A stretch of DNA of 42,299 bases. It comes from Microgenomates group bacterium (GTDB lineage: Bacteria > Patescibacteriota > Microgenomatia > UBA12405). Every line of letters starts with the position of its first letter. Positions within the stretch are counted from its first letter, which is position 1. The DNA lies in contig JBAQNJ010000001.1 of assembly GCA_049303675.1 (NCBI GenBank), forward strand, positions 956,001 through 998,299. Reading direction: 5' to 3'. A program made the position numbers and the translations under genes. Positions 1 to 42,299 of this stretch are shown one piece after another. The notes below the pieces were generated by a model. That model did not search any database, was not told where the DNA came from, and was given only the letters and a program-made list of their open reading frames with translations.

Positions 1-849
1 TGAGGTAGTATATGGTGGCAATGGGCTTCGACTAGTTTCCCGCTCATCTAAACTTTCCACCCTAAATTCTTTACTCAAACTTTTTACAAAAGTTTCCACT
101 TCTTCTTTGGTGGAGAAGATTGATTTCGTATAATTATATTCACCATCAAACAACTTAATTTTGTTCGATATATAGGCACTTTTACCATCAACCTTAAACA
201 AATCTGCTGTAAATCCAAGATCTGCACCGACTTTAAAATAACCTTCTTTGGTAAATTTATTTATTTCCTTTTCTCGCTCGACAATCAGCCGCAAAGCTAC
301 GCTCTGCACCCGCCCCGCCGATAATCCCCGCCGCACTTTTTTCCAAAGCACTGGCGACAATGTATAGCCGACTACCCGATCCAACACTCTCCTCCCCTGC
401 TGGGCATCTACCAAGTCCATATCAATTTCTCGGGCATGTTCTAGAGCTTCTTCTACTGCCGCCTTAGTAATTTCATGAAAACTCACCCTCGAAATATTTA
501 GGTTAGTTTTGAGTTTTGAGTTTTGAGTTTTGAGTTTCATTTCATGTGGATTTCTTAATAGCCAATCCACATGAAATGCTATCGCTTCACCCTCTCGGTC
601 TGGATCGGTCGCCAGATATATATTTTTTGCTTTTTTTGAGGCTGAAACTAGCGATGATACTACCGACTTTTTCCCCGAATCAGTAATATAATCAATTTCA
701 AAATCATGTTTTAAGTCCACCCCCATTTTAGATTTTGGTAGATCTCGCAAGTGACCAACAGTAGCAATTACCTCAAAATCCGTCCCCAAATATTTTCCAA
801 TTGTCCTCGCCTTTGTCGGCGACTCCACGATTAATAAATTTTTACTCAT
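1..849 (-). CDS. topA: DNA topoisomerase I, N-terminal part (C-terminus lies beyond the window start)
   Basis: Reverse translation from the ATG at 849-847 reads MSKNLLIVESPTKARTIGKYLG...DPDREGEAIAFH...RVSFHEITK...DAQQGRRVLDRVVGY, which are Toprim/type IA blocks. It is absent from the ORF track because it runs off the window edge. Confidence 0.9.
   Translation of the reverse strand, partial: MSKNLLIVESPTKARTIGKYLGTDFEVIATVGHLRDLPKSKMGVDLKHDFEIDYITDSGKKSVVSSLVSASKKAKNIYLATDPDREGEAIAFHVDWLLRNPHEMKLKTQNSKLKTNLNISRVSFHEITKAAVEEALEHAREIDMDLVDAQQGRRVLDRVVGYTLSPVLWKKVRRGLSAGRVQSVALRLIVEREKEINKFTKEGYFKVGADLGFTADLFKVDGKSAYISNKIKLFDGEYNYTKSIFSTKEEVETFVKSLSKEFRVESLDERETSRSPLPPYTTS
505..539. repeat. Tandem heptanucleotide array, AGTTTTG x5 (last copy degenerate), inside topA
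   Basis: Direct reading gives agttttg agttttg agttttg agttttg agtttca. On the coding strand it encodes KLKTQNSKLKT. Confidence 0.9.
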
Positions 850-852
850 TAT

Positions 853-887
853 ATTTAAAAATTAAAAATTTCAAATTAAAAATTGCG
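853..887. repeat. AT-rich heptad array (AATTNNN-type) in the topA upstream intergenic region
   Basis: Reads atttaaa aattaaa aatttca aattaaa aattgcg. It belongs to the same family as 7928-7962 and 9850-9884, in the opposite orientation. Confidence 0.7.
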
Positions 888-935
888 CCAAGCGCTTAGA
901 CATTGTCATCCATGTTATCACACCCTGTCAATCAC

Positions 936-1430
936 CTATTTTTTGCGAAACACAATTGCCTCTGTTTGACCAACCATAGTACGTCGCATTCCAAAGTCGG
1001 ACACACAGATTAAGTCATCACCATCTAGAGGTCTTACGTGTACCACATGGTTATACTTCTGTCCTTTCTTATCCTCAAGACTACCGAATATTACCACTTC
1101 ACTTCCCCTCAGACACTCTTCTTGTATACCTCGCGCGTCTAGCTTTTTATGTTCTGTTGTATAACCTCCAATTTTTCTGCCCATGGGTGAATCTACTTTT
1201 GCCAATATAGCCGGTAATTCTAAAACATTGTTAAGATCATCCGCAGCAGATGGAAATTTAATTTGTTGCTTCATCCTCTCTATTTTTATATCAAAATCAG
1301 GTTCTTCACCCACCACAGAGCCAAAAGCTCTGACTACACAAGAGGCTTCCTTTTCCAACAGTTTATAAACATCAGTAGTAATCCCCGTCCCACTTTGCTC
1401 TAAGAATCTATCTAGAAGACTTCTTGCCAT
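936..1430 (-). CDS. Hypothetical protein
   Basis: A 164-aa ORF that fills an otherwise empty interval. I recognised no motif. Confidence 0.5.
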   Translation of the reverse strand: MARSLLDRFLEQSGTGITTDVYKLLEKEASCVVRAFGSVVGEEPDFDIKIERMKQQIKFPSAADDLNNVLELPAILAKVDSPMGRKIGGYTTEHKKLDARGIQEECLRGSEVVIFGSLEDKKGQKYNHVVHVRPLDGDDLICVSDFGMRRTMVGQTEAIVFRKK

Positions 1431-1492
1431 ATATAAGGTATTTTAATCCAATTTCACTTAAATTACAACATTATAGGTTTACAAACTAGTTT

Positions 1493-3133
1493 TTACTTTT
1501 TCTCGGTATACCTCGGCACTAGTGTATTTGGTTCATTAAACCATTCTTTCAATATATCCCCCACAATTGGTGCGGCCACGTCCGACCCTTCTCCCCCTCG
1601 CTCTACCATCACTGTAATTGAAATTTCTGGATTATCCGCTGGTGCAAATGCTGTTAGCCATGCATGTGTATCCTTACTCCCATCACCCACTTCTGCCGTC
1701 CCTGTCTTGCAGGCCAATTTTGTCTTGAAATTAAATAATGGCCACGCCGTCCCCCCACTATGGCAGGCCTCATACATCCCCTCTTTGACTACTTCAATAT
1801 TGGCCAATTTAGCTCCAATACTTTGACAATTCGGTTTACTATTTTTCAAGATACTCATACTACATTTGACCCCATTATTGGCAATAATATTGGTACTCTG
1901 ATTTACTTGCAGTGGCGTGACTCCCAAAAACCCTTGTCCAATCGACAAATGGTATGTATCCCCCAAATACCACCGCTCCCCTTTATTCTCCTGTTTCCAC
2001 TTGTCACTCGGGTTTATCCCCGCCTGTTCACCCGCCAGTTCTACCCCCGTTTTGTCTCCATAACCAAACTTATCAGACCAATTATGGATATTGTCGACAC
2101 CGAGGCGCTCTCCTAACTTGTAAAAATAAATATCATTACTTCGTCGCAGTGCGCCCGTTACATTTACCATTCCATCTGTCACCCCTCCCTTGGTCCATGC
2201 CCAATTACTATAACTATAATCACCCACTTTAATAACTCCTGTATCTTCAATAGTAGTATTTTTATCAACCACCCCAGTCTCCATCCCCGCCGTGGCCATC
2301 ACCAATTTATAAACACTTCCTGGATGATACCTTGTCCCAATCGCTCTATTTAATAGTGGCAAATTGGCAGTATCCTCCAAATATGATTTAATCGCTTTGT
2401 TATCCTGTAAAAAGGAAAAATTGTTGGCATCAATTGACGGCGATGATACCATCACTAGAATTTTACCTGTTTTTGGTTCACTAATTATCACCACCGCCTT
2501 TCTCCCCCCCAACATTTGATAAATTTTCTCCTGCCAATAAGCATCGATACTTAGTTCAATCTTTTTTCCCCCCACCGGCACCTCGCGTCCTAATTCTCTA
2601 ACATATTTTCCCTTAGCATCAATTTCTACCAATCTTCTCCCTGAAATTCCTCGTAGTTCACAGTCCAAATATTCTTCCACGCCTCCGCGACCAATAACAT
2701 CATCATTTCTCAACTTCAGTCCACTACAAGTACTCATTCCTTTTTCAGACTCATTAATTAGCCCCACATATCCTGTCAGCAGACCCATACTTTCCTTATA
2801 ATTATATTGTCTTTTTATATCCCAATATCTATCCTTACCTTCAAACTTGGCTCCTTCATAATCACCACTATTTAGATATTCCTTCTGACCATCCACCGTT
2901 TGCCAAAACTGATAAATACTTTTGGCCACCAGCCTCCCTTTCCTATCCACTATCTCCCCCCGACTAGCCGGTAATATTGTCTCCACAATTTTGTTATCAA
3001 ACGCCAGTCCCCGATAAAAACTTCCTCGAATAACCGACACCCTCACAATTGCCACCCCCAAAATCCCAAAAGTAGCCACTAAGCCCCAATTCAACAGCCA
3101 ATATTGCCAATCATTATTTTCATCTCTAGTCAT
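1493..3133 (-). CDS. mrdA: Penicillin-binding protein 2 (class B transpeptidase)
   Basis: Has an N-terminal TM segment and the motifs SVYK (SxxK), SND (SxN) and KTGTA (KTG). It overlaps mreB by 1 nt. Confidence 0.9.
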   Translation of the reverse strand: MTRDENNDWQYWLLNWGLVATFGILGVAIVRVSVIRGSFYRGLAFDNKIVETILPASRGEIVDRKGRLVAKSIYQFWQTVDGQKEYLNSGDYEGAKFEGKDRYWDIKRQYNYKESMGLLTGYVGLINESEKGMSTCSGLKLRNDDVIGRGGVEEYLDCELRGISGRRLVEIDAKGKYVRELGREVPVGGKKIELSIDAYWQEKIYQMLGGRKAVVIISEPKTGKILVMVSSPSIDANNFSFLQDNKAIKSYLEDTANLPLLNRAIGTRYHPGSVYKLVMATAGMETGVVDKNTTIEDTGVIKVGDYSYSNWAWTKGGVTDGMVNVTGALRRSNDIYFYKLGERLGVDNIHNWSDKFGYGDKTGVELAGEQAGINPSDKWKQENKGERWYLGDTYHLSIGQGFLGVTPLQVNQSTNIIANNGVKCSMSILKNSKPNCQSIGAKLANIEVVKEGMYEACHSGGTAWPLFNFKTKLACKTGTAEVGDGSKDTHAWLTAFAPADNPEISITVMVERGGEGSDVAAPIVGDILKEWFNEPNTLVPRYTEKK

Positions 3134-4263
3134 TATCCAGAAATTTGTCGAATACTGCTAAATAATTCCCTGTCCTCCATCAATCTACCACAACCTTTGA
3201 TGACACATAATCCGGCATCATCAGCCAGCTGGGTAGCTATCTTGGTTTCTTTTTCGATCATCCGGTCCAAGCCTTTTATCCTCGCACCATTACCTACCAA
3301 TATTATGCCTCTTTTCAAGATGTCATCCATCAATTCTGGCGGTGTCTCATCCAACTCTTCTTTTATTAATTTAATTATTTTTTGAACTTCCAAAATTATC
3401 GACTCTCTAATTTCGTTTTCATTCACCTTAATTGATTTGGGTAAACCAGTTTCTAGACTTCTACCTCTCAAGACAATTTCTCTTGGCCCCTTACTGGTCT
3501 CATTGAGGTTGCCCAGTTCCACTTTGGACTTCTCGGCAGTTGTCTGGCCAATTAGCAAACTATACTTCATTCGAATATAGTTGATAATCGCTAGATCAAA
3601 ATCACCACTCGAAGTCTTTATTCCCTTCCCCACCACTACCCCTCCCATGCTAATTACCCCCACCTCAGTCTTGCCCCCACCCACATCGACAATCATCATT
3701 CCTGAGTTTTTTCGCGTTGGCAGACCAATTCCCACAGCCGCCAGCACCAACCCTTCCACCAACACCACTTCTGCCGCTCCCGAAGCTATAAACACCGATT
3801 TTACCGCTCTTTTTTGAACATCTGTTGTCGTCCCTGGTACCGACACAATAATTCTTGGTTTGAATATTTTTGGGTAAGTACTGGGTATTTCATAAATTAA
3901 TTTCAGATAATAAGACACCAGCAACTCCAAAGCCTCTAGGTCCGAGATAATACCATTTTTAATTGGCCCAATCACTTCTATTTGTCGCGGCTCTCGGTTC
4001 AGCATTTCCTTAGCCTTGTATCCATAGGCCACAATTTTATTACCTCCCCATTTTGGCGCCGACAATCCCGTCCACCTTTTTTTACGCAAGCGGGCCACCA
4101 TCGTTGGTTCATCCACCACAATTCCCCGATCGTTTAAAAGGAGCAAAGTATTACTTGTTCCTAGGTCTACTCCTATATCCCAATAAAAGTTAGCCACCAT
4201 CCCTCTACCTTTTTGAATTATCGTTTGCCAGTATCCCACAGTAAAATTATATAATAAACTCAA
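3133..4263 (-). CDS. mreB: Rod-shape actin homologue MreB (start more likely the ATG at 4200, MVANFYWDIGVDLGTSNT)
   Basis: Contains the actin/Hsp70-fold phosphate motifs DLGTSNT and VDVGGGKTEV. It is adjacent to PBP2. Confidence 0.9.
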   Translation of the reverse strand: MSLLYNFTVGYWQTIIQKGRGMVANFYWDIGVDLGTSNTLLLLNDRGIVVDEPTMVARLRKKRWTGLSAPKWGGNKIVAYGYKAKEMLNREPRQIEVIGPIKNGIISDLEALELLVSYYLKLIYEIPSTYPKIFKPRIIVSVPGTTTDVQKRAVKSVFIASGAAEVVLVEGLVLAAVGIGLPTRKNSGMMIVDVGGGKTEVGVISMGGVVVGKGIKTSSGDFDLAIINYIRMKYSLLIGQTTAEKSKVELGNLNETSKGPREIVLRGRSLETGLPKSIKVNENEIRESIILEVQKIIKLIKEELDETPPELMDDILKRGIILVGNGARIKGLDRMIEKETKIATQLADDAGLCVIKGCGRLMEDRELFSSIRQISG

Positions 4264-4272
4264 GCACCACTT

Positions 4273-6141
4273 ATGATTAACTTTCTCTATACCTCTCTTT
4301 TCTTCTTCACCCCGCTCATTTTTAGCCTAGTCAATTCCGAGCAATTCGAAATTCCTAAGATGTATTTTGTCTATTTTATGACTCTGGCCATACTGACTAC
4401 CCATCTTTTCAATTATCTACGCGGCAAATCACCCCTAATTAAAATTACCCCACTTCTGTGGCCACTTCTAATATTTTTATTTTTCCAAACTATCTCTTAT
4501 ATTTTTAGTATTGATCCTCATACTTCCTTCTATGGCTATTATTCCCGCCTCAATGGCGGTCTACTCTCACTTTTTTGCTACACCATCCTCTATTTAATTC
4601 TCACCATCTATAATGACACCAAATTAACTTCCCAAATTATTCGTTACAGCCTGTTGTCAGGATTAATTATTGCCCTCTACGGCATTCTCGAGCATTTTGG
4701 TATCGACAAAAATCTCTGGAACAAAGATGTCCAAGCTCGTGTTTTTAGTACCCTCGGCCAGCCTAACTGGTTGGCCGCTTATCTCTGCATCCTCCTCCCC
4801 TTTTCCCTCGACAAATTTCTCTCTTCAAACACAAGGATACTTAATACTTACTACTTAATACTTAACACCGTCCTCTATCTCTGCCTTCTCTTTACCGGCT
4901 CCAAATCTGGCCTCCTTGCAGCAGTCATTTCACTTAGCATCCAAAGTCTCCTCTACCTCTCTAAAAACAAATTCATACCACCTCTTCGTTTTTACTTTTG
5001 TCTTTTTGCTTTTGTTTTTTTATCACTAGTGATTCCCAATCCCATCAAAGACTATTTCCAGTCCCATTTTATACCTAATACCAAATACTTGATACCTAAT
5101 ACAAATTTAAACATCACTCCGTCCGAGGATATCCGTAAAATAGTTTGGCAAGGCAGTGTCAAGTTATGGCACCAATTTCCCTATTTTGGCACCGGTCCGG
5201 AAACTTTTGCTTATTCCTATTATTGGACCCGCCCCGCCAGTCACAATCTGACCTCTGAATGGAATTTCTATTACAACAAAGCCCACAACGAGTATCTCAA
5301 TTATCTGGCCACCACCGGTACTTTTGGCTTTCTATCATATCTTATTTTAATTTTTTCTATCTTATACTTAATACGTAATACTATCTACTTAATACCTTTT
5401 CTCTCTATTTTAATCACCAATTTTTTTGGCTTTTCGGTAGTGGTCACCTCCCTCTATTTTTTTCTTCTTCCAGCGATGATTGTTGTTCCATCAAATTTCA
5501 ATATCACCAAATCAAAAAACATTTTATATTTTGTTATTCTAGTTTCTAGTTTCTTGTTTCTAGTATCAAAGTTATTTATGTATCTTCTCGCCGATATCGC
5601 CTATGCCCACCCCACCCCCACTACTCTCCGCTTTGCCCTCAACATCCGTCCCGACGAAGCCCTCTATCACAGTAAATATGCCCAGTTATTGGCCGAAAAT
5701 GATGCCAACACTCACGACAAACAACATCTCACCACTATTGTTGAGTCACTAGGCTTAGCTACCAAGCTCTCACCCTTCAATTTAAATTTGTGGAAAGAAC
5801 GGGCCCATACATACTATTATTTATCGACTATTGATTCTTCGTATTATGTCTACGCTCTCGACGCCATTACTAAGGCCACCAAATTGGCACCCACCGATGC
5901 TTCCTCATTTTATTTTCTAGGCAAACTTTACCAAAATATTTCCGATACCGACAAAGCCATTATTAATTATCAGGAGGCCATCCGTCTCAAATCCAATTAC
6001 GACCACGCCACTTTTGCCCTCGGTGAACTTTATTATCAGCAAAAAAAATACGATCTAGCCCGTCCTCTACTCGATAAAACCCTTGAAATCGCCCCCCAGA
6101 ATCCCGATGCCAAAAAATATTTAAACTTGATCAATCACTGA
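4273..6141 (+). CDS. Polytopic membrane protein, O-antigen ligase/polymerase-like, with C-terminal TPR repeats
   Basis: Many TM helices are followed by TPR-like repeats (YYFLGKLYQNISDTDKAIINYQEAIRLKSNYDHATFALGELYYQQKKYDLA). The family call is from memory. Confidence 0.65.
   Translation: MINFLYTSLFFFTPLIFSLVNSEQFEIPKMYFVYFMTLAILTTHLFNYLRGKSPLIKITPLLWPLLIFLFFQTISYIFSIDPHTSFYGYYSRLNGGLLSLFCYTILYLILTIYNDTKLTSQIIRYSLLSGLIIALYGILEHFGIDKNLWNKDVQARVFSTLGQPNWLAAYLCILLPFSLDKFLSSNTRILNTYYLILNTVLYLCLLFTGSKSGLLAAVISLSIQSLLYLSKNKFIPPLRFYFCLFAFVFLSLVIPNPIKDYFQSHFIPNTKYLIPNTNLNITPSEDIRKIVWQGSVKLWHQFPYFGTGPETFAYSYYWTRPASHNLTSEWNFYYNKAHNEYLNYLATTGTFGFLSYLILIFSILYLIRNTIYLIPFLSILITNFFGFSVVVTSLYFFLLPAMIVVPSNFNITKSKNILYFVILVSSFLFLVSKLFMYLLADIAYAHPTPTTLRFALNIRPDEALYHSKYAQLLAENDANTHDKQHLTTIVESLGLATKLSPFNLNLWKERAHTYYYLSTIDSSYYVYALDAITKATKLAPTDASSFYFLGKLYQNISDTDKAIINYQEAIRLKSNYDHATFALGELYYQQKKYDLARPLLDKTLEIAPQNPDAKKYLNLINH
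4835..4869. repeat. Tandem heptad array, AATACTT family
   Basis: Reads gatactt aatactt actactt aatactt aacacc. It lies in frame in the membrane protein and encodes RILNTYYLILNT. Confidence 0.85.
5071..5102. repeat. Tandem heptad array, AATACTT/AATACCT family
   Basis: Reads atacct aatacca aatactt gatacct aatac and encodes IPNTKYLIPNT. Confidence 0.85.
5363..5397. repeat. Tandem heptad array, AATACTT family
   Basis: Reads tatactt aatacgt aatacta tctactt aatacct and encodes LYLIRNTIYLIP. Confidence 0.85.
5540..5567. repeat. Tandem heptad array, TAGTTTC family
   Basis: Reads tagtttc tagtttc ttgtttc tagtatc and encodes VSSFLFLVS. Confidence 0.85.
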
Positions 6142-6206
6142 TCCCTATTTACCTTGAGGCGTCTCTACAAAATTAATTACACATTACTTCCAAGCTATAA
6201 AAATAT

Positions 6207-6434
6207 TTATTGCTTCTTTCTCAACCCCTCAAAATAATATCTCCCTTTCGGTAACCCTGGGATTCGCCGCATCACTTCTAAGTCAAATATATCTTGCACC
6301 AATCCCAATTTATTACCCACGTCATATTGACGGGCAATAATATCCATCTTTTCATTTGTCAGATCCTCTCCCGACCGAGCACGGATGATACATTCACCCG
6401 CCGCCAGTTCAGCCTTTAATAACGTATCTTTCAT
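6207..6434 (-). CDS. Hypothetical small protein, translationally coupled to def
   Basis: A 75-aa ORF whose start overlaps the def stop at 6434. Confidence 0.4.
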   Translation of the reverse strand: MKDTLLKAELAAGECIIRARSGEDLTNEKMDIIARQYDVGNKLGLVQDIFDLEVMRRIPGLPKGRYYFEGLRKKQ

Positions 6435-7018
6435 TATTCTAAGTCGACTATTTCATCTATGTTGATTTTTATTTTTTTATCTTTCTCCCAGCTATAGATA
6501 TCGCCCTTTTCTTCCTTAATGTGGTCAATAAACAATATCCCATCTAAATGATCCAATTCATGTTGATAGGCAATCGCTTCTATTCCTTCCAAAATTTTGT
6601 TTTTTACTACTAGTACGAACACGCCTTGGCGTGTTCCTACAACTTCTTGCCATTGTGTCTCTATTTTCAAATATCTTTTGACCGATCCAAAAAGATTGGG
6701 GAATGACAGACACCCCTCCAGAAAATCTTCTTTTTCTCCATTGTCGTAGACCATCACTGGTCGCGTCTTCTCTCCAAATGTTCGGACAATTTTTGGATTG
6801 ACGAATATCTTTAGTTCTCTTTTGTTACTCACTACCAATCCAAAAAATCTTTTGGCCACATCTATTTGGGGCGCCGCCAAACCAGCCGCATGTGCTCGCT
6901 CATTCGACAATATTTTTCGGAGATCATCGATATCGCCCAACAGTTCTTGATCAACCACGACTATTTCTGGAGTTTTTATCCTCAACACCTTAGTGGGATA
7001 ATTCACAATTTTCTTCAT
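6434..7018 (-). CDS. def: Peptide deformylase
   Basis: Contains the three deformylase motifs GLAAPQI, EGCLSFP and HELDHL. Confidence 0.9.
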   Translation of the reverse strand: MKKIVNYPTKVLRIKTPEIVVVDQELLGDIDDLRKILSNERAHAAGLAAPQIDVAKRFFGLVVSNKRELKIFVNPKIVRTFGEKTRPVMVYDNGEKEDFLEGCLSFPNLFGSVKRYLKIETQWQEVVGTRQGVFVLVVKNKILEGIEAIAYQHELDHLDGILFIDHIKEEKGDIYSWEKDKKIKINIDEIVDLE

Positions 7019-7054
7019 ACCTACCCTATTTTATCAAAAAAGTTATAATCAATC

Positions 7055-7891
7055 ATGATTTCAGTTGTCTTCTTCGGCTCCTTCCAAAATTACTCAGTTC
7101 AGTTTTTAGAAAAACTCCACCAAAACTCAAATATCAAAATTGTCGCCGTCATCACCACTCCTCCCCGACCCGCTAATCACGGTGTAATTACCAAAACCGC
7201 AGTTCATACATATTGTGAATCAGAAAATATACCGATCTTCCCACTTGAAGATCTCAATAATATCCCCAACATTGACAAGCCTGACTTTATCGTTGTCGCC
7301 GGATTCGGCCAATTGATAAATGATAGATGGCTAAATTATTGTAAATACATGGCTATCAATTTTCACCCCTCTCTCCTGCCTGCCTATGCCGGTCGCTTCC
7401 CCATCGAATGGGCTATCCTCAATAGTGAAACTACCATCGGGCTCAGCCTCATCAAAATGTCTCCCCAATTTGATAAAGGCGATATTCTTGCCCAGAAATC
7501 TCTACAACTATTACCCACAGATACCAAAGAATCTTTGTATTTTCATCTCTATCAAATAGGTGCCCAAACATTTATCGAATCAATTCCCTCACTAATTTCC
7601 AGTAAAATCACCCCCACTCCTCAAACTGGTAGTGGATTTTATGCTCGTCAAATCACCAAAAATGACGGATTTATCGACAATCTTGACAATATTAAAAATA
7701 AGCTACGCGCCCTGAACCCTTGGCCCGGAGTTTGGACCTATGTTTACGACAAAACGGGACATCAGTTAAAAATGAAAATCATTTCCGTCACTCAAAATAA
7801 TCAGAAAACAGAATTTGAAAACGTCCTTATCGAAGGCAAAAAACCTACTTTATGGTCTCAAATTTCCTCTCACTATTCTTTAACTAAATAA
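7055..7891 (+). CDS. fmt: Methionyl-tRNA formyltransferase
   Basis: Contains the formyltransferase core NFHPSLLPAYAG. It is divergent from def. Confidence 0.85.
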   Translation: MISVVFFGSFQNYSVQFLEKLHQNSNIKIVAVITTPPRPANHGVITKTAVHTYCESENIPIFPLEDLNNIPNIDKPDFIVVAGFGQLINDRWLNYCKYMAINFHPSLLPAYAGRFPIEWAILNSETTIGLSLIKMSPQFDKGDILAQKSLQLLPTDTKESLYFHLYQIGAQTFIESIPSLISSKITPTPQTGSGFYARQITKNDGFIDNLDNIKNKLRALNPWPGVWTYVYDKTGHQLKMKIISVTQNNQKTEFENVLIEGKKPTLWSQISSHYSLTK

Positions 7892-7927
7892 AATATCGTT
7901 CCATGTTTTATCCCCAGTTTTCCACCT

Positions 7928-7962
7928 AATTTAAAATTTAAAATTTTAAATTTGAAATTATT
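7928..7962. repeat. AT-rich heptad array (AATTTNA x5)
   Basis: Reads aatttaa aatttaa aatttta aatttga aattatt. The 25-mer aatttaaaattttaaatttgaaatt (7935-7959) recurs exactly at 9850-9874. Confidence 0.85.
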
Positions 7963-8021
7963 TTCTGTGCTTTTTATACTTAATTATCTATTATTTCACC
8001 CATCTTATTGACAAATAAATT

Positions 8022-8050
8022 TTGACAAAAGTTTGTTAATTCTCTTTAAT
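8022..8050 (+). promoter_or_regulatory. Candidate sigma70-type promoter for the small Lys-rich ORF
   Basis: TTGACA (8022-8027), a 17-nt spacer, then TTTAAT (8045-8050). Confidence 0.35.
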
Positions 8051-8074
8051 TAACTAAAGGAGGAATCAATAATT

Positions 8075-8167
8075 ATGGCAGTCAAAAAGAAAGCAAAAAA
8101 AGTAGCTAAGAAAGTCGTCAAAAAAGTAGCTAAGAAAAAAACCGTCAAGAAAGCTAAGAAGAAATAA
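8075..8167 (+). CDS. 30-aa lysine-rich small protein (MAVKKKAKKVAKKVVKKVAKKKTVKKAKKK)
   Basis: The Shine-Dalgarno sequence AAGGAGG (8057-8063) lies 11 nt upstream of the ATG. The protein has 17 Lys in 30 residues and is followed by a hairpin terminator. It is too short for the ORF track. Confidence 0.5.
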   Translation: MAVKKKAKKVAKKVVKKVAKKKTVKKAKKK

Positions 8168-8179
8168 TTTCTGACAAAA

Positions 8180-8215
8180 TAAAAAACGGCGCAATTAAAC
8201 CTGTGCCGTTTTTTG
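8180..8215. terminator. Bidirectional intrinsic terminator shared by the Lys-rich ORF and rpmB
   Basis: Stem cggcgca (8187-8193) pairs with tgtgccg (8202-8208), with one G-U pair. An A-run lies on the left and a T-run on the right. The right arm encodes the last rpmB codons. Confidence 0.6.
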
Positions 8216-8401
8216 TTTGACTTCGCGCTTCAGAGATTTGAGACACTTACTACAAAAACTGCCGCCGATTTTATTTTCCCCTACTCTTAAACTAACCTTG
8301 TGAATATTGGCTTTAAATGTCCGTGCGGTTCGATTTTGAGCGTGTGAACGATTGCGTCCAATTGCTGTACCTTTGCCGCATAAACTACATGTGTTACTCA
8401 T
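8195..8401 (-). CDS. rpmB: 50S ribosomal protein L28
   Basis: MSNTCSLCGKGTAIGRNRSHAQNRTARTFKANIHKV is the typical L28 N-terminus. Confidence 0.9.
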   Translation of the reverse strand: MSNTCSLCGKGTAIGRNRSHAQNRTARTFKANIHKVSLRVGENKIGGSFCSKCLKSLKREVKQKTAQV

Positions 8402-8416
8402 GGGTTATACTATAAC

Positions 8417-9001
8417 ATGGATTTAGCCTTTTTGAATAGCCTAATTTTTTTTGTCGGACTGATTATCGCCATTACCATCCATGAGTTTTCCCACGCCTTT
8501 ACTGCTGATTATTTTGGTGACCCCACCCCTCGATCCTATGGCCGAGTCACCCTCAACCCACTTGCCCACCTCGACCCCCTCGGAACTCTCATGCTCTTCG
8601 TCGCTCATTTTGGTTGGGGCAAGCCGGTACCTGTCGACCCCTACAATCTCAGCAAAAGAGAAGATATTCTCGTTGCTCTCGCTGGCCCCGCTAGCAATTT
8701 ACTTTTAGCCTGCTTGTTGGCTGTTGTCATTCGATTTGTCCCCTTATCTTTCATCGCCATTTTTATCCAAACTAATATAGTATTAGCTGTCTTCAACCTC
8801 TTGCCCATACCCCCCCTCGACGGTTCCAAAATATTTTTAAATATTCTGCCTGAAAACCAATCTTATGAATGGCAAAAAGCCTTTGAACAATATGGATTTA
8901 TCCTCCTCGCTGTCCTCCTCTTCCTCCCCATTGGTGGTTCCAATATCATCTCCCTAATCATCTCCCCTGTCATTGGCTTAATTCTCAATCTGTTACTTTG
9001 A
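8417..9001 (+). CDS. Site-2 protease family (M50) membrane zinc metalloprotease
   Basis: Has HEFSH (HExxH) within a TM helix, several TM segments, and the NLLPIPPLDG motif. Confidence 0.8.
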   Translation: MDLAFLNSLIFFVGLIIAITIHEFSHAFTADYFGDPTPRSYGRVTLNPLAHLDPLGTLMLFVAHFGWGKPVPVDPYNLSKREDILVALAGPASNLLLACLLAVVIRFVPLSFIAIFIQTNIVLAVFNLLPIPPLDGSKIFLNILPENQSYEWQKAFEQYGFILLAVLLFLPIGGSNIISLIISPVIGLILNLLL

Positions 9002-9238
9002 TTTTCCTGCCTCAATCATTCCATTTAGGTCCATCAACATCTTTTTGACTTCTGCTTCGCTCATACCGTGCCCCATTGCCCCCATCCCAATTGTTTCCAT
9101 CTCCGCTGCAAAACAGCTGACACAATGAAATCCATAATCCTCAGTTAATATCTCCGCTACTGCCGGATATTTCTCCACCACCTCCGCTATCAATGTGTTT
9201 TCTGTAATATATTGTTTTGATTTACTTTTACTGTTCAC
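8993..9238 (-). CDS. DUF1858-type small redox/disulfide domain protein
   Basis: TLIAEVVEKYPAVAEILTEDYGFHCVSCFAAEMETIG resembles the hybrid-cluster-associated DUF1858 family (from memory). The start is GTG, inside a heptad array. Confidence 0.6.
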   Translation of the reverse strand: MNSKSKSKQYITENTLIAEVVEKYPAVAEILTEDYGFHCVSCFAAEMETIGMGAMGHGMSEAEVKKMLMDLNGMIEAGKSK

Positions 9239-9263
9239 TGTTCACTGTTAACTGTTAACTGTT
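9230..9263. repeat. Tandem heptad array, ACTGTT(C/A) x5
   Basis: Reads actgttc actgttc actgtta actgtta actgtt. It spans the start codon and upstream region of the DUF1858 gene. Confidence 0.9.
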
Positions 9264-9653
9264 TTATATTTCTTCTAGTCTTATCAGTTTCATTTCTCTT
9301 ACAAAACTATCCTCAACCCTATTCCATATTTTTTTAAGCTCACAGTTGGCCACTCGACTGCACTCTTCATCACCGAGACACTTGACCATCCGCTTGTTTT
9401 CTCCCAAAGCTGCCATCAAATCATACAAATTTTTCTTCTGCCAACCTTCTACCAATTCATATCCTCCACTTTTCCCCTCGCGGCTAGTCACTATCCCCGC
9501 TCCTTTTAGTTTTCCGGCCAACTGTCCCAAAAATCTATAAGGCAATCTCAGCTTCGCAGCCACACTAGTCAGAGACACTGAACTTTGCCTATTTTTGGCC
9601 AAAAAAGCTATCAATATTATGCTATATTCTACTTTCTTAGGGATGGTTATCAT
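9264..9653 (-). CDS. Rrf2-family transcriptional regulator (IscR/SufR-like)
   Basis: Shows the N-terminal wHTH pattern (KVEYSIILIAFLAKN...SLTSVAAKLRLPYRFLGQLAGKLKGAGIVTSREGKSGGYEL) and C-terminal Cys residues. Confidence 0.85.
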   Translation of the reverse strand: MITIPKKVEYSIILIAFLAKNRQSSVSLTSVAAKLRLPYRFLGQLAGKLKGAGIVTSREGKSGGYELVEGWQKKNLYDLMAALGENKRMVKCLGDEECSRVANCELKKIWNRVEDSFVREMKLIRLEEI

Positions 9654-9664
9654 ATCTAGAATTT

Positions 9665-9678
9665 GGTATAATTATACC
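9665..9678. promoter_or_regulatory. Perfect 14-nt palindrome GGTATAATTATACC, giving a TATAAT -10 box on both strands
   Basis: Read directly. Each copy of TATAAT is preceded by TGG, which is extended -10-like. It lies 12 nt upstream of the Rrf2 start and just upstream of the candidate sRNA. Confidence 0.4.
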
Positions 9679-9833
9679 ATCCTACCAGAGGCGATCTTTA
9701 AGAAGGTGTTTTTTCTAGCTAAACTTCTAAAATGGAAGGTATCGTGTTAGCAAGGCTTTGCCCTAGAAACCGACCCTCCACCGCGTTTTTAAGCGTGGAA
9801 AAGCCGCTATTGAAGCAACGCCTTTGGTGGGGT
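9679..9833 (+). ncRNA. Candidate structured small RNA of unknown class (~155 nt)
   Basis: A 15-bp closing helix (9679-9693 with 9819-9833) includes three G-U pairs that would be C-A mismatches on the minus strand. Nested inside are the helix tttctag (9712-9718)/ctagaaa (9763-9769) and a hairpin at 9777-9799. No ORF is present. Confidence 0.4.
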
Positions 9834-9849
9834 AACTTTCTCACAAACT

Positions 9850-9884
9850 AATTTAAAATTTTAAATTTGAAATTTATAATCAAT
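9850..9884. repeat. AT-rich heptad array (AATTTNA family)
   Basis: Reads aatttaa aatttta aatttga aatttat aatcaat. It shares an exact 25-mer with 7935-7959. Confidence 0.85.
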
Positions 9885-9946
9885 TTTTAATGTTCTAATT
9901 TTAAAATTTAATCATTTTGAATTGATTAAAAATTAAAAATTGTGAA

Positions 9947-11092
9947 TTAAAAATTATTCTCAATTTCACTCCACACCCTCTCCAACCCCCCTCTATTATT
10001 CTTTGCCTCTGCTGCTATTGTTGTCTTAAATTTATTTTTATATTTCTCTGGGTTCTCCACAAACTTAAGGAAAAATCTGGCCGCCGAATTTCCCTTTTCC
10101 CTTACCCAGCCCAATTTCTTTTTCTTAATTATTTCGATATTACCGTCCTCTTGTCCCCCAATATGGGTAATCGCCACAAAAGGTTTACCAATGGCCACCA
10201 CATCAAATAAAAAATTGGGGCCGGCCTTGCCCATGACAATATCACTTATAGATAAAATTTTCGCCATATTGTCTATCCACCCCAAATTGATAATTTGTAC
10301 TAAACTATCTCTTTTTAGTGTCTTGATTAACATCTTGTATTGGTCAATCGTGTTTTTTAATAAGGTATCAGTTCCTGTATTAAAAATAATGGCCACTTTT
10401 TTCTTCACCAAGAGTAGCGAGGGTAATAATTTTAATATCGAGTTTGTCCCTAGGCTTCCCCCACCAATAAACACCACCGGCCTCTCATCCCCAATGCCCA
10501 ATTCACTTTTAACTGTTAACTGATCACTGTTCACTGTTAACTGTTTTTTGTACATCTCTTCCCTCACCCACCACCCAGTTTTAACTAGTCTTTTCCGCTC
10601 TATTTTATATTTTAGCCCCTCTTTCACTCCCACTTCATCATAGACAAAATTTACATCCGCCTCAGGTACAAAAGTAATTGGATTAATTGTCCATGGATCC
10701 GCCACCACTGTCATCAATTTGTACCTATACCCACCAGTTTTTCGTAGAGCTATCAATCCGTGTGACAGAAAAAAATATGATGAGACAATTACTTCTGGAT
10801 TCATAGTTTTGACTACTTTTTCTAGATATTTGGTACCACTCTGATCCAGCACATCAAAAAACAGTTTTCGCAACGCCTCTACTTCCATCAATTTGTGATA
10901 AAAACGGTTGCCACTAGGCAAATAGCGATACATCAGGGTGTATATTTCATTAACTACCGACAAGGGCATCTTCACCTCCACATATTCCACGTTAACACTT
11001 TTCTGTTGGCCCAAATATCCGTAAATCGCTCTGGCAATCGCCCGATGCCCCCACGGCATATTATCTGTAAGTACCAAAACTTTCTTTTTCAC
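9947..11092 (-). CDS. Glycosyltransferase, MGDG-synthase/GT28-like
   Basis: The N-terminus KVLVLTDNMPWGHRAIARAI and the C-terminal GGSLG...GKAGPN pattern are typical of diacylglycerol glycosyltransferases (from memory). Confidence 0.75.
   Translation of the reverse strand: MKKKVLVLTDNMPWGHRAIARAIYGYLGQQKSVNVEYVEVKMPLSVVNEIYTLMYRYLPSGNRFYHKLMEVEALRKLFFDVLDQSGTKYLEKVVKTMNPEVIVSSYFFLSHGLIALRKTGGYRYKLMTVVADPWTINPITFVPEADVNFVYDEVGVKEGLKYKIERKRLVKTGWWVREEMYKKQLTVNSDQLTVKSELGIGDERPVVFIGGGSLGTNSILKLLPSLLLVKKKVAIIFNTGTDTLLKNTIDQYKMLIKTLKRDSLVQIINLGWIDNMAKILSISDIVMGKAGPNFLFDVVAIGKPFVAITHIGGQEDGNIEIIKKKKLGWVREKGNSAARFFLKFVENPEKYKNKFKTTIAAEAKNNRGGLERVWSEIENNF
10511..10545. repeat. Tandem heptad array, (A/C)ACTGTT x5, in frame in the glycosyltransferase
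   Basis: Reads aactgtt aactgat cactgtt cactgtt aactgtt. On the minus coding strand it encodes QLTVNSDQLTV. Confidence 0.9.
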
Positions 11093-11114
11093 AATCTATA
11101 TTATCTCAAAAATT

Positions 11115-11393
11115 CTATGGCCGTAATGAAACAAAATCAGCAGTATCAATTATGCTCACTACTGCCTCTGCCCCCCGCAAACTACCTAGTGCAATCGTGT
11201 TATAAGTTACCGAAGAACTATCCACACCCTCCACCACTACATCACCATCTACCATTCCTACATATTGACTAGTTTTGCCCCCTTTATCCAAAAAACCTTT
11301 TAAGATGGCCAAATTATCAGGTATGTATTCTTCTTGTGTCGTCACAAACGTATTATAACAACAATTTTCAGTAGTTGGTACACTACCTAGCAT
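11115..11393 (-). CDS. Hypothetical protein (weak call)
   Basis: A 92-aa ORF that overlaps the HNH gene end by 11 nt. No motif recognised. Confidence 0.3.
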   Translation of the reverse strand: MLGSVPTTENCCYNTFVTTQEEYIPDNLAILKGFLDKGGKTSQYVGMVDGDVVVEGVDSSSVTYNTIALGSLRGAEAVVSIIDTADFVSLRP

Positions 11394-11799
11394 TTCTATT
11401 TTTCCTACCTTTACCCTTATTTGAATTTTTATATGTCGTAGTCAAACTGTGACAATTAGGGCATAGCACTCTCAAATTTTCTAAAGCATTATTCATATGG
11501 TTCCCATCAATATGATCAATTTCCAATGGTACCAAGCCAGTAGATCGATTGATTATCCCCCATCCACATAGGCTACATTTGTTATTATTTTTTTCAATAA
11601 AATATCTTCTAATAAATGGCTTTAATACTCCATTCGTATTCAGTGGATAAACTTTCCCTTCAAGCCACGATGAAATATTTTGTTTTCTCGTATATTCATA
11701 TTGACACTTCAACGAACAGAATATTCCAAAACTTGAGTAGTGGGGGCGAAATAATATTTTACAGTTCTTACAACAATATTCATCGTTTCTTCTTGACAT
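11383..11799 (-). CDS. HNH endonuclease
   Basis: Contains LEIDHIDGNHMNNALENLRVLCPNCH (the H-N-H motif with Cys pairs). It is divergent from the tRNA-Thr locus. Confidence 0.85.
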   Translation of the reverse strand: MSRRNDEYCCKNCKILFRPHYSSFGIFCSLKCQYEYTRKQNISSWLEGKVYPLNTNGVLKPFIRRYFIEKNNNKCSLCGWGIINRSTGLVPLEIDHIDGNHMNNALENLRVLCPNCHSLTTTYKNSNKGKGRKNRNAR

Positions 11800-11840
11800 A
11801 GAGATAATATAATATTATCACATCTCTACCATAGTAAATT

Positions 11841-11849
11841 TGTTATAAT
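11841..11849 (+). promoter_or_regulatory. Extended -10 element TGTTATAAT upstream of tRNA-Thr(UGU)
   Basis: TGnTATAAT ends 8 nt before the mature tRNA 5' end. There is no room for another promoter before the GIY-YIG ORF. Confidence 0.5.
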
Positions 11850-11857
11850 TTCACAGC

Positions 11858-11930
11858 GCCTGAGTAGCTCAGTTGGTAGAGCATCCCTCTTGTAAAGGGA
11901 AGGTCATGAGTCCAAATCTCATCTCAGGCT
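11858..11930 (+). tRNA. tRNA-Thr (anticodon UGU), no encoded CCA, T-loop TCCAAAT
   Basis: Manual cloverleaf: acceptor gcctgag/ctcaggc, D arm gctc-agttggta-gagc, anticodon arm tccct-cttgtaa-aggga, variable aggtc, T arm atgag-tccaaat-ctcat. Confidence 0.8.
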
Positions 11931-11931
11931 C

Positions 11932-12207
11932 ATGTCTGGGTATGTATATATCCTAAAATCATTAAAGAATGATCGATATTATATCGGTAGCACAAACAAC
12001 ATATTTCGAAGATTAACGGAACACAACTCTAGTAAATGTAAATATACTTCCGAATCTGGACCTTGGGAAATTGTATTTAGTCAGGAATTTGAGACTATTA
12101 AATTGGCTAGACACATCGAATATATGTTAAAAAAACTAAAAAGCAAAAAAGTGGTTGAAATGATAATTGTAAAAAAGAAACTATTTGTTAAGAAAAAGGA
12201 AATGTAA
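11932..12207 (+). CDS. Small GIY-YIG nuclease family protein (YhbQ-like)
   Basis: MSGYVYILKSLKNDRYYIGSTNNIFRRLTEHN carries the GIY-YIG signature. The ATG starts 1 nt after the tRNA discriminator base. Confidence 0.85.
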   Translation: MSGYVYILKSLKNDRYYIGSTNNIFRRLTEHNSSKCKYTSESGPWEIVFSQEFETIKLARHIEYMLKKLKSKKVVEMIIVKKKLFVKKKEM

Positions 12208-12208
12208 A

Positions 12209-12270
12209 TTGGTAGAGCAGTCCGAAAGCTTTCGGACAGGTCGTCAGTCCGAGTCTGACTTCAGGCTCCA
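12209..12270 (+). pseudogene. Truncated tRNA copy (D-loop to CCA) with the anticodon arm replaced by an 18-nt palindrome
   Basis: Reads ttggtagagca + gtccgaaagctttcggac + aggtc + T arm gtcag-tccgagt-ctgac + ttcaggc-t-cca. It begins 1 nt after the GIY-YIG stop. Its 3' acceptor strand can pair with the 5' acceptor strand at 11858-11864. Confidence 0.6.
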
Positions 12271-12470
12271 GTTTTCATATTGACCTCAATCAATTTGGGA
12301 ATTTCTCGTATCTTTATTTCCCCCTTCAAAAAAGCAATTAGCAAGTCATCTCCTAGTCCTTCTCCTGCTTCCAGCCTCCTCCCCGTAAAATTATTTATAA
12401 AAAGTATTTCCTTAGGCCTCTCTATTGGTTTTTCTAAGTAATCTCTCATATTATCATCCACAAACGACAC
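12261..12470 (-). CDS. Hypothetical small protein
   Basis: A 69-aa ORF immediately downstream of the HAD gene. Its last codons overlap the tRNA fragment. Confidence 0.4.
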   Translation of the reverse strand: MSFVDDNMRDYLEKPIERPKEILFINNFTGRRLEAGEGLGDDLLIAFLKGEIKIREIPKLIEVNMKTGA

Positions 12471-12472
12471 TA

Positions 12473-13261
12473 TTACTCCTTTATCAAACTCATAATTTTA
12501 TCGACTACCACCTCCCCCCCCACCTCTTCCCCTACTGCCACAAAATCGGCATTTAAGTGCTTGGGGTCAGTACTGACATCAATTCCTGCCACCGCTGTCA
12601 TATTCTCATCATTGATTCCATTGCCCACCGTCATTACATTCTTCATTTGCAGCCCCAGTTTTTCCACCAACTTTTGTAGCCCAGTTGCCTTATTGATTCC
12701 CTGTAGCCCAATATCGTAAGCCTCCTCGTTCCACCAACAATACAATTCATTCTCTGGATCATATTTTTTGACAATCTGCTCAACCTCTGCCACCGCCTGT
12801 TTACAATGCAAAGTTATCAAATACTCTTTTGGTTCAAAACCCAAAACTCGCGAATCACTCAATCTCCCCAACTCTTGCCTAATTTTTTCAATTTTGTCTT
12901 TTTGTTTTATACTTAATACATAATTCGTAATACTTGATACATCTATCTGTAAAAACATCCCTATCTCTGCCTGTAAACTATCAACTCTGTCTCCATAAGC
13001 ATTCATCAAATAACTCATCGATCGACCGCTACTAATCGTTATATGAAATCTTTTTCTCAACACTTGTAATTTTTCTAAAAAATCAATTTGCGGTGGGTAA
13101 CTCTCCAGTACCATCTGTCCATTTTCAAAAATAAATTCCGTCCCCTTCTTTTTACTCACCCCATCCCCATCAAAACAAATCACCTTGATATCGGCCAAAT
13201 TTTCCACAGTCAATTCACTTATGGGCAAATTGAGGTTTGTCTTCATAATCAATTCTAGCAA
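12473..13261 (-). CDS. HAD-superfamily (Cof-type, IIB) phosphatase
   Basis: Contains motif I FDGDGV and motif IV GNGINDENM. Confidence 0.8.
   Translation of the reverse strand: MLELIMKTNLNLPISELTVENLADIKVICFDGDGVSKKKGTEFIFENGQMVLESYPPQIDFLEKLQVLRKRFHITISSGRSMSYLMNAYGDRVDSLQAEIGMFLQIDVSSITNYVLSIKQKDKIEKIRQELGRLSDSRVLGFEPKEYLITLHCKQAVAEVEQIVKKYDPENELYCWWNEEAYDIGLQGINKATGLQKLVEKLGLQMKNVMTVGNGINDENMTAVAGIDVSTDPKHLNADFVAVGEEVGGEVVVDKIMSLIKE
12908..12943. repeat. Heptad array mixing AATACTT and TAATTCG units
   Basis: Reads tatactt aatacat aattcgt aatactt gatacatc, inside the HAD gene. Confidence 0.8.
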
Positions 13262-13289
13262 AATTCACCTATGTTATACTCAGGCAACT

Positions 13290-13643
13290 ATGCCCCAAAC
13301 TACAGTCGAGGCCTATACCAAAAAAGGCAAGCCACTTTTCAAAGAACCAAAAGTACTTTCTGATCCTCACGCCAACATGATTCATATCATCAGAGTCCCA
13401 ACTTATACCGGAGAAACAGTCATCATAAGTTCACATTTGTTGGTTCATGATACCAGATTCTCAAATGCTCATAGTCTGACCCAAGAAGCTACTCTTCCTA
13501 CATTCTCAAACCGACGCACTGAACTAGTTGAATTATTCGGTAGTAAAGACAAAATAACTAGGGTTGTCCTAATTCCCCATGCAGACCTTCCTGTCACTCG
13601 TCGTCGAGCAGCCTATACCATTATCATCACCCGTCAGAACTAA
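13290..13643 (+). CDS. Hypothetical protein (weak call; start moved to the first non-overlapping ATG)
   Basis: The ORF track gives 13185-13643, but its first 35 codons overlap the HAD gene. MPQTTVEAY... starts at 13290. Confidence 0.3.
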   Translation: MPQTTVEAYTKKGKPLFKEPKVLSDPHANMIHIIRVPTYTGETVIISSHLLVHDTRFSNAHSLTQEATLPTFSNRRTELVELFGSKDKITRVVLIPHADLPVTRRRAAYTIIITRQN

Positions 13644-13996
13644 ACCTCAATCTTTTTCAACACCTCCAGTCCCAAATAAGCGCATTTCTTACGACTCGGA
13701 GTCAGTGTCACCCCCATCATTTTTTCAATTTCTGCCCCAGACATTTTCTTCACCTCACTCAATTTTTTACCAATTACTGTGTCGAGCAATATATCCACTG
13801 CCGCCATCGAAATAGCACAACCTCCACCTTCAAATTTGGCATCAACGATGACACCTTTTTCAATTTTGGTAAAAATTTTTAGACTATCTCCACAGGTCAT
13901 ATTGGCCTCACCGGCCTCTATTCCATCCAAAATTTTACCCTTATGATTCGGGTATTTATAATGATCCAATATTAGTTCTTGGTAAAGATCGTCCAT
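13640..13996 (-). CDS. sufU: SufU/IscU-type Fe-S cluster scaffold
   Basis: Contains LILDHYKYPNHKG, CGDSL, GGGCAIS and KKCA, the conserved Cys ligands. Confidence 0.85.
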   Translation of the reverse strand: MDDLYQELILDHYKYPNHKGKILDGIEAGEANMTCGDSLKIFTKIEKGVIVDAKFEGGGCAISMAAVDILLDTVIGKKLSEVKKMSGAEIEKMMGVTLTPSRKKCAYLGLEVLKKIEV

Positions 13997-15150
13997 GCCT
14001 CAATTAAACCATTAATTAATTCATCTATATCACTTTTATCATTATAAATCCCCAGACTAATCCTAGTAGTTCCATAAGGCAATCCCAATCTTGTATGAAG
14101 TGGCATGGTGCAATGATGCCCAGCTCTAACCGCCACATTATATTTTCTCCCCAAAATGTCAGCCATATCGTGTGCTCCAATATTATCTACAGCAATGGCT
14201 ACCACACCCAATCTATTTTTATCATATCCGCTCCCAACTATTTTGATCCATTTTAATTCGGCCAATTTTTCAAACAAGTATTTGGTCACTTCAGCTTCGT
14301 GTCTCTGGATCTCATCAAATCCAATTTTATTTATAAAATCAATCGCCGCCCCTAGTCCAATCACCTGCGCAATCGGCGGTGTCCCCGCTTCAAACCTCTC
14401 TGGACCATCGGCCCAAGTCGAATTCTCTTCAAAGACCTCTTTTATCATTCCTCCACCATATCTTGCCGGACTCATTTCTGATTGCCTGTTGACCCTTGCG
14501 TAAAGCACCCCCACCCCAGTCGGTCCATACATTTTATGCCCCGAAAAGGCATAAAAATCACAATCTAGATCTGCCACATTTACCGGTATATGTGGTATTG
14601 CTTGGGCCCCATCCACTACTACTATAATATCCGGATTAATTTCTCTAGCTTTTTTTATTGTTTCTTTTATATTATTTACTACTCCCAACACATTTGAAAC
14701 ATGGGTAATTGCCAATATTCTAGTTTTATTCGTAATTTGCCTGTGCCCATTTGGGTATAATTCGTAATTCGTAATTTTTCCCATCTGTTGCCAGACTACA
14801 AAATTTGAGTGATGCGCCTCAATCTCCACCACCACCTCGTCTTCTTTTTTCAAACCCAGCCCTCTGGCCACCAAATTAATACTGTCAGTCGTGCCACTAG
14901 TAAAAATAATTTCCGCCTCATGTTTTGCCCCAATAAATTTGGCCACTTTATTTCTAACTTCTTCATATTCCCTCGTCGCTCGCTCTGACATTGGGTACAA
15001 TCCTCGATGAATATTAGCGCTGTAACTGGTGTAATATTCCATCATCTTATCCAGTACCACTTGTGGCTTGAGCGCCGTCGCCCCACTATCCAAATAATGC
15101 AGCGTTGGGTTATTTTTAAATATTGGAAATAAATTTTTATAATTTTTCAT
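13972..15150 (-). CDS. sufS: Cysteine desulfurase (class V aminotransferase)
   Basis: Contains the PLP lysine motif SGHKMYGPTGVG and the active-site loop RAGHHCTMP. Confidence 0.9.
   Translation of the reverse strand: MKNYKNLFPIFKNNPTLHYLDSGATALKPQVVLDKMMEYYTSYSANIHRGLYPMSERATREYEEVRNKVAKFIGAKHEAEIIFTSGTTDSINLVARGLGLKKEDEVVVEIEAHHSNFVVWQQMGKITNYELYPNGHRQITNKTRILAITHVSNVLGVVNNIKETIKKAREINPDIIVVVDGAQAIPHIPVNVADLDCDFYAFSGHKMYGPTGVGVLYARVNRQSEMSPARYGGGMIKEVFEENSTWADGPERFEAGTPPIAQVIGLGAAIDFINKIGFDEIQRHEAEVTKYLFEKLAELKWIKIVGSGYDKNRLGVVAIAVDNIGAHDMADILGRKYNVAVRAGHHCTMPLHTRLGLPYGTTRISLGIYNDKSDIDELINGLIEAWTIFTKN
14756..14778. repeat. Tandem heptad array TAATTCG x3, in frame in sufS
   Basis: Reads taattcg taattcg taatttt, with a further ttattcgtaattt at 14727-14738. 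The encoded protein segment is ITNYELYPNGHRQITNK. Confidence 0.85.
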
Positions 15151-15239
15151 GTTTTTATAAATTTTCGAAGTAATAGTTTTTGAGATGATTCAACGTGCGT
15201 CGCACATTGACCCAGCGAAAAAAACTTGTTACGAGAAAA

Positions 15240-15656
15240 TTACGATAAAAATGCTTTAATAATTAATTTTACCGCTTCTGGTCGCGCCAGTCCCCGACTC
15301 ATTAGGTAAAACAACTGTTCCTCATCAATTCTGCCTACCGATGCCGCATGCGATGCCCTCACCTCATTACACTCTATTTCCAATTCCGGCACCGCCACTG
15401 CCCGTGCATTTTTCCCCACCAATAGTACTTTCTGGCTCAAAAACCCCTCACACAATTCCGCCCCTTTTTCTATCTTGATTATCCCCTTCAAGTTCAAAAA
15501 ACCATTAGCCATCACCACTGCCTTCACCTCTACAATCCCTGTTTGATGTGGTTTAATATAGTTAGACACAGTTGTCAGGTTTACCACCTCCCCCGCCTTG
15601 ACTACCAACGTCTTCTTCAAATCCCTGCCTTCATAATTTAAATTAATTATTTTCAT
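15240..15656 (-). CDS. sufD: Short SufD-like protein (SufBD C-terminal core only)
   Basis: [23 protein letters not shown] matches the SufB/D C-terminal signature. It is only 138 aa. Confidence 0.75.
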
Positions 15657-17074
15657 CCCACGCTCCCTTCCATTTGTAAATTAATTAATCTATTTAATTC
15701 AAGGCTATATTCCATCGGCAATTCCTTGACAATTGGTTCGATAAATCCATTGACAATCATTGCCTCTGCTTCATGCTCTTCAAATCCCCGACTCATCAAA
15801 TAAAACAATTGTTCCTCCCCTATTTTGCTCACCGTTGCCTCATGTTCCAGAGTCACCTCACTCTCATCAATTTTGTTCACCGGATAGGTATCACTGCGAC
15901 TATCTTTGTCCAAAATCAGCGCATCACAAACCACCTTACTTCTGGCATTTTTGGCTCCAGTCACCATCTGGACTAGTCCGCGATAACTGGCTCTACCACC
16001 ACGAAGGCTAATAGATTTACTGATAATTCGACTAGTAGTATCCGGCGCCAAATGAATACATTTGCCACCTGCGTCTTGATGTTGTCCTTTGCCGGCTACC
16101 GCTACCGACAATATCTCCCCATGAGCTCGAGCCCCTGCCAACACCACTGAGGGGTATTTCATGGTAATTTTCGATCCCAAGTTACCATCAATCCATTCCA
16201 TAATACCATCTTCTTCCACCCGAGCTCTTTTGGTCACCAGATTGTATACATTTGTCGACCAGTTTTGAATGGTAGTGTAGCGACACCGAGCATTTTTCTT
16301 CACAAAAATTTCTACTACTGCTGCGTGGAGAGAATCGGTGGTATAGATTGGTGCGGTGCAACCCTCTACGTAATGGACATACGCCCCCTCATCCACAATT
16401 ATCAGTGTCCGCTCAAATTGTCCCATATTGGCCGAGTTAATTCGAAAATAAGCCTGCAATGGCAAGTCAACTTTTACCCCTTTGGGAATATAAATAAACG
16501 ACCCGCCCGACCACACCGCCGTATTTAGGGCCGCAAACTTATTGTCCCCCATCGGAATTAGTTTTCCAAAATATTCAAAGACCAATTCTGGATATTTTTC
16601 TAGAGCCTCATCCATCCCACAAAAAATTATTCCTTGATCCGACAATCTTTTTAATAAACTCCCGTAAATCACTTCTGATTCATATTGCGCCTTCACTCCA
16701 CCCAAATATTGTTTTTCTGCCTCGGGTATACCCAACCGGTCATAAGTTGTCTTGATATCCGCTGGCACATCCTTCCATTCTTTTTCTGTGCCCGCACTTG
16801 GCTTTATATAATAAAAAATATCCTCAAAATTGATGGTGGATAGGTCCGCCCCCCATGATGGCATTTTCAGTTCCAAAAACTTCTCGTACGCCTTTAGTCG
16901 CAGTTCCATCATCCGTAATGGCTCTTTTTTCATTCCTGATATCATCGACACTACTTCTGGACTAAGTCCCTTTTTTGACTTAAACACATAATTTTCCGGC
17001 ATTGAGAATCCGTATTTGTATTCCCCATCCGGTTTCCATTCTTGCCCAGTCTGCTTCTTTGCAAATCTAGTCAT
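15653..17074 (-). CDS. sufB: Fe-S cluster assembly protein SufB
   Basis: Full-length SufB-like sequence, including [17 protein letters not shown]. Confidence 0.9.
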
Positions 17075-17834
17075 TATTATATCCCCCAGCTTCTATCTCT
17101 TGAGCTAATTTTGGTCCGCCTTCTCTGACTATTTGTCCCTCAGCCATAATTACCACCCTATCTGCCGCCAAATACTTTAGGATACGATTATAGTGAGTAA
17201 TTACCAACACCCCTATTTTTCGTTGTTTGGCCACCGCCGCCACTGTCCTCGCTATCTTTTGCAGGGCATCCACGTCCAGACCCGAATCAATTTCATCCAA
17301 AATAATATATTTAGGATTAAATACTAAAAGTTGCAATATTTCTAGTTTCTTTTTCTCCCCCCCCGAAAAACCATCGTTTAGACCTCTTTTAAGTAGTTCT
17401 GGGTTTAGTTCCAATAGTTTTGCCTGTTTTTCTATCCATTCTCTAAATTCAAGTAATTTTGTCCCTATCTTAGGATTTCTTTTTTTATAAAGTTGATACA
17501 AAAAACTATTTACCGTCAGTCCGGCTATTGCCACCGGATATTGGTTGGCCAAAAATAATCCCTCATTTGCCCTCTCGTCTGGACTCATTTCATCCATTCC
17601 CACCCCATCAAGTTCTATTATGTTGCGTTTTTTATTTTTTTTATCTGTTAACTGTTCACTGTTCACTGTTAACTGATACTTAGGATGTCCCGATAGTGCA
17701 AAGGCTAGTGTTGATTTCCCCGATCCATTTGGTCCCATAATCGCCACTACTTCTCCTGCTTTGACCTCTAAGTCAATACCCTTAAGTATTTCTTTTTGGC
17801 CGACTTTTACCCTCAATTTATTTATTTTCAACAT
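17067..17834 (-). CDS. sufC: Fe-S cluster assembly ATPase SufC
   Basis: Contains Walker [10 protein letters not shown], the ABC signature FSGGEKKK and Walker [11 protein letters not shown]. Confidence 0.9.
17643..17677. repeat. Tandem heptad array, (A/C)ACTGTT x5, in frame in sufC
   Basis: Reads atctgtt aactgtt cactgtt cactgtt aactgat and encodes [11 protein letters not shown]. Confidence 0.9.
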
Positions 17835-17872
17835 ACTCCCACTATTTTAGTAGGAGTATGAGTAATTTACAA
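17832..17872 (-). promoter_or_regulatory. suf operon promoter overlapped by a 29-nt near-perfect palindrome
   Basis: On the minus strand: TTGTAA (17872-17867), a 17-nt spacer, TAAAAT (17849-17844), then the Shine-Dalgarno sequence GGGAG. The palindrome is catactcc-c-acta-ttt-tagt-a-ggagtatg (17832-17860) and covers the -10 box, the SD and the start codon. Confidence 0.4.
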
Positions 17873-17890
17873 GGATTTGATTCTTTACTG

Positions 17891-17963
17891 AGCCCAGAAA
17901 GGAACTTGAATCCTTGACCTTCCCCTTACCAAGGGGATGCTCTACCAACTGAGCTATCTGGGC
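17891..17963 (-). tRNA. tRNA-Thr (anticodon GGU)
   Basis: Manual cloverleaf: gcccaga/tctgggc, D arm gctc-agttggta-gagc, anticodon arm tcccc-ttggtaa-gggga, aggtc, T arm aagga-ttcaagt-tcctt. Confidence 0.9.
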
Positions 17964-17994
17964 GAATTGTTAATATTGGTACTGAATTATACTT

Positions 17995-18043
17995 GACCTG
18001 TCCGAAAGCTTTCGGACTGCTCTACCAACTGAGCTATCTGGGC
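17995..18043 (-). pseudogene. Truncated tRNA copy (5' acceptor to variable loop) with the palindromic anticodon arm
   Basis: The first 26 nt are identical to tRNA-Thr(GGU) (gcccagatagctcagttggtagagca). These are followed by gtccgaaagctttcggac and aggtc. There is no T arm. Confidence 0.6.
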
Positions 18044-18134
18044 GGTATCGATATTGTAACAAAAATTTTACTACTTACTCAGTCTAAGTAGCCTGTTTTT
18101 GTTATAATTCCTAAGTAAAGTCAAAATTAAATTT

Positions 18135-18156
18135 TATTTCGTAATTCGTAATTAAT
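18135..18156. repeat. Heptad array, TAATTCG family
   Basis: Reads tatttcg taattcg taattaa, just upstream of tRNA-Ser. Confidence 0.7.
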
Positions 18157-19690
18157 AATTTTTAATTGATTTTGGAGAGGTGCTCCGAATGGTAAGGAAC
18201 TTGTTTTGAAAACAAGCGCCAGCAATGGCATGCAGGTTCGACTCCTGTCCTCTCCGCCAACCAGAAAATGGGGGCGAATTTAGCAAAATTCGCCAGCCAA
18301 TATTGCCCTGAAATCCGAAATTTTTATCTTTTAAAACGAAGTTCGAGCCGATATTTTTTAAGAAACTTCTAAATTCATAAGGATTGTTTTTCTTTATTAA
18401 TATTTTGGCAAGGCTTGCGGATAAAATCATTTCTCTCATTTGTTCGAGCCAATTATTTCCTTTTGATTCAAAATCTTTTAAATCCTGCTCGATACCAGTT
18501 TGTTGATTGATAAATAAATTTTTCTTGGTGAGGTATTGTTGATTATCAATCAAATTATCGAGTCGGAAATTTAGCAGGTCATCAAGTTTTCGGTTAATTT
18601 CTGATTTTTGAGTTACCAGATTTTGAATCAATGGTTGGGATTGGATATTTGCTTGATTGGTTTCTTGGTCTAACTCTACCAACATCTTTTTTACCCAACT
18701 TTTCGGCAAAGAAACTTTTTGAATCTTGGTTTTGATTTGGTCTATCAATTCCTCCTCTCGTAAATATTTTTCGGGACAATTACTTTTCTTTTTAGTACAG
18801 CGATAATAGTTATGTCCTTTTTGGGTTTCGGCGGTTATCAGGCAACCACACCCGCCACATCTCATTAGTCCCGAAAAAATAAACTCGTGTTTTCGTTGCC
18901 GATGTTTTTTGCCTCGGTTATTCATCACCTCTGCCACCAAATCAAAAAGTTTCTTAGAAATAATTGGCTCATGAACTCCTTTATACAATTCACCATTAAA
19001 TCGAATCAGTCCGTAATAAATTGGGTTTTGTAACATAAATTGGACACGGGATTCTGATAAAGTTTTATCTTGATAACTTTTAAGGTTTGACTTAGCGAAA
19101 AATCCGGCGATACCTTTGAGGGTGCAATCGCCAGTCGAGTACATTTCAAATGCCTTTTTGATTAGTTTTGCTTTGGGAATATCAATATCAATTCCTTTGG
19201 TTTTACGATTATTGACATAACCAATCGGAGCAAAAGACGGCCATAAACCATTCCTTAGTTTTTGTCTGATTCCTCGCCGGATATTTTCGCTTAAATTATC
19301 AACATAATATTTACTCTGACCAAAGGCAATATTTAACATAAACTTGCCTTGTGGGGTTGAGTCAAACCAAAAAGTAGGAAACTTTAAATCAAGAATTTTT
19401 CCCGTGTCCAATAAATAAATGATTTTCCCGCCATCAATTGAGTTTCTGGCCAATCTATCAGGGTGCCAAGCCAAAATGCCCTGTGCTTCGCCTTTTTCCA
19501 TTCTCTCAATCATTTGATTAAAAACAATCCTTCCGGGTTTCTTGGCAGTTTTTGCCTCGGTGAACGAGGCAACGATTTCAATTTTTTGAATTGTGGCAAA
19601 TTCTTTTAGCTCAGCAATCTGATCACCAATACTTTTTATTTGTCTTTCTTCACTGTCGGTTGATTTTCTAGCGTATAAAAAGTATTTCAT
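18152..19690 (-). CDS. Large serine recombinase (integrase); the last ~60 codons read through the att arm and antisense tRNA-Ser
   Basis: Has the N-terminal resolvase catalytic motif YARKSTDSEERQ, a recombinase domain, and the zinc ribbon CGGCGCLITAETQKGHNYYRCTKKKSNCPEKY. Confidence 0.9.
   Translation of the reverse strand: MKYFLYARKSTDSEERQIKSIGDQIAELKEFATIQKIEIVASFTEAKTAKKPGRIVFNQMIERMEKGEAQGILAWHPDRLARNSIDGGKIIYLLDTGKILDLKFPTFWFDSTPQGKFMLNIAFGQSKYYVDNLSENIRRGIRQKLRNGLWPSFAPIGYVNNRKTKGIDIDIPKAKLIKKAFEMYSTGDCTLKGIAGFFAKSNLKSYQDKTLSESRVQFMLQNPIYYGLIRFNGELYKGVHEPIISKKLFDLVAEVMNNRGKKHRQRKHEFIFSGLMRCGGCGCLITAETQKGHNYYRCTKKKSNCPEKYLREEELIDQIKTKIQKVSLPKSWVKKMLVELDQETNQANIQSQPLIQNLVTQKSEINRKLDDLLNFRLDNLIDNQQYLTKKNLFINQQTGIEQDLKDFESKGNNWLEQMREMILSASLAKILIKKNNPYEFRSFLKNIGSNFVLKDKNFGFQGNIGWRILLNSPPFSGWRRGQESNLHAIAGACFQNKFLTIRSTSPKSIKNY
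18174..18259 (+). tRNA. tRNA-Ser (anticodon UGA), long variable arm, encoded CCA
   Basis: Acceptor ggagagg/cctctcc, anticodon arm cttgt-tttgaaa-acaag, variable arm cgccagcaatggcat, T arm gcagg-ttcgact-cctgt, then g-cca. The D stem is imperfect. Confidence 0.85.
18254..18337 (+). repeat. attL-side arm: 84-bp perfect inverted-repeat partner of 19715-19798
   Basis: I compared the reverse complement base by base and found it identical over 84 nt. It contains the internal hairpin ggcgaatt/aattcgcc. Confidence 0.95.
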
Positions 19691-19696
19691 TTTTTT

Positions 19697-19948
19697 AAGC
19701 CCGCATTTGGCCCAGTTTTAAAAGATAAAAATTTCGGATTTCAGGGCAATATTGGCTGGCGAATTTTGCTAAATTCGCCCCCATTTTCTGGTTGGCGGTG
19801 TGCATTCGAAAATATTCGAACAGATTTTCAAAATTTATAATGACGGGCGGAACTCGCCCCCCTCCGATTTCCGCCCGATGGAAAGTGAGGATTTCAATAA
19901 AACTGCCAAAATATCGGCTCGAACTTCTTTTGGGCCAAATGCGGGCTT
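19697..19948. repeat. 18-bp inverted repeat (aagcccgcatttggccca / tgggccaaatgcgggctt) enclosing the internal att-like site
   Basis: The arms lie at 19697-19714 and 19931-19948. The right arm is followed by a T-run, and the left arm is preceded by a T-run on the plus strand (an A-run on the minus strand). Confidence 0.9.
19715..19899 (-). repeat. Internal inverted attP-like composite site (arm shared with attL + core + arm shared with attR)
   Basis: 19715-19798 is the reverse complement of 18254-18337. 19792-19899 is the reverse complement of 24851-24958. The two share the core ttggcgg (19792-19798). Confidence 0.9.
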
Positions 19949-20033
19949 TTGAAAAAATGATAAAAAATACTGACATAATGCTAACTATAGTATGTAGAAC
20001 TAAAGTTAGCAAGTGGTTATAATAATCCGCATA

Positions 20034-20255
20034 ATGAAAAAACAAATATTAGTAAAATTCGGACAAAGTGTTAGACAAGAAAGAGAGAAACAGGGGTTGT
20101 CACAGGAGGAGTTGGCTAACAAGGCCAAAGTACACCGAACTTACATTGGAATGATTGAAAGGGCTGAGAAAAATATTACTCTGGCTAATATCGAAAAAAT
20201 CGCTAATGCTTTAAAAATGAAGATTAGTAACCTACTAAAACAAGATGAAGATTAG
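20034..20255 (+). CDS. XRE-family helix-turn-helix transcriptional regulator
   Basis: GLSQEELANKAKVHRTYIGMIERAEKNITLANIEKIANAL is a typical Cro/C1 HTH. The ORF track starts at 20013, but ATG 20034 (MKKQILV) is more likely, with TATAAT at 20018-20023. Confidence 0.85.
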   Translation: MKKQILVKFGQSVRQEREKQGLSQEELANKAKVHRTYIGMIERAEKNITLANIEKIANALKMKISNLLKQDED

Positions 20256-21690
20256 CCAATTATTTAAGTTAGACAAAACCCAGTTTGAACTTGATTTTGT
20301 TGATGTGGATATAGAACATGATAATTGGTTGTTTCTCGACCCTTTTTTTATTTCGACACGAAATGATCCCTGGTCGGTAGATGCAACGAGAGTTATTAAA
20401 TCTTTTTTTCAGTACATCATAGATTTGACAAAATCCGGAAATGTTAACCAAGCTAAGGGCTACTTTACTCATTTGAACGAACCAAACGAAACCTGCTTGG
20501 GAATGTCAAAAGGTAACCCCAGGGGGAATGGTGTTGGAAATGATAACGCTGAAAAGATTTTTGATAGCTTGTTGACTAGTAAAGCTATGGAGACCGGATT
20601 AGTAGAAAACCTAGAAGATTCTGCAATTTTTATTGACGGAATTGCTAGAGATAAGGTATCTGACGTCACAACAAATATAATCAGACGTAATTTAATCGAA
20701 TATACAAAAAATCAATGTGATCTATGGGGAATACCAATTACAAATAATTGTCCGTCTGGGTTCTATTGGAACCAAAATTCTAAAAAGTGGGATCAGTCCT
20801 ATACAGAAAGGTTGGTAATTAACAATAAATTGTTTCTACTTGTACCCAAGAATTCGGTTACATTTTATAAGGATTATATCGACCAAAAATACTATCAACA
20901 TTATGTTCTAAATTTTCTTCAAGATGAACACATGAAGAACAATAGTCCTTTAGTTCAGCATAGGAAGCTAAAAGACGGAACAATCCATAGTTTTGTTACC
21001 AAGAAAGACATTAAAGAAAAAGATTCACCTTTTTCCAAGGACCTCTTAAGAGAATTTACACGTAAACATCCTGATATATTCGCGAAATTTAGAAATGAAA
21101 AAAAGGGATCAGTCAAACCTCTAAGCAATGAGCAGCTAACTAACATAAGTCTTAATGAAGTCGTCGAATATTTAGTTAAGTGTCTAGATGAGATACGACC
21201 CGGAGGTGACGAAGCCTCCAAATATCATAGATTAATGATTGGAATCTTAGAACTAATTTTTTATCCACATCTAACAAACCCAATAAAGGAAAGAGAGATA
21301 AACGAAGGAAGAAAACGAATCGATATTGCAATGGATAATGCCGCAACAAACGGTTTTTTTCATCAACTACATGATATTCACAAGATATCTTCCAGGTTTG
21401 TTTATATCGAATGTAAAAACTATTCGGATGATCCAGAAAATCCTGAATTAGATCAGCTATCGGGAAGATTTTCCGTAAACACTAGCAATTTTGGCATATT
21501 AGCTTGCAGGGTGGTAAATAATAAAAAACTTATGACTCAAAGGTGTATTGATCTCTATAAACAAAAAAAGGAGTTGATCATCGTATTTGACGATGGGGAA
21601 ATAAAAGAAATGTTGAACCACTTACTAACAGATTCATCCTATATAGATTCCTGTCTTTGCAACAAAAGAAGGGAAACAGAACTTGCATGA
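20245..21690 (+). CDS. 481-aa protein with a C-terminal PD-(D/E)xK-like nuclease motif; N-terminal region unknown
   Basis: GRKRIDIAMD ... FVYIECKNY fits the D...(D/E)xK pattern of the restriction-endonuclease fold. It overlaps the XRE gene by 11 nt. No methyltransferase is nearby. Confidence 0.55.
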   Translation: MKISQLFKLDKTQFELDFVDVDIEHDNWLFLDPFFISTRNDPWSVDATRVIKSFFQYIIDLTKSGNVNQAKGYFTHLNEPNETCLGMSKGNPRGNGVGNDNAEKIFDSLLTSKAMETGLVENLEDSAIFIDGIARDKVSDVTTNIIRRNLIEYTKNQCDLWGIPITNNCPSGFYWNQNSKKWDQSYTERLVINNKLFLLVPKNSVTFYKDYIDQKYYQHYVLNFLQDEHMKNNSPLVQHRKLKDGTIHSFVTKKDIKEKDSPFSKDLLREFTRKHPDIFAKFRNEKKGSVKPLSNEQLTNISLNEVVEYLVKCLDEIRPGGDEASKYHRLMIGILELIFYPHLTNPIKEREINEGRKRIDIAMDNAATNGFFHQLHDIHKISSRFVYIECKNYSDDPENPELDQLSGRFSVNTSNFGILACRVVNNKKLMTQRCIDLYKQKKELIIVFDDGEIKEMLNHLLTDSSYIDSCLCNKRRETELA

Positions 21691-21755
21691 TTTTTATTGC
21701 AGCCTTTCATAGTCCACGGTGATTAAATATTATATTCGTGACATAATACGTAAGA

Positions 21756-22760
21756 ATGAAATATTCAAATAGACTTGGCGAAATCAGTAACGAGCAACTA
21801 CAAAAGGCTTTAGATAAATTAAAACTTGGGAAATTTGTAAAAGCAGAACCGATAGGATTTGGTAATTTTGGCCAAAATCTTTTTCTAACGAGTGATAAGG
21901 GTGAGTTTGTATTGAGAGGTAAGCCCCATTATCCGTGGCAATTCCCAAGTGAACAATTTATGGCCAATCTGTTTCATGAAAACACTAAAGTTCCGGTACC
22001 TTGGCCTTATTTAGTTGATGGGGATATGGGTATTTTTGGTTGGAGTTATTGCATTATGCCAAGACTTCAAGGATTGCAACTTAAAGATAAGGCTGTTTAC
22101 GATCAATTGCCTTTGAAAGATAAGCTTGAAGTAGCCCAAGCTTTGGGGGAAAACTTAGCCGAAATGCAAAAACTTACCTGGGAATTCAGTGGTAAGTATG
22201 ATTTGGAATCAAGAACAATAAAACCTTTAGAAAAACCATGGGATCAATGGGTTATTGATTTCATTGACGACTTGGTATCTAAAAGCGCGACTTACAGCGA
22301 CAAAACTCCCAAGAAGGATGTGGAATGGATAAATCAGTTAATTGAGACTGGGAAGGAAGCACTACAAGCCCCATTTACGCCAACCTTTGTGATGCATGAT
22401 TATCAAATTAGTAATATGGTGGTTGATAAGGTAAATGGTAAGTGGCAAGTAACTGGACTTTTTGACTTAATGGAAAATTATTTTGGCGATGGTGAATCAG
22501 ACCTAAGTCGGGTATATGTGGCCTACGCTGAGGAAAATGAAACTTTAGCCTATGCATTTTTAAATTCTTATCTATCTAAAATGAAAGTAAGACAAGGATT
22601 TGAGAAGCGATGGCCAATTTACATGATTCTTGATCGAATCGTGGTGTGGGAATGGGCTCAAAGAAACGGGAAATGTTGGTGGAAACAGGAGTACACATTT
22701 AGAGAATGGGTAGAAGGCAATACTTTACTTGACGTTAAGAGATTAATAATCAAGAAATAA
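21756..22760 (+). CDS. Phosphotransferase (APH/CotS-like kinase fold) family protein
   Basis: FVMHDYQISNMVV (catalytic loop-like) and GLFDLMENYFGDGESDLSR (Mg-binding D plus the GDxxxDL motif) resemble aminoglycoside/choline kinase-type enzymes. Confidence 0.7.
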   Translation: MKYSNRLGEISNEQLQKALDKLKLGKFVKAEPIGFGNFGQNLFLTSDKGEFVLRGKPHYPWQFPSEQFMANLFHENTKVPVPWPYLVDGDMGIFGWSYCIMPRLQGLQLKDKAVYDQLPLKDKLEVAQALGENLAEMQKLTWEFSGKYDLESRTIKPLEKPWDQWVIDFIDDLVSKSATYSDKTPKKDVEWINQLIETGKEALQAPFTPTFVMHDYQISNMVVDKVNGKWQVTGLFDLMENYFGDGESDLSRVYVAYAEENETLAYAFLNSYLSKMKVRQGFEKRWPIYMILDRIVVWEWAQRNGKCWWKQEYTFREWVEGNTLLDVKRLIIKK

Positions 22761-22764
22761 ATAT

Positions 22765-23712
22765 ATGGATCAACAAATATTTATGAATAATATTAGCCCA
22801 AAACAAATAATTACTGATTTTTCCAATAAAAGAAAAAACCCTGTGTTGTTTTTAGATATTAAGGAAGTCGGTAAAAATGTTGCATTATTAGTATCCGAAC
22901 TGTTAAAAGGTAAATTTTTTGATTCTCTCGATGTAGTCTTGCAAACCCCAGGTGGAAATATAGATGCTGCTTTTTTAATTGCAAAATTAATTAGAAAAAG
23001 CACTAAAAACCTCACAATTTTTGTGCCTTTGTATGCTAAAAGCGCAGGAACATTGATCTGTCTGTCGGCTGACCATCTTTTGTTAACTGATATATCAGAA
23101 CTAGGCCCGCTAGACACACAAATATTTGAACAACAAGATGGCGGGCAATCGCAATATGTATCCGCTCTAAACGGGTTTAAAGCCTTGGAACAGGTGCAAC
23201 TGCATTCAATTGAAACTCTCGATATTACAACGAAGCTCTTACTTTCAAAAAGTTCAATGAAGATTTGTGAGGCTGTAGAACTGGCTTCCGATTTCTGCGG
23301 AAAAACTAGTGGAAAACTGTATCAGAAACTTAATCCGGCAAAAATTGGTGAGTATGCAAGGGCGTTAGAAATTGGTGAATCGTATGGAGTCACGATACTT
23401 AATAAGTATTGTAAATGGGATAGACAAAAAGCAGAAATGACTGTAAAAATTCTGGTAAAGCAGTATCCATCACACGAGTATGTAATTGATCTTGAGGAAT
23501 TAACTGACTTGGGAATACCCGCAGAACTTATTTGTGACGAACTTGTTGATTCCGTAAAAATATTAAGGAATTTGATGTTACAATCTGCCGAGACACAAGT
23601 AGAGCTAATTGAGCCAACAACGAATCAAAATACTACTCTACCAAATACTACCCCACCTGTCTCTATTAGTGGTAATATTAATATAGATGATAATGAAAGA
23701 TTGGCGAGATAA
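22765..23712 (+). CDS. ClpP/SDH-fold (S49-like) serine protease family protein
   Basis: LQTPGGNIDAAFLIAKLIR...VPLYAKSAGTLICLSADHLLL...GPLDTQ resembles the SDH family Clp-fold serine proteinases (from memory). Confidence 0.65.
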   Translation: MDQQIFMNNISPKQIITDFSNKRKNPVLFLDIKEVGKNVALLVSELLKGKFFDSLDVVLQTPGGNIDAAFLIAKLIRKSTKNLTIFVPLYAKSAGTLICLSADHLLLTDISELGPLDTQIFEQQDGGQSQYVSALNGFKALEQVQLHSIETLDITTKLLLSKSSMKICEAVELASDFCGKTSGKLYQKLNPAKIGEYARALEIGESYGVTILNKYCKWDRQKAEMTVKILVKQYPSHEYVIDLEELTDLGIPAELICDELVDSVKILRNLMLQSAETQVELIEPTTNQNTTLPNTTPPVSISGNINIDDNERLAR

Positions 23713-23934
23713 AAACTTAACAAAAGTAAGAAACAGTAAGACAGATTCGGTGAGAGATGTTTTTAAGAGAGAAATACTAAATACCAGAATAGTTATTTCG
23801 GGAATTCTCAGAGAGCAAGACGATAAATATCGTCAAGAAAATATTGTGAATGGTAGTATTAAGTCGCCACTAAGTTGTATTTGAATTTGTCATTATAAAA
23901 TTAGGAACAAAGTTTAATAGGGTATAATTTATCT

Positions 23935-24183
23935 ATGACTTCCAAAAAAATAGCAACAATTTTATTAGTCGTTGGTATAGTTGGGGCTTTGAATAACTCA
24001 ACAGCCTTATCAAATGGAGGAATCGGGGCTTTATCTTTATTTATCGGCTCAATTTTTGGTGCAGTATTGGGTTCAGATATAGGTCGATTAATTACAATGT
24101 TAGTTGATATTATTTGTAGAGCCTCACTTATTTTCTTTATTTTAGCCGCCATTTACTATTACAAATCGAAAAAAGAAATCTAG
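23935..24183 (+). CDS. Small membrane protein (2-3 TM segments)
   Basis: An 82-aa hydrophobic ORF. I prefer it over the antisense ORF 23901-24152 because it is co-oriented with the rest of the island. Confidence 0.45.
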   Translation: MTSKKIATILLVVGIVGALNNSTALSNGGIGALSLFIGSIFGAVLGSDIGRLITMLVDIICRASLIFFILAAIYYYKSKKEI

Positions 24184-24236
24184 TTAATACTTCAATTTTT
24201 GAAAACGAATCGTAATAATAGAGGTATAATCGCATT

Positions 24237-24779
24237 GTGAATGCTAATTTAAACACAAAGGTTAAACCCCTATTTAATTGCTTAAAAGGCTATTATGAAA
24301 CAGCACCTGAATCAGGATACTGTAGACATCCACCAATTTGGGAAAACTACAATAAGACAATTGATGAACTAAATAATATAACTTCCGTCAATTACGACAG
24401 ATTTAAAATAACTAATATAAGAGATGATGCAGGTGATCAAGTTGTAGATGTAAATGAATACAGACAAAAATTATTAGGTTTGGTCAAATATCTCGAGGGT
24501 GAATATGATTTTTTTGAGGAAACAAAAAGCAGCTCGGGTGTAATCTTTAATAATAATCAGACTCAAAACTTACATTTAACCATTGTTTTAGAGTTTCAAA
24601 CTTTGGTCGATAAAAAATTATATGGCTCAAAACTCGATGAACAAGAAAAGGGTTATTTGGAGAAAATTAAAGAGCTATTGCCTGGAATAAAATCAATAAC
24701 AGAAATAGTCAATTTAATTCTTTCCTTGGGTAAGACAATGGGATTGACCTTAGACCAGATAACAAAATTGTTTACATAA
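24237..24779 (+). CDS. Hypothetical protein (GTG start)
   Basis: A 180-aa ORF, the last cargo gene. No motif recognised. Confidence 0.45.
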   Translation: MNANLNTKVKPLFNCLKGYYETAPESGYCRHPPIWENYNKTIDELNNITSVNYDRFKITNIRDDAGDQVVDVNEYRQKLLGLVKYLEGEYDFFEETKSSSGVIFNNNQTQNLHLTIVLEFQTLVDKKLYGSKLDEQEKGYLEKIKELLPGIKSITEIVNLILSLGKTMGLTLDQITKLFT

Positions 24780-24850
24780 AAGCACGAGAAGTAATATTTA
24801 TTTTTTGTTATTACATAAAAAAATTTGCCACAATTAAAAAATTGAAATCG

Positions 24851-24958
24851 TATTGAAATCCTCACTTTCCATCGGGCGGAAATCGGAGGGGGGCGAGTTC
24901 CGCCCGTCATTATAAATTTTGAAAATCTGTTCGAATATTTTCGAATGCACACCGCCAA
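24851..24958 (+). repeat. attR-side arm: 108-bp perfect inverted-repeat partner of 19792-19899
   Basis: I compared the reverse complement base by base and found it identical. It contains the hairpin gggcggaa/ttccgccc and the ttcgaa-atattt-tcgaa repeats. Confidence 0.95.
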
Positions 24959-24959
24959 A

Positions 24960-25355
24960 ATGAAAAACAATCTCCCCATCCGTGCAGTCAAAGCTGTTAT
25001 CCGAAACAAGAAAGGCGAGATATTATTGCTTCAGAGAAATCCCCAAATATCTCTCCAAGATAACTGGGACCTTCCTGGAGGGCTAGTCGAAACTGGAGAA
25101 AACTTCAAGAATGCTCTCATCCGCGAAGTAATGGAAGAGTTGAATCTAACAATCAACATCACCAAACAAGCAGGCAAGTGGCATTTTATCCGATTCAAAG
25201 ACAAGCAATTAGTACATGTCCAAAACTACCACTGTACTGTTAACAGTGGCGATATTCAGCTCAGTGAAGAACATCACGACTATAAATGGGTAAACCCTTC
25301 TGACATTCGAAAGTATTTAGTAAAAGACGACAGCTTTTATACTGCTATAAACTAG
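24960..25355 (+). CDS. NUDIX hydrolase
   Basis: Contains the Nudix box GGLVETGENFKNALIREVMEELNL. The ORF track start at 24945 lies inside the att arm, so ATG 24960 (MKNNLPIRAV) is preferred. Confidence 0.85.
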   Translation: MKNNLPIRAVKAVIRNKKGEILLLQRNPQISLQDNWDLPGGLVETGENFKNALIREVMEELNLTINITKQAGKWHFIRFKDKQLVHVQNYHCTVNSGDIQLSEEHHDYKWVNPSDIRKYLVKDDSFYTAIN

Positions 25356-25361
25356 GCACTA

Positions 25362-25706
25362 TTATCTCCCTACCACTTTTCCCACCACCATCGACAACAC
25401 GCTCATCACCACCGAAGCAATTAGAGTAGTGGCAAACGAATTACTCTGGACCCCTGGCACGATTTTGATAGCAATCTGCAGTACTATTGCATTGATAACC
25501 AGCGTAAACAAGCCCAAGGTTAGGATATTTATCGGTAGTGTCAAAATCAACAGTATCGGTTTTACCAATATATTAAATAACCCCAAGACCACCACCAATA
25601 CCAACGCCCCTACAAAATCCCCCACTATAAATCCGGAGACAATATAAGCAGTTGCCAAAATAACCAATGCTCTAAAAATCCAACTGGTCAATATCTCCAT
25701 AGACAA
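25362..25706 (-). CDS. DUF360 / holin-4-like small membrane protein
   Basis: A four-TM 114-aa protein (GALVLVVVLGLFNILVKPILLILTLPINILTLGLFTLVINA). The family call is from memory. Confidence 0.6.
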   Translation of the reverse strand: MSMEILTSWIFRALVILATAYIVSGFIVGDFVGALVLVVVLGLFNILVKPILLILTLPINILTLGLFTLVINAIVLQIAIKIVPGVQSNSFATTLIASVVMSVLSMVVGKVVGR

Positions 25707-25757
25707 TTATATCTAATTTCCGCTACATCTTCCATCGATAATCTGCTAACCTTAATC

Positions 25758-26309
25758 GTGAATATTCATCGTCAAAAACATCACAATACTATTTTATTTA
25801 TCCTATTTTTTGTCGGTTTTATTATCTTCTCCCAGAGTTCACTTTTTATTAGCTTTAGTAAAATTCTCGACAGCTTCCCCTTTTTTGGAGCAATACTTGC
25901 CGGCCTGTTATTTGCCTCAACTTTTACGGCCATCGCCGGTGGCCTAATCTTAATACATTTGGCCATCATCATTAATCCCCTCGCCCTTGTCTTACTGGCC
26001 GCCCTCGGAGCAGTGACCTTTGATACCTTAATATTTATTTTTTTTAGAAAACACGTCAGTGCTCACATTAGTGATATCTACTACGACCTTCGTCATCATG
26101 ACCATTTCAAAAAAATCACCCACACCAAATACTTTGCTTGGACCCTACCGGTTATTGGTGCTCTCATTATGGCTTCACCCTTGCCTGATGAATTAGGTAT
26201 TAGCCTCCTTGGACTATCTTCAACCAATATTTCTCGCTTCTTACTAATTTCGACACTCTCTCATTTTGTCGGTATTAGTTCTGTCATCGCCGGTTCCATA
26301 CTGCTCTAA
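25758..26309 (+). CDS. Hypothetical polytopic membrane protein (GTG start)
   Basis: A 183-aa hydrophobic ORF. Confidence 0.5.
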   Translation: MNIHRQKHHNTILFILFFVGFIIFSQSSLFISFSKILDSFPFFGAILAGLLFASTFTAIAGGLILIHLAIIINPLALVLLAALGAVTFDTLIFIFFRKHVSAHISDIYYDLRHHDHFKKITHTKYFAWTLPVIGALIMASPLPDELGISLLGLSSTNISRFLLISTLSHFVGISSVIAGSILL

Positions 26310-26320
26310 AATGTTACTAT

Positions 26321-26353
26321 TAACTGTCGACTGTAAACTGTTATCTGTTAACT
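26321..26353. repeat. Degenerate heptad array of the ACTGT family (intergenic)
   Basis: Reads taactgt cgactgt aaactgt tatctgt taact, upstream of hpf. Confidence 0.7.
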
Positions 26354-26359
26354 ATAATA

Positions 26360-26665
26360 ATGAATATTCAAATCATCGGCGACAACTTTAATGTTTCTGA
26401 TAACACTCGTCACTTAGTTGAGGAAAAAATTGGCTCTCATCTCGATAAACTGCTCACCAAGTTTGATCCAGAATTTCATTCTGCCCTAATTCGCATTCAA
26501 AAAGATAAATTTGATAATTATCTCGTCAACTTGGACATGAATTTACCTGGCAAAGAACACATTTATGCCGATACTACCCACAAAATACTCGAATCAGCCT
26601 TAATTGACCTCTCACAAGAGGCTGAGGTTCAAATCCAAAAATACAAAGAAAAACTTCATTCATGA
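26360..26665 (+). CDS. hpf: Ribosome hibernation promoting factor (short HPF/RaiA)
   Basis: MNIQIIGDNFNVSDNTRHLVEEKIGSHLDKL is a typical S30AE-family N-terminus. Confidence 0.8.
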   Translation: MNIQIIGDNFNVSDNTRHLVEEKIGSHLDKLLTKFDPEFHSALIRIQKDKFDNYLVNLDMNLPGKEHIYADTTHKILESALIDLSQEAEVQIQKYKEKLHS

Positions 26666-27441
26666 TCCCACTTTTCTACCAGTTAATTGAGGCCTACCAT
26701 CCCCAAAGCTATTCTCCTCCCTCAATCACTTTAATTTCTGATGTTTCCACCCCATCAGTACTTGGTGTAGCCACCTCCTCCATTGTCACGCCCCAAAATA
26801 TTGGCGGTGAAGGACAAGTCTACACCATCGGCTTTTTGGGCGACTCCATGGTTCAAACCCTCGGCGAGGATCTCCAGTCCATCAAAACATCTCTCTCCCA
26901 GCTATTTCCCCGCCATGTTTTTCATCTAATCAATCGAGGAACGGGTAGCCAAAATATTGAATATGGTCTCAATACCGAGCTCCCCCTGCTTCTTGACCAA
27001 AAACCCGATATTATAGTGGTTGAATCATTTGCCTACAACAATTTTGGCAACACCCAAACTGGTTATGATCGCCATTGGCTGGCTCTCGGAGCTATTACCT
27101 CCACTATCCGCCAAAAATTACCCCAAACAAAAATTATAATTGCCACTACCATCGCCCCCAACTCAATAGTTTTTGCCAACGGTGTCAAAGACCTCCAATT
27201 ATCATCTCTTGATAAAGTTGAAAAAACCAGCACCATTAAGCTCTATCTTCAAAACGCCATCAATTTTGCCACCTCACAAGGATTTGCCCTTGCCGATGCT
27301 TATCATCCCAGCTTAATTAACAATGAAGGTTCCCGACAATACATCAATTCAGTTGACAACATCCACCCCTCTGCTGCTGGCGCTTCACTTTTTGCCAATG
27401 TCTTGACTCAAACAATCAGTGGCCGTCGGTTGATTGACTAA
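26662..27441 (+). CDS. SGNH/GDSL-family hydrolase
   Basis: Contains block I FLGDSM and block V DNIHPS. Confidence 0.8.
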   Translation: MIPLFYQLIEAYHPQSYSPPSITLISDVSTPSVLGVATSSIVTPQNIGGEGQVYTIGFLGDSMVQTLGEDLQSIKTSLSQLFPRHVFHLINRGTGSQNIEYGLNTELPLLLDQKPDIIVVESFAYNNFGNTQTGYDRHWLALGAITSTIRQKLPQTKIIIATTIAPNSIVFANGVKDLQLSSLDKVEKTSTIKLYLQNAINFATSQGFALADAYHPSLINNEGSRQYINSVDNIHPSAAGASLFANVLTQTISGRRLID

Positions 27442-27609
27442 CCGGACTCTAGGCATGTTTAAAGCCTGCACACTTCTCCGATCTTCTTCCATCATTCGTT
27501 GTGCCTCCTCAACGCCCACCTCTTTACCCACCCACACTGGTTCTCTACCCAAAGGACCCCATGTCCACTGCCCCCGATGAACTAACAATTTTACTTTTTC
27601 ATCTGCCAT
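27385..27609 (-). CDS. Hypothetical small protein (weak call)
   Basis: A 74-aa ORF whose start lies 1 nt after the stop of the upstream ORF. It overlaps the convergent SGNH gene by 57 nt. Confidence 0.35.
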   Translation of the reverse strand: MADEKVKLLVHRGQWTWGPLGREPVWVGKEVGVEEAQRMMEEDRRSVQALNMPRVRLVNQPTATDCLSQDIGKK

Positions 27610-27610
27610 A

Positions 27611-27832
27611 TTATTTATATGATCGAACTAATAATCCTCCACAAGCACAAGGTAGCTCTTGGGGAATTTTTTTTAAAGCATCGTCCAATCTAAAATCCCT
27701 AGTCAACCTAAAATAATCCATTTTTGTCACCTCGCCACTTACTCCCAACACTTCACACCTCAGGGCACTCTTGCAGTGGACATATGGAGTCACTACTCTC
27801 ACTGTAACAACCTTCTGCTCTGTTGTATCCAT
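27611..27832 (-). CDS. Hypothetical small Cys-containing protein (weak call)
   Basis: A 73-aa ORF containing HCxxxxRC and CAC. It is coupled to 27385-27609. Confidence 0.35.
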   Translation of the reverse strand: MDTTEQKVVTVRVVTPYVHCKSALRCEVLGVSGEVTKMDYFRLTRDFRLDDALKKIPQELPCACGGLLVRSYK

Positions 27833-27885
27833 TTGGGGTATTCTAACATGCTTGATAATAGCCGTAAACTTGGTAAACTACCTAC

Positions 27886-28065
27886 ATGGCCAAAGCAAAA
27901 AAAACACCTCGTATCTTGATCTCCCTCTGCTGTGCAGTTTGTGGTGCTCAAAATTATCTGACCGAAAAAAATAAAACCAATACCCCCGACAAACTAAAGT
28001 TTGTCAAATATTGTAACTGGTGTAAAAAACGCACTGATCACAAAGAATCAACCAAATTAAAGTAA
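27886..28065 (+). CDS. rpmG: 50S ribosomal protein L33
   Basis: Manual translation gives MAKAKKTPRILISLCCAVCGAQNYLTEKNKTNTPDKLKFVKYCNWCKKRTDHKESTKLK, with the zinc-ribbon CxxC...CxxC. At 59 aa it is below the ORF-track cutoff. Confidence 0.9.
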   Translation: MAKAKKTPRILISLCCAVCGAQNYLTEKNKTNTPDKLKFVKYCNWCKKRTDHKESTKLK

Positions 28066-28068
28066 ATT

Positions 28069-28281
28069 ATGCCCACAGTTACCGATATATTAGTTATACA
28101 CAGCGACTTAACCCAACAAGTTGAAAAGGCGGCGATCGATTTATCCGGCTGGGCTCAGATGATCGGTGAAGGTAGTGATGTACCCAGTTCACTCACAGAG
28201 ACTCTCGATTCCAAAAGACAACACTTAAACGAATTAACTATTCTCCTCCAACAATTTGAAGCTAGACCAGTCCAACTCTAA
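28069..28281 (+). CDS. Hypothetical acidic 70-aa protein
   Basis: The ATG lies 3 nt after the rpmG stop. Its end overlaps the radical SAM ORF by 26 nt. Confidence 0.45.
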   Translation: MPTVTDILVIHSDLTQQVEKAAIDLSGWAQMIGEGSDVPSSLTETLDSKRQHLNELTILLQQFEARPVQL

Positions 28282-29047
28282 GAGTCTTGAAAACATTTAT
28301 ATTTCCCCTCTCGAACTCTGCAACCTCAGTTGTCTCTATTGTTATACCCATAAAACCAAAAGTATTTTAACCAACAGCCAGATTTTAGATTTTGTCAAAA
28401 ATTATAACTCGGAACTCATAACTCGTAACTCTAAACTCAAGTCAATCATATTTTGTGGCGGTGAAGTCTTTACTCTTCCAAAATTTACAAATCTAGTTAA
28501 TCAACTACTCTCTCAAAACATTTTTATTTCCATTATTACCAACGGTACTATCGACAAACTGGACGAGATAAGTGAACCCCACAACTGTCAATTAATTGTC
28601 TCCTTTGACGGACCGGAACAGATCCATGATCAAAATCGAGGCGAGGGCAACTTTGCCAAATCAAAAGCATTTGTGGAGCACGCTCTCTCCCTCGGCTTTC
28701 CTGTCGAAATTTTTTATTTAGTCACCAAAGACTCATACCCACACTTTAAGACTTTCCAACTTTTCGACTTACATATCACCTATCTCACCGACCGTTTAGG
28801 CTCATTAACCAGAGAACAGGTGTCGGAAATTCGCCAAAACTACCCCTGCTATCCTCCCAAAGATTTTGGTTGCAATATTTTTTCCCTCCAATCTGATGGC
28901 AAATTTTACGGTTGCTGTGAATCCACTCGTTCCATTGGCTCTTTAACTGATCCTCTCGACAAAATTCTCGCAAAATACACTGATATAATTACCCAGCATC
29001 CCCTATGCTCTGACCCAAATTATTGGTGTGACCTAAAACCCCAATAG
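28256..29047 (+). CDS. Radical SAM protein with a Cys-rich (SPASM/twitch-like) C-terminus
   Basis: Has the CNLSCLYC (CX3CX2C) motif near the N-terminus and C-terminal cysteines (GCN...GCCES...HPLCSDPNYWC). TTG is the only plausible start upstream of the motif. Confidence 0.8.
   Translation: MKLDQSNSKSLENIYISPLELCNLSCLYCYTHKTKSILTNSQILDFVKNYNSELITRNSKLKSIIFCGGEVFTLPKFTNLVNQLLSQNIFISIITNGTIDKLDEISEPHNCQLIVSFDGPEQIHDQNRGEGNFAKSKAFVEHALSLGFPVEIFYLVTKDSYPHFKTFQLFDLHITYLTDRLGSLTREQVSEIRQNYPCYPPKDFGCNIFSLQSDGKFYGCCESTRSIGSLTDPLDKILAKYTDIITQHPLCSDPNYWCDLKPQ
28404..28438. repeat. Heptad array, TAACTCG family, in frame in the radical SAM gene
   Basis: Reads taactcg gaactca taactcg taactct aaactc and encodes NSELITRNSKL. 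Confidence 0.8.
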
Positions 29048-30256
29048 CTTTAATTTTTCTTCCACTGCCTCAAACGAAAAATTTTTTCTGGCAATTTCAA
29101 AATTCTTATTAGTAATATTCCTAACTTTTTCTTTATCTGTTAGCACACTTGCCACATCTTTGACTGTTTTATTGGTGATTCTTCCGTTTATGGCAATCGT
29201 TTCAAATCCCAAGGGCTCTAAATCTTTTTTATAAACAGGATATCTATTTACAAAAATTGGAATTCTAAAAAATGCTGCTTCAATAAATTGATTACCAAAA
29301 CCCTCGACTGCTGATGGATATGTCGTCAAGTCACAGTTATGAAAACAGTCCCACAAGGTATATGTTTGAACACCATCTATTATTTCCCTTTTTGCTCCAA
29401 CTCTACACCCAATAAATTTTACCCTAACTCCCTTTTGTTTTGCCAACTCCTCTAGTTTTTTAATATAATTTCCAGATTCATCTCCATCCCTACCCGCCAA
29501 TACCAAAACAATCCTCCGATTGTTTAGCCTTGATACCAACTCCAGAGAAAGCTCAATCTGTTTTCGGGGGACAATCCTAGTTGCTTGTAAAAAAACAATG
29601 TCTTTCTTAGTTATCCCAAAATCATTGCGCCATCTCGCCGAAAATCCGTTTGAATATACTTTTTCATTATTAAAGTCAAAGCAATCACCTATCACAACCG
29701 ACTCGATTCCACACCTCTTTTTTAATTCAGTTGCTGTCAAACTATTAATAGTCACATGTTTAATTAGAGGATTTGTTGGTGGAAAAAATTTCTTAAAAAA
29801 AGCAAAGCAACTAGACTTTAGGTATCTTTTTCTCTCCCACCAAAAATCATGATGTCTGGCTACTGTCGGAATTTTTAGGTCAGTTATCACTCTCTCCAAT
29901 GCTACTGCCAAGGGAAAGTGAATAGGCAAACTAAAGACATTGGCTACTACCAGTACATCTGGTTTTATACGATTCAACTCGACTCTCAGAGACCCCTCTA
30001 TCTTGCCGGCCAAACTATAAACTTCCCTCTCCACCTTTTTATAGGCTACATGATTATCGACTATCTCTTCATGAACCCAGTATGCCTCTGGATAGGTAAA
30101 GTGCATTTCCGGAATTACTATCCCCGATCCATCCAGTTCACCGGCTATAAATACTACTTTATGTCCCATTCTTGTCAGAATCTTTTTCCAGCGCTCCGCC
30201 TCCAAACTAACCCCATCATTCCCTGCCACTCGAAATGATACAAAACCAATTTTCAT
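29033..30256 (-). CDS. GT4-family (group 1) glycosyltransferase
   Basis: Has the N-terminus MKIGFVSFRVAGNDGVS and the C-terminal EGFGNQFIEA (E-x7-E region). Confidence 0.8.
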   Translation of the reverse strand: MKIGFVSFRVAGNDGVSLEAERWKKILTRMGHKVVFIAGELDGSGIVIPEMHFTYPEAYWVHEEIVDNHVAYKKVEREVYSLAGKIEGSLRVELNRIKPDVLVVANVFSLPIHFPLAVALERVITDLKIPTVARHHDFWWERKRYLKSSCFAFFKKFFPPTNPLIKHVTINSLTATELKKRCGIESVVIGDCFDFNNEKVYSNGFSARWRNDFGITKKDIVFLQATRIVPRKQIELSLELVSRLNNRRIVLVLAGRDGDESGNYIKKLEELAKQKGVRVKFIGCRVGAKREIIDGVQTYTLWDCFHNCDLTTYPSAVEGFGNQFIEAAFFRIPIFVNRYPVYKKDLEPLGFETIAINGRITNKTVKDVASVLTDKEKVRNITNKNFEIARKNFSFEAVEEKLKLLGF

Positions 30257-30281
30257 CTACTCCAATATATAATCAGACTAC

Positions 30282-31100
30282 ATGGATATCAACCAGCTAC
30301 TCAAAACCACCCGCCAATATTTTTGGGACAAAGAGTTCACCGAGGTCGAAGTAAATTATCTCAACCGTTCCCTTCCCCTCGAACCAAATCTTTATTCGTT
30401 CAAAGTAAATGACTGGTATCTCCCGACATCTCCCGAGTTTGCCCTTAAAGAATTATTGGCCAAAAGTCCCCAAAACTGCTTTGCTATTGGTCATTGTTTT
30501 CGCAATTTAGAATCGACCAGCCTTTGGCATACCCCCGAATTTTTGATGCTCGAATGGTACGAAGTCGGCAAAAATCTCGAGGATCTAAAACAGTCCACCC
30601 AAGAATATATTCACCTGTTTTTGCCAAATATAAAATTTTCTGAATTCAAAATCCCTCCAAATAATTTTGACAACGAACCTGATTTTAATCAATTTTTTCT
30701 AAATGTTGTTGAACCCAGTCTTCCCCACGATGGCGCAGTGTTTGTCACTGGCTATCCTGCATTTCTTAGTCCACTTGCTCAACGAAAACCACACGGAGTA
30801 AATGGTTTTTCCGAAGCTTTCAACACGCCAGTATTGACTGGCGAGGAAAAATTATTTACGAGTGTAAGGTTTGAGTTGTACATAAACGGTATAGAAATAG
30901 CCAATGCTTGCGAGGAAAATAGAGATGCCGAATCAATTAAGTCGGCTTTTTTACAAGAAGAAAAATATCGACTAGAAAATCACCTTCCCACCCACCCCAT
31001 CTCTGACAAATTTGTAGAAAACTGTAGTAATATTCCTTTATGTTCCGGCATCGGACTAGGAATAGATAGATTATTAAAAATAATAAATGGTGTTTACTAA
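30282..31100 (+). CDS. Class II aminoacyl-tRNA-synthetase catalytic-core paralogue (EpmA/GenX-like)
   Basis: Contains a motif 2-like FRNLESTSLWHTPEFLMLEWY and a motif 3-like GIGLGIDRL. There is no anticodon-binding domain. Confidence 0.7.
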   Translation: MDINQLLKTTRQYFWDKEFTEVEVNYLNRSLPLEPNLYSFKVNDWYLPTSPEFALKELLAKSPQNCFAIGHCFRNLESTSLWHTPEFLMLEWYEVGKNLEDLKQSTQEYIHLFLPNIKFSEFKIPPNNFDNEPDFNQFFLNVVEPSLPHDGAVFVTGYPAFLSPLAQRKPHGVNGFSEAFNTPVLTGEEKLFTSVRFELYINGIEIANACEENRDAESIKSAFLQEEKYRLENHLPTHPISDKFVENCSNIPLCSGIGLGIDRLLKIINGVY

Positions 31101-31662
31101 CAAATCTTTGCTCCCAACCCCAGAAATGGGTCAAGAAGTCATGGCCCCAAAGTGGCTGACAGAGTCCCTTCAGGAACAGATAGATAACGCCAAACTCGCC
31201 AGAACCGATTTCATCAGCGGACTTCCAAACAAACTCGCTTGGGCCGAACGGCTAGAAGAACACAGGCTTTCACGCCATCCTCTAACAATCATGATGTTAG
31301 ATCTCGACCGCTTTAAAAAAATCAACGATACTCACGGCCACCTCAAAGGTGATACCTGCATCAGAGACACAGCTACCATAATCATGTCCAGTGTTAGACC
31401 AGATGATTTTGTAGCCAACACTGGTGGCGATGAGTTTGCCATAATCTTGGATTGTTCCACTGACGACCCTACAAAAATTATTGAAATCGTGAAGTCAAGA
31501 CTGACGAAACAGTTTCAAGAATATAACACCCATAACGAAGTAGAATTACACTTCTCAGTTGGTTCAGCTATTTCAGTATATGATCAAAATAAACCTCACG
31601 ACACGTATCAAACTTTTCATAAAGCTGATATTGCAATGTACGCGGAAAAAAATAATAAATAA
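31087..31662 (+). CDS. GGDEF-domain diguanylate cyclase (no obvious sensor domain)
   Basis: Contains MLDLDRFKKINDTHGH and GGDEFAI. It overlaps the upstream gene by 14 nt. Confidence 0.85.
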   Translation: MVFTNKSLLPTPEMGQEVMAPKWLTESLQEQIDNAKLARTDFISGLPNKLAWAERLEEHRLSRHPLTIMMLDLDRFKKINDTHGHLKGDTCIRDTATIIMSSVRPDDFVANTGGDEFAIILDCSTDDPTKIIEIVKSRLTKQFQEYNTHNEVELHFSVGSAISVYDQNKPHDTYQTFHKADIAMYAEKNNK

Positions 31663-31779
31663 TATATAATAAACATATGGCACAACAGCAACAAAAAAAT
31701 ACTCGGGTCAAGGCTCCCCAAAAACCACTTATCCCCAGCTTCCAGCCTCCCCAGTTCCAAAACTTCAAAAAACCCCTCT

Positions 31780-32400
31780 TTGGCAAGCAACAAAGTTTTG
31801 CTACTGCCTTTAGAACTCAGAGTAAGGGTGGCGGAGGAAAATAATATAAAAAACTTTGTTTTTTTATCAATACTAAGCATTTTCTTATTACCCTTTCTTT
31901 TTTTAGATCAATTCCGTCCTGATTCTATTCCCAATCCTACACCACCCCAAGTCCTCGGTAACAGTATTATCCTCCCCTCCAGTAATTCTAAAAGAATTGA
32001 GGTTGACTTGACCACCCAAAGGCTCTATGCCTATCAGGATAATCAAAAAATTTTTGACTATTCCATCTCCTCAGGCACTTGGAACCGTACTCCCAATGGT
32101 ACTTTCACTATTTGGACCAAGATCCGCTCTCAAAAAATGTCTGGCGGCTCCAAAGAATTGGGTAATTATTATTATCTTCCCAATGTCCCCTACATTATGT
32201 TTTTCTACAATGACAAAACCGCCAAAAAAATAGGCTACAGTATTCACGGCGCCTATTGGCACAACAATTTTGGCGTCCCTATGAGCCATGGCTGTATCAA
32301 CATGCGTCCCGATGAATCGGCACTAATCTATAATTGGGCCGAGGTGGGCACACCCATTACCATTAGTGGCAAATATAGTCCTAGCTTATCCCAGAAATAA
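31780..32400 (+). CDS. L,D-transpeptidase (YkuD domain); start uncertain (TTG)
   Basis: Contains the catalytic motif SIHGAYWHNNFGVPMSHGCINM and an N-terminal TM segment. Confidence 0.8.
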   Translation: MASNKVLLLPLELRVRVAEENNIKNFVFLSILSIFLLPFLFLDQFRPDSIPNPTPPQVLGNSIILPSSNSKRIEVDLTTQRLYAYQDNQKIFDYSISSGTWNRTPNGTFTIWTKIRSQKMSGGSKELGNYYYLPNVPYIMFFYNDKTAKKIGYSIHGAYWHNNFGVPMSHGCINMRPDESALIYNWAEVGTPITISGKYSPSLSQK

Positions 32401-32445
32401 CCTATTTTTGTGTTATAATTAGCCTAGTTTAAGTGTTTTCAAATT

Positions 32446-32931
32446 ATGACAAGTGTAAACAACAATATCAAAGTCGGTAGTTATCTCATTGATTCCAATC
32501 AGGTCTATGAAATCTACAAAATCGCCGAAGACCGACTTTATTACCGACCCGCCATTGCTGGGGGTAATCACGCCACTGTCACTGGCTCCATTCCCGCTGC
32601 CAATATTGATGCCGCTGGTTTTAGACCCCTACTCGATGCCAAACAAATCAGACAATTCTATATCGATTTAGTCAAGTCCAAACCACTGGATATCCCCATC
32701 GACTCAAAACTCTACAAAGACTTGATCATCAGCAACGACCCCTTCAAAATTATTCCCCTGCTCAAACAATTATGGAAGAGCAAAAATACCCCACTAGTCA
32801 ATTTTTCTGGGAGTAGCCGCGATACCCTTGAAGACATTATTTCCCATCTCTCTCTCGAATTTTCTCTATCAACAGATAAATCCCCAGACTCTATTCGCAA
32901 AAAAATCCTCGCCACCCTGACCAGTAAATAA
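32446..32931 (+). CDS. Probable CarD/CdnL-family RNAP-binding regulator
   Basis: The size (161 aa) and N-terminal pattern (KVGSYLIDSNQVYEIYKI...GFRPLLDAKQIRQF) resemble CarD_CdnL_TRCF. The call is from memory. Confidence 0.5.
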   Translation: MTSVNNNIKVGSYLIDSNQVYEIYKIAEDRLYYRPAIAGGNHATVTGSIPAANIDAAGFRPLLDAKQIRQFYIDLVKSKPLDIPIDSKLYKDLIISNDPFKIIPLLKQLWKSKNTPLVNFSGSSRDTLEDIISHLSLEFSLSTDKSPDSIRKKILATLTSK

Positions 32932-32944
32932 TATATACTAGGTC

Positions 32945-33355
32945 ATGAAAAAAGTAGTTGTCGGTATAATTGAACGAGAACAAGGCGGTATTAAACAATA
33001 TTTGCTAATCAGTGCTACCAAAAATTTTGGAGAATTTACGGGCTTTTATTATCCTTCAGGTGGCCACATGGAAGATGGTGAAAATGAACAGACCACTGTT
33101 ACTAGGGAAATAAAAGAAGAATTAAATTTAGATGTATTGCCCACCCAGAGAATTGCCGAAACTGCAGGTGACATCAAGGACCAAATTACCTATTGGTGGT
33201 TGTGTCAAATTACCGGAGGTGAAATACAAGTTCAGAAAGAAGAAATTGCCGATGTCAGATGGTTTTCTGAGACAGAAATTAGAAATAGCCAAAATATTTG
33301 GCCCGCTACCAAAAAGGTATTTTTAGATTTTATCTTTTCCCTGTCCCAAAAATAA
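32945..33355 (+). CDS. NUDIX hydrolase
   Basis: Contains the Nudix box GGHMEDGENEQTTVTREIKEELNL. Confidence 0.85.
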   Translation: MKKVVVGIIEREQGGIKQYLLISATKNFGEFTGFYYPSGGHMEDGENEQTTVTREIKEELNLDVLPTQRIAETAGDIKDQITYWWLCQITGGEIQVQKEEIADVRWFSETEIRNSQNIWPATKKVFLDFIFSLSQK

Positions 33356-33992
33356 GCGCCGTGGCTGTCCCCTTCACTCCTATCCCCACATAATTCCAGC
33401 GATTATTTACCTGATTATCATCATGTGGCTTGTCCCCCGCATAAATCCATTCGATCAAATGGACTCCCAACATGTGGTATCCATAGCTAATATTTTCCCC
33501 GAGCCAAGTAAACCCCAATTTGTCGTAGCCATCTTCCTTTTCCAAAAAATCAGCAAATCCCTTGTGGCCATCGGTCGTCCGAATTGAATTCAAATAGTTT
33601 GCCCTCTGTTGAGCATAATTGGCTAAGTTATCATTCCATGTTAGTCTCTGCGATCCTCGTCTCACTCGATAATCATTTAGTGCCGCTAGTATCTCTGCCG
33701 GTGTCCCCATTCGCTCATCTTGGGCCACCCTCATCGTCCATGTATGTTCATCAATCTGATTTGCCACTCCCCACTTGTCCGCCGTAGTGTCAACGAAGGT
33801 GGAAGCCCCAATGGGTTTTACCACTGTTGGCACCACTTTTTTTGTTGGAATTTGGGTATTGGTACTTGGAATTTGTTTGGAAATTGGCAATTGGTTATTG
33901 GAAATTTTTACGTCATATCCTGCTTGTGGATCCAATATTTTTTGGTTCCACCAGCTCGCCACCCAAGCCATCAAAATCAATATCCATTTCAT
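33330..33992 (-). CDS. Secreted CAP/SCP (PR-1-like, YkwD-type) domain protein
   Basis: Has an N-terminal TM or signal segment. LAALNDYRVRRGSQRLTWNDNLANYAQQRANYL...GENISYG is typical of bacterial SCP domains. Confidence 0.65.
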   Translation of the reverse strand: MKWILILMAWVASWWNQKILDPQAGYDVKISNNQLPISKQIPSTNTQIPTKKVVPTVVKPIGASTFVDTTADKWGVANQIDEHTWTMRVAQDERMGTPAEILAALNDYRVRRGSQRLTWNDNLANYAQQRANYLNSIRTTDGHKGFADFLEKEDGYDKLGFTWLGENISYGYHMLGVHLIEWIYAGDKPHDDNQVNNRWNYVGIGVKGTATALIFGTGKR

Positions 33993-34000
33993 TACCTATT

Positions 34001-34285
34001 TTACCTTACATTTTCTATCGTATTCTGAATCCACAAGTTATCCACAGCAGAATGAAATCGATAACCGTTGGCAGCACTATCTCTCAAGTCAGCTCTACCT
34101 ACAATTACCTTGCCTTCTTCTGAATGTGATCTAGTAAACAATATCTGGCCATCTTTTACTTCTCGTGTTTCCAGGGCATTGGCCGGAATTTTCCCTCCAT
34201 CTTTTTGAGTATGCCAAGCCCGAAAGGATGTTGACGGACCATTTAATCTGTACTGTGTCACTTTTAATACATCTGCGCCTGCCAT
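34001..34285 (-). CDS. Hypothetical protein
   Basis: A 94-aa ORF with no recognised motif. Confidence 0.4.
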   Translation of the reverse strand: MAGADVLKVTQYRLNGPSTSFRAWHTQKDGGKIPANALETREVKDGQILFTRSHSEEGKVIVGRADLRDSAANGYRFHSAVDNLWIQNTIENVR

Positions 34286-34350
34286 GTCAAATTATACACT
34301 AATTAACTTTTTCGTTTTTTATGCTTGGAAATTTTTTATAAATCAGTAGG

Positions 34351-34422
34351 CAGGCCCACGAGGATTCGAACCTCGAATGGAGATTTTGGAGATCCCAGTG
34401 ATAACCATTTCACTATGGGCCT
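34351..34422 (-). tRNA. tRNA-Trp (anticodon CCA)
   Basis: Manual cloverleaf: aggccca/tgggcct, D arm gtga-aatggtta-tcac, anticodon arm gggat-ctccaaa-atctc, T arm cgagg-ttcgaat-cctcg. Confidence 0.9.
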
Positions 34423-34518
34423 ATTCTCAAAGAGTCTCCTGATTTTATCAAAATATATGTATAAATGTGTAGTCAAGCATATCTATTATTATGTACCACA
34501 GTCATATACAATGTATTT

Positions 34519-35223
34519 ATGAACACCACTAACTCAAGCTTAAAGGATCGCGCAAAATTACTCAGAAAAGAGGGCCACACATATTCCCAAATCAATTCCA
34601 TTCTCGACACCTCAGTTCCAAAAAGCACTCTATCCAGTTGGCTAAAAGACATCCCCTTGTCAAAAAAAGCCGTGTCAAAAATACAAAAAATCAACAATGA
34701 CAACCTAATTAAAGCCAGAAAATCTGCTATCAATGGCAACTATCTAAAGCAACAAAAATATCTTGAATCAATCAATTTCAAAAATAAACCAGTCGCCTTA
34801 CATATAACCAACTTCGATACAGGAATGATTGCATTATCCATGCTCTGTTTGGGAGAAGCTTCCAAAGCCAAATCCAAGCACCGCAGTTTTTCATTAGGAA
34901 GTTCAGATCCACGAATAATAATTATTTTTCTTAAATTACTAAAACGTTTTTCCAATTTTGATATAACCAAAATTCGTTGCACCGTCCAATGTCGTGCCGA
35001 TCAAAACACCAAGACGTTAGAAAGATATTGGCAAAAAGTTACTCAAATTCCTTTTGATCAATTTTATTCCACCAGAATTGATCAGCGTACCATAAATAAA
35101 CCAACAAAAAATACAGAGTACAAAGGGGTATTGGTAATTGATTACTACAACAGAAATACTCAATTAATATTAGAATCTCTGGCCAACTTAGTATATAATC
35201 AACTACTTAACGAGGGCTCGTAG
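34519..35223 (+). CDS. HTH-containing protein, possibly homing-endonuclease-like; its stop codon lies inside tRNA-Ala
   Basis: Has an N-terminal HTH (GHTYSQINSILDTSVPKSTLSSWL). The C-terminal pattern LGEASKA...SSDPRIIIIFLKLLKRF...YWQKVTQIPFDQF recalls LAGLIDADG-like proteins seen next to tRNAs, but this is a weak recollection. ATG 34519 is preferred over the track start 34465. Confidence 0.45.
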   Translation: MNTTNSSLKDRAKLLRKEGHTYSQINSILDTSVPKSTLSSWLKDIPLSKKAVSKIQKINNDNLIKARKSAINGNYLKQQKYLESINFKNKPVALHITNFDTGMIALSMLCLGEASKAKSKHRSFSLGSSDPRIIIIFLKLLKRFSNFDITKIRCTVQCRADQNTKTLERYWQKVTQIPFDQFYSTRIDQRTINKPTKNTEYKGVLVIDYYNRNTQLILESLANLVYNQLLNEGS

Positions 35224-35289
35224 CGTAATGGTTATCGCGCTTCTATGGCATAGAAGAGGTTAGGGGTCCGATTCCCCTCGAGTCCACCA
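35214..35289 (+). tRNA. tRNA-Ala (anticodon GGC), G3-U70 present, encoded CCA, T-loop TCCGATT
   Basis: Acceptor gggctcg/cgagtcc, anticodon arm cttct-atggcat-agaag, T arm agggg-tccgatt-cccct, then a-cca. The final A of CCA is the A of the galU ATG. Confidence 0.8.
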
Positions 35290-36143
35290 TGAAAGTTCGA
35301 AAAGCAGTCATCGCCGCTGCCGGCCGAGGCACTCGTTTTCTACCTACAGTTAAAGCCTATCCTAAGGAATTAATTAGTATTCTCAACAAGCCTCAAATTC
35401 AATATTTGGTCGAAGAAATTATTGGCGCCGGTATCAAGGATATCTGTATAGTTCATCTCCATGGTAATCCCAGTATTAAACGCTATTTTACTCCCAATGC
35501 CGATCTCGAAGAATATTTAAAAATAAATCACAAAGAAAATTTACTCGACTCCCTGCGCTATATTTGGCAAAATTGCACCCTCAAATTTATTCCCCAGCCC
35601 CGCCACCTCCCCTATGGCAACAGTTCCCCCATTTTGGCCGCCAAAAATTTTATTGGTGTCGATCCATTTGTTTATTTATTTGGCGATGATTTGACCATCG
35701 AAAAATATGTTGGTCATTTTTTGTCAGAACTCATCCACGACTTTGAAAAAAACAATTTAGATGGCGCCTTTGCCATCCAGCCCGTCCCCCATGATCAAAT
35801 CAATCGTTATGGCTGTATCCAGTTCAAAGTTAATTCTAAAATCAAAAATCAACTCGAAAAAATTATCGAAAAACCCAGTCTCGACGAGGCACCGTCCGAC
35901 ATGGCCAATTGCGGTCGAGCAGTAGTCTCTGCCAAAATTATCCCTATCCTTGCCAAAAAACAATTAGGCAAAGGCAATGAGTTGTGGTTTGTCGATGCCC
36001 TAAACCAGTTAGCCGCCGCCGGCACAGTTGTCGCCCACAACCATTTGGATTATGATGCCCCATGGTACACCACTGGCGATGCTCAAAATTGGCTTCGGGC
36101 CAATTTGGCCATGGCCAAAAACCTTGAAATTGACATTCTTTGA
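35289..36143 (+). CDS. galU: UTP-glucose-1-phosphate uridylyltransferase
   Basis: MKVRKAVIAAAGRGTRFLPTVKAYPKELISILNKP is the typical GalU N-terminus. Confidence 0.9.
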   Translation: MKVRKAVIAAAGRGTRFLPTVKAYPKELISILNKPQIQYLVEEIIGAGIKDICIVHLHGNPSIKRYFTPNADLEEYLKINHKENLLDSLRYIWQNCTLKFIPQPRHLPYGNSSPILAAKNFIGVDPFVYLFGDDLTIEKYVGHFLSELIHDFEKNNLDGAFAIQPVPHDQINRYGCIQFKVNSKIKNQLEKIIEKPSLDEAPSDMANCGRAVVSAKIIPILAKKQLGKGNELWFVDALNQLAAAGTVVAHNHLDYDAPWYTTGDAQNWLRANLAMAKNLEIDIL

Positions 36144-36168
36144 ACTAGTAGTATACTATCCCATAACT

Positions 36169-36768
36169 ATGAAAAAAACACTTATTGTCCTCTCTCTTCT
36201 CGTTTCTAGTTTCCAGTTTCTAGTTTCCCCTGCCTTTGCCGATGACGAAGTCCGCCGATTAGTCCTCGACCTTCGGGCCAAGGGTTTTACCCAAACCCAG
36301 TGGTTTGACAACTTGTCCAGCTCCAACATTATCTTTGCCCCTGCCGACAAATTTCAATTAGAAGTCAAAATCAGTAATCAGGGTAATCGCAACCAAACTC
36401 AAGTAGTGGTCCGTCAAACATTACCTTCAACCGTTACCTCTGATTCACCTATCGAATTTACCATTCCCCAAATTGTCGCCGGTCAGGATTATGTCAAAAA
36501 CGTCACCATTACTATCAAGGACAAATCCTCTATCAATAAAGCTCTGACCAACAATTCCCTCCGCTACAGTGTCCGTTCCGAAATTGGAACCGAATCAAGT
36601 GATTTCGTCTCCTTTTTTACCAACAATGGCACCAAAGAAGCAGCTAGATCAAACACACCTGTGTTACCAAAAACCGGTACTGCGACTACCCTTCTCTTTG
36701 GATCTAGCATCGCTGCTGCCCTCGCCTTTGCTGGACTCAAGTTACGTCAGCTAGTTCGTGGATATTAA
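36169..36768 (+). CDS. LPXTG-anchored surface protein
   Basis: Has a signal peptide (MKKTLIVLSLLVSSFQFLVSPAFA) and a C-terminal LPKTG followed by a hydrophobic segment and a basic tail. The track ORF starts at 36028, inside galU. Confidence 0.8.
   Translation: MKKTLIVLSLLVSSFQFLVSPAFADDEVRRLVLDLRAKGFTQTQWFDNLSSSNIIFAPADKFQLEVKISNQGNRNQTQVVVRQTLPSTVTSDSPIEFTIPQIVAGQDYVKNVTITIKDKSSINKALTNNSLRYSVRSEIGTESSDFVSFFTNNGTKEAARSNTPVLPKTGTATTLLFGSSIAAALAFAGLKLRQLVRGY
36200..36227. repeat. Tandem heptad array, (T/C)AGTTTC x4, within the signal peptide
   Basis: Reads tcgtttc tagtttc cagtttc tagtttc and encodes LVSSFQFLVS. Confidence 0.9.
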
Positions 36769-36816
36769 TAAATAGTATTTTTTTACCCTATCCACATCCA
36801 TTACACACCCCTCTCA

Positions 36817-36845
36817 TTGACATTATAGGTCCAATCTGCTACACT
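36817..36845 (+). promoter_or_regulatory. Candidate sigma70-type promoter
   Basis: TTGACA (36817-36822), a 17-nt spacer, then TACACT (36840-36845). Confidence 0.4.
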
Positions 36846-36849
36846 ATAG

Positions 36850-37381
36850 GCTAGATTAGATTGTTAATTTTGATAATTAGCTTTCGAATCTATACCTTTA
36901 GTTTATCGCTAAAGGATCTCTCTGCAAGGGTGGGGAAAATAGTTCCCACTGGAGAGTATGGGGTTGGTGGCTCCAGTAGCTTTATTCAACTCTATTCTCC
37001 AGTGTGAACTCCGTTTCCCTGCCTGCCGGCAGGCAGGTCCTTTGGCTATAAGCCAAAATCTATTGCGATTTTTCCAACACCGCGTTGGAAAACAATCAAA
37101 ATAGACGATCTTTAACAACTTGCTTTGCTTCTCCGCCATAGCTCTTTGAGCGAAGGTGGAAGCTTTTCTCTTATTTTGTGTGATATCAGTGACGACGGAT
37201 GAACATATGGTTTTCTCCAAATCGATCCATTTAGTGACAGCATATTGACATCAATTTATTTGATGTCAGCACGCTGTCACTAGAATGAAGTACTAGTGTT
37301 TGTAATGAGGGAACAGACCTCAACTATTCTTTTAACCGCCCTATGGGCATAAACTAACACGTCCTGATCAGCGTGTTTTTT
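36850..37381 (+). ncRNA. Candidate long structured noncoding RNA or leader (~530 nt), class unknown
   Basis: No convincing ORF is present. It carries a chain of hairpins (36895-36915, 36932-36947, 36947-36977 or 36947-37004, 37018-37037, 37041-37057, 37070-37090, 37232-37282). It is bounded by a promoter-like element and a hairpin plus T-run at 37356-37381. Confidence 0.3.
37356..37381 (+). terminator. Intrinsic terminator/attenuator hairpin upstream of ORF 37415
   Basis: Stem aacacgt (37356-37362) pairs with gcgtgtt (37371-37377). The loop is 8 nt, and TTTTTT follows. Confidence 0.55.
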
Positions 37382-37414
37382 AATTCGCAAATTCGCGAAT
37401 ATAAGGAGATCTCC

Positions 37415-37906
37415 ATGACTACTGAAAATTCGACCACGAAAGTCCCGTTCCACAAGCAGCCTTGGTTTTGGCTCGCCGTTGTAGCTGCAATTATCTTTTG
37501 CTGCATCTGCCCGCTTACCCTTGCCACGGTCCGCTTCATCAACAACTCTGTTGTTGTATCTGTCGTGCCCTCCGCCACTGCAATGCCTGCCCCCGCCGAA
37601 GTTGTCATTGACCAATATGCCTGCGACAATACAGTCACATCTCACTGCCTTATGCCTGGTGAAAAATGGACTGTGCCCGCTGGTTGGAACGTATCTGGCG
37701 ACATCAAAGCCAATGGTACATCCCTCTATGACAACAATGCTGAGACTGGCCTTGTCACTCACTTCATCGTAGCAACCGAAATCGAAGCCCCTTGGGGTGC
37801 CTTCGCGTCAGCTGATCTTTCTGTTGACAATATGGTTGCAAAACTGAAGGAAAGTGGCTGCGGCAGCTCATGTAAGTGGGTTATTACCAAGACCTACCCA
37901 CAATAG
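37415..37906 (+). CDS. Membrane-anchored or secreted hypothetical protein
   Basis: The Shine-Dalgarno sequence AAGGAG lies upstream of ATG 37415. The N-terminus has a TM segment (PWFWLAVVAAIIFCCICPLTLA). The region looks GC-richer than its surroundings by eye. Confidence 0.6.
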   Translation: MTTENSTTKVPFHKQPWFWLAVVAAIIFCCICPLTLATVRFINNSVVVSVVPSATAMPAPAEVVIDQYACDNTVTSHCLMPGEKWTVPAGWNVSGDIKANGTSLYDNNAETGLVTHFIVATEIEAPWGAFASADLSVDNMVAKLKESGCGSSCKWVITKTYPQ

Positions 37907-37927
37907 CAACTGCTACTCTACCAACAA

Positions 37928-37957
37928 TTCAGAGGCCAGCATCTGCTGACCTCTGAA
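37928..37957 (+). terminator. Stable stem-loop after ORF 37415-37906 (no T-run)
   Basis: The outer stem is ttcagagg/cctctgaa and the inner stem is cagca/tgctg. Confidence 0.35.
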
Positions 37958-38070
37958 CTTGGTGGGGATTTCCCCACACCCCCACACAAAAGAGAAAAGA
38001 AGAAGCAAAGCAAGTTATAGTTATGAGGATATTATTTCTCCTCATTGATAAGGCCCGAAGGCCGAAAACT

Positions 38071-38322
38071 ATGAAATCCATTGTTATTCCCGTCTTACAA
38101 TTTGTCTTGGTCGTACTAATTGCTAGTTATTTTACTAGCAATTTTTATGATGCCTACAGAACAAATATTCGTAATACAGCTATTGATGGTTGTTACCAAA
38201 TCTCCAGCTATGAAGCCCAATACAAAGAAAATGACCGGCTTGTCACTATTACCCAACCCCAAGATTATATTTTCCAGCAATGTCTCGTCAACAAGAGTAT
38301 CTTAATTAACCCCAATCGTTAA
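38071..38322 (+). CDS. Small membrane-anchored hypothetical protein
   Basis: MKSIVIPVLQFVLVVLIASYF forms a TM segment. The track ORF begins at 38023. Confidence 0.45.
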   Translation: MKSIVIPVLQFVLVVLIASYFTSNFYDAYRTNIRNTAIDGCYQISSYEAQYKENDRLVTITQPQDYIFQQCLVNKSILINPNR

Positions 38323-38347
38323 GTAAATTTTTGTATACTAATATATA

Positions 38348-41044
38348 GTGTACAAAAAACTAATTTCTTCACCCTATTTTTACCCACTTCTTCTAACTCT
38401 CATCTGTCTCTTTATTGCCTTTCGCAACTACACTCCTCATACATTTTTGACCGGTTGGGACACCTTGCATCCCGAGTTCGATTTTCCTCTCAATTTTTCC
38501 CGTCTATTATCTAGTGTCTGGCGAAGCGAGCAGGGACTCGGTGCGGTCTCTGGCCACAGCGCTATGGCCGACCTCCCCCGAGTCTTCATTCTCTGGATAT
38601 TTCATTTTATTTTTCCCCTTTCCTTCCTTCGTTATTCCTACATTTTCCTCTGCCTCATTCTCGGCCCCTTGGGAATATATTTTTTACTAAATTATTTATT
38701 TAAAAATAAATTAATTTCATTTTTATCTGCCTTATTCTATCTACTCAATCTGGGGTCAGTCCAACAATTTTATGTCCCATTTGAAATGTTCCCCACCCTC
38801 TGGGCGTTTCTCCCATGGACAGTTTTCTATACCCTAAAGTATCTTCAAACACCATCAACTTTTGGACTATTTACTTTTGGACTTTTTACTTTATTTTCAA
38901 CCCCATCTGCCTACGCTGCTCACCAGTGGTATCCTTTTTTCGGCGCCTTCATATTATTTATCTGTCTACATTTTATACAGTATCGCCTCCCCCTAAAGCG
39001 CTATAGCACAATCGTGCTATTGTGCTTGTTAATCAACTCTTTCTGGCTACTTCCCAATATCTATTATCTAGCTACATCATCATGGATACCACAACAAAAC
39101 CAACAAAACCGGCTCCACTCCCAAGAATTTCTACTCAAAAATCGGGAAACAGGTACACTCGTTGACTCCACCCTAACCAGGGGTTTTTATCTCAATTGGG
39201 ACATCTATAATTTTGAATCCAATAACTTCGAAAAGCTAATGCCCCAGTGGCGTGATCATTTTCGCAACTTTGATGTCAAAATTATCGGCTACTTATTATT
39301 TATTTTTTCCTTCATTGGACTTGGATTGGCCATCTATCAAAAAAATAAAATCCTTGCCTTTTCACCGTTCTTTATTATTCCATTTATATTACTCAGTAAC
39401 CAAACCATACCATTTAACTATCTGTTTGATATATTACTCAAGGTTCCCCTGCTCTCCGAAACTCTTCGCTTTATCTTTACTAAGGTCTCCACCTTATTCA
39501 TATTTGGTCAAACAATTTACCTCTCCTATTTTCTGTTAAATATAGCAAAATACATCAACGCCAAAGTGTTATCTTTTATATTTATTCTTTGTCTTTTTAT
39601 TTATTCATTTCCAGTTTTTCAAGGGTTTCTCATCTCCCCATCTGTCAGAATTAATATTCCTCCATCATATTTTGAACTAAATAAATATTTTTCAACACTC
39701 CAAAGCGGCAAAATTCTCACCCTCCCACTGCACAATCCCTCTGGTTGGACCTACAACGACTGGGGATATCAAGGATCAGGTTTTCTCTGGTGGGGAATTC
39801 CCCAAGCAGTTTTAGATCGTGATTCTGACCGCTGGTCAGTTCAAAACGAAGAGAGTTATCGCGAATTTTATACCTCACTTTATTCGAGTGATTCCAAAAA
39901 TTTTGCCAAATACTTGGCCAAATTCAAAATCAATTATTTACTCTGGGATGAATCAGTAATTTCCACCGCTCCCAAAAATAATGATCAAATTGTCCTCGCT
40001 TTTCAAACAATAAAACTAATTCAACAGTTAATTGATCAAAACACTATCATCTATTCAGGTACATTTGGTTCGGTCAAAATATATTCTCTAATAAATAGTC
40101 CCTCCCTAGTCCAACAATCAGAAAATCTTTCGAACATATATCCTGCTTATCACTGGAGTTATTTTGATTCAGCCTATGACAACCACGATTATAAATCAGA
40201 CTCTACTCAACCATTCATTACCATCCCCAATCGAGATATAATTTCTCCCCTCAACAAAGTCGACCCTTCAAAAATAGTTTACAACCGTGAAAACAGTACC
40301 ATCATATCCTTCCCTGCCAACGAAATCAGCGAAAAGACATTTTTGGGAACTCTTAATATCTTTTCCCAAGACAAAACTGACGGAATAAGTCTAAACCTCG
40401 ATAATTTACCCCATAATCGCTATTATCTGGTGGGAATCAAGTCAAATTACGTCTCGGGTATACCACTACGATTTTGTTTTAAAAATACCACTTCCGGATT
40501 ATGTCTTCTTGAAGATGAACTCTCCAAATTCAAAACTTCAAATTGGGACTATTTTTTAATCCCCAAAAGTGATGAAGATATCGGCTATGAAGTCGACCTT
40601 AGTGCTGTATCTCCCACCCACGACCTATCGTTTTCCCAACTTCAAGAGATTACTATTACCGACCTACCCTCGTCAGCATTCGAAACTTACATCCCCTTAT
40701 CATCAAATTTATCCACCAATTTAACCAGTACAAATTTCTTAAACAAAACTATTATCAAAATCAATTCAGGCCAACTGAATTCTGATACCCTTATCTTAAA
40801 CCAGTCCTTCTCCTCTGGCTGGATCGCCTTCTATCTTAATTGTAAGGGTAATGCTTTATGCTTACCCTCTCTCCTCCCCAATCACACCCTCATCAACAAC
40901 TGGGCCAACGGTTGGTCTATTCCAGAATCTAGTTTCCAGTTTCCAGTTTCTATTTATATCTTCTTCTGGCCCCAACTATTAGAGTTCTTAGGTTTCGGCC
41001 TACTTATCGGTACTTTTCTGTATATCTTCAAAACCAGAAGATAA
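38348..41044 (+). CDS. Large polytopic membrane protein, GT-C-like (AftD/DUF3367- or YfhO-like) glycosyltransferase candidate
   Basis: An 898-aa protein with more than 10 TM helices followed by a large extracytoplasmic domain. The N-terminal GWDTLHPEFDF...WRSEQGLGAVSG recalls the DUF3367 family (from memory). GTG start. Confidence 0.55.
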   Translation: MYKKLISSPYFYPLLLTLICLFIAFRNYTPHTFLTGWDTLHPEFDFPLNFSRLLSSVWRSEQGLGAVSGHSAMADLPRVFILWIFHFIFPLSFLRYSYIFLCLILGPLGIYFLLNYLFKNKLISFLSALFYLLNLGSVQQFYVPFEMFPTLWAFLPWTVFYTLKYLQTPSTFGLFTFGLFTLFSTPSAYAAHQWYPFFGAFILFICLHFIQYRLPLKRYSTIVLLCLLINSFWLLPNIYYLATSSWIPQQNQQNRLHSQEFLLKNRETGTLVDSTLTRGFYLNWDIYNFESNNFEKLMPQWRDHFRNFDVKIIGYLLFIFSFIGLGLAIYQKNKILAFSPFFIIPFILLSNQTIPFNYLFDILLKVPLLSETLRFIFTKVSTLFIFGQTIYLSYFLLNIAKYINAKVLSFIFILCLFIYSFPVFQGFLISPSVRINIPPSYFELNKYFSTLQSGKILTLPLHNPSGWTYNDWGYQGSGFLWWGIPQAVLDRDSDRWSVQNEESYREFYTSLYSSDSKNFAKYLAKFKINYLLWDESVISTAPKNNDQIVLAFQTIKLIQQLIDQNTIIYSGTFGSVKIYSLINSPSLVQQSENLSNIYPAYHWSYFDSAYDNHDYKSDSTQPFITIPNRDIISPLNKVDPSKIVYNRENSTIISFPANEISEKTFLGTLNIFSQDKTDGISLNLDNLPHNRYYLVGIKSNYVSGIPLRFCFKNTTSGLCLLEDELSKFKTSNWDYFLIPKSDEDIGYEVDLSAVSPTHDLSFSQLQEITITDLPSSAFETYIPLSSNLSTNLTSTNFLNKTIIKINSGQLNSDTLILNQSFSSGWIAFYLNCKGNALCLPSLLPNHTLINNWANGWSIPESSFQFPVSIYIFFWPQLLEFLGFGLLIGTFLYIFKTRR
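40930..40950. repeat. Tandem heptad array, (T/C)AGTTTC x3
   Basis: Reads tagtttc cagtttc cagtttc and encodes SSFQFPVS. Confidence 0.9.
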
Positions 41045-41086
41045 TTCCTCTTGATTTCCTCCTCAAAACATCTATATTCAAGATAC

Positions 41087-42091
41087 ATGAACGCACCGCT
41101 TCCCAAACGCATTGCCATCCTCTACGCTGATGCTCGCCGCGAATACTTTCCCTCCGAGCAAGTCTATATTTCCGAAGTCGAAGCCAAAGATCGCACCGCC
41201 GTCATCGCCGCGCGTCTAATTAAAATGGGTATCCACGCCACTACCTTCCCCGGCGATGCCCAGCTCACCGAAAACCTCAAAAAATATCGCCCTGATTTTG
41301 TCATCAATTGTGTTGACTCGGTCTATGGCCAAGAATATTTATGTGCCACCATCCCTGCCACTCTCGAACTTCTCCAAATCCCCTATACTGGCACTGGCGT
41401 CATGGGTATGACCATCAATACCAACAAATTCTTCACCAAAAACATCCTCGAACAGTGGGGCATTACCACTCCCAAATACCAGCTTCTCAAAGAATCGGTC
41501 GACGAACTCGATCCGATTATGGATTTCCCCCTCATTACCAAGCTCAACGATTTTCACGGCTCCATTGAAATTAGCGACGACTCTGTCTGTGAGGACGAAA
41601 AAAGTCTCCGCAGCCGTTTTAATTATCTTCACAATATTTACAAACAACCTATCTTAATCGAAGAATATATTGCTGGACGAGAAATTTCGGTTCATATAAT
41701 CGAAGGCCGCAATACCAAGGTCTACGCTGGTGAAAAAGTTTTCAAGCCTGAATATGAGGGTAAATACAAAATCGCCACCTATGCCAACAATTGGGGCGGT
41801 GAAGATATTTTTAGTTATCAAAAATATGAACTGCCCGATCGGGTCAAGGAAGATCTCAAAAAAGCCTTTGATGTCCTCAAGCTCGAAGACTTTGCCAAAT
41901 TTGATATTCGCCTCGATGCCTCTGGCCGCCACTATATTATTGATGTCAATGCCAATCCTACCCTCGGCCCCGACGAAGCTTCTATTAGTTCTGTCCTCGC
42001 TCTCTACGATCTCAATTTCGAAGATATCCTCAACAAAATAATCATCAACACCGTCACCGATCCCACCAATAATATAGTATCAAGTATTTAG
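41087..42091 (+). CDS. ATP-grasp enzyme, D-alanine--D-alanine ligase family-like
   Basis: Shows the Ddl-like layout (RIAILYAD... EEYIAGREISV ... FDIRLDASGRHYIIDVNANP). ATG 41087 is preferred over TTG 41051. Confidence 0.7.
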   Translation: MNAPLPKRIAILYADARREYFPSEQVYISEVEAKDRTAVIAARLIKMGIHATTFPGDAQLTENLKKYRPDFVINCVDSVYGQEYLCATIPATLELLQIPYTGTGVMGMTINTNKFFTKNILEQWGITTPKYQLLKESVDELDPIMDFPLITKLNDFHGSIEISDDSVCEDEKSLRSRFNYLHNIYKQPILIEEYIAGREISVHIIEGRNTKVYAGEKVFKPEYEGKYKIATYANNWGGEDIFSYQKYELPDRVKEDLKKAFDVLKLEDFAKFDIRLDASGRHYIIDVNANPTLGPDEASISSVLALYDLNFEDILNKIIINTVTDPTNNIVSSI

Positions 42092-42150
42092 TAGTATGTA
42101 TTAAGTATTCATTGTATTATACGTAATACTTGATACTTAATACTTTATAC
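42076..42150. repeat. Inverted block of AATACTT-family heptads between convergent genes
   Basis: agtatcaagtatt (42076-42088) is the exact reverse complement of aatacttgatact (42125-42137). The block covers both stop codons. Confidence 0.8.
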
Positions 42151-42299
42151 ATTTTGAAATTTTCTGTCCCAAAATTTCAAAATCCTTCTCTTTCCATCCC
42201 CTGGTCGTCATCGCCGGTGTGCCAATTCGTATTCCCGATGGCTTAAATGGACTCCCTTTTTCATTTGGAATCGTATTTTTATTGACAATAATTCCATAT
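42137..42299 (-). CDS. glyA: Serine hydroxymethyltransferase, C-terminal part (N-terminus beyond the window end)
   Basis: Reverse translation gives [49 protein letters not shown]-stop, the conserved SHMT block. Confidence 0.85.

Follow-up and report, generated by a model that had tools for sequence, protein, structure and literature searches.

In a 42,299-nt window of a Microgenomates group bacterium genome (the whole stretch of DNA analyzed here), a complete tRNA-Thr(UGU) gene, a GIY-YIG open reading frame (ORF) and a 3′ tRNA fragment follow one another with single-nucleotide spacers. The locus is probably the product of a selfish cassette, made of a nuclease gene and a rescue tRNA, that homed into its cognate tRNA gene. 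An earlier note on this DNA had proposed a small homing-type cassette at a tRNA gene, with the fragment as a displaced piece of tRNA, and had set beforehand the presence or absence of empty sites in relatives as the refutation test. Such empty sites were found, and this part of the proposal stands. The borders of the incoming DNA are different from those proposed: it takes in the whole tRNA and its promoter rather than starting inside the tRNA at 11884, and it ends in a hairpin that the note had overlooked.

Anatomy of the locus and its protein

The features are collected in Table 1. The order of tRNA, 1 nt, ORF, 1 nt and fragment was confirmed at the positions given in the earlier note, the tRNA by Rfam and ARAGORN and the ORF by Pfam. 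The extended −10 box that the note had placed before the tRNA was also read; a consensus promoter scan, which requires a −35 box, did not list it. The complete tRNA-Thr(UGU) has a G7:C66 pair, an anticodon stem TCCCT/AGGGA and a T arm ATGAG-TCCAAAT-CTCAT. The GIY-YIG ORF starts 1 nt past this tRNA, and its stop codon abuts the copied D-loop.

Table 1. Features of the tRNA-Thr(UGU) locus and of the second element copy in the window
Feature	Position	Strand	Basis or remark
HNH endonuclease ORF	11383..11799	−	Pfam HNH; divergent neighbor of the GIY-YIG locus
Extended −10 box TGtTATAAT	11841..11849	+	By eye; 8 nt 5′ of the complete tRNA-Thr(UGU)
Complete tRNA-Thr(UGU)	11858..11930	+	Rfam tRNA, 70.4 bits; ARAGORN 11858-11931
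91-aa GIY-YIG ORF	11932..12207	+	Pfam PF01541; UPF0213 / prokaryotic Slx1-like type
Copy of D-loop, D-stem 3′ strand and N26, TTGGTAGAGCA	12209..12219	+	Repeat search, relatives
Palindromic hairpin GTCCGAAAGCTTTCGGAC	12220..12237	+	In place of the 17-nt anticodon arm
Resident tRNA-Thr(UGU) stub	12238..12270	+	100% over 32-34 nt vs L085, L086, L087
tRNA-Thr(GGU)	17890..17963	−	
Second element copy without ORF	17964..18043	−	5′ of tRNA-Thr(GGU); identical hairpin

The 3′ tRNA fragment is 62 nt long (12209-12270) and has three parts. The first, TTGGTAGAGCA, is an exact 11-nt repeat with copies at 11873 and 12209. By our own estimate, C(700,2)/4^11, approximately 0.06 exact 11-mer repeats are expected by chance within about 700 nt; the comparison with relatives makes chance irrelevant for this repeat. 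The segment 12209-12219 can be assigned to neither source, because the cassette tRNA and the tRNA of the relatives do not differ there. The middle part, GTCCGAAAGCTTTCGGAC, is a perfect 18-nt palindrome without an anticodon loop, with a 7-bp stem and a 4-nt loop where the anticodon arm should be. The last part, 12238-12270, comprises the variable loop, a T arm GTCAG-TCCGAGT-CTGAC, the acceptor 3′ strand TTCAGGC, the discriminator T and CCA. Positions 11901-11931 and 12238-12268 form a 31-nt repeat of 77% identity, which is one base out of register with the 11-nt repeat because the hairpin has 18 nt and the anticodon arm 17 nt. The T stems of the tRNA and the fragment differ compensatorily (ATGAG/CTCAT versus GTCAG/CTGAC).

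The fragment alone gave no Rfam family at E≤10 and no ARAGORN call; it has neither a 5′ acceptor strand nor an anticodon loop and does not qualify as a tRNA (RF00005). Rfam searches of this locus (permissive) and of 15 related loci (gathering threshold) returned tRNA only, with the hairpin and the stub in no family. No group I intron or other intron family was matched in 11700-12400 (Rfam, E≤10), and the upstream tRNA is complete. Such stubs are occasionally annotated as tRNAs, as in L053, a locus of the cultivable carrier Parafilimonas terrae DSM 28286.

The ORF product matches the Pfam GIY-YIG family (E=4.6e-16, above the gathering score) over residues 3-72. Residues Y6, Y17, I18, G19, R27, H31 and E63 are invariant among 34 homologues, and we count the retained catalytic motifs in favor of a predicted nuclease. 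Profile comparison with the PDB gave 1zg2 (2.5e-13), then 1ywl (2.5e-10) and then Slx1 (4e-6). The AlphaFold2 model (pLDDT 84.9) has the β-β-α-α-β-α order expected for GIY-YIG, and its best Foldseek matches are 1zg2 and Slx1. By these matches, the predicted product is a stand-alone minimal GIY-YIG domain of the UPF0213 / prokaryotic Slx1-like type, whose members have about 85-105 aa, lack auxiliary domains and are nearest to BH0048, EF2693 and the nuclease domain of Slx1. Site-specific GIY-YIG homing enzymes (I-TevI, Seg proteins) carry a separate DNA-binding domain. No second Pfam domain was found in the 91 residues, and a single further helix (72-81) follows the catalytic domain. The closest homologue (63%) follows a tRNA-Thr(GGU) and has the identical 18-nt hairpin. 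For some homologues an N-terminal extension of 20-60 aa is predicted; in P0002 this extension is the upstream tRNA translated.

Empty sites and the origin of the two tRNA copies

Related Shapirobacteria have a plain tRNA-Thr(UGU) in the same neighborhood, with neither the GIY-YIG nor the HNH gene. The order in L085, L086, L087 and L089 is NifU-HAD-small ORF-tRNA-Thr(UGU)-GT28-Rrf2. Presence and absence are polymorphic: the Thr(UGU) site is empty in these relatives, and the Thr(GGU) site, empty in L090-L092, is occupied in L213/L215. Occupancy is also reciprocal, since the L008/L087 genome has an empty Thr(UGU) and an occupied Ala(GGC) and the window has the reverse. As a further empty/occupied pair with shared flanks, the tRNA-Ala(GGC) locus of the window was compared with L001, L006 and L008; it was rejected because the flanks could not be aligned, and only the reciprocal occupancy is usable.

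The fragment equals the tRNA of the relatives at all 45 non-hairpin positions, and where the window has the 18-nt hairpin the relatives carry a normal anticodon arm, GCTGTTTTGTAAACAGC. The complete tRNA is 79.7% identical to the syntenic tRNA-Thr(UGU) of L085, L086 and L087, and the differences are compensatory; the acceptor pair 7:66 is A7:U66 in these three instead of G7:C66. The promoter of the relatives (L087, L089) is TTGGTATAAT plus 13 nt, unlike the TGtTATAAT of the window. The complete tRNA shares just about 80% with the syntenic gene and so is the copy that came in with the cassette; the fragment is what remains of the resident gene.

This assignment bears on the acceptor pairing described in the earlier note. 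The TTCAGGC of the fragment can indeed pair with GCCTGAG at the start of the complete tRNA, with one G-U pair. The idea that fragment and tRNA share the same 5′ strand was not borne out: judged by the sequence comparison, this strand belongs to the incoming tRNA and not to the stub, and the ability to pair reflects shared descent. Long-range pairing of the stub with the 5′ acceptor strand was also considered as a conserved RNA feature and rejected, as in at least L004 the stub cannot pair with the adjacent tRNA.

The divergent HNH endonuclease gene reported next to the locus was confirmed. Together with a 92-aa ORF (11115-11393), it is additional DNA relative to related genomes; no HNH gene lies between the HAD and GT28 genes of L085, L086 and L089. 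Neither the HNH nor the 92-aa ORF had a tblastn match at the other GIY-YIG loci examined. By these comparisons, the HNH gene is outside the conserved GIY-YIG/tRNA architecture. The window block, with the extra HNH DNA, is inverted relative to its flanks, and its left junction could not be reconstructed. The lost C-terminus of the small ORF was sought elsewhere in the window to rebuild the inversion and was not found. The reads of SRR28062879 and SRR28062512 contain the identical element.

Although the window has a single ORF of this kind, the same hairpin occurs in it twice, once at each of two tRNA-Thr genes. The second element copy consists of an acceptor 5′ strand and D arm (18043-18018), the hairpin (18017-18000), AGGTCAAG (17999-17992) and a 28-nt spacer with TATAAT (17991-17964). 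At the tRNA-Thr(GGU) of L090, L091 and L092 the promoter TTGTTACAAT and 8 nt precede the tRNA, and there is no such fragment. The identical 18-mer is also present in L213/L215.

Recurrence of the layout and the hairpin

A same-strand tRNA lies within 120 nt of 75 of the 82 homologous ORFs, and 62 ORFs directly abut one. The abutting tRNA ends 0-13 nt 5′ of the start codon, or it overlaps or closely follows the 3′ end of the ORF. In many loci of the latter type, the stop codon of the ORF falls at tRNA positions 8-10 (U8-A9-G10). On the opposite side of the ORF is an incomplete tRNA copy, in which the hairpin takes up positions 27-43. The hairpin motif YCCGAY..RTCGGR (core CCGAY..RTCGG) was found within 250 nt of the ORF in 120 of 145 homologous loci, at the anticodon-arm position of the partial tRNA copy. 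The family has 3,343 clusters at 50% identity (E≤1e-10), and one narrow peptide pattern gave 514 confirmed loci in species-representative genomes. The layout is thus shared by hundreds of tRNA genes from many different bacteria. In L196 and L205 the hairpin, the ORF and a complete tRNA-Val(CAC) are 89% identical over 435 nt and the flanks 66-76%; the complete tRNAs are nearly identical and the stubs are different. The higher identity of the cassette could come partly from constraint.

A search of metagenomes with the hairpin alone returned 132 sites. The tRNAs within 700 nt of them were on the same strand in 158 cases and on the opposite strand in 3. A same-strand GIY-YIG ORF accompanies 68 of the sites, and 42 are solo. 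About one third of the hairpin sites have no nearby ORF, and at some (L165) not even a remnant of one is present; ORF homing therefore cannot account for everything. We found no hint of a phage vehicle: the protein of the window has no tblastn homologue in 50,697 phage records, and a hairpin pattern search found no hairpin context in viral contigs.

The hairpin is identical at 18 of 18 positions between elements whose ORFs share 63%. Given this strong conservation, a “scar” alone is no explanation for it. Single mismatches in the hairpins lean to G-T on the sense strand (14 versus 4), which hints at a role at the RNA level. The outer pairs covary, a result that is descriptive only, as the instances were pre-selected for pairing. 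Recognition of the hairpin arms in the manner of Hpy188I (TCNGA) was considered and dropped, as the Bacteroidota variant TCCCGA lacks TCNGA. Because the relatives have a normal anticodon arm and the motif accompanies homologous ORFs at many tRNA genes, the hairpin is element-derived; it is a hallmark of the family.

The literature searched, with subscription journals mostly outside it, contains no description of cassettes that join GIY-YIG, tRNA and hairpin; an earlier description is possible. A term look-up in a 2006 GIY-YIG survey gave no such cassette either.

Proposed mechanism, alternatives and related systems

The homing cassette that we favor would consist of a complete, functional tRNA-Thr(UGU) gene with its own promoter, the GIY-YIG gene 1 nt later and a tRNA-derived tail ending in the hairpin. 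It would have recombined with the resident tRNA-Thr(UGU) at the anticodon arm. The left side (hairpin, ORF, complete tRNA and promoter) is incoming DNA, and the right side, at least to the end of the tRNA (12238-12270), resident DNA. The resident gene would be destroyed and the cassette tRNA would assume its essential function, and the loss of the cassette would therefore be costly. The putative nuclease would break empty cognate tRNA genes within or beside the region of the anticodon arm, and the break would be repaired from the occupied allele, with the tRNA-derived sequences and the flanks as homology. With such a target the cassette's own tRNA would also be at risk, and immunity would need sequence differences. 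The hairpin may serve as a non-cleavable stand-in for the target, as a cis-acting nuclease-binding site, or as both. The ORF may be expressed by read-through from the tRNA promoter, and its mRNA would probably be leaderless or nearly so after 3′ processing of the tRNA.

A more tentative proposal, which may well prove too broad, takes this to a widespread selfish class. A minimal Slx1-like GIY-YIG nuclease, a rescue tRNA and a conserved hairpin would make up a natural drive of the destroy-and-replace kind, directed at essential tRNA genes, with the hairpin as the cis-site of the nuclease (as DNA or RNA) and the hairpin-only copies as non-autonomous members. The hosts named for the class are Patescibacteria, Bacteroidota, Elusimicrobiota, Omnitrophota and others.

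The distribution of the hairpins would also fit a transposon. Hairpins flank the ORF on both sides in 39 of 145 loci; they can be nested or in tandem, or stand in place of the T or D arm of a stub (L019, L055, L074, L078, L005, L215); and solo sites are common, as is seen in the window with its two hairpins and single ORF. A mobile unit hairpin-(ORF, tRNA)-hairpin could be moved by the Slx1-like nuclease acting as a structure-specific “transposase”, in line with the cutting of branched DNA by Slx1 relatives. After cutting at extruded stem-loops or cruciforms, it would insert the unit into a tRNA gene, at the anticodon arm or another stem-loop; copies consisting of the hairpin alone would be non-autonomous derivatives mobilized in trans. 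However, the two stubs that flank a cassette frequently do not add up to a single tRNA (L196, L205, L144), many loci have a single hairpin only, and the tRNA segments next to the hairpin match the local tRNA, which homologous recombination explains better than cut-and-paste. We know of no GIY-YIG transposase in prokaryotes. An HUH (Y1) transposase of the IS200/IS605 or REP/RAYT type was absent among the ORFs of the window locus scanned against Pfam (HNH, HAD hydrolase, GT28); this test covers the window locus, as the ORFs of other loci were compared with the GIY-YIG profile only. We regard the transposon as unlikely. The mismatch bias toward sense-strand G-U would suit a different arrangement, in which tRNA or tRNA-like RNA is the substrate of the GIY-YIG protein, the cassette supplies a resistant tRNA variant, and the hairpin-bearing stub is transcribed as a decoy or regulator that binds the nuclease, as in an addiction module. 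A fusion of a prokaryotic Slx1-like domain with a TrmH-type tRNA Gm18 methyltransferase had led others to suggest an RNA role (PMC1564403). The hairpin is also always within a tRNA-like scaffold and not at a fixed distance from the ORF. Against such a module, the characterized GIY-YIG enzymes are, to our knowledge, all DNases, the rearrangement of the resident gene in the DNA has to be added separately, and the stub of the window, without the 5′ acceptor strand and the D-stem 5′ strand, is alone not tRNA-shaped. It is less probable still than the transposon.

The earlier note had read the locus as a 336-bp block (11884-12219) inserted into a D-loop with an 11-nt target duplication, such that either 3′ half of the tRNA could be used. 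The exact repeat agrees with this, and 11858-11883, when joined artificially to 12220-12273, folds as a cloverleaf (−30.9 kcal/mol). When tRNA calls were made on both versions, the intact tRNA scored well (Table 1), but the join has no anticodon and was called “tRNA-???” by ARAGORN. The hairpin at 12220-12237 lies outside the block and yet is element-derived, the uninterrupted gene of relatives having a normal anticodon arm; the 5′ strand has the G7 of the incoming copy; and conservation of the long-range acceptor pairing fails in L004. The empty sites already contradict this form of insertion, which we consider very improbable. The note had held out an old tandem tRNA duplication, here with a housekeeping GIY-YIG repair gene between the copies, as a refuting alternative. 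tRNA genes often duplicate in this way, and UPF0213 proteins occur also apart from tRNA genes. The duplication is excluded as such an alternative because the fragment is identical to the tRNA of the relatives and the functional copy is divergent, so that the non-functional copy is the conserved one. The relatives also have a single copy and no ORF, and different phyla share both the hairpin motif and ORF/tRNA junctions precise to the nucleotide. We rate it as the least probable of these readings, with next to no chance of being correct.

The closest parallel to the homing cassette is found in fungal mitochondria. The mobile endonuclease ORFs (mORFs) in atp6 of Allomyces macrogynus and in atp6, atp9, cox2 and nad3 of Glomus create gene hybrids; they bring a foreign gene end, the functional part is divergent, and the native remnant is identical or nearly identical to that of sister species (PMC3630166). 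The logic and the pattern of evidence are the same here: a free-standing endonuclease ORF with a foreign copy of its target gene, and a native remnant downstream. In the window, too, a foreign gene segment has moved with the ORF and a native remnant is left. However, mORFs target protein-coding genes, replace only the C-terminal part and encode larger enzymes, whereas the cassette targets a tRNA gene, carries a whole tRNA and a minimal 91-aa nuclease, and has a hairpin over the anticodon arm of the remnant.

Like the cassette ORF, SegB of phage T4 is a free-standing GIY-YIG gene among tRNA genes, in its case those of the tRNA gene cluster. This homing endonuclease cleaves the tRNA gene DNA of related genomes, is inherited by co-conversion between co-infecting phages, and has approximately 220 aa with a DNA-binding region; unlike the cassette, it has no tRNA stub, hairpin or replacement tRNA. 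Integrase-type islands share an intact tRNA gene on one side and a partial 3′ tRNA copy on the other. They have a tyrosine or serine integrase, an att core equal to the tRNA 3′ end and kilobases of cargo, whereas the cassette has one 276-nt ORF as “cargo” and a repeat broken by the hairpin, and no integrase was found among the ORFs between or beside the repeats (only GIY-YIG and HNH). Synthetic “cleave and rescue” drives, which are Cas9-based and eukaryotic, destroy a resident essential gene with a nuclease and supply a linked, recoded and resistant rescue copy; the cassette likewise pairs a predicted nuclease with a rescue copy, which would be resistant in a true counterpart. As minimal stand-alone GIY-YIG domains, Slx1 and the UPF0213 proteins (1zg2, 1ywl) are the closest relatives in sequence and fold (PMC1564403 for the minimal stand-alone domain). 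Slx1, however, acts with Slx4 on branched DNA in repair, UPF0213 has no assigned function, and for both no link to tRNA genes or mobility is known.

If the homing cassette is correct, foreign copies traveling with a 90-aa nuclease repeatedly overwrite tRNA genes in many uncultivated bacteria. This would affect the reading of tRNA phylogenies and of tRNA-gene counts in metagenome-assembled genomes. Part of the UPF0213 / prokaryotic Slx1-like family, which has solved structures and no assigned role, would gain a function. The design would be a natural counterpart, on an RNA gene, of the nuclease-plus-rescue-copy scheme of synthetic gene drives, and the hairpin would be a defined candidate cis-element of a minimal GIY-YIG enzyme. 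Should the broader destroy-and-replace drive hold, the orphan UPF0213 family would have a biological role for the first time, and the replacement of tRNA genes between species would be a nuclease-driven process.

The tRNA-Thr(UGU) locus and its empty counterparts

The data show that a nuclease gene, a complete tRNA gene and a hairpin form a cassette, and that this unit recombines with the resident copy of its cognate tRNA gene. The layout described in the earlier note (tRNA-Thr(UGU), a GIY-YIG ORF, a tRNA fragment and an HNH gene) is present in the sequence, and its coordinates hold, with support from Rfam, ARAGORN and Pfam. The fragment shares a 31-nt stretch with tRNA-Thr(UGU) at 77% identity, spanning the variable loop, T arm and acceptor 3' strand; the T-stem differences between the two are compensatory. 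No Rfam family matched the fragment, even at E≤10.

Features of the two tRNA-Thr loci in the window
Feature	Position	Strand	Remarks
HNH endonuclease ORF (138 aa) and overlapping 92-aa ORF	11115-11799	-	HNH divergently upstream of tRNA-Thr(UGU)
TGtTATAAT	11841-11849	+	8 nt separate the box from tRNA-Thr(UGU)
Complete tRNA-Thr(UGU)	11858-11930	+	Rfam tRNA, 70.4 bits; also called by ARAGORN
GIY-YIG ORF, 91 codons	11932-12207	+	Starts 1 base past the tRNA; Pfam GIY-YIG, E=4.6e-16
TTGGTAGAGCA	1 base after the GIY-YIG stop codon	+	Exact copy of 11873-11883
Perfect 18-nt palindrome GTCCGAAAGCTTTCGGAC	12220-12237	+	Stands between two repeats; fragment without anticodon arm
Small conserved ORF, downstream of the HAD gene	12261-12470	-	69 aa vs 97 aa in L087 and L089; C-terminus lost
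Complete tRNA-Thr(GGU)	17890-17963	-	
ORF-less partial 5' copy of tRNA-Thr(GGU) with identical hairpin	17964-18043	-	Between resident promoter and complete tRNA

The HAD hydrolase next to the locus marks the organism of the window as a relative of Shapirobacteria. In four loci from Shapirobacteria relatives (L085, L086, L087 and L089), the gene order is NifU, HAD, a small ORF, tRNA-Thr(UGU), GT28 and Rrf2, and both GIY-YIG and HNH are absent from the syntenic site. The tRNA-Thr(UGU) of L085, L086 and L087 reads GCCTGAATAGCTCAGTTGGTAGAGCA-GCTGTTTTGTAAACAGC-AGGTCGTCAGTCCGAGTCTGACTTCAGGCT. The window fragment equals this gene at all 45 non-hairpin positions (BLAST, 100% over 32-34 nt); only the anticodon arm has been swapped, for the hairpin. 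At 79.7% identity, the complete tRNA-Thr(UGU) of the window departs from the relatives' tRNA in the 7:66 pair, the anticodon stem and the T arm, and its promoter is different as well. This pattern, an identical fragment next to a divergent complete tRNA, argues that the fragment (a stub, that is, a partial tRNA copy with the hairpin at the anticodon-arm position) is the remnant of the resident gene and that the complete tRNA arrived with the ORF. The same argument has been made for mitochondrial mobile endonuclease ORFs, which import the end of a foreign gene and leave behind a remnant of the native one (PMC3630166).

Two other loci, L196 and L205, provide a second and independent case. Their hairpin, ORF and complete tRNA-Val(CAC) are 89% identical over 435 nt, and their flanking genes 66-76%; the complete tRNAs are nearly the same, and the stubs differ. 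Occupancy is also reciprocal: the genome of L087, with Thr(UGU) empty, has an occupied tRNA-Ala(GGC) (L008), and the tRNA-Ala(GGC) of the window, at 35214, is plain.

In L085 (2483-2563) and L086 (1118-1198), an extra 5' pseudo-fragment (acceptor strand and D arm) lies between the promoter and tRNA-Thr(UGU). It is broken by a different hairpin, CTCGATTCGACATCGAG, and suggests earlier activity at the same site. Two further loci, L005 and L144, are 100% identical for 2.3 kb rightwards from base 1 of the cassette tRNA. Upstream, they have only a 35-nt promoter-like piece in common; L144 carries a hairpin-bearing 5' stub in addition, and its far-left flank bears no relation to that of L005. These left-side differences argue for the left border of the cassette as a recombination hot spot. 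In several tRNAs of this lineage, the T-loop starts with TCC instead of TTC (TCCAAAT, TCCGAGT, TCCGATT; window 11911-11917, 12248-12254 and 35266-35272; L085-L087, L047, L050 and L068), so that position 55, nearly always U (pseudouridine), is C.

The whole block in the window stands in inverted orientation with respect to HAD and GT28. The last codons of the small ORF are read from the inverted stub, which places a rearrangement breakpoint there. Compared with the syntenic region of the relatives, there is approximately 0.7 kb of extra DNA carrying the HNH gene and the 92-aa ORF. The HNH ORF is weakly similar to the HNH regions of IscB and ZorE, and both ORFs were found only in contigs of the same strain (L081, L082). 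As no other GIY-YIG locus examined has the HNH gene, we regard it as a passenger or the result of a separate event.

The nuclease family and its recurring arrangement

Residues Y6, Y17, G19, R27, H31 and E63 are invariant in 34 homologues of the GIY-YIG protein, and the window ORF keeps all of them. The homologue profile matches the solved UPF0213 proteins 1zg2 (2.5e-13) and 1ywl (2.5e-10), then the Slx1 nuclease domain, and I-TevI only weakly. A fold search with an AlphaFold2 model of the ORF (pLDDT 84.9) returned the same relatives (UPF0213, Slx1). A published survey describes this GIY-YIG type as the minimal prokaryotic form (PMC1564403). This is a large family, with 3,343 clusters at 50% identity (E≤1e-10) and no homologue in 50,697 phage records. 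Some predicted members, including the homologous protein P0002, have an N-terminus 20-60 aa longer, and the P0002 extension (VEHPLGKGKVKDSSSFPGS) is the translated upstream tRNA; gene callers probably start the ORF inside this tRNA.

We surveyed 80 loci fetched from species-representative genomes, in which a single narrow peptide pattern gives 514 confirmed loci. With the window included, a same-strand tRNA gene lies within 120 nt of 75 of the 82 ORFs and directly abuts 62. Two arrangements were seen. In class A, the window type, a complete tRNA is followed after 0-13 nt by ATG and the ORF. The ORF stop of hairpin-bearing class A loci falls inside or directly before the copied D-loop, followed by the D-stem 3' strand, hairpin, AGGTC, T arm and acceptor 3' strand. 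In class B, a copied tRNA segment (positions 1-26) precedes the hairpin, after which come positions 44 to ~55, the ORF from its ATG and a complete tRNA. The last codons of the ORF overlap this tRNA or end just before it, and in many loci the stop codon is at tRNA positions 8-10 (U8-A9-G10, TAG). The tRNA types are Val, Ala, Asp, Gly, Pro, Glu, His, Arg, Thr, Met, Ile, Lys, Phe and Asn, largely tracked by protein clades. The hosts include many Patescibacteria, Bacteroidota, Elusimicrobiota, Omnitrophota, Planctomycetota and others.

Three Bacteroidota loci (L053 from Parafilimonas terrae DSM 28286, 1894-2645; L059; L038) carry tandem units behind the real tRNA, each made of an ORF, a full-length hairpin-bearing pseudo-tRNA and a terminator. 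With ARAGORN and Rfam, these pseudo-tRNAs are called as tRNA-Arg (29-35 bits), and genome annotations are therefore likely to overstate the number of tRNAs.

The hairpin and its solo copies

The hairpin core CCG(A)Y...R(T)CGG is invariant, the outer pairs vary on both sides, and the loop is mostly 4-5 nt. It lies within 250 nt of the ORF in 120 of 145 distinct loci and flanks it on both sides in 39. The identical 18-nt hairpin occurs once more in the window, at 18000-18017. The minus-strand order there is resident promoter, a copy of tRNA-Thr(GGU) positions 1-26, hairpin, AGGTCAAG, 28 nt with TATAAT and the complete tRNA-Thr(GGU). Three relatives (L090, L091 and L092) have the promoter and tRNA-Thr(GGU) only, with no partial copy. 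The window ORF has its closest homologue (63% identity) in another relative (L213, L215), directly behind tRNA-Thr(GGU). Next come the same hairpin of 18 nt and a stub that has a further hairpin of this type in its T-loop. The same hairpin at such a divergent ORF indicates that its conservation far exceeds that of the ORF.

Metagenome contigs were also scanned, independently of the ORF, for the hairpin in its D-stem/variable-loop context, yielding 132 sites. A GIY-YIG ORF is directly adjacent at 48 and slightly farther off on the same strand at 20; 42 are solo, with no such ORF within 700 nt, and 22 are too close to a contig end to judge. Some solo sites (L165) have no ORF trace. Within 700 nt, 158 tRNAs are on the same strand and 3 on the opposite strand. 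Among the 62 individually listed sites (42 solo, 20 with a farther ORF), all except L185 have one or more complete tRNAs on the same strand no more than a few hundred nt away, in most cases directly adjacent. At other solo sites (L104 and L172), the stub has an acceptor strand and D-loop unlike those of the adjacent complete tRNA and is preceded by the apparent resident promoter. The anticodon arm of the cassette tRNA-Val(CAC) in L196, L205 and L007, GTCCGTTCACATCGGAC, is nearly the hairpin sequence (GTCCGAY....RTCGGAC). An anticodon arm of this kind, its loop zipped shut, may be the ancestor of the hairpin.

Mechanism and relation to known elements

The recombination junction lies at the anticodon arm, no more than ~5-7 nt from the hairpin in the window and at L004 and L104. 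The earlier note had read the locus as a 336-bp D-loop insertion in a tRNA-like gene, flanked by an 11-nt direct repeat; its idea of a homing-type element at a tRNA gene holds in spirit, but its boundaries do not. In the homing-like cycle that we propose, the putative nuclease would break unoccupied tRNA genes, and the break would be repaired from an occupied allele. The carried tRNA would keep the cell viable and make cassette loss costly. The class A start codon, so close behind the tRNA, suggests expression by read-through, with an mRNA that would be leaderless or nearly so after tRNA 3' processing.

The hairpin must have a sequence-specific role, and we rank it first as a candidate binding or immunity site for the nuclease. 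On the sense strand, G-T mismatches outnumber A-C ones (14 vs 4), which keeps a role at the RNA level open. Nested and tandem hairpins, hairpins in place of T or D arms and the large number of solo copies point to one of two possible routes: autonomous spread of the hairpin, with the nuclease acting in trans, or its copying by repeated break repair at these sites.

A group I intron, an integrase island and a hairpin-end IS were considered, and none fits the cassette. In its working, it is closest to mitochondrial mORF gene hybrids and free-standing GIY-YIG homing genes, although the latter usually have a separate DNA-binding domain and the cassette ORF has none. No description of the cassette was found in the searched full-text literature, which excludes most subscription journals, or in the 2006 superfamily survey. 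The cassette is apparently a widespread and so far undescribed variant of the homing-type elements that replace tRNA genes.

Follow-up and report, generated by a model that had tools for sequence, protein, structure and literature searches.

The sufC gene described here, from a member of Candidatus Shapirobacteria, carries tandem copies of the heptanucleotide ACTGTT(A/C) within its reading frame. This raises the question of how a repeat with a period that is not a multiple of three came to lie in an essential gene, and whether it reflects a property of the protein or of the DNA. We addressed it in the window, i.e. the whole 42,299-nt stretch of DNA that contains the gene, and in related loci. 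Our analysis places the arrays of the window among the heptanucleotide simple-sequence repeats of the STRR/TAACTGA kind, a class that is already known; the ACTGTT(A/C) family is not special, but one among heptad repeats of this class that probably occur genome-wide. Arrays with heptanucleotide units have been on record since 1990.

Heptad arrays in the window

Tandem Repeats Finder recovered ACTGTT(A/C) arrays with a period of 7 at four sites: 9230-9263 (4.9 copies, 96% matches), 10505-10545 (5.9 copies, 85% matches), 17641-17675 (5.0 copies, 89% matches) and, in degenerate form, 26322-26357 (5.1 copies, 72% matches). A scan for the dimer ACTGTTMACTGTTM that tolerated at most one mismatch returned 15 matches in the window, all on the plus strand, against 0.05 expected, a count reached in none of 100 shuffles. 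These two methods bear out the original prediction of four sites in one plus orientation; the call of orientation rests solely on the centre base, because AAC-T-GTT is almost its own reverse complement. The copies run head to tail, as in the heptanucleotide long SSR/STRR class. It is practically out of the question that the arrays result from errors of assembly or sequencing: errors are common in low-complexity repeats and the sequence derives from a metagenome-assembled genome, but sufC is 100% identical in an independent Logan assembly (L125), the host reading frames are unbroken, and arrays lie at matching sites in relatives from different samples.

The ACTGTT(A/C) arrays are one family among many, as Tandem Repeats Finder detected about 21-25 period-7 arrays in the 42-kb window (Table 1). 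The expectation that such arrays are commoner than in shuffled sequence held in the window, and at period 7 only: 8 period-7 arrays were counted versus 0 in Markov shuffles, and the other periods within 4-14 gave 0 arrays and no enrichment. The relatives L001, L003 and L126-L128 show the same heptad pattern, and many dispersed arrays with an over-representation of period 7 are found within the window and its relatives alike. At some orthologous sites the units differ: the HAD-hydrolase array has the same length as the corresponding segment of an orthologue with its own AACTTCT array there, and where the window has its ATAACTC array, the radical-SAM orthologue of L003 carries an array of TGATTTA units. 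The hairpin at 42076..42150 lies directly after the stop of the ORF at 41051-42091. A TopA gene was not identified among the ORFs of the window.

Table 1. Positions of heptad arrays and of selected genes in the window
Feature	Position	Strand	Remarks
Perfect AGTTTTG array	505..537	+	x4.7; intergenic
ATACTTA array	4837..4865	+	in frame in Wzy_C/TPR membrane-protein gene (4273-6141)
Further arrays within the Wzy_C/TPR gene (4273-6141)	4995-5020, 5071-5102, 5364-5395, 5537-5564		
AATTTAA array	7928..7959	+	intergenic, downstream of fmt; similar at 855-884, 9850-9880, 9925-9956
DUF1858 gene	8993..9238	-	81 aa; GTG start 9236-9238 within array
ACTGTT(A/C) array, Rrf2-DUF1858 junction	9230..9263	+	5 units; fills entire spacer; includes DUF1858 GTG start
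Rrf2-family regulator gene	9264..9653	-	129 aa; TAA stop 9264-9266 adjoins array
Glycosyltransferase gene, MGDG-synthase family (PF06925 + PF04101)	9947..11092	-	381 aa
ACTGTT(A/C) array in glycosyltransferase gene	10505..10545	+	~6 units; codons 183-196; QLTVNSDQLTVKS; interdomain linker
ATACTTA array	12909..12940	+	in frame in HAD-hydrolase gene (12473-13261, minus strand)
TAATTCG array	14758..14776	+	2.7 units; in frame in sufS; peptide ITNYEL
sufC, Fe-S cluster assembly ATPase	17067..17834	-	255 aa; intact
ACTGTT(A/C) array in sufC	17641..17678	+	~5 units; codons 53-65
Degenerate ACTGT(T/A)N array	26322..26357	+	~5 units; intergenic
S30AE/hibernation-factor gene	26360-26665		ATG at 26360, 2 nt after array end
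ATAACTC array	28404..28439	+	in frame in radical-SAM gene (28256-29047)
TTCTAGT array	36197..36227	+	in frame; peptide LLVSSFQFLVS; same family as 5537-5564 and 40920-50
TTCCAGT array	40920..40950	+	in frame in 898-aa membrane-protein gene
Two ATACTTA-family arrays	42076..42150	.	opposite orientation (42076-42109, 42119-42150); form hairpin

Units recur between arrays: 36 array pairs share a unit, versus 8.4 expected from random 7-mers and a maximum of 25 in 2000 draws. The pairs comprise 24 in the same orientation and 8 in opposite orientation, with one array accounting for five of the eight. Orientation is fixed on the chromosome, with host genes on either strand; the bias is absent from single units that lie outside arrays. 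Coding arrays (12 of 21) are under-represented relative to a coding fraction of 83% (p=0.005), as is typical of the class.

Two further candidate explanations were rejected. RNA structure offers no rationale for the arrays: folding z-scores range from 0.9 to -3.0 and reflect weak stems from the GTTAAC palindrome, which reach significance only in the sufC array (z=-3 via GTTAAC pairing). A miniature mobile element of the MITE/REP type does not fit either, as neither terminal inverted repeats, target duplications nor an associated enzyme were found with the ACTGTT(A/C) arrays in the sequences read, and the arrays form weak stems only. As for the dispersed DNA-level element originally predicted, its dispersal stands (recurrence of units, a duplicated array in the sufC of L001, a 31-nt array elsewhere), whereas the notion of a special element with transposition-type mobility is not supported.

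Array-encoded segments of SufC and a glycosyltransferase

The host protein is SufC by full-length homology: residues 1-253 match the solved structures of 2D2E (E=3e-61) and E. coli SufC (1.3e-50), and the Walker A, Q-loop, ABC signature, Walker B and H-loop motifs are all present and invariant in alignment A1. The estimate of about a dozen residues more than in E. coli SufC proved accurate; the protein is 13 residues longer than the T. thermophilus and E. coli proteins, with the gap directly opposite the array-encoded segment, and 14 residues longer than insert-free relatives (242-243 aa). This insert of 13-14 aa comprises the heptad array and an adjoining A-rich tract, and it falls at the turn of a β-hairpin. 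Because the turn has only 4-5 residues in most relatives, the alignment indicates that the short turn is the basal state and the insert derived. The turn is, by the same comparison, an insertion hot spot, i.e. one loop re-used repeatedly across the lineage: about 30 of 113 relatives have inserts of other, unrelated sequence there, many with a 7-aa period. In the sufC of L001, one imperfect 30-nt array, ATTACGAATTCAAAATTACGAATTACGAAT, is found in identical form at two sites. Residues 106-110 of SufC form a native LTVNS motif, coded CTG ACG GTA AAT AGT; the surrounding GLTVNSF was rejected as the source of the array because its codons are not heptad-like.

The glycosyltransferase array, which encodes YKKQLTVNSDQLTVKSELG, adds a net 5 aa relative to locus L001, with the remainder overlying older sequence, and this longer form of the segment is common to about 13 relatives. 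The prediction that orthologue alignment would reveal lineage-specific insertions thus holds for SufC, but not cleanly for the glycosyltransferase. Tolerance of the arrays in loops, which had also been proposed, agrees with both locations, a β-hairpin turn in SufC and an interdomain linker in the glycosyltransferase; in an AlphaFold model of SufC, pLDDT is 55-74 in the insert versus >90 in the flanking blocks. An orthologous glycosyltransferase array built of TCAGTTA units is present in locus L126, and it is the best-conserved 12-codon stretch between the two genes (89% nt identity versus 64% overall; third-position identity of 71% in the array versus 45% for the gene). The SufC and glycosyltransferase arrays of the window have the same order of unit variants.

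The peptides encoded by these two arrays are as originally described, but their shared frame, which had been noted as a point of likeness, is a mathematical necessity and uninformative: since 7 and 3 are coprime, each frame cycles through the identical seven codons. The ACTGTT(A/C)-type unit has stops in all frames on both strands. One of the seven codons is TAA, changed to GAA or GAT in the coding arrays, and QLTVNS(E/D)QLT is the forced, sole stop-free reading of the unit. If built of perfect units, 9 of the 12 coding arrays would be interrupted by one or more in-frame stops, and the actual arrays contain none; the coding arrays carry precisely those changes that abolish stops.

These observations bear on whether QLTVNS(E/D)QLT was selected at the protein level, as a motif that serves SufC and the glycosyltransferase, a reading that we regard as very improbable. 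The peptide does occur in two proteins of the window, in the relative P0007 and in four metagenome proteins, and SufC has its native LTVNS; but the 7-nt unit prescribes the peptide, identical DNA is also found in non-coding positions with its stops included, relatives have unrelated peptides or nothing at these loops, the predicted structure of SufC is of low confidence over the insert, and the native LTVNS codons contain no heptad. The peptide encoded by the recurrent imperfect array was not found in the searchable literature. The original view that the arrays originate at the level of DNA rather than protein is upheld by the enrichment of period 7 alone, by an orientation that tracks the chromosome strand, and by the stop-breaking variants of 9 of the 12 coding arrays.

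Start-proximal arrays and known heptanucleotide repeats

The remaining two ACTGTT(A/C) arrays lie next to start codons. The array at the Rrf2-DUF1858 junction does span a gene start, as had been suggested, and the public gene call agrees that the GTG of DUF1858 lies inside it. Locus L127 has the same junction array, which is identical at 29 of 34 nt and retains both the T,T,G,G variant pattern and the GTG start (p ~1e-6 against third-position identity). The degenerate array was confirmed to be intergenic; in L001 and L003 the region 5' of the S30AE gene lacks an array. The two start-proximal arrays are oppositely oriented relative to the mRNA. Some arrays are better conserved than the surrounding genes.

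Similar arrays occur in other organisms. The exact 31-mer CAGTTAACAGTGAACAGTGAACAGTTAACAG, an imperfect array, is present in 12 metagenome contigs of 35-62% GC, and in four of these it lies in frame, in a DHH protein, a DUF2142/PMT protein and two GT4 proteins; embedding in an ORF was accepted only for these four, in which Pfam domains flank the array. In reference genomes, at least 120 stretches match ACTGTTM x3, mostly from cyanobacteria among the matches listed, which include no Shapirobacteria record; the arrays are abundant in genomes of Rivularia, Calothrix, Brasilonema, Scytonema and Anabaena. In other bacteria 24 of 172 arrays lie inside open frames of at least 150 codons, a count that is unreliable and may include spurious ORFs because ACTGTTC repeats are open in every frame (SLFTVHC).

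TAACTGA direct repeats are known from marine Beggiatoaceae, Cyanobacteria and Bacteroidetes, in sets that lie mostly just 5' of start codons and include in-ORF copies, and have been proposed in Beggiatoaceae as the site of an RNA/single-stranded-DNA factor (MacGregor 2015, PMC4679880). The window arrays resemble them in having tandem 7-nt units with 2-6 copies per set, stops in all frames, sets adjoining start codons, a scattered cross-phylum distribution, and in-ORF copies that encode 7-aa periodic peptides (LSVISYQ for TAACTGA; QLSVKSYQLTV in P0123). The consensus unit of the window, TAACTGT, is one base apart from TAACTGA, and true TAACTGA units lie inside the arrays at 10519-10525 and 17672-17678; the TCAGTTA units of the L126 glycosyltransferase array are a further point of likeness. 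One of the four arrays (26322-26357) has the TAACTGA-type placement, forward and just upstream of a start, that at 9230-9263 being start-proximal but reversed and the other two intragenic. Unlike the TAACTGA systems, the window comes from the candidate phyla radiation, from a bacterium whose genome measures ~1 Mb; intragenic arrays form the majority, essential housekeeping genes included, and lie mid-domain rather than at protein ends; and many unit families occur together, whereas related-heptamer direct repeats were rare in the Beggiatoaceae genome studied. In further contrast to TAACTGA, coding copies in the window need variant units because the unit has stops on both strands.

The STRRs of cyanobacteria are likewise dispersed tandem heptamers with several families per genome, although they belong to a different phylum and are described as chiefly intergenic. 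The units of STRR1-3 are CCCCAGT, TTGGTCA and CAACAGT, of which the last, STRR3, is one base from the window unit (T/G)AACAGT. With this unit and its Shapirobacteria host, the window differs from STRR1-3 both in unit sequence and in their heterocystous cyanobacterial hosts. STRR heptanucleotides come from Calothrix PCC 7601 and heterocystous cyanobacteria (Mazel et al. 1990, as cited in PMC4692102). More broadly, the long SSRs of many prokaryotes are chiefly heptamers, with polymerase slippage proposed as their origin (Mrazek 2007, as summarised in PMC4679880); long SSRs so summarised share with the window an over-representation of period 7, a preference for ~4-5 units, under-representation in coding sequence and occasional inverted pairs. 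The 7-nt repeats of the window lie in genes, unlike the pattern of SSR surveys, in which in-gene repeats most often had units divisible by 3 (Mrazek et al. 2007, as summarised in PMC4679880 and PMC4692102). The GGGNATC repeats of Xanthomonas and Nostoc belong with these heptamer long SSRs; the window arrays, unlike these, are not G-rich, so no G-quadruplex is expected.

Phase-variable contingency loci of host-adapted pathogens share with the window a repeat that lies in an ORF and has a unit length not divisible by 3, such that gain or loss of one unit would alter the reading frame. Their hosts are surface, antigenic or restriction-modification genes, whereas the arrays of the window occupy sufC, sufS and the genes of a HAD hydrolase and a radical-SAM enzyme, with sufC and sufS being housekeeping genes. 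Moreover, slippage should be damped in the window because its arrays are interrupted, unlike those of contingency loci. The glycosyltransferase and the Wzy-like protein would suit a contingency locus as hosts.

Origin and significance of the arrays

We consider it probable that the arrays arise by DNA-level slippage and short-patch copying, followed by selection; we infer slippage and template-switch copying as the generators, and neutrality of the coding copies. Arrays would lengthen and shorten via replication slippage in a 7-nt register, and entire imperfect arrays would be copied from locus to locus as short patches, likely by same-strand template switching or gene conversion. A single chromosomal orientation and unit families whose prevalence is genome-specific would follow from same-strand copying. 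Selection would then set persistence: arrays would be allowed in intergenic spacers and, within genes, only in structurally tolerant loops and linkers, where their net length would have to be divisible by 3 and their units would have to vary so as to remove stops. The conservation of the glycosyltransferase array in L126 and of the junction array in L127 speaks against a neutral by-product, in that sequence under no selection should have been eroded at such divergence; re-seeding of both genomes from one family could also account for the identity.

A simpler scheme, in which arrays are never copied from locus to locus and each grew in place by slippage, starting from a proto-repeat that arose by chance, would account for the many different units and for the species-specific units at orthologous variable loops, and accords with the polymerase-slippage proposal of Mrazek as summarised in PMC4679880. 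We nevertheless judge it improbable: units recur four times above the level of random 7-mers, and identical imperfect arrays are found twice in the sufC of L001 and in unrelated genes across phyla. Furthermore, an in-frame array must come and change in blocks, because single 7-nt steps would frameshift an essential gene. Alternatively, the arrays may be functional cis-elements, i.e. strand-oriented binding sites, or else sequences for Shine-Dalgarno-independent translation initiation or insulation, read by a factor with affinity for RNA or single-stranded DNA, with the coding copies as tolerated spill-over. Two of the four arrays adjoin start codons, L127 keeps the junction array together with the variant pattern and start, no other DNA segment of the glycosyltransferase gene is as well conserved in L126 as the array, the units have stops in all frames on both strands with a biased orientation, and TAACTGA sets lie mostly upstream of starts (MacGregor 2015, PMC4679880). 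This reading seems unlikely to us, though it carries some weight, as many unrelated unit families show equal behaviour, different units occupy orthologous sites between species, the S30AE upstream array is absent from L001 and L003, the two start-proximal arrays differ in orientation to the mRNA, significant RNA structure is lacking, and identity between members of one family is no proof of orthologous conservation.

A bolder and rather doubtful idea is that the arrays are no mutational debris, and that a dedicated sequence-specific system common to Shapirobacteria, filamentous cyanobacteria, Beggiatoaceae and others either produces them or acts on them. In one version, a factor would read strand-oriented AAC-N-GTT arrays for Shine-Dalgarno-independent starts, insulation, or the marking of replication strands at extreme GC skew; in another, an enzyme would write pre-formed arrays into DNA. 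Such a system, if real, would explain why the junction and glycosyltransferase arrays are conserved in nucleotide sequence between genomes whose flanking proteins are no more than 58-60% identical, the uniform orientation, and the cross-phylum 31-mer.

In conclusion, what is new here is the presence of heptad arrays in a candidate-phyla-radiation genome that is very small, gene-dense and extreme in its GC skew. Over half of the arrays have been forced into genes, so that the selective filter becomes visible: loops only, stop-breaking variants, and length in threes. An identical imperfect array, and hence its peptide, recurs in unrelated proteins of unrelated phyla. For candidate-phyla-radiation genomes, array inserts inflate apparent protein divergence and flag structurally permissive sites, and the arrays may mislead gene callers at start codons.

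Heptad arrays in the window and their setting

The tandem arrays of the heptad ACTGTT(A/C) (ACTGTTM) that the original prediction placed at four sites were all recovered by Tandem Repeats Finder, and they are real and far beyond chance: the dimer ACTGTTMACTGTTM, with at most one mismatch, occurs 15 times in the window against 0.05 expected from shuffles, and all 15 matches lie on the plus strand, as had been claimed. The sequence at 17641-17678, in sufC, is tTATCTGTTAACTGTTCACTGTTCACTGTTAACTGATAc. The array at 9230 does span a gene start: it makes up the whole spacer between the Rrf2 stop (TAA, 9264-9266) and the DUF1858 gene, whose GTG start (9236-9238) lies inside it, a placement with which the public gene call concurs. 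The ATG of the S30AE/hibernation-factor gene lies 2 nt past the end of the array at 26322.

ACTGTTM arrays detected by Tandem Repeats Finder
Feature	Coordinates	Strand	Period and copies	Matches
ACTGTTM array	9230-9263	+	period 7, 4.9 copies	96%
ACTGTTM array, glycosyltransferase gene	10505-10545	+	5.9 copies	85%
ACTGTTM array, sufC	17641-17675	+	5.0 copies	89%
ACTGTTM array	26322-26357	+	5.1 copies	72%

ACTGTTM is one family among many: the window yields about 25 period-7 rows, with units that include AGTTTTG, ATACTTA (six arrays), TTCTAGT/TTCCAGT (three), AATTTAA, TAATTCG, ATAACTC and more. A separate census counted eight strong arrays at period 7 and none at other periods from 4 to 14; in Markov-shuffled sequence no period produced any. 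The best named relatives of SufC and the glycosyltransferase belong to Candidatus Shapirobacteria (candidate phyla radiation; Patescibacteria, Microgenomates), and the syntenic Shapirobacteria loci (L001, L003, L126-L128) have a like pattern of period-7 arrays. Long ORFs hold 12 of 21 arrays, fewer than the coding fraction of 83% predicts (p=0.005) yet still the majority; five of the 12 lie in the Wzy_C/TPR membrane-protein gene. The product of this gene (4273-6141), O-antigen-ligase-like with C-terminal TPR repeats, has its five arrays separate and in frame, with peptides such as ILNTYYLILNT, IPNTKYLIPNT and FLVSSFLFLVS. At 42076-42150, two ATACTTA-family arrays in opposite orientation, the first overlapping the stop of ORF 41051-42091, form a hairpin (-21.7 kcal/mol; z=-3.95); with the U run behind it, this looks like an intrinsic terminator made of heptad arrays.

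The plus strand is extremely C-rich over 1-42299 except at ~18-25 kb (GC skew -0.16 to -0.43 in 2-kb windows, regardless of gene orientation); in the five syntenic loci the skew is +0.25 to +0.34 on the gene strand. The skew of the window matches the whole-chromosome strand disparity of the Microgenomates order UBA1400, attributed to unidirectional replication (PMC7143001). The stretch 18152-25355, absent from L001 and L003, is a probable integrated island: it encodes a large serine recombinase (Resolvase + Recombinase + Zn_ribbon_recom) whose ORF overlaps tRNA-Ser (18174-18259), has lower GC (0.34-0.36) and reversed skew, carries HTH, DUF8370, APH-like kinase, SDH-protease/NfeD and NUDIX genes, and contains nested inverted repeats (18254-18337 with 19715-19798, 84 nt; 19792-19899 with 24851-24958, 108 nt).

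Reading frames and host proteins

The coding arrays do give the peptides that were originally read from them, the glycosyltransferase array being translated as EMYKKQLTVNSDQLTVKSELG, but their common frame is uninformative: as 7 and 3 are coprime, (TAACAGT)n gives one codon cycle in all three frames, TAA CAG TTA ACA GTT AAC AGT, or *QLTVNS. The stop in this cycle is broken in both genes, TAA being swapped for GAA in SufC and GAT in the glycosyltransferase, and units at the phase that would yield TGA retain T. Perfect consensus copies would place at least one in-frame stop in 9 of the 12 coding arrays, each of which has stop-removing substitutions; the non-coding arrays of the window contain stops. 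The pattern is a signature of DNA-level origin followed by reading-frame selection. Neither QLTVNS nor its rotations were found in the searchable literature. The same LTVNS occurs in a native GLTVNSF motif conserved in the SufC of this lineage (residues 106-110; 17520-17534), apparently by coincidence, since its codons (CTG ACG GTA AAT AGT) are not heptad-like.

Alignment identifies the SufC array segment as an insertion. The T. thermophilus and E. coli proteins align over their whole length (E=3e-61 and 1e-50), the only gap being one of 13 residues at the array peptide, in line with the dozen extra residues estimated by eye, and the segment from HPKY to the next strand, 4-5 residues in the majority of 113 close homologues (e.g. 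EVSG), has 18 in the window. Inserts of 10-43 residues occur here in ~30 of the 113, scattered over the tree and mostly mutually unrelated, many with 7-residue periodicity (EIKSPKSKSLKVESG, IITNSKLRITNKKNENRG, EISNFQFPISNKK); in the DNA, the site has AATTACG units in L001 and AGTCAAA units in L003. In an AlphaFold2 model (mean pLDDT 83), the two blocks of ten residues that span residues 51-70 score 74 and 55, and the flanking blocks >90. Within the antiparallel beta subdomain, we take the site to be the hairpin that follows the Walker A helix, presumably away from the Q-loop/helical-domain interface; the ABC motifs are all intact. A second insert hot spot follows YKKRN. In the sufC of L001 the two hot spots (10162-10192 and 10356-10388) have one and the same imperfect array, ATTACGAATTCAAAATTACGAATTACGAAT, the 30-nt copies lying 190 nt apart and encoding ITNSKLRITN twice. 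Other Shapirobacteria (P0003, P0031, P0024, P0036, P0023) have inserts of the type IASS..K(A/T)PRND(V/A) at these two hot spots, which seem to be translated from another dispersed repeat family, probably a palindromic one.

The view of the arrays as lineage-specific insertions holds for SufC and needs qualifying elsewhere, as not all copies are recent insertions of this kind. The glycosyltransferase array is only partly an insertion, with a net gain of five residues over L001 and the remainder lying over older sequence (QLTVNSDQLTVKSELG vs -----IDRDKVRSRLG); ~13 of the closest homologues have the longer form as well, with peptides that vary but keep a 7-residue period, and the site is the linker ahead of the C-terminal Rossmann domain. 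Arrays in the HAD hydrolase, radical-SAM enzyme and SufS take the place of other sequence and hardly alter the length, if at all, and the orthologues have heptad arrays of their own, with different units, in the same places. A small HNH-endonuclease-like ORF adjoins the glycosyltransferase gene in the window (11383-11799) and in L126 (88-531).

Proposed copying between loci and signs of constraint

Pairs of arrays that share units number 36, against 8.4 expected for random 7-mers of the window (maximum 25 in 2000 draws). On the chromosome 24 pairs have the same orientation and eight the opposite (five of these involve one array), with host genes on either strand; single units outside arrays have no orientation bias. 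The order of unit variants is common to the SufC and glycosyltransferase arrays. The exact 31-mer CAGTTAACAGTGAACAGTGAACAGTTAACAG recurs in 12 metagenome contigs of 35-62% GC and no GC skew, and lies in frame between Pfam domains in four metagenome proteins: DHH (RecJ-like), DUF2142/PMT membrane, and two GT4 glycosyltransferases, where it is again at the interdomain linker. Three consecutive ACTGTTM units make up at least 120 stretches in reference genomes; more than half of the matches listed are from filamentous cyanobacteria, others being from Bacteroidota, Acidobacteriota, Chloroflexota and further groups. In the metagenome contig L133 (Ga0268298_10022282, 53% GC; ~1567-1640), the array in the DUF2142/PMT protein is followed by a second family, TCTCCCA/TCTCTCA (peptide SPNLSVSQSPRLPS), so different heptad families can abut in one loop. 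As slippage by one unit in an essential gene shifts the frame, in-frame arrays must appear or change in blocks, which would make the copying of ready-made arrays likelier than step-by-step growth in place. We infer that the arrays may be generated by 7-nt slippage together with short-patch copying.

That the arrays are functional seems to us unlikely, although two cases are hard to square with pure junk. Between the window and L126, where it reads CAGTTATCAGTTAAGAGTTATCAGTTAACAGTTAA, the glycosyltransferase array is better conserved than any other 12-codon stretch of its gene (89% nucleotide identity vs 64% overall; 71% vs 45% at third positions), in proteins 58% identical. The Rrf2-DUF1858 junction array (AACAGTT AACAGTT AACAGTG AACAGTG AACAGT) matches that of L127 (AGTAGTT AATAGTT AACAGTG AATAGTG AATAGT) at 29 of 34 nt (p ~1e-6 against third-position identity), with the T,T,G,G pattern and a GTG start within the array in both. 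Such conservation may reflect either constraint or re-seeding from the same family in both genomes.

Relation to known heptad repeats

In many prokaryotes, according to a summary of Mrazek 2007 (PMC4679880), heptamers dominate among the long simple-sequence repeats, with polymerase slippage as the proposed cause; Calothrix PCC 7601 has, as cited in PMC4692102, three heptanucleotide families, and Xanthomonas and Nostoc are reported to have GGGNATC arrays. TAACTGA arrays of 2-6 copies, with stops in all frames, occur in Beggiatoaceae, Cyanobacteria and Bacteroidetes; most lie a short way upstream of a start codon, and reverse copies occasionally lie in ORFs and encode LSVISYQ (MacGregor 2015, PMC4679880). 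The window unit is one base away from TAACTGA, and TAACTGA/TCAGTTA units occur inside the window arrays and their orthologues. Our literature search found no report of heptad arrays from bacteria of the candidate phyla radiation. The proposal that the repeat originates at the DNA level and that surface loops tolerate it was essentially right and incomplete in three respects: the ACTGTTM arrays belong to a heptad-repeat phenomenon that is genome-wide and of a known class, the unit dictates the shared peptide, and not every copy is a recent lineage-specific insertion. Unusual features here are the host phylum, the large proportion of arrays within genes, the recurrence of insert hot spots in loops, and a coding-compatible variant that is identical across phyla.

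What the first reader, a model, noticed from the sequence alone, without database searches (positions are those of the whole stretch)
17995..18043. A second truncated tRNA copy carries the same 18-nt perfect palindrome in place of the anticodon arm
Upstream of tRNA-Thr(GGU) on the minus strand lies a 49-nt copy of its first 26 nt (gcccagatagctcagttggtagagca). It is followed by gtccgaaagctttcggac, then aggtc, and then unrelated sequence with no T arm. The 34-mer ttggtagagcagtccgaaagctttcggacaggtc is identical to that in the fragment at 12209-12242, which lies 5.7 kb away on the other strand. The palindrome is 18 nt where a normal anticodon arm is 17 nt. It lacks U33 and would fold as a 7-bp stem with an AGCT tetraloop. 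Both tRNA-Thr genes in the window are thus shadowed by a partial copy, one a 5' part and one a 3' part, sharing the same non-decoding arm. This second locus sits 130 nt from the tRNA-Ser integration site. The shared sequence could be a recombination or homing target scar, or a deliberately inactivated decoy.
Basis: seen in the sequence. Interest (0 to 1): 0.6.

Follow-up and report, generated by a model that had tools for sequence, protein, structure and literature searches.

The report
Scar of a tRNA-splitting nuclease cassette
The truncated tRNA copy is the leftover front half of a tRNA gene that was split by a small selfish DNA cassette carrying its own tRNA and a tiny nuclease gene, a kind of element that seems common in these ultra-small bacteria but that I could not find described.

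Summary
A 49-nt piece sits 31 nt upstream of tRNA-Thr(GGU). It is made of tRNA positions 1-26, then GTCCGAAAGCTTTCGGAC, then AGGTC.

Three of the five related genomes compared at this locus (all three in the same genus) lack it. There the tRNA abuts the promoter region that in this genome abuts the fragment. The fragment therefore marks an 80-nt insertion.

The sister fragment at 12209-12270 follows a 91-aa stand-alone GIY-YIG nuclease gene that starts right at the 3' end of tRNA-Thr(UGU). Its 3' part is identical to the intact tRNA of a congener.

Genome-wide and in relatives, such nuclease genes abut tRNA genes (25 of 29 loci within 25 nt). A partial tRNA copy lies on the far side in 24 of 29. 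In these copies the anticodon arm is replaced exactly by near-perfect palindromes with a TCCGR..YCGGA core.

In two relatives the outer fragments are the two halves of a resident tRNA, and the inner tRNA is a different allele.

The finding is best read as the left scar of such a cassette after loss of its nuclease gene. The palindrome is not tRNA-specific: it is also stem I of a hammerhead-like motif, and its core tops terminator-like hairpins. The hairpin's role is unresolved.

The parts
18018..18043 (-). 5' fragment: positions 1-26 of tRNA-Thr(GGU) (5' acceptor strand plus D arm). It sits at the ancestral position next to the conserved upstream region.
   Evidence: The BLAST of tRNAs against the genome gives 26 of 26 identity.
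18000..18017 (.). 18-nt perfect palindrome GTCCGAAAGCTTTCGGAC, occupying exactly the place of the 17-nt anticodon arm.
17995..17999 (-). AGGTC, a copy of the variable loop (positions 44-48).
17964..17994 (-). 31-nt spacer with a TATAAT hexamer, ending in TTAACAATTC directly before the intact tRNA. It is a promoter/leader-like module.
   Evidence: The same TATAAT..TTAACAATYY layout lies before 4 of 47 tRNAs in the genome. The simple sigma-70 scan found no full site here.
17890..17963 (-). Intact tRNA-Thr(GGU).
11858..11931 (+). Intact tRNA-Thr(UGU). It is a different allele from the 3' fragment downstream.
11932..12207 (+). 91-aa stand-alone GIY-YIG nuclease ORF whose ATG directly follows the tRNA.
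   Evidence: Pfam PF01541, 59.3 bits. The best solved relatives are UPF0213 proteins. Catalytic residues are conserved in a 29-sequence alignment.
12209..12270 (+). 3' fragment. It consists of a D-arm piece (12209-12219), the palindrome (12220-12237), AGGTC (12238-12242), the T arm (12243-12259), the 3' acceptor strand TTCAGGC (12260-12266), T, and CCA. From AGGTC onward it is the displaced 3' part of a resident-type tRNA-Thr(UGU).
   Evidence: From AGGTC to CCA (33 nt) it is identical to the intact tRNA-Thr(UGU) of same-genus G003.

Best explanation
The 49-nt piece is the 5' half of the resident tRNA-Thr(GGU) gene. It was left behind when a small selfish cassette invaded that gene.

A complete cassette, as seen in relatives, has this order: [resident 1-26] - hairpin - variable-loop piece - promoter/leader - a complete tRNA gene - a ~90-aa stand-alone GIY-YIG nuclease gene abutting that tRNA - D-arm piece - hairpin - [resident 44-76]. 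The resident anticodon arm is gone and a near-perfect palindrome stands in its place on both sides. The cell then uses the cassette's tRNA.

Inferred mechanism:
- The nuclease breaks a resident tRNA gene.
- Repair copies the cassette from a donor, using the conserved D-arm and variable/T-arm stretches as homology.
- Later recombination between the repeated tRNA parts trims the cassette.
- Deletion between the 3' repeats removes the nuclease gene and gives '5' fragment - spacer - tRNA', which is this finding.
- Deletion between the 5' repeats gives 'tRNA - GIY-YIG - 3' fragment', which is the sister locus at 11858-12270.

The palindrome is one variant of a hairpin with a TCCGR..YCGGA core that travels with these cassettes. 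I think it most likely acts as a stable RNA stem-loop capping the tRNA-distal end of the nuclease transcript, while also removing the anticodon arm from the dead copy. That part is a guess.

Shown here: the architecture, the empty sites, the resident-versus-foreign alleles, and the conservation of the hairpin. Inferred: nuclease activity, break repair, and the order of events.
For: (1) Empty sites. In same-genus G001, G002 and G003 the tRNA-Thr(GGU) abuts the upstream sequence gtaaaatttttgttacaata.., which in this genome abuts the fragment. This genome therefore carries an 80-nt insertion of palindrome + AGGTC + spacer + a duplicate of positions 1-26.

(2) Same locus in other relatives. G004 has a 12-nt 5' piece plus hairpins. 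G008 has two 5' pieces, the intact tRNA, a GIY-YIG ORF, and a 3' piece carrying the identical 18-mer.

(3) Resident halves.
- In G008 the outer 5' piece GCCCAGG pairs with the outer 3' piece CCTGGGC, while the inner tRNA is GCCCGGA/TCCGGGC.
- In G022 the outer pieces are GGGCATG/CATGCCC and the inner tRNA is GGGTGTG/CACACCC.
- In this window the 3' fragment matches G003's intact tRNA 33 of 33, whereas the intact tRNA here is another allele.

(4) Own genome. PF01541 gives 10 matches: 8 small ORFs, 1 long ORF and 1 remnant. Five of the 8 small ORFs are wedged between a tRNA and a partial copy of it (Thr-UGU, Gly-GCC, Pro-GGG, Tyr, Leu-CAA).

(5) Relatives.
- Homologues at E<=1e-8 occur in 39 of 61 genomes.
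- Of the 29 loci fetched, 25 have a same-strand tRNA within 25 nt, 3 have one within 57-118 nt, and 1 has none.
- 24 of 29 show a partial tRNA copy (shared block of at least 9 nt) on the far side.

(6) Replaced arms. I extracted 21 replaced anticodon arms in 14 loci using only D-stem and variable-loop anchors. Nineteen have 7-9 consecutive Watson-Crick pairs, with compensatory changes between variants, while the adjoining D-arm piece decays.

(7) Hairpins flank complete cassettes on both sides. The copies are identical in L084 and L089 and differ by one base in L087 and L093.
Against: - At this locus there is no nuclease gene or remnant, and the fragment is identical to the intact tRNA. No allele difference marks it as resident, so loss of the nuclease is inferred only from the G008 locus.
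- The intact tRNA inside a cassette would carry any target that lies wholly within the tRNA. How the host escapes self-cleavage is unexplained.
- The protein is only a catalytic domain with no DNA-binding domain. No cleavage has been shown.
- The hairpin is not specific to cassettes. It is stem I of a hammerhead-like motif, and its core tops terminator-like hairpins.
- The spacer's TATAAT..TTAACAATYY layout also precedes three other tRNAs. It does not by itself prove a foreign origin.
- G003's tRNA-Thr(UGU) lies beside the same hydrolase gene but in the opposite orientation, so orthology of that locus is not established.
Confidence: 0.68

Rival explanations
1. Local tandem duplication of the tRNA 5' region, followed by independent insertion of a small mobile palindromic repeat (REP/MITE-like hairpin). 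No nuclease cassette was ever involved at this locus.
For: The palindrome and its 14-nt core are dispersed. There are 9 copies of CCGAAAGCTTTCGG, the most frequent 14-nt palindrome in the genome. Contexts include terminator-like hairpins and a hammerhead-like motif. The exact 18-mer occurs in 57 stretches of genomes from several phyla, mostly at the tips of other hairpins. The fragment and the intact tRNA are identical over 26 nt.
Against: The spacer is not a copy of the leader upstream of the fragment, so this is not a simple tandem duplication. The hairpin replaces positions 27-43 exactly and is followed by AGGTC, as in GIY-YIG-linked fragments of other tRNAs and genomes. The orthologous locus in G008 holds the full cassette with the same 18-mer.
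Confidence: 0.15
2. The fragment is a functional RNA element. It could be a leader or processing signal for the downstream tRNA, or a tRNA-like decoy or guide that works with the nuclease.
For: It lies downstream of the ancestral upstream region, where a promoter would be expected, so it may be transcribed. The hairpin core TCCGR..YCGGA is conserved across divergent cassettes with compensatory changes, while neighbouring sequence decays. Units of 5' piece + hairpin + promoter are tandemly repeated in several genomes.
Against: G001-G003 lack the fragment at this locus. It has no T arm or 3' acceptor strand and no tRNA call. The length and content of the 5' pieces vary widely between genomes at the same locus, from 12 to 26 nt of tRNA sequence before the first hairpin, with different hairpins. 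No expression data were available.
Confidence: 0.1
3. An att-site duplicate left by the large serine recombinase element next to tRNA-Ser, or by another integrase.
For: A 512-aa serine recombinase gene (window 18152-19690, minus strand) lies 130 nt away and overlaps tRNA-Ser(UGA).
Against: In G002 the matching DNA extends from the tRNA-Ser into the region of the recombinase gene (77% identity over query 619-1003), yet there is no fragment. I did not annotate the gene there. The duplicate is a 5' part of a different tRNA and bounds only 80 nt.
Confidence: 0.02
4. Assembly duplication artefact.
For: Reads could not be inspected.
Against: The genome is a single 998-kb contig. The two copies differ in their flanks. 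The same architecture is present in many independent assemblies.
Confidence: 0.02

Closest known systems
Mobile ORF elements (mORFs) of fungal mitochondria (Allomyces atp6; Glomus atp6, atp9, cox2, nad3)
   Same: An endonuclease ORF (GIY-YIG in atp9) is inserted flush with a host gene and brings a foreign copy of the gene's end. The native end is displaced downstream and matches the close relative's gene (PMC3630166, passages read). Here the displaced 3' piece matches G003's tRNA 33 of 33, and the working tRNA is another allele.
   Different: The host gene here is a bacterial tRNA gene, not a mitochondrial protein gene. Pieces are left on both sides. The nuclease is a ~90-aa catalytic domain only. 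The displaced pieces carry stereotyped palindromes in place of tRNA arms.
Phage T4/T6 SegB, a free-standing GIY-YIG homing endonuclease in the tRNA gene cluster
   Same: It is a GIY-YIG gene next to tRNA genes. It cleaves within tRNA-containing DNA, favours inheritance of the linked tRNA region, and drives tandem amplification of a tRNA + segB unit by homologous recombination (PMC2330249, abstract; PMC13096335, passages). Tandem 5' units are seen here too.
   Different: SegB is a phage protein with additional domains (recalled). Here the setting is cellular chromosomes and the protein is minimal and UPF0213-like. The resident tRNA is split, and hairpins replace its arms.
GIY-YIG-encoding insertions in rRNA genes of CPR bacteria
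   Same: The bacterial group appears to be the same: public records carrying the same 18-mer in tRNA-fragment context are titled Candidatus Shapirobacteria. In that study GIY-YIG ORFs lie in insertions that are not introns, within structured-RNA genes. Most of all the rRNA insertions it surveyed lie at the tops or bases of stem-loops (PMC11270868, passages).
   Different: That study covers rRNA only; the word tRNA does not occur in its main text. It describes no partial gene duplication and no hairpin substitution in the passages read.
Integrative elements using tRNA genes as attachment sites
   Same: They leave a partial tRNA copy beside an intact tRNA gene.
   Different: Those duplicate the 3' part of the tRNA and need an integrase (recalled). 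Here a 5' part bounds 80 nt, no integrase is involved, and the anticodon arm is replaced.
Double-hairpin elements and GC clusters of fungal mitochondria
   Same: They are short GC-rich hairpins that accompany mobile endonuclease insertions and sit in dispensable parts of RNA genes. Double hairpins (TCAGCCnnnGGCTGA + TCGGCCnnnGGCCGA) occur in the D loops of tRNA pieces here.
   Different: The organisms and sequences differ. Mobility of the hairpins here is not shown.

Membership tests
Free-standing GIY-YIG homing endonuclease cassette | GIY-YIG catalytic domain with conserved Tyr, Tyr-x-Gly, Arg, His/Tyr and Glu | tested here: met
   PF01541 scores 59.3 bits against a cut-off of 22.6. Y, Y.G, R, H and E are kept in at least 90% of 29 homologues. 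This applies to the sister locus; no nuclease gene is present at the finding itself.
Free-standing GIY-YIG homing endonuclease cassette | Separate DNA-binding domain giving site specificity (as in I-TevI and the Seg proteins; recalled) | tested here: not met
   The protein is 91 aa and consists of the catalytic domain only. Its best solved relatives are the 96-107-aa UPF0213 proteins, followed by SLX1.
Free-standing GIY-YIG homing endonuclease cassette | Presence/absence polymorphism at orthologous sites | tested here: met
   At the tRNA-Ser/tRNA-Thr(GGU) locus, G001-G003 are empty, G000 and G004 hold 5' pieces only, and G008 holds the full cassette.
Free-standing GIY-YIG homing endonuclease cassette | Linked foreign allele of the target gene (co-conversion) | tested here: met
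   Inner tRNA and outer pieces differ in G008, G022 and window locus 1. This locus is not informative because its two copies are identical.
Free-standing GIY-YIG homing endonuclease cassette | Site-specific cleavage of the nuclease-less allele | not testable with these tools
   This needs biochemistry.
Fungal-type mORF element | Endonuclease ORF flush with the host gene, plus a duplicated gene end in which the native copy is displaced | tested here: met
Fungal-type mORF element | Mitochondrial protein-coding host gene | tested here: not met
   The host genes are bacterial tRNA genes.
Functional tRNA or tRNA-like decoy | Cloverleaf with acceptor stem and T arm | tested here: not met
   ARAGORN and Rfam make no call on the fragment. 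Sequence after AGGTC is unrelated to the tRNA.
Integrase att duplicate in a tRNA gene | Repeat bounds an element that encodes the recombinase | tested here: not met
   Only 80 nt are bounded. In G002 DNA matching part of the recombinase gene region is present without the fragment. The gene was not annotated there.
REP/MITE-type dispersed palindromic repeat | Many dispersed copies independent of gene context | tested here: inconclusive
   The genome holds 6 copies at up to 1 mismatch. Three are in tRNA pieces, 1 is in a tRNA-like relic, 1 is in a hammerhead-like motif, and 1 is unassigned. The 14-nt core occurs 9 times. No transposase link was sought.

The most novel reading that the evidence does not exclude
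The hairpin-substituted tRNA pieces may not be junk. They could be working parts of a minimal targeting system. A ~90-aa GIY-YIG catalytic domain with no DNA-binding domain would be aimed at tRNA genes by the flanking tRNA-derived sequence, as RNA or as single-stranded DNA. The conserved TCCGR..YCGGA hairpin would serve as the protein's handle and stand opposite the anticodon arm that is to be cut out. This would explain three things: the exact arm-for-hairpin replacement, the conserved hairpin core beside decaying flanks, and how a domain without its own specificity finds many different tRNAs.
Probability: 0.1. Interest if true: 0.85.

Novelty: new variant of a known kind. Interest (0 to 1): 0.6.

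Why it matters
Stand-alone UPF0213/Slx1-like GIY-YIG proteins are widespread in bacteria. I recall no assigned function for them, and the review passage I read calls them the minimal form of the domain.

Here they appear as the cargo of cassettes that split tRNA genes, bring their own tRNA allele, and leave hairpin-marked halves behind. If this is right, four things follow:
- It gives these proteins a role.
- It shows that tRNA genes of ultra-small bacteria are replaced horizontally by selfish elements.
- It explains the odd tRNA fragments and the false 'suppressor tRNA' calls in such genomes.
- It raises the question of how a bare catalytic domain finds its targets.

The fragment itself is a relic of little consequence.

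Tried and rejected
- Rfam scans of the window region and of 13 loci gave only tRNAs and one sub-threshold hammerhead. No family was found for the other palindrome contexts.
- I considered a link between the hairpin's TCCGA/TCGGA and the TCNGA site of the GIY-YIG restriction enzyme Hpy188I (site confirmed in PMC3045582). I dropped it. TCNGA is not avoided in the genome (O/E 0.84-0.97), and one variant reads GCCGA.
- I asked whether the resident T loop carries TCCGA while the cassette tRNA does not, as a possible sensitive/resistant pair. This held in two cases and failed in L093, so it is not pursued.
- A viral-contig scan for the 18-mer gave 0 hits.
- No GIY-YIG ORF lies near the 18-mer in 55 of 57 public stretches. 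The Bacteroidota copies therefore belong to something else.
- The sigma-70 and terminator scan around the finding gave nothing useful.
- A search for an empty site for the tRNA-Thr(UGU) locus failed. The matches lie at contig ends, and the G003 tRNA is inverted.
- Seven literature searches found no description of GIY-YIG genes splitting bacterial tRNA genes. Supplementary files were not consulted.
- I did not run a dimer prediction, because the report does not claim binding.

Full report
**1. The observation**

On the minus strand the window reads as follows:
- 18043-18018: gcccagatagctcagttggtagagca
- 18017-18000: GTCCGAAAGCTTTCGGAC
- 17999-17995: AGGTC
- 17994-17964: a 31-nt spacer
- 17963-17890: the intact tRNA-Thr(GGU) (ARAGORN; Rfam 71 bits)

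The first 26 nt equal the tRNA's first 26 nt. The 34-mer TTGGTAGAGCA + palindrome + AGGTC recurs at 12209-12242. The palindrome occurs twice in the window, against 0.01 expected by chance.

**2. The sister locus**

tRNA-Thr(UGU) at 11858-11931 is followed at once by a 91-aa ORF (11932-12207). The ORF is a GIY-YIG catalytic domain: PF01541 scores 59.3 bits, and its best solved relatives are the UPF0213 proteins 1zg2 and 1ywl, then SLX1.

One base after the stop codon a 3' tRNA piece begins. It consists of a D-arm piece, the palindrome, AGGTC, a T arm, the 3' acceptor strand TTCAGGC, a T, and CCA. From AGGTC to CCA (33 nt) it is identical to the intact tRNA-Thr(UGU) of same-genus genome G003. 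The intact tRNA in the window (GCCTGAG ... CTCAGGC, with another T arm) is a different allele, resembling G001's.

The displaced piece is therefore the genus-typical gene end, and the working tRNA came with the nuclease gene.

One caveat applies. G003's tRNA lies beside the same hydrolase gene but in the opposite orientation.

**3. Empty sites for the finding**

At the tRNA-Ser(UGA)/tRNA-Thr(GGU) locus, same-genus G001, G002 and G003 have no fragment. Their tRNA abuts the sequence gtaaaatttttgttacaata.., which in this genome abuts the fragment. This genome thus carries an 80-nt insertion: palindrome, AGGTC, spacer, and a second copy of positions 1-26.

Two other relatives differ at the same locus:
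- G004 has a 12-nt 5' piece plus two hairpins.
- G008 has two 5' pieces with a double hairpin in the D loop, the intact tRNA, a GIY-YIG ORF starting one base after it, and a 3' piece with the identical 18-mer.

In G008 the outermost pieces (GCCCAGG... and ...CCTGGGC) pair with each other, whereas the inner tRNA is GCCCGGA/TCCGGGC. The cassette therefore sits inside a split resident gene. G022 shows the same arrangement: outer GGGCATG/CATGCCC and inner GGGTGTG/CACACCC.

**4. A family of cassettes**

*In this genome.* PF01541 matches 10 places: 8 small ORFs, one 430-aa open frame, and one broken remnant. Five small ORFs lie between a tRNA and a partial copy of it:
- tRNA - ORF - 3' piece, for Thr-UGU, Gly-GCC and Pro-GGG.
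- 5' piece - ORF - tRNA, for Leu-CAA and Tyr.

The remnant lies about 120 nt downstream of tRNA-Ser(GCU). Three small ORFs are not next to a tRNA.

*In relatives.*
- Homologues at E<=1e-8 occur in 39 of 61 genomes.
- Of the 29 loci fetched outside this genome, 25 have a same-strand tRNA within 25 nt of the ORF, 3 have one within 57-118 nt, and 1 has none.
- 24 of 29 have a clear partial copy on the far side (shared block of at least 9 nt). Two more share only an 8-nt block. For three, none was found or the wrong tRNA was compared.

ORFs start 0-3 nt after the tRNA, or end inside or just before it. Complete cassettes with hairpins on both sides occur in L084, L087, L089, L093 and L040.

A Victivallaceae record (L038) has the same layout, with the exact 18-mer in tandem 5' pieces of tRNA-Ala and a GIY-YIG ORF after the tRNA.

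**5. The hairpin**

I extracted replaced anticodon arms using only D-stem and variable-loop anchors. This gave 21 arms in 14 loci. Nineteen have 7-9 consecutive Watson-Crick pairs, leaving 0-3 central bases. Their common core is TCCGR..YCGGA. The inner pairs vary by compensatory changes, as in GTCCGATG../..CATCGGAC, GTCCGGTG../..CACCGGAC and CTCCGACG../..CGTCGGAG. The neighbouring D-arm piece decays.

The window's 18-mer is one variant of this hairpin. Other cassette subfamilies use other hairpins at other positions:
- CCTGCCTGCCGGCAGGCAGG in the D arm of Asn and Leu pieces.
- Double hairpins at position 11/12 of Glu pieces.

A looser pattern for hairpin + variable loop hits 30 of 301 genomes sampled across the phylum. 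That count includes this genome and one unpublished genome, G214. The reversed-pattern control gave 4 hits.

**6. The hairpin is not tRNA-specific**

The genome holds 6 copies at up to 1 mismatch. Their contexts are as follows:
- Three lie in tRNA pieces (Thr-UGU, Thr-GGU, Val-UAC).
- One lies in a tRNA-like relic at 851 kb.
- One is stem I of a type III hammerhead-like motif (34.7 bits, below Rfam's 48.5; E 4e-6 for the genome).
- One is unassigned.

The stem II of that motif is another hairpin, also found in the tRNA-Tyr pieces.

CCGA-loop-TCGG hairpins of at least 6 bp number 42, against 0-12 in five shuffles. They include hairpins flanked by A and T runs that look like terminators. CCGAAAGCTTTCGG is the most frequent 14-nt palindrome in the genome, with 9 copies.

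The exact 18-mer occurs in 57 public stretches from several phyla, mostly at the tips of other hairpins. Only 5 of those stretches are in a tRNA-piece context.

**7. Mechanism**

The data fit an element that invades a resident tRNA gene and supplies its own tRNA. The closest analogue is the mobile ORF elements of fungal mitochondria, where an endonuclease ORF brings a foreign gene end and the native end is displaced (PMC3630166). A second analogue is phage SegB in tRNA clusters (PMC2330249, abstract; PMC13096335).

The repeats in a complete cassette predict two trimmed forms, and both occur in this window. Loss between the 5' repeats gives the locus at 11858-12270. Loss between the 3' repeats gives the finding.

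Three things remain unexplained:
- How the intact cassette tRNA escapes cutting.
- How a bare catalytic domain finds its target.
- What the hairpin does.

On the hairpin, the conserved core and compensatory changes argue for function. Two observations hint at an RNA stem-loop: the terminator-like uses, and variants elsewhere in the phylum that contain CTTCGG, which would read C-UUCG-G in RNA (that this is a stable RNA tetraloop motif is recalled). Against this, pairing that runs almost to the centre fits a DNA dyad equally well.

**8. Rivals**

I rank the rivals in this order: a local duplication plus an independent mobile hairpin; a functional leader or decoy; a recombinase att scar; an assembly artefact.

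The nearby 512-aa serine recombinase is unrelated. In G002 DNA matching part of its gene region lies next to the tRNA-Ser, yet G002 lacks the fragment.

**9. Limits**

There are no reads or expression data. Only 29 of the homologue loci were inspected. Supplementary files of papers were not seen.

Noticed in passing
G000:C1:606995-607055 (-) = L001:1466-1526; G000:C1:210137-210205 (+) (outside the window): Two type III hammerhead-like motifs with a complete CUGAUGA...GAAA core and a GUA cleavage triplet. They score 34.7 and 27.3 bits, both below Rfam's 48.5. Stem I is a CCGA..UCGG hairpin in both, and in the first it is the finding's 18-mer.
   Followed up: partly
window 11383-11799 (-): A 138-aa HNH endonuclease ORF (PF01844, E 2e-5) ends 58 nt upstream of tRNA-Thr(UGU). 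This would be a second nuclease gene at the same tRNA.
   Followed up: no
window 18152-19690 (-): A 512-aa large serine recombinase (Resolvase + Recombinase + Zn ribbon domains) whose ORF overlaps tRNA-Ser(UGA). Matching DNA extends into its gene region in G002 (77% identity over part of it). Whether it bounds an integrated element was not examined.
   Followed up: partly
window 37018-37037 and seven other sites in the genome: The 20-nt palindrome CCTGCCTGCCGGCAGGCAGG occurs 8 times. At least 4 copies lie beside tRNA genes (Pro, Cys, Val, His). The same hairpin sits in the D arm of partial tRNA-Asn copies next to GIY-YIG genes in relatives.
   Followed up: partly
L005 / L009 (two contigs of G019): Two near-identical contigs carry the same structured-looking leader (GGCAACC..GGTGCC; no Rfam match). 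In one copy two native stem-loops are replaced by GTCCGAAAACTTTCGGAC and CCCGAAAGCTTTCGGG. This looks like hairpin swapping between strains.
   Followed up: partly
L016, L019, L020, L026, L029, L036, L039, L047, L061, L069 (Bacteroidota records): The exact 18-mer sits inside a repeated element (..TTGAGCGAA-18mer-GAAACGAA..) present in many copies per genome. No GIY-YIG gene is nearby and there is no Rfam match.
   Followed up: partly
L091:449-524 in the orientation used in the scripts (reverse strand of the stored locus; G004): A near full-length tRNA-Ile copy with the hairpin as its anticodon arm is called 'tRNA-Stop(tta)' by ARAGORN. Such copies can be mistaken for suppressor tRNAs.
   Followed up: partly
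window 11858-11931 and 12243-12259; L120: tRNA-Thr(UGU) of this genus has C instead of U at T-loop position 55 (TCCAAAT, TCCGAGT). This is unusual for a position that is almost always pseudouridine (recalled).
   Followed up: no
whole genome G000: CCNGG pentamers are strongly under-represented (observed/expected 0.27-0.43). This may point to a restriction system with that site.
   Followed up: no

What the first reader, a model, noticed from the sequence alone, without database searches (positions are those of the whole stretch)
18254..24958. A 6.7-kb island inserted at the 3' end of tRNA-Ser(UGA), bounded by a 7-bp direct core
The heptamer CCGCCAA occurs at 18254-18260, where it covers the last two acceptor bases, the discriminator, the CCA and one further base of tRNA-Ser. 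It occurs again in the same orientation at 24952-24958. Between the two copies lie a large serine recombinase and six ORFs that have nothing to do with the housekeeping genes on either side. Outside the core the two junctions share no similarity. That fits large serine recombinases, whose attB and attP share only a short central core. Deleting 18261-24958 in silico places the tRNA-Ser CCA 2 nt upstream of ATG 24960 of the NUDIX gene. This tRNA-next-to-ATG layout also occurs at two other loci in the window, which supports the reconstructed empty site.
Basis: partly seen in the sequence, partly recalled or inferred. Interest (0 to 1): 0.7.

Follow-up and report, generated by a model that had tools for sequence, protein, structure and literature searches.

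The report
Serine-recombinase island with internal inverted attP
A 6.7-kb foreign island carrying defence-type genes was inserted into the end of a serine tRNA gene by a large serine recombinase, and it belongs to a widespread, apparently undescribed family that keeps a full inverted copy of its own joining site just upstream of the recombinase gene, which may let that gene flip.

Summary
CCGCCAA sits at 18254-18260, on the 3' end of tRNA-Ser(UGA), and again at 24952-24958. A genuine large serine recombinase (LSR) and foreign-composition genes lie between the two copies. The heptamer alone is weak evidence: it occurs 11 times in the window.

It sits inside a 185-nt site (19715-19899) that is exactly [right island end]-core-[left island end], 100% identical to both ends. 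So the predicted circle junction (attP) is present inside the island, between the recombinase ATG and the cargo promoters.

This three-site layout, B|P'[rec]P'|P[cargo]P|B', recurs in most of 80 relatives from many phyla. They target many tRNAs and carry different cargo.

The recombinase reading frame crosses the crossover point. Integration replaces a conserved C-terminal tail with tRNA-antisense sequence, and the internal site holds a spare copy of the native gene end.

Three of 63 relatives have the recombinase cassette in the opposite orientation, directly downstream of the tRNA.

Best reading (inferred): the cassette can invert, switching the recombinase between a silent truncated form and an active full-length form. 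No empty site was found.

The parts
18174..18259 (+). tRNA-Ser(UGA), the integration target. Its last bases (CCG at 18254-18256) hold the crossover. The element supplies CAA, which restores the encoded CCA.
   Evidence: ARAGORN. Rfam tRNA, 51 bits. Junction alignment across relatives.
18254..18260 (+). S1 core, the attL-type site B|P'. The minimal shared core in the family corresponds to 18254-18256/7.
18261..18337 (.). P' arm, the left end of the island. On the minus strand it encodes the last ~26 codons of the recombinase before the core. It carries a TTCGC motif at the P-type distance from the core.
   Evidence: 100% inverted repeat with 19715-19791. Motif spacing.
18152..19690 (-). Large serine recombinase ORF in its integrated form (512 aa). 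Codons 478-479 (TGG CGG) are the reverse complement of CCGCCA. The last 33 codons are tRNA-Ser antisense and are not native.
   Evidence: Pfam Resolvase 3.9e-20, Recombinase 6.8e-14, Zn_ribbon_recom 1.6e-10. Alignment A1 with invariant R8/S10. A118 integrase match.
19690..19714 (.). palA, the inner arm of a stem that pairs with 19931-19955. It abuts the recombinase ATG.
   Evidence: Complementarity kept in about 16 relatives despite unrelated sequences. RNA fold z=-6.0, AUG buried.
19715..19899 (-). S2, the internal inverted attP-like site. P' copy is 19715-19791, core 19792-19798, P copy 19799-19899. Read on the + strand, 19715-19840 is a promoterless spare 3' end of the recombinase gene: ...SGW-R-CAFENIRTDFQNL, with stop at 19838-19840, followed by a hairpin.
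   Evidence: Tail conservation. The same site is present in 60 of 72 relatives.
19908..19955 (.). I6 (19908-19931), a displaced 24-nt copy of recombinase codons KNIGSNF, and palB (19931-19955). The outer edge at about 19956 is the end of the conserved backbone.
19957..20035 (.). Divergent promoter-like sites. Two on the minus strand point through S2 towards the recombinase. One on the + strand serves the HTH gene. They lie in the swappable cargo module, outside the recombinase cassette.
   Evidence: Consensus scan only; the count is not above the shuffle expectation. Homology boundary.
20013..20255 (+). XRE-type HTH, of the restriction-modification 'control protein' type. It is the first cargo gene and is divergent from the recombinase.
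   Evidence: Pfam HTH_3 1.9e-15. PADLOC Control_protein 3.3e-24. An HTH lies next to S2 in 17 of 27 relatives.
20245..21690 (+). 481-aa cargo protein (DUF8370), similar to the candidate defence protein PDC-M36A.
   Evidence: PADLOC 9e-40. PF28123 in the record's precomputed hits.
21756..23712 (+). Two cargo genes: an APH-like phosphotransferase (21756-22760) and a ClpP-like SDH-type serine protease (22765-23712).
   Evidence: Pfam APH 1.3e-14 and SDH_protease 8.4e-16.
23687..24779 (+). Three small cargo ORFs without family matches: 65 aa, 82 aa (hydrophobic) and 180 aa.
24792..24850 (.). Conserved right-end module. It includes a 36-nt copy of recombinase codons 28-40 (24816-24851).
   Evidence: 94% identity to L003 over 24792-24955. 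Repeat with 19572-19608.
24851..24951 (+). P arm, the right end of the island. On the minus strand it encodes the native recombinase tail, the stop codon and a hairpin. It carries the TTCGAA T-loop mimic 5 bp further from the core than in the tRNA.
   Evidence: 108-nt 100% inverted repeat with 19792-19899. Motif offset.
24952..24958 (+). S3 core, the attR-type site P|B'. B' has no conserved sequence in the family.
24960..25355 (+). NUDIX hydrolase gene, the host-side flank. It is not part of the island.
   Evidence: Pfam NUDIX 9.6e-21. Host-like composition.

Best explanation
SHOWN. Positions 18261-24951 are a foreign island integrated by its own large serine recombinase (LSR) at the 3' end of tRNA-Ser(UGA). 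The crossover lies in the CCG just before the CCA. The attB has only one specific half-site, the tRNA T-arm and acceptor end. The element's P arm mimics the T-loop TTCGA motif 5 bp further out, which is the canonical LSR attB/attP design. The native recombinase reading frame runs across attP. Its conserved last ~14-25 residues (W-R-x-x-F-x-x-I-R-T-x-F...), its stop codon and a hairpin are encoded on the P arm. Integration therefore replaces this tail with tRNA-antisense codons. The element also carries a third site, S2 (19715-19899). It is a complete P-core-P' in inverted orientation, placed between the cargo-side promoters and the recombinase ATG. As a result the recombinase gene is bracketed by perfect inverted P' arms and the cargo by perfect inverted P arms. 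The layout is conserved across a large family found mostly in Patescibacteria. INFERRED. S2 is a second, active attP. Recombination between S2 and a tRNA-bearing site, either the element's own S1 or a fresh attB, places the recombinase cassette in the opposite orientation. In the usual orientation (the window; 60 of 63 relatives) the gene is quiescent. It lacks the native tail, it lies antisense to tRNA read-through, and in this clade its start codon is buried in a long stem formed by sequences either side of S2. In the flipped orientation (3 of 63 relatives) the gene lies directly downstream of the tRNA, regains its native 3' end from S2, and loses the stem. The switch would then work as a lock. 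Active recombinase flips its own gene into the silent state after integration, and rare reversal re-arms the element for excision (S1 x S3). No separate directionality factor would be needed. The cargo here is a C-protein-controlled candidate defence module.
For: LSR identity: three domains; invariant R8/S10; A118 integrase match. Three-site anatomy: (84-nt and 108-nt arms, 100% identical). Family-wide layout: L003, L006, L007 have different cargo and different tRNA-Ser genes; at least 590 relatives in species-representative genomes; recombinase-flanking repeat in 60 of 72 loci, cargo-flanking repeat in 31 of 40, mostly 100% identical. Core position -3..-1 before the CCA. Half-site logic, with T-loop TTCGA 15 nt from the core end in B and 20 nt in P, and B' arbitrary. 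This matches the established attB/attP rule summarised in PMC11722253. Tail encoded on the P arm and conserved with coding-type periodicity (second codon position least variable in 9 of 10 codons; Thr codon ACN uses all four bases). The tail lies beyond the part of the protein that aligns to the A118 integrase structure, which reaches residue 432. Flipped cassette with the tRNA co-directional just upstream of the ATG in L008, L054 and L089, against 60 loci in the window's orientation. Cargo never seen flipped (0 of 17). Circle-type or tandem-type junction (recombinase 3' end-core-P arm-right-end module) in sister element L091, and about 10 of 120 homologues with native-type tails. Promoter-like sites lie outside the cassette. 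The stem buries the AUG (z=-6.0; P(unpaired) 0.03-0.16 in the usual leader against about 0.5 in the flipped leader in the window's clade). Foreign composition. Cargo annotation.
Against: No empty site or circle was found for this island. Inversion at this locus has not been observed; the window shows one orientation only. Canonical LSRs do not recombine attL with attP without a cofactor, so S1 x S2 inversion by the enzyme is an assumption. The flipped loci could instead come from integration through S2 or from RecA-mediated recombination between the 84-nt repeats. In the best flipped example (L008) the recombinase is truncated (375 aa) and its 3' end joins an unexplained sequence rather than the expected P arm. 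L054 and L089 end at the recombinase, so their far sides are unseen. Stem-mediated burial of the start codon is clear only in the window's clade and absent in about half of the relatives. The promoter calls are consensus matches at background frequency. Part of the tail conservation (the CGA-AC codons) is also explained by the DNA motif the enzyme must recognise. A crossover at the core cannot explain why the long arms stay 100% identical. The structure model gave no information on the tail.
Confidence: 0.5

Rival explanations
1. S2 is a genuine second attP, but its job is not inversion. Either it is an operator where the recombinase binds between the divergent promoters and its own gene, as Tn3/gamma-delta resolvase does at res. 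Or it is simply an alternative integration site: the circle has two inverted attPs and either can be used, giving the two orientations seen. On this view in-situ flipping is incidental or absent.
For: S2 lies exactly between the promoter-like region and the recombinase ATG, in the spacer between divergent genes. Canonical LSR rules (PMC11722253) allow attP x attB but not attL x attP. Integration through S2 would by itself produce the tRNA-P'-ATG arrangement seen in L008, L054 and L089. The usual orientation dominates 60 to 3.
Against: An operator needs about 50 bp, not 54-334-nt arms kept identical to the element ends, and it need not contain the intact native 3' coding end, stop codon and hairpin. 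Integration through S2 predicts cargo in the reverse orientation with the HTH at the far end, which was not seen in 17 of 17 informative loci.
Confidence: 0.25
2. The inverted copies exist to pair in a single-stranded nucleic acid rather than to act as duplex recombination sites. One version involves incoming or displaced single-stranded DNA. The internal complement of both ends would act as a splint that brings the two island ends together and rebuilds a duplex attP. This resembles the internal complementary region of DIRS retroelements or the folded attP of CTX phage. The other version involves the recombinase mRNA, where 5'-3' pairing controls translation or stability.
For: Four separate inverted pairs (P, P', I6, pal) all keep perfect complementarity while their sequences diverge 8-19% or completely between relatives. 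Pairs as short as 16-30 nt are unlikely to be homogenised by homologous recombination. The pal stem folds strongly (z=-6.0). The elements carry no transfer genes and live mostly in Patescibacteria. From general knowledge, not tested here, these bacteria are thought to depend on DNA uptake.
Against: No single-strand intermediate, Rep, relaxase or ligase is encoded. Serine recombinases need duplex sites and cut both strands. I6 and pal are missing in the subfamily with the longest arms. No Rfam family matches.
Confidence: 0.12
3. The island is an ordinary LSR island, and the internal site is a relic of a partly deleted second copy, a past rearrangement or an assembly artefact, with no function.
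For: Tandem arrays and partner swapping between related elements do occur (L006, L092, L094, L100). Small scars exist, such as the 36-nt copy of recombinase codons 28-40 at 24816-24851. Short-read assemblers break at such repeats.
Against: The same layout is found in independent assemblies of relatives down to about 47% protein identity and in several phyla. The arms are mostly 100% identical within a genome although diverged between genomes. The assembly k-mer of 141 exceeds the 84-nt repeat in several contigs. The window comes from a 998-kb contig.
Confidence: 0.03

Closest known systems
Phage-type large serine integrases (A118/LI, phiC31, Bxb1, SPbeta SprA)
   Same: Same three-domain protein: catalytic Ser domain, recombinase domain, and zinc ribbon with coiled coil. 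Short core identity between sites. The attP half-site motif lies 5 bp further from the centre than the attB motif. Integration leaves hybrid attL and attR sites.
   Different: The ORF crosses attP, so integration swaps the C-terminal tail. A second, inverted attP lies inside the element. The attB has only one specific half-site, a tRNA 3' end. No conserved candidate directionality factor is present. The family is almost absent from viral contigs: 2 real relatives in IMG/VR.
SSV1-type archaeal integrases and mycobacteriophage integration-dependent immunity (attP inside a gene)
   Same: The crossover site lies inside a coding sequence of the element, so the integrated and free forms encode different proteins. 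This rests on established knowledge; the archaeal case is reviewed in PMC8371274, listed.
   Different: Those systems use tyrosine recombinases and carry no inverted spare copy of the lost gene end. Here only a short regulatory-looking tail beyond the canonical fold is exchanged.
Serine DNA invertases (Hin, Gin, Cin, Pin) and C-terminal switching by inversion (Mu G segment, R64 shufflon)
   Same: Inverted sites bracket a segment. Inversion would exchange the 3' end of a gene and its promoter context, giving two expression states.
   Different: The enzyme here is a large serine recombinase, not a small invertase with a C-terminal HTH and an enhancer. The segment that flips is the recombinase gene itself. 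One partner site is a tRNA-element junction. The R64 shufflon uses a tyrosine recombinase.
Internal complementary region of DIRS retroelements; the two inverted FRT sites of the yeast 2-micron plasmid; the folded attP of CTX phage
   Same: Each has an internal sequence that is the reverse complement of the two element termini joined together (DIRS), two inverted recombination sites that split a circle into two flippable halves (2-micron), or inverted site copies that pair (CTX).
   Different: These are eukaryotic retroelement or plasmid systems, or a single-stranded phage, and all use tyrosine recombinases. The resemblance is recalled from general knowledge and is formal only.
tRNA-targeting cargo islands such as tycheposons
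   Same: They are small site-specific islands at tRNA genes that carry variable adaptive or defence cargo and accumulate in tandem (bioRxiv 10.1101/2020.12.28.424599).
   Different: Of 937 tycheposons and cryptic elements, 910 use tyrosine recombinases, and many carry replication genes. No internal inverted attP is described in that paper.

Membership tests
Large serine recombinase (protein family) | N-terminal resolvase-type catalytic domain with the nucleophilic serine in a Y-x-R-x-S-T motif | tested here: met
   PF00239 3.9e-20 over residues 4-148. YARKSTD motif, with R8, K9 and S10 invariant in 22 sequences.
Large serine recombinase (protein family) | Recombinase domain plus a zinc-ribbon domain with an inserted coiled coil | tested here: met
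   PF07508 6.8e-14 and PF13408 1.6e-10. Residues 198-432 align to the A118 integrase C-terminal domain, 4kis. The model predicts long helices at 330-434 (low confidence).
LSR integrative element (attP x attB gives attL + attR) | The two junctions share only a short core, and the crossover falls at the same place in relatives | tested here: met
   The stretch shared by all three sites always includes tRNA positions -3..-1. Its shortest form is 3 nt.
LSR integrative element (attP x attB gives attL + attR) | attP half-sites carry the outer recognition motif about 5 bp further from the centre than attB half-sites | tested here: met
   The T-loop TTCGA ends 15 nt from the core end in B. GTTCG(A/G)A ends 20 nt from it in P in nearly all 27 loci.
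LSR integrative element (attP x attB gives attL + attR) | An empty attB and an excised circle are observed | tested here: inconclusive
   No empty site was found. A junction of the circle type is seen in sister element L091, but a tandem array would give the same contig.
LSR integrative element (attP x attB gives attL + attR) | A cognate recombination directionality factor is needed for excision | not testable with these tools
   The only recurrent partner gene is an XRE/C-protein HTH, present in 17 of 27 loci. No known factor was recognised.
Serine DNA invertase systems (Hin/Gin type) | A small (~190 aa) recombinase with a C-terminal HTH that acts on two identical inverted sites with an enhancer | tested here: not met
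   The protein has 492-512 aa and LSR domains. The two sites flanking the cassette differ on their outer halves, tRNA against P arm.
Invertible-segment switch (functional class) | Both orientations of the segment are found in nature | tested here: inconclusive
   Among relatives, 60 loci have one orientation and 3 the other. L007 and L008 share 99.9% identical DNA but have opposite cassette orientation. No two orientations were shown within one population, and none at this locus.
Gene split or altered by integration (attP inside an ORF) | The crossover lies within the coding sequence, and the free form encodes a conserved end that the integrated form lacks | tested here: met
   TGG CGG at codons 478-479 is the core. 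The P-arm-encoded tail is conserved in 27 loci with coding periodicity. At least 63 of 120 homologues carry tRNA-antisense tails and about 10 carry native-type tails.

The most novel reading that the evidence does not exclude
A large, cross-phylum family of tRNA-targeting serine-recombinase elements controls its own mobility without a separate directionality factor. The recombinase gene spans attP, so the DNA state sets the protein isoform. A built-in inverted attP lets the enzyme flip its own gene between two states. One is a silent, tail-less state, antisense to the tRNA. The other is an active, full-length state driven by the tRNA. The result is a self-locking integration switch that ferries restriction and defence cargo among ultra-small bacteria.
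Probability: 0.3. Interest if true: 0.85.

Novelty: new variant of a known kind. Interest (0 to 1): 0.68.

Why it matters
Large serine recombinases are major genome-engineering tools, and how they choose between integration and excision is an active question. This family is very abundant: thousands of homologues, and at least 590 hits in species-representative genomes. Its design departs from the textbook in three linked ways. The target has a single specific half-site, a tRNA end. The reading frame crosses attP, so integration changes the enzyme's C-terminus. A complete inverted attP is kept inside the element.

If the tail or the inversion controls directionality, it would be a compact, cofactor-free switch. 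It could be tested directly with a few hundred base pairs of DNA and one protein.

There are two practical consequences. Circle-junction searches will give false positives for such islands, because the junction is already inside them. Assemblies will break, or mis-orient the recombinase, at these repeats.

Biologically, these elements appear to be a main vehicle for restriction-modification and candidate defence genes in Patescibacteria.

Tried and rejected
1. Palindromic crossover dinucleotide (CG) that would make site orientation meaningless. Rejected: relatives have CAG, CAC, GAG or CTG at the same positions.

2. Cargo segment as a phase-variable invertible unit. Not supported: the HTH lies next to S2 in 17 of 17 informative loci.

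3. S2 as a relic or assembly artefact. Rejected on family-wide conservation.

4. Empty-site searches, all negative.
- Exact junction of this island.
- Exact junction of sister element L007.
- Exact-protein look-ups of both NUDIX start variants.
- Nearest NUDIX homologues: at most 60% identity, and the one examined lies in an archaeal-type neighbourhood.

5. Phage origin. Only 2 real relatives in IMG/VR.

6. Known RNA family in the S2 region. None found.

7. AlphaFold model of a native-tail homologue (P0005), to see where the tail docks. Mean pLDDT was 70.9 and the tail about 50, so it was uninformative and I ran no fold search.

8. A 213-bp mini-circle or MITE origin for the circularly permuted I6-P-core-P' arrangement.

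9. Literature searches for this layout. Nothing was found, but absence from the held library does not prove novelty.

Full report
**Observation check**

ARAGORN and Rfam place tRNA-Ser(UGA) at 18174-18259 on the + strand. CCGCCAA occurs at 18254-18260 and 24952-24958 in the same orientation. The first copy covers the last two acceptor bases, the discriminator, the CCA and one more A. Removing 18261-24958 leaves CCA-AA-ATG of the NUDIX gene. Two other tRNAs in the window are followed at once by an ATG: 11931/11932 and 35289/35289.

The heptamer is weak evidence by itself. It occurs 11 times in 42 kb against 3.6 expected, and one of 100 shuffles reached 11.

The region between the copies is compositionally foreign:
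- GC is 0.346 against 0.400 in the flanks (p=2e-5).
- GC skew is +0.08 against -0.29 (p=4e-8).
- Tetranucleotide distance from the flanks is 0.259, against at most 0.121 for 16 host windows of equal size.

The window is part of a 998-kb contig of GCA_049287145.1.

A third CCGCCAA lies on the minus strand at 19792-19798, and it is not isolated. 19715-19798 is a perfect 84-nt inverted copy of 18254-18337. 19792-19899 is a perfect 108-nt inverted copy of 24851-24958 (E 1e-41 and 2e-55).

Read on the minus strand, 19899-19715 is therefore [right end of the island]-core-[left end of the island].

I call the three sites S1 (B|P', at the tRNA), S2 (P|P', inverted) and S3 (P|B', at NUDIX). The layout is:

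tRNA | P' [recombinase, minus strand] P' | P [HTH and cargo, plus strand] P | NUDIX

The recombinase gene is bracketed by inverted P' arms and the cargo by inverted P arms.

**Genes**

- The 512-aa ORF at 18152-19690 (minus strand) has the resolvase, recombinase and zinc-ribbon domains of a large serine recombinase (LSR). It has the catalytic YARKSTD motif and matches the A118 integrase structure.
- The HTH gene at 20013-20255 is of the restriction-modification control-protein type (PADLOC 3e-24).
- The 481-aa protein resembles candidate defence protein PDC-M36A (9e-40).
- The remaining cargo is an APH-like kinase, a ClpP-like SDH protease and three small ORFs.

**The layout is a family trait**

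The recombinase has thousands of homologues. The closest ones (88-95% identical) have the same two repeat pairs but unrelated cargo. They sit at tRNA-Ser(gct) in L003, at tRNA-Ser(cga) in L007, and next to a second LSR island at tRNA-Ser(tga) in L006.

Of the 80 loci kept:
- 60 of 72 with enough upstream sequence have the repeat flanking the recombinase (median 99 nt; 37 at 100% identity).
- 31 of 40 have the repeat flanking the cargo (median 123 nt, up to 334 nt; 20 at 100% identity).

The hosts are mostly Patescibacteria, with some Ignavibacteriota, Margulisiibacteriota, Omnitrophota and others. The targets are tRNA-Ser, Gln, Asn, Leu, Val, Arg, Trp, Glu, Tyr and Pro.

Between the window and L003 or L007, homology runs from the tRNA to 19956-19958, stops, and resumes at about 24792 in L003 (about 24883 in L007). 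The backbone is therefore the recombinase cassette, S2 and a short right end. The promoter, HTH and cargo form the exchangeable module.

**Site logic**

Across about 27 loci, the stretch shared by S1, S2 and S3 always contains tRNA positions -3 to -1 before the CCA. It can be as short as 3 nt. The crossover dinucleotide therefore lies there. The 7-bp identity in this window is partly fortuitous.

That dinucleotide is not palindromic in most relatives. S2 is therefore truly inverted relative to S1 and S3. It follows that S1 x S3 would excise the island, and that S2 with either neighbour would invert a segment.

On the tRNA side, the T-loop TTCGA ends 15 nt from the core end. On the P arm, a GTTCG(A/G)A mimic ends 20 nt from it in nearly every locus. 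This 5-bp outward shift is the established difference between attB and attP half-sites of LSRs; the background is summarised in PMC11722253.

The sequence beyond the core at S3 (B') shows no conservation. The attB therefore has only one specific half-site. This explains tandem arrays in which one recombinase's 3' end is joined to a neighbour's P arm (L006, L092, L094).

**The reading frame crosses attP**

Codons 478-479 (TGG CGG) are the reverse complement of CCGCCA. The last 33 codons of the integrated ORF are tRNA antisense. If the frame is continued from the core into the P arm, it reads W-R-CAFENIRTDFQNL-stop, followed by a hairpin.

The same construction in 27 loci gives a conserved motif, W-[RLW]-x-x-[FLYM]-x-x-[IV]-R-T-x-F, often followed by x-E-N-P. 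The variation is of the coding type: the second codon position is least variable in 9 of 10 codons, and Thr codons use all four third bases. Part of this conservation, the invariant CGA-AC, is also the DNA recognition motif.

A118 integrase aligns to residues 198-432. By my reading of the sequences, it ends near the IGWR at 466-467. The tail is then an appendage beyond the canonical fold, and the integrated form is probably still catalytically whole.

Of the 120 best homologues, at least 63 end in tRNA-antisense sequence and about 10 in native-type tails. S2, read on the + strand from 19715 to 19840, is a promoterless spare copy of the native 3' end of the gene.

**Evidence on dynamics**

- In 60 loci the recombinase 3' end overlaps the tRNA in antisense, as in the window. 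In three loci (L008, L054, L089) the tRNA lies co-directionally just upstream of the ATG, with the P' arm between them.
- L007 and L008 share 99.9% identical flank and cassette DNA but have opposite cassette orientation. Both were assembled with a k-mer (141) longer than the repeat.
- The cargo was never seen reversed: 0 of 17 loci with a recognisable HTH. This fits the half-site logic, since S2 x S3 has no B-type half-site whereas S2 x S1 has one.
- Sister element L091 shows the recombinase 3' end joined through the core to a P arm that continues into the right-end module. This is the true circle junction, although a tandem array would give the same contig.

Caveats apply. In L008 the recombinase is truncated and its 3' end joins an unexplained sequence. 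L054 and L089 end at the recombinase. No alternative form was found for this island itself.

**Expression context (suggestive only)**

Promoter-like sites lie at 19957-20035, outside the cassette. Two of them point through S2 towards the recombinase, but their number is at background level.

Sequences either side of S2 (19690-19714 and 19931-19955) form a stem. In a predicted RNA fold it closes a 216-nt loop and buries the start codon (z=-6.0).

In the window's clade, the predicted probability that positions -18 to +3 are unpaired is 0.03-0.16 for the usual leader. It is about 0.5 for the leader expected after flipping. The effect is weaker or absent in about half of the other relatives. The stem keeps its complementarity in about 16 relatives although the sequences are unrelated.

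In the usual orientation, tRNA read-through would be antisense to the recombinase. After flipping it would be sense.

**Most likely mechanism**

Shown:
- An LSR island sits at tRNA-Ser with three sites.
- The frame crosses attP, and a spare native 3' end is held in S2.
- Both cassette orientations exist in the family.

Inferred:
- S2 is an active second attP.
- The cassette can be inverted, or inserted either way.
- The usual orientation is quiescent, because it has a foreign tail, a buried start codon and antisense transcription.
- The flipped orientation is active, because it has the native tail, a free start codon and tRNA-driven transcription.

Because recombinase is made mainly in the flipped state, the system would relax into the silent state after integration and re-arm only rarely. 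This would account for the 60:3 ratio. I put about 0.5 on this overall statement, and less on the self-locking detail.

Rivals:
- S2 is an operator, or only an alternative integration site (0.25).
- The inverted copies work by pairing in single-stranded DNA or RNA (0.12).
- S2 is a relic or artefact (0.03).

**Unexplained**

- A crossover at the core cannot homogenise the arms. Yet the arms are 100% identical within genomes while 8-19% diverged between relatives. This needs either gene conversion or selection for pairing.
- A 24-nt copy of codons KNIGSNF (18334-18357) lies at 19908-19931, on the far side of the P arm in S2. S2 is thus a circular permutation of core-P'-I6. This is conserved in one subfamily and absent in the other.
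- L100 shows a cassette whose 3' end is joined to another element's HTH-proximal P arm.

**Comparison and novelty**

The protein is a member of the LSR family, and the element behaves like an LSR integrative island. Three features set it apart, and five searches of the held literature found no description of them:
- a single-half-site tRNA target;
- an ORF that spans attP;
- an internal inverted attP.

Formal parallels are SSV-type integrases and mycobacteriophage integration-dependent immunity (attP inside a gene), Gin/Hin and shufflon C-terminal switching, the 2-micron inverted FRT sites, and the DIRS internal complementary region. None of these is an LSR system. I rate the element a new variant of a known kind.

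Noticed in passing
window 17964-18046 (minus strand): A 27-nt exact duplicate of the 5' part of tRNA-Thr(GGT) lies at 18018-18044 and matches 17938-17964. Beside it is a perfect 18-nt palindrome (18000-17) in the place of the anticodon arm. This is a tRNA-Thr pseudogene or scar between the two tRNA genes, possibly left by an earlier integration event.
   Followed up: partly
window 18152-19690: The recombinase is absent from the called genes of this record in the public collection; only 61-aa and 93-aa fragments are listed there. The window's own protein also did not appear in the homologue list. The likely reason is that the ORF overlaps the tRNA.
   Followed up: no
whole window: The host DNA has an unusually strong and uniform negative GC skew (about -0.3) on the + strand, whatever the gene orientation. 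The island stands out sharply against this background.
   Followed up: partly
L006 11506-18477: A second, different LSR island with a 577-aa recombinase occupies tRNA-Ser(tga). The relative of the window's element is stacked behind it, and its recombinase 3' end is joined to a diverged P-type arm. This is tandem accretion at one tRNA.
   Followed up: partly
L092 1-8400; L100 1-3527: Elements of two subfamilies are stacked together. In L100 a recombinase cassette is joined at its 3' end to another element's promoter, HTH and RE_TaqI side. This suggests that cassettes and cargo modules exchange partners at the core.
   Followed up: partly
proteins P0007, P0015, P0051, P0061, P0065, P0070, P0072: Homologues of 817-894 aa, about twice the usual length, match the query over about 90% of its length at about 45% identity. 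They may be fusions or carry long extensions.
   Followed up: no
window 24960-25355: The closest homologues of the flanking NUDIX protein are only about 60% identical. The one examined lies among archaeal-type genes (Topo VI, primase S, RIO kinase), so this flank gene may itself have been acquired horizontally.
   Followed up: partly
cargo of relatives (L007, L092, L094, L100): The cargo next to the C-protein HTH is often restriction-modification or defence genes: DNA methylases with Vsr, RE_MjaI, RE_TaqI, SMODS. This family therefore appears to be a common vehicle for defence genes.
   Followed up: partly
window 24816-24851: A 36-nt copy of recombinase codons 28-40 (19572-19608) abuts the right-end P arm. 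It is shared with L003 and appears in similar form in L091.
   Followed up: partly

Follow-up and report, generated by a model that had tools for sequence, protein, structure and literature searches.

A large serine integrase with attP inside its own reading frame and a second, inverted attP kept inside the integrated island

Background

Serine integrases are prized as simple and unidirectional enzymes, and one problem still to be solved is how natural elements keep such an enzyme under control when no directionality factor is known. The locus studied here raises this question in a particular form. It lies in the window, i.e., the whole stretch of DNA analysed, which comprises 42,299 nt of a Microgenomates group bacterium (GenBank assembly GCA_049303675.1, contig JBAQNJ010000001.1, positions 956,001 to 998,299). 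In this DNA, a serine recombinase gene and the cargo beside it are each enclosed by perfect inverted repeats, and a complete attachment site stands, inverted, between them. What is a complete attP doing inside an integrated element? The original prediction, made from the letters of the DNA, described the layout as attL - serine integrase - inverted attP - cargo - attR and suggested that it would allow inversion of either segment or may record a double or rearranged integration, the lack of mismatches pointing to ongoing recombination or a very recent event. In this study, the locus and its relatives were analysed computationally.

Results and discussion

Repeats and attachment sites in the window

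Base-for-base comparison showed that the region 18254-18337 is the exact reverse complement of 19715-19798 (84/84) and that 24851-24958 is the exact reverse complement of 19792-19899 (108/108). A shorter repeat of 18 nt (19697-19714/19931-19948) was also exact, with 88% identity when lengthened to 25 nt. The two long repeats had been described as perfect in the original prediction, which also listed the 18-bp repeat and the overlap of the long repeats at a core; this core was found to be the 7-bp sequence TTGGCGG (19792-19798). Copies of this core, reading CCGCCAA, occur at 18254-18260, where they form the 3′ end of a tRNA-Ser(UGA) gene, and at 24952-24958. In 42 kb of DNA, perfect inverted repeats of 84 and 108 nt cannot be due to chance.

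The tRNA-Ser(UGA) gene (18174-18259, plus strand; detected by ARAGORN and the Rfam tRNA family) constitutes the left half of attB, designated B. Its discriminator and CCA end (GCCA) fall within the crossover core. In the Rfam search, two tRNAs were the sole matches. The attL site (18254-18337, plus strand) consists of the core (18254-18260) followed by the first copy of the P′ arm, the exact inverted repeat of 19715-19798. The coding strand of the P′ arm is designated Q, and the minus strand here encodes integrase residues 452-479, VLKDKNFGFQGNIGWRILLNSPPFSGWR. The attR site (24851-24958, plus strand) consists of the second copy of the P arm, designated R, followed by the core (24952-24958), and is the exact inverted repeat of 19792-19899. 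A NUDIX gene (24945/24960-25355; Pfam), on the host B′ side, follows attR.

Between these two sites is a complete attP in inverted orientation (19715-19899, plus strand), identified by the exact repeats, in-frame reconstruction, codon-position conservation and motif offset described below. On the plus strand it comprises the Q arm (19715-19791), a Trp-Arg pair of codons (19793-19798), a tail encoding CAFENIRTDFQNL (19799-19837), a stop codon (19838-19840) and a hairpin (19845-19876), with the sequence ATTCGAAC (19814-19821), a mimic of the tRNA T-loop, inside the tail. In terms of half-sites, attL joins B (the tRNA) to P′, attR joins P to B′ (the flank), and the middle site joins P to P′ and is inverted.

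An intact tRNA-Ser gene and core copies in direct orientation at both borders are what is expected of a tRNA-targeting island. Base composition also shifts between 18 and 25 kb, with a GC content of 0.32-0.375 in the island compared with about 0.40 in the flanks, and a GC skew of about 0 to +0.25 compared with about -0.3. When the NUDIX and SufC proteins of the flanks were looked up by exact match in search of an empty site, the same genome was the sole result, apart from one short Logan contig. The boundaries of the island are probably those given above, as suggested by the logic of the three sites and by relatives that occupy other tRNA genes. What occupies 18254-24958 is an integrated island, one of a very large family that relies on large serine recombinases.

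An independent Logan assembly of run SRR28062879 contained a 5011-bp contig that matches 19870-24880 of the window exactly. It consists of the cargo with precisely 30 nt (k-1) of either 108-nt arm attached, so that the reads contain both distal junctions of these arms.

The integrase and its exchanged C-terminal tail

The conserved body of the large serine recombinase is 451 aa long and is encoded on the minus strand (18338-19690; Pfam Resolvase, Recombinase and Zn_ribbon_recom), with an ATG start codon at 19688-19690. The resolvase domain (PF00239) matched residues 4-148 with E = 3.9e-20, and the Y-x-R-K-S motif was present; its residues R8, K9 and S10 did not vary among 51 relatives. The recombinase and zinc-ribbon domains typical of large serine integrases were matched by PF07508 (E = 6.8e-14) and PF13408 (E = 1.6e-10). 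In the AlphaFold model, long helices follow the zinc ribbon (residues 330-378, 384-411 and 414-435). The nearest solved structure was distant, with 4KIS, the C-terminal domain of A118 integrase, giving a weak match (E = 2.5e-7). The source record does not annotate the integrase gene.

As it stands in the window, the open frame runs on beyond the body through the P′ arm and the antisense strand of the tRNA gene to 18152, giving 512 aa that end in a junk tail (RGQESNLH...). Exact look-up of this 512-aa product returned no record. In all relatives the frame reads through the P′ arm, where ...GSNF-ILKDKKFQF..KIGW... is conserved up to the core. Beyond the core, the frame of integrated copies enters the antisense tRNA (RGRDSNPR...) and continues for 3 to more than 100 junk codons.

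A different end appeared when Q was joined to R by reconstruction, as in the attP context. In 85 distinct elements, the frame then read W-R-C-x-[FLY]-x-x-[IV]-R-T-x-F and stopped. The consensus in detail was W-R-C-x-[FLY]-[EK]-x-[IV]-R-T-[DE]-F, followed by the stop codon and the hairpin. Among 70 distinct sequences, third codon positions of the tail were far more variable than first and second positions (entropies of 0, 0 and 1.92 for the Thr codon). This concentration of variation at third positions indicates that the tail is translated and selected as protein. In the AlphaFold model, the tail forms a terminal helix (residues 479-492) of moderate confidence (pLDDT about 60), preceded by a confident beta-hairpin. 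For the window, the native end of the attP-context integrase would be ...PPFSGWRCAFENIRTDFQNL and the stop codon; the attP-context protein ends ...WRCAFENIRTDFQNL, and the attL-context form ends in the junk tail.

These data bring out the main point, which the original prediction overlooked: the frame of the integrase gene extends across the att core. The P′ arm encodes the last beta-hairpin and linker, the crossover falls in an invariant Trp codon (the TGG being the CCA of the tRNA), and the P arm encodes the conserved C-terminal helix, stop codon and hairpin. With attP inside the reading frame, integration swaps the conserved tail for antisense-tRNA junk. Because only the attP context gives the conserved tail, the internal inverted attP amounts to an inverted spare of the true 3′ end of the integrase gene. 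Once a complete attP lies inverted between the integrase and the divergent helix-turn-helix gene described below, two nested pairs of inverted repeats necessarily result.

Geometry of attP and attB

In the P arm, the motif (T/C)CGAAC begins 21 nt past the invariant TGG (32 of 34 exact TCGAA matches), and in the tRNA the T-loop motif TTCGAAC begins 16 nt past the same TGG (52 of 54). The outer motif is therefore 5 bp farther from the centre in attP than in the tRNA. According to Rutherford and Van Duyne, the position of the outer, zinc-domain motif reportedly differs by about 5 bp between attP and attB of serine integrases, and the labels attP and attB are justified by the match between this geometry and the 5-bp offset. 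Judged by its sequence, the P arm is in effect an outward-shifted mimic of the tRNA T-arm. The CGAAC within the coding sequence of the tail doubles as a DNA motif.

Sequence comparison narrowed the core to the shared GCCA/TGGC and placed the centre of symmetry on the TGG codon. A palindromic central dinucleotide with loss of polarity was considered and rejected, as all types of site were canonical and the centre of symmetry lies on TGG. A transposon with terminal inverted repeats was also rejected, since inversion is all that a serine recombinase can bring about between inverted ends. The point of insertion of these elements is the GCCA end of a tRNA gene, in most cases one for tRNA-Ser.

Cargo, regulator and short copies of the integrase gene

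A small gene for an XRE/C-protein-type helix-turn-helix protein (20013-20255, plus strand; Pfam HTH_3, PADLOC control protein) lies divergent from the integrase. It was the only conserved gene of the cargo segment and adjoined the internal site, divergently, at 80 loci. Its product is a candidate recombination directionality factor only. The variable cargo (20245-24779 overall, plus strand) encodes a DUF8370/PDC-M36A protein (20245-21690), an APH-family kinase (21756-22760) and an SDH/ClpP-like protease (22765-23712), followed by small ORFs (23935-24183 and 24237-24779). The cargo of relatives ranged from 0.7 to 9 kb and, where annotated, consisted mostly of restriction-modification or other defence genes. 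The family is likely a major route of defence-gene traffic in uncultured small-genome bacteria.

The cargo is flanked on either side by short copies of integrase sequence, every one of them in the opposite orientation to the real gene. Those beside the internal site (inverted repeats I6/I7), which read in integrase sense on the plus strand, are AAAACTGCCAA (19897-19907), a copy of codons ~46-49; u′ (19908-19927), a copy of codons 445-451; and, after TTT, v′ (19931-19955), a copy of the 5′ leader and ATG region. The partner of v′ is v (19690-19714), the left arm of the short repeat enclosing the internal site, directly upstream of the integrase ATG. At the far end, w (24817-24851, plus strand), a copy of codons 29-40, adjoins the outer P arm and forms inverted repeats I3/I5 with 19572-19606. 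Such copies recurred in relatives with 55-67% identical integrases and were 96-100% identical to each element's own gene; the 53% subfamily lacks them. These copies may serve in pairing or be remnants of the way in which the family arose.

The v/v′ repeat co-varied between subfamilies. In the predicted RNA fold (z = -5.7), v pairs with 19931-19955 and buries the integrase start codon. A promoter scan of the internal site gave nothing above shuffled expectation. A small ORF on the internal site was rejected as a candidate, the tail frame being without a start codon.

Conservation across the family

Searches with the 451-aa body gave more than 566 relatives from GTDB species genomes and, from JGI metagenomes, more than 580, with identities of 53-94%, and 7643 related protein clusters (90% identity) were found at E <= 1e-50. 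For such searches the full-length query was more useful, as short C-terminal queries returned only proteins of similar length, mostly fragments. Hosts were mostly Patescibacteria and also included Nitrospira, Gammaproteobacteria, Thermodesulfovibrio, Dehalococcoidales, Kiritimatiellia and Bacteroidota; one isolate, Schleiferia thermophila DSM 21410 (locus L008), carried the element at about 208-215 kb of NZ_QPJS01000004.1. No close relatives were found in plasmid and phage collections (best matches 28-33% identical), indicating that the family is not phage- or plasmid-borne, and IMG/VR gave a single match with 47% identity.

Architecture was counted by self-comparison of about 170 fetched loci, representing 131 distinct full-length integrase genes. 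An inverted pair brackets the integrase at 86 of the 93 loci with enough flank (median length 87 nt, median identity about 99.2%, 49% perfect). A second, adjacent inverted pair, upstream of the integrase start and round the cargo, was present at 51 of 63 (median 113 nt), and the median overlap of the two pairs was 6 bp. A tRNA gene on the opposite strand abuts the 3′ arm of the integrase at 77 of the 98 scorable loci, including 58 for Ser (any anticodon), 12 for Gln, 4 for Trp and others. Tandem arrays of two elements with hybrid Q1-R2 junctions were common. Some loci had decayed arms (77-94% identity), and some had non-matching arms (L020 and L133) or arms that came from another subfamily. 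The P arm of one relative (L004) was identical to that of the window (100%), with an integrase gene differing by 8% and a different cargo. The contigs of many relatives break at the arms.

With the same architecture in 86 of the 93 scorable relatives, whose integrases are 53-94% identical, the suggestion of a very recent event is not supported. A double or rearranged integration peculiar to this genome is likewise contradicted, as the architecture recurs in independent assemblies, and the possibility of a chimeric contig is removed both by these relatives and by the Logan contig with its two distal junctions.

Orientation and evidence of inversion

At all 86 loci with the inverted pair, the start of the integrase adjoins the internal site. 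The helix-turn-helix gene was upstream and divergent 80 times and downstream and co-directional 3 times; of these 3, one was unrelated and the others (L124 and L168) were cargo flips in tandem arrays, with arms longer than the assembler's k. Among the first 163 loci, no integrase had a co-directional tRNA gene just upstream, and none was flipped with an intact internal site. A flipped cassette whose internal site is intact was seen once (L147) among about 130 distinct integrase genes. The order in L147, integrase-u′-Q-R-(integrase-sequence copies)-u′-v′-helix-turn-helix(+), is that of the predicted flipped isomer. This locus is a 1.9-kb SPAdes contig of 2.6x coverage, in which the 87-nt arm may exceed k and an error of path is possible.

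A second case was provided by L178-L182, a lineage represented by seven contigs that come from five or more samples. Here, tRNA-Ser(GCU)(+) is followed by the P′ arm, v′ and integrase(+). The 3′ end of the integrase, u′, is fused directly to v′ and leads into the co-directional helix-turn-helix gene and the cargo, and the far end carries w, now in direct orientation to the integrase, and the P arm. The u′ copies are direct repeats only in the flipped state. From its order of parts, this arrangement reads unambiguously as a flipped cassette after deletion between the two u′ copies, and its assembly is unambiguous because no inverted repeat remains. L178-L182, together with L147, show that inversion between attL and the internal attP has occurred in nature, though it is rare in snapshots. 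The idea of ongoing inversion is weakly supported: a past flip of the integrase segment is recorded in L178-L182, but the orientation is essentially fixed, with 80 regulators in the standard position versus 3.

A proposed switch and its alternatives

The arrangement may be an inversion switch that is thrown only rarely and then brings back the full-length integrase; we put this forward tentatively as the preferred reading. The observed orientation would be the quiet, stable state: in it, the integrase is tail-less, convergent with the tRNA gene and preceded by the R hairpin, and its start lies in the predicted v/v′ stem. If the cassette were, on rare occasions, inverted between attL and the internal attP, the gene would regain its native tail and terminator and come to lie downstream of the tRNA promoter, and v and v′ would be parted. 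At the sequence level, the junction of tRNA and P′ would continue into TGGGCCAAATGCGGGCTTAAAAAAATG if flipped, and it continues into GAAGTTCGAGCC in the standard state. The flipped state would then supply active integrase for excision. Inversion could be carried out by homologous recombination (RecA) over the 80-130-bp arms or by the integrase itself; the latter could make the flip because attL keeps the tRNA half-site and acts as an attB-like partner of attP in tandem arrays.

Identity between the arms would be maintained by gene conversion. Their near-perfect identity needs only occasional conversion, and homogenisation is not continuous, since some arms are 77-94% identical or come from another subfamily. 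The products of attP x attL are attL and attP again, so the active enzyme could also flip the cassette back to the disabled state, which would explain the dominance of one orientation. Taken further, the switch could reset itself, integration disabling the integrase, rare inversion restoring it under tRNA read-through, and the enzyme then excising the island or re-disabling itself. This fuller version is doubtful. If true, it would be nature's own counterpart, in a single protein, of the recombinase flip-flop memory devices of synthetic biology. The quiet state cannot be fully off, because a circle with the same upstream region must still express the integrase. The tail-less integrase may itself be the excision-competent form, which would make a switch unnecessary, and the integrase-derived copies u and w are not accounted for by the switch model.

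Several other explanations were weighed against this switch. The internal attP could be a regulatory element and not a recombination substrate, i.e., an integrase-binding operator for autoregulation, comparable to res of Tn3, with a terminator or insulator, the repeats being a side effect. Its position between the divergent integrase and helix-turn-helix genes at 80 loci, the terminator-like hairpins on both strands, the enclosing v/v′ repeat, which co-varies and can sequester the integrase start, and the nearly fixed orientation all fit this role. However, about 50 bp would suffice for it, so that a complete copy of tail, stop codon and hairpin, 190-450 bp long and about 99-100% identical, would be superfluous; nor would the constant inversion of the site be needed, and the fossil in L178-L182 shows recombination at the site. 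We consider the operator explanation unlikely. Somewhat less probable is a circle with two attP sites in which the internal one is also functional, for isomerising or amplifying the circle (compare the inverted repeats of the yeast 2-micron plasmid), for integration via either site, or for exchanging integrase and cargo modules between elements. By geometry, excision through attL x attR must indeed yield a circle with two inverted identical attP sites, and this explanation is also favoured by mosaic elements (the window compared with L004), by the non-matching arms of L020 and L133, by the flipped cargo in the two tandem arrays L124 and L168, and by L177, in which the integrase lies between two complete inverted copies of attP. 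Equal use of two sites would, however, leave about half of single insertions with both segments reversed, and none of the 77 tRNA-abutting loci was of this kind. The minimal elements have no replication gene and nothing to amplify, no circular contig was found among the metagenome loci, in none of which terminal direct repeats were detected, and L124, L168 and L177 either stop within arms that exceed the assembler's k or run through them.

The internal copy might also be a functionless by-product of history, such as an old inverted duplication, homogenised by gene conversion. Inverted repeats cause no deletion and could be tolerated, the copies u, v, w and that of codons 46-49 resemble relics of a rearranged second integrase, and the arms in some loci have decayed to 77-94% identity. 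This explanation seems less probable still: 86/93 relatives, with proteins as little as 53% identical, have retained the copy in full, with no change of place or orientation, and the streamlined genomes of Patescibacteria would shed 200 bp of useless repeat. Almost no credence is due to an assembly artefact or to a single recent event of double or rearranged integration in this genome. Inverted repeats longer than k can mislead assemblers, as the breaks of many relatives' contigs at the arms recall, but both distal junctions were recovered in an independent assembly of reads and the identical layout occurs in dozens of independent assemblies from different studies and phyla and in one isolate genome.

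Relation to known systems

By every testable criterion, the enzyme is a large serine integrase on a tRNA-targeting island. It has the resolvase, recombinase and zinc-ribbon domains and long helical insertion of the phiC31, Bxb1, A118/LI and SPbeta SprA enzymes and of CcrAB of SCCmec; its sites have the short core of large serine integrases and an attP zinc-domain motif 5 bp farther out than that of attB. The elements form tandem arrays at the same target, as SCC elements do. Unlike in known large serine integrases, attP is inside the integrase frame and the conserved tail is exchanged on integration, and a second complete, inverted attP is kept inside the integrated element.

In archaeal tyrosine integrases of the SSV1 type (fuselloviruses), the integrase gene contains attP and is partitioned when the element integrates at its target, a tRNA gene. 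There, the gene of a tyrosine-family enzyme is split into N- and C-terminal parts and no inverted spare exists, whereas here a serine enzyme loses a short tail. Only serine-recombinase Pfam families matched the integrase of the window, and the likeness is functional. Broussard and colleagues reportedly found in 2013 that the attP of the mycobacteriophages BPs and Brujita lies inside a reading frame and that integration alters the C-terminus of the protein and its activity or stability. In that integration-dependent immunity, by comparison with the present family, it is the repressor that is split, the integrase is a tyrosine enzyme and there is no internal inverted attP.

Hin, Gin, Cin and Pin are serine recombinases that act on an invertible segment with inverted sites, and Salmonella hin lies inside the H segment. 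These enzymes have about 190 aa with a C-terminal helix-turn-helix, a Fis-bound enhancer and 26-bp sites, and both orientations are appreciable. They do not integrate islands, whereas the present enzyme is a 490-aa integrase (a 451-aa body plus tail, with recombinase and zinc-ribbon domains) and one orientation is dominant, the other being represented in the loci surveyed by L147 and the one fossil lineage, L178-L182. In Tn3 and gamma-delta, the recombination site res lies in the divergent control region of tnpA and tnpR and doubles as an operator, and in IS10 a leader stem hides the start codon of the recombinase in read-through transcripts (fold-back inhibition). Both are analogies of regulatory role only, and neither has an inverted duplicate of the end of the recombinase gene. 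The element belongs to none of these, i.e., SSV1-type integration, mycobacteriophage immunity, the Hin switch or Tn3 res. What is new is the attP inside the integrase reading frame together with the obligatory internal inverted attP.

The original prediction knew of no described serine-integrase element with this arrangement. In agreement, no description of an attP in a serine-integrase frame or of an internal inverted attP was found in the literature searched, in which PMC9580842 proved not relevant. The family is apparently undescribed.

To the question of control, the family offers a testable answer in the layout of the DNA, as the gene of the enzyme is edited by its own reaction and the missing end is spared in inverted form. 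The T-loop and CCA end of its target are nearly universal, making these integrases candidate broad-host-range integration tools, including for candidate-phyla bacteria that lack genetics. For those annotating such genomes, short-read assemblies break predictably at the repeats, and gene calling often misses the integrase with its junk tail.

Integrase-derived copies at the cargo ends

Both ends of the cargo were found to carry short copies of integrase sequence (window 19897-19955 and 24817-24851). They correspond to codons ~46-49, codons 445-451, the 5′ leader with the ATG, and codons 29-40 of the integrase gene, and every copy lies in the orientation opposite to that of the integrase gene itself. 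Such copies were also detected in fetched loci of the integrase family (L008, 9700-9726; L007, 8412-8446; and L168, 66-124). The copies were 96-100% identical to the integrase of their own element, although the integrases of the relatives are only 55-67% identical to that of the window. The short copies co-evolve with the resident integrase gene.

Tandem arrays and an integrase fusion in related elements

Tandem arrays in which two family members meet at a hybrid Q1|R2 site (the P′ arm of one element next to the P arm of another) were observed in L004, L007, L012, L036, L098, L131, L156, L170, and L171. The members of an array often belong to different subfamilies, and through the Q1|R2 site the upstream integrase gains a tail that is of the conserved type but of foreign origin.

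In the fossil flipped lineage (L178-L182), in which the integrase cassette was inverted and then fixed by deletion, the deletion joins the integrase in frame to a helix-turn-helix regulator. The resulting integrase-XRE fusion ORF encodes 559 aa (L178, 3719-5398; protein P0150) and is also present in L179-L182, with 7 contigs carrying it. The attR core of this lineage is degenerate (CACACCG|TTTTT).

The cargo of another relative, L005, contains a gene (1626-3215) in which a LexA-like DNA-binding domain and an S24 peptidase are fused to a C5 cytosine methyltransferase, an unusual domain combination.

Annotation and assembly of the elements

At the integrase region, the gene calls of the source record include no integrase gene and only a 61-aa ORF (window 18152-19690; L001, 7590-9451); evidently, the annotation overlooks the junk-tailed integrase or takes it as defective. 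Dozens of short-read contigs (among L015-L080) begin within the internal site, 100–350 bp upstream of the integrase start. The inverted repeats systematically break metagenome-assembled genomes at these elements.

Host DNA surrounding the island

Throughout the window (1-42299), the host DNA showed a very strong, uniform, negative GC skew on the window strand (−0.2 to −0.47), irrespective of gene orientation. The island at 18–25 kb is distinct from it: its GC content is lower, and its skew is approximately 0 to +0.25.

At attR, the longest NUDIX ORF has its first ATG at 24945, within the P arm of the element (window 24945-24962), and the native start is likely the ATG at 24960, directly 3′ of the core; therefore, integration gives this host gene a different 5′ end and different upstream sequence.

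A 27-nt piece of tRNA-Thr(GGU) recurs 80 bp downstream of the gene (window 17938-17964 and 18018-18044), and this spot shares an exact 34-nt inverted repeat (window 17995-18028 and 12209-12242) with the sequence that follows tRNA-Thr(UGU). The spot may be a remnant att site of another tRNA-targeting element beside the tRNA-Ser hotspot.
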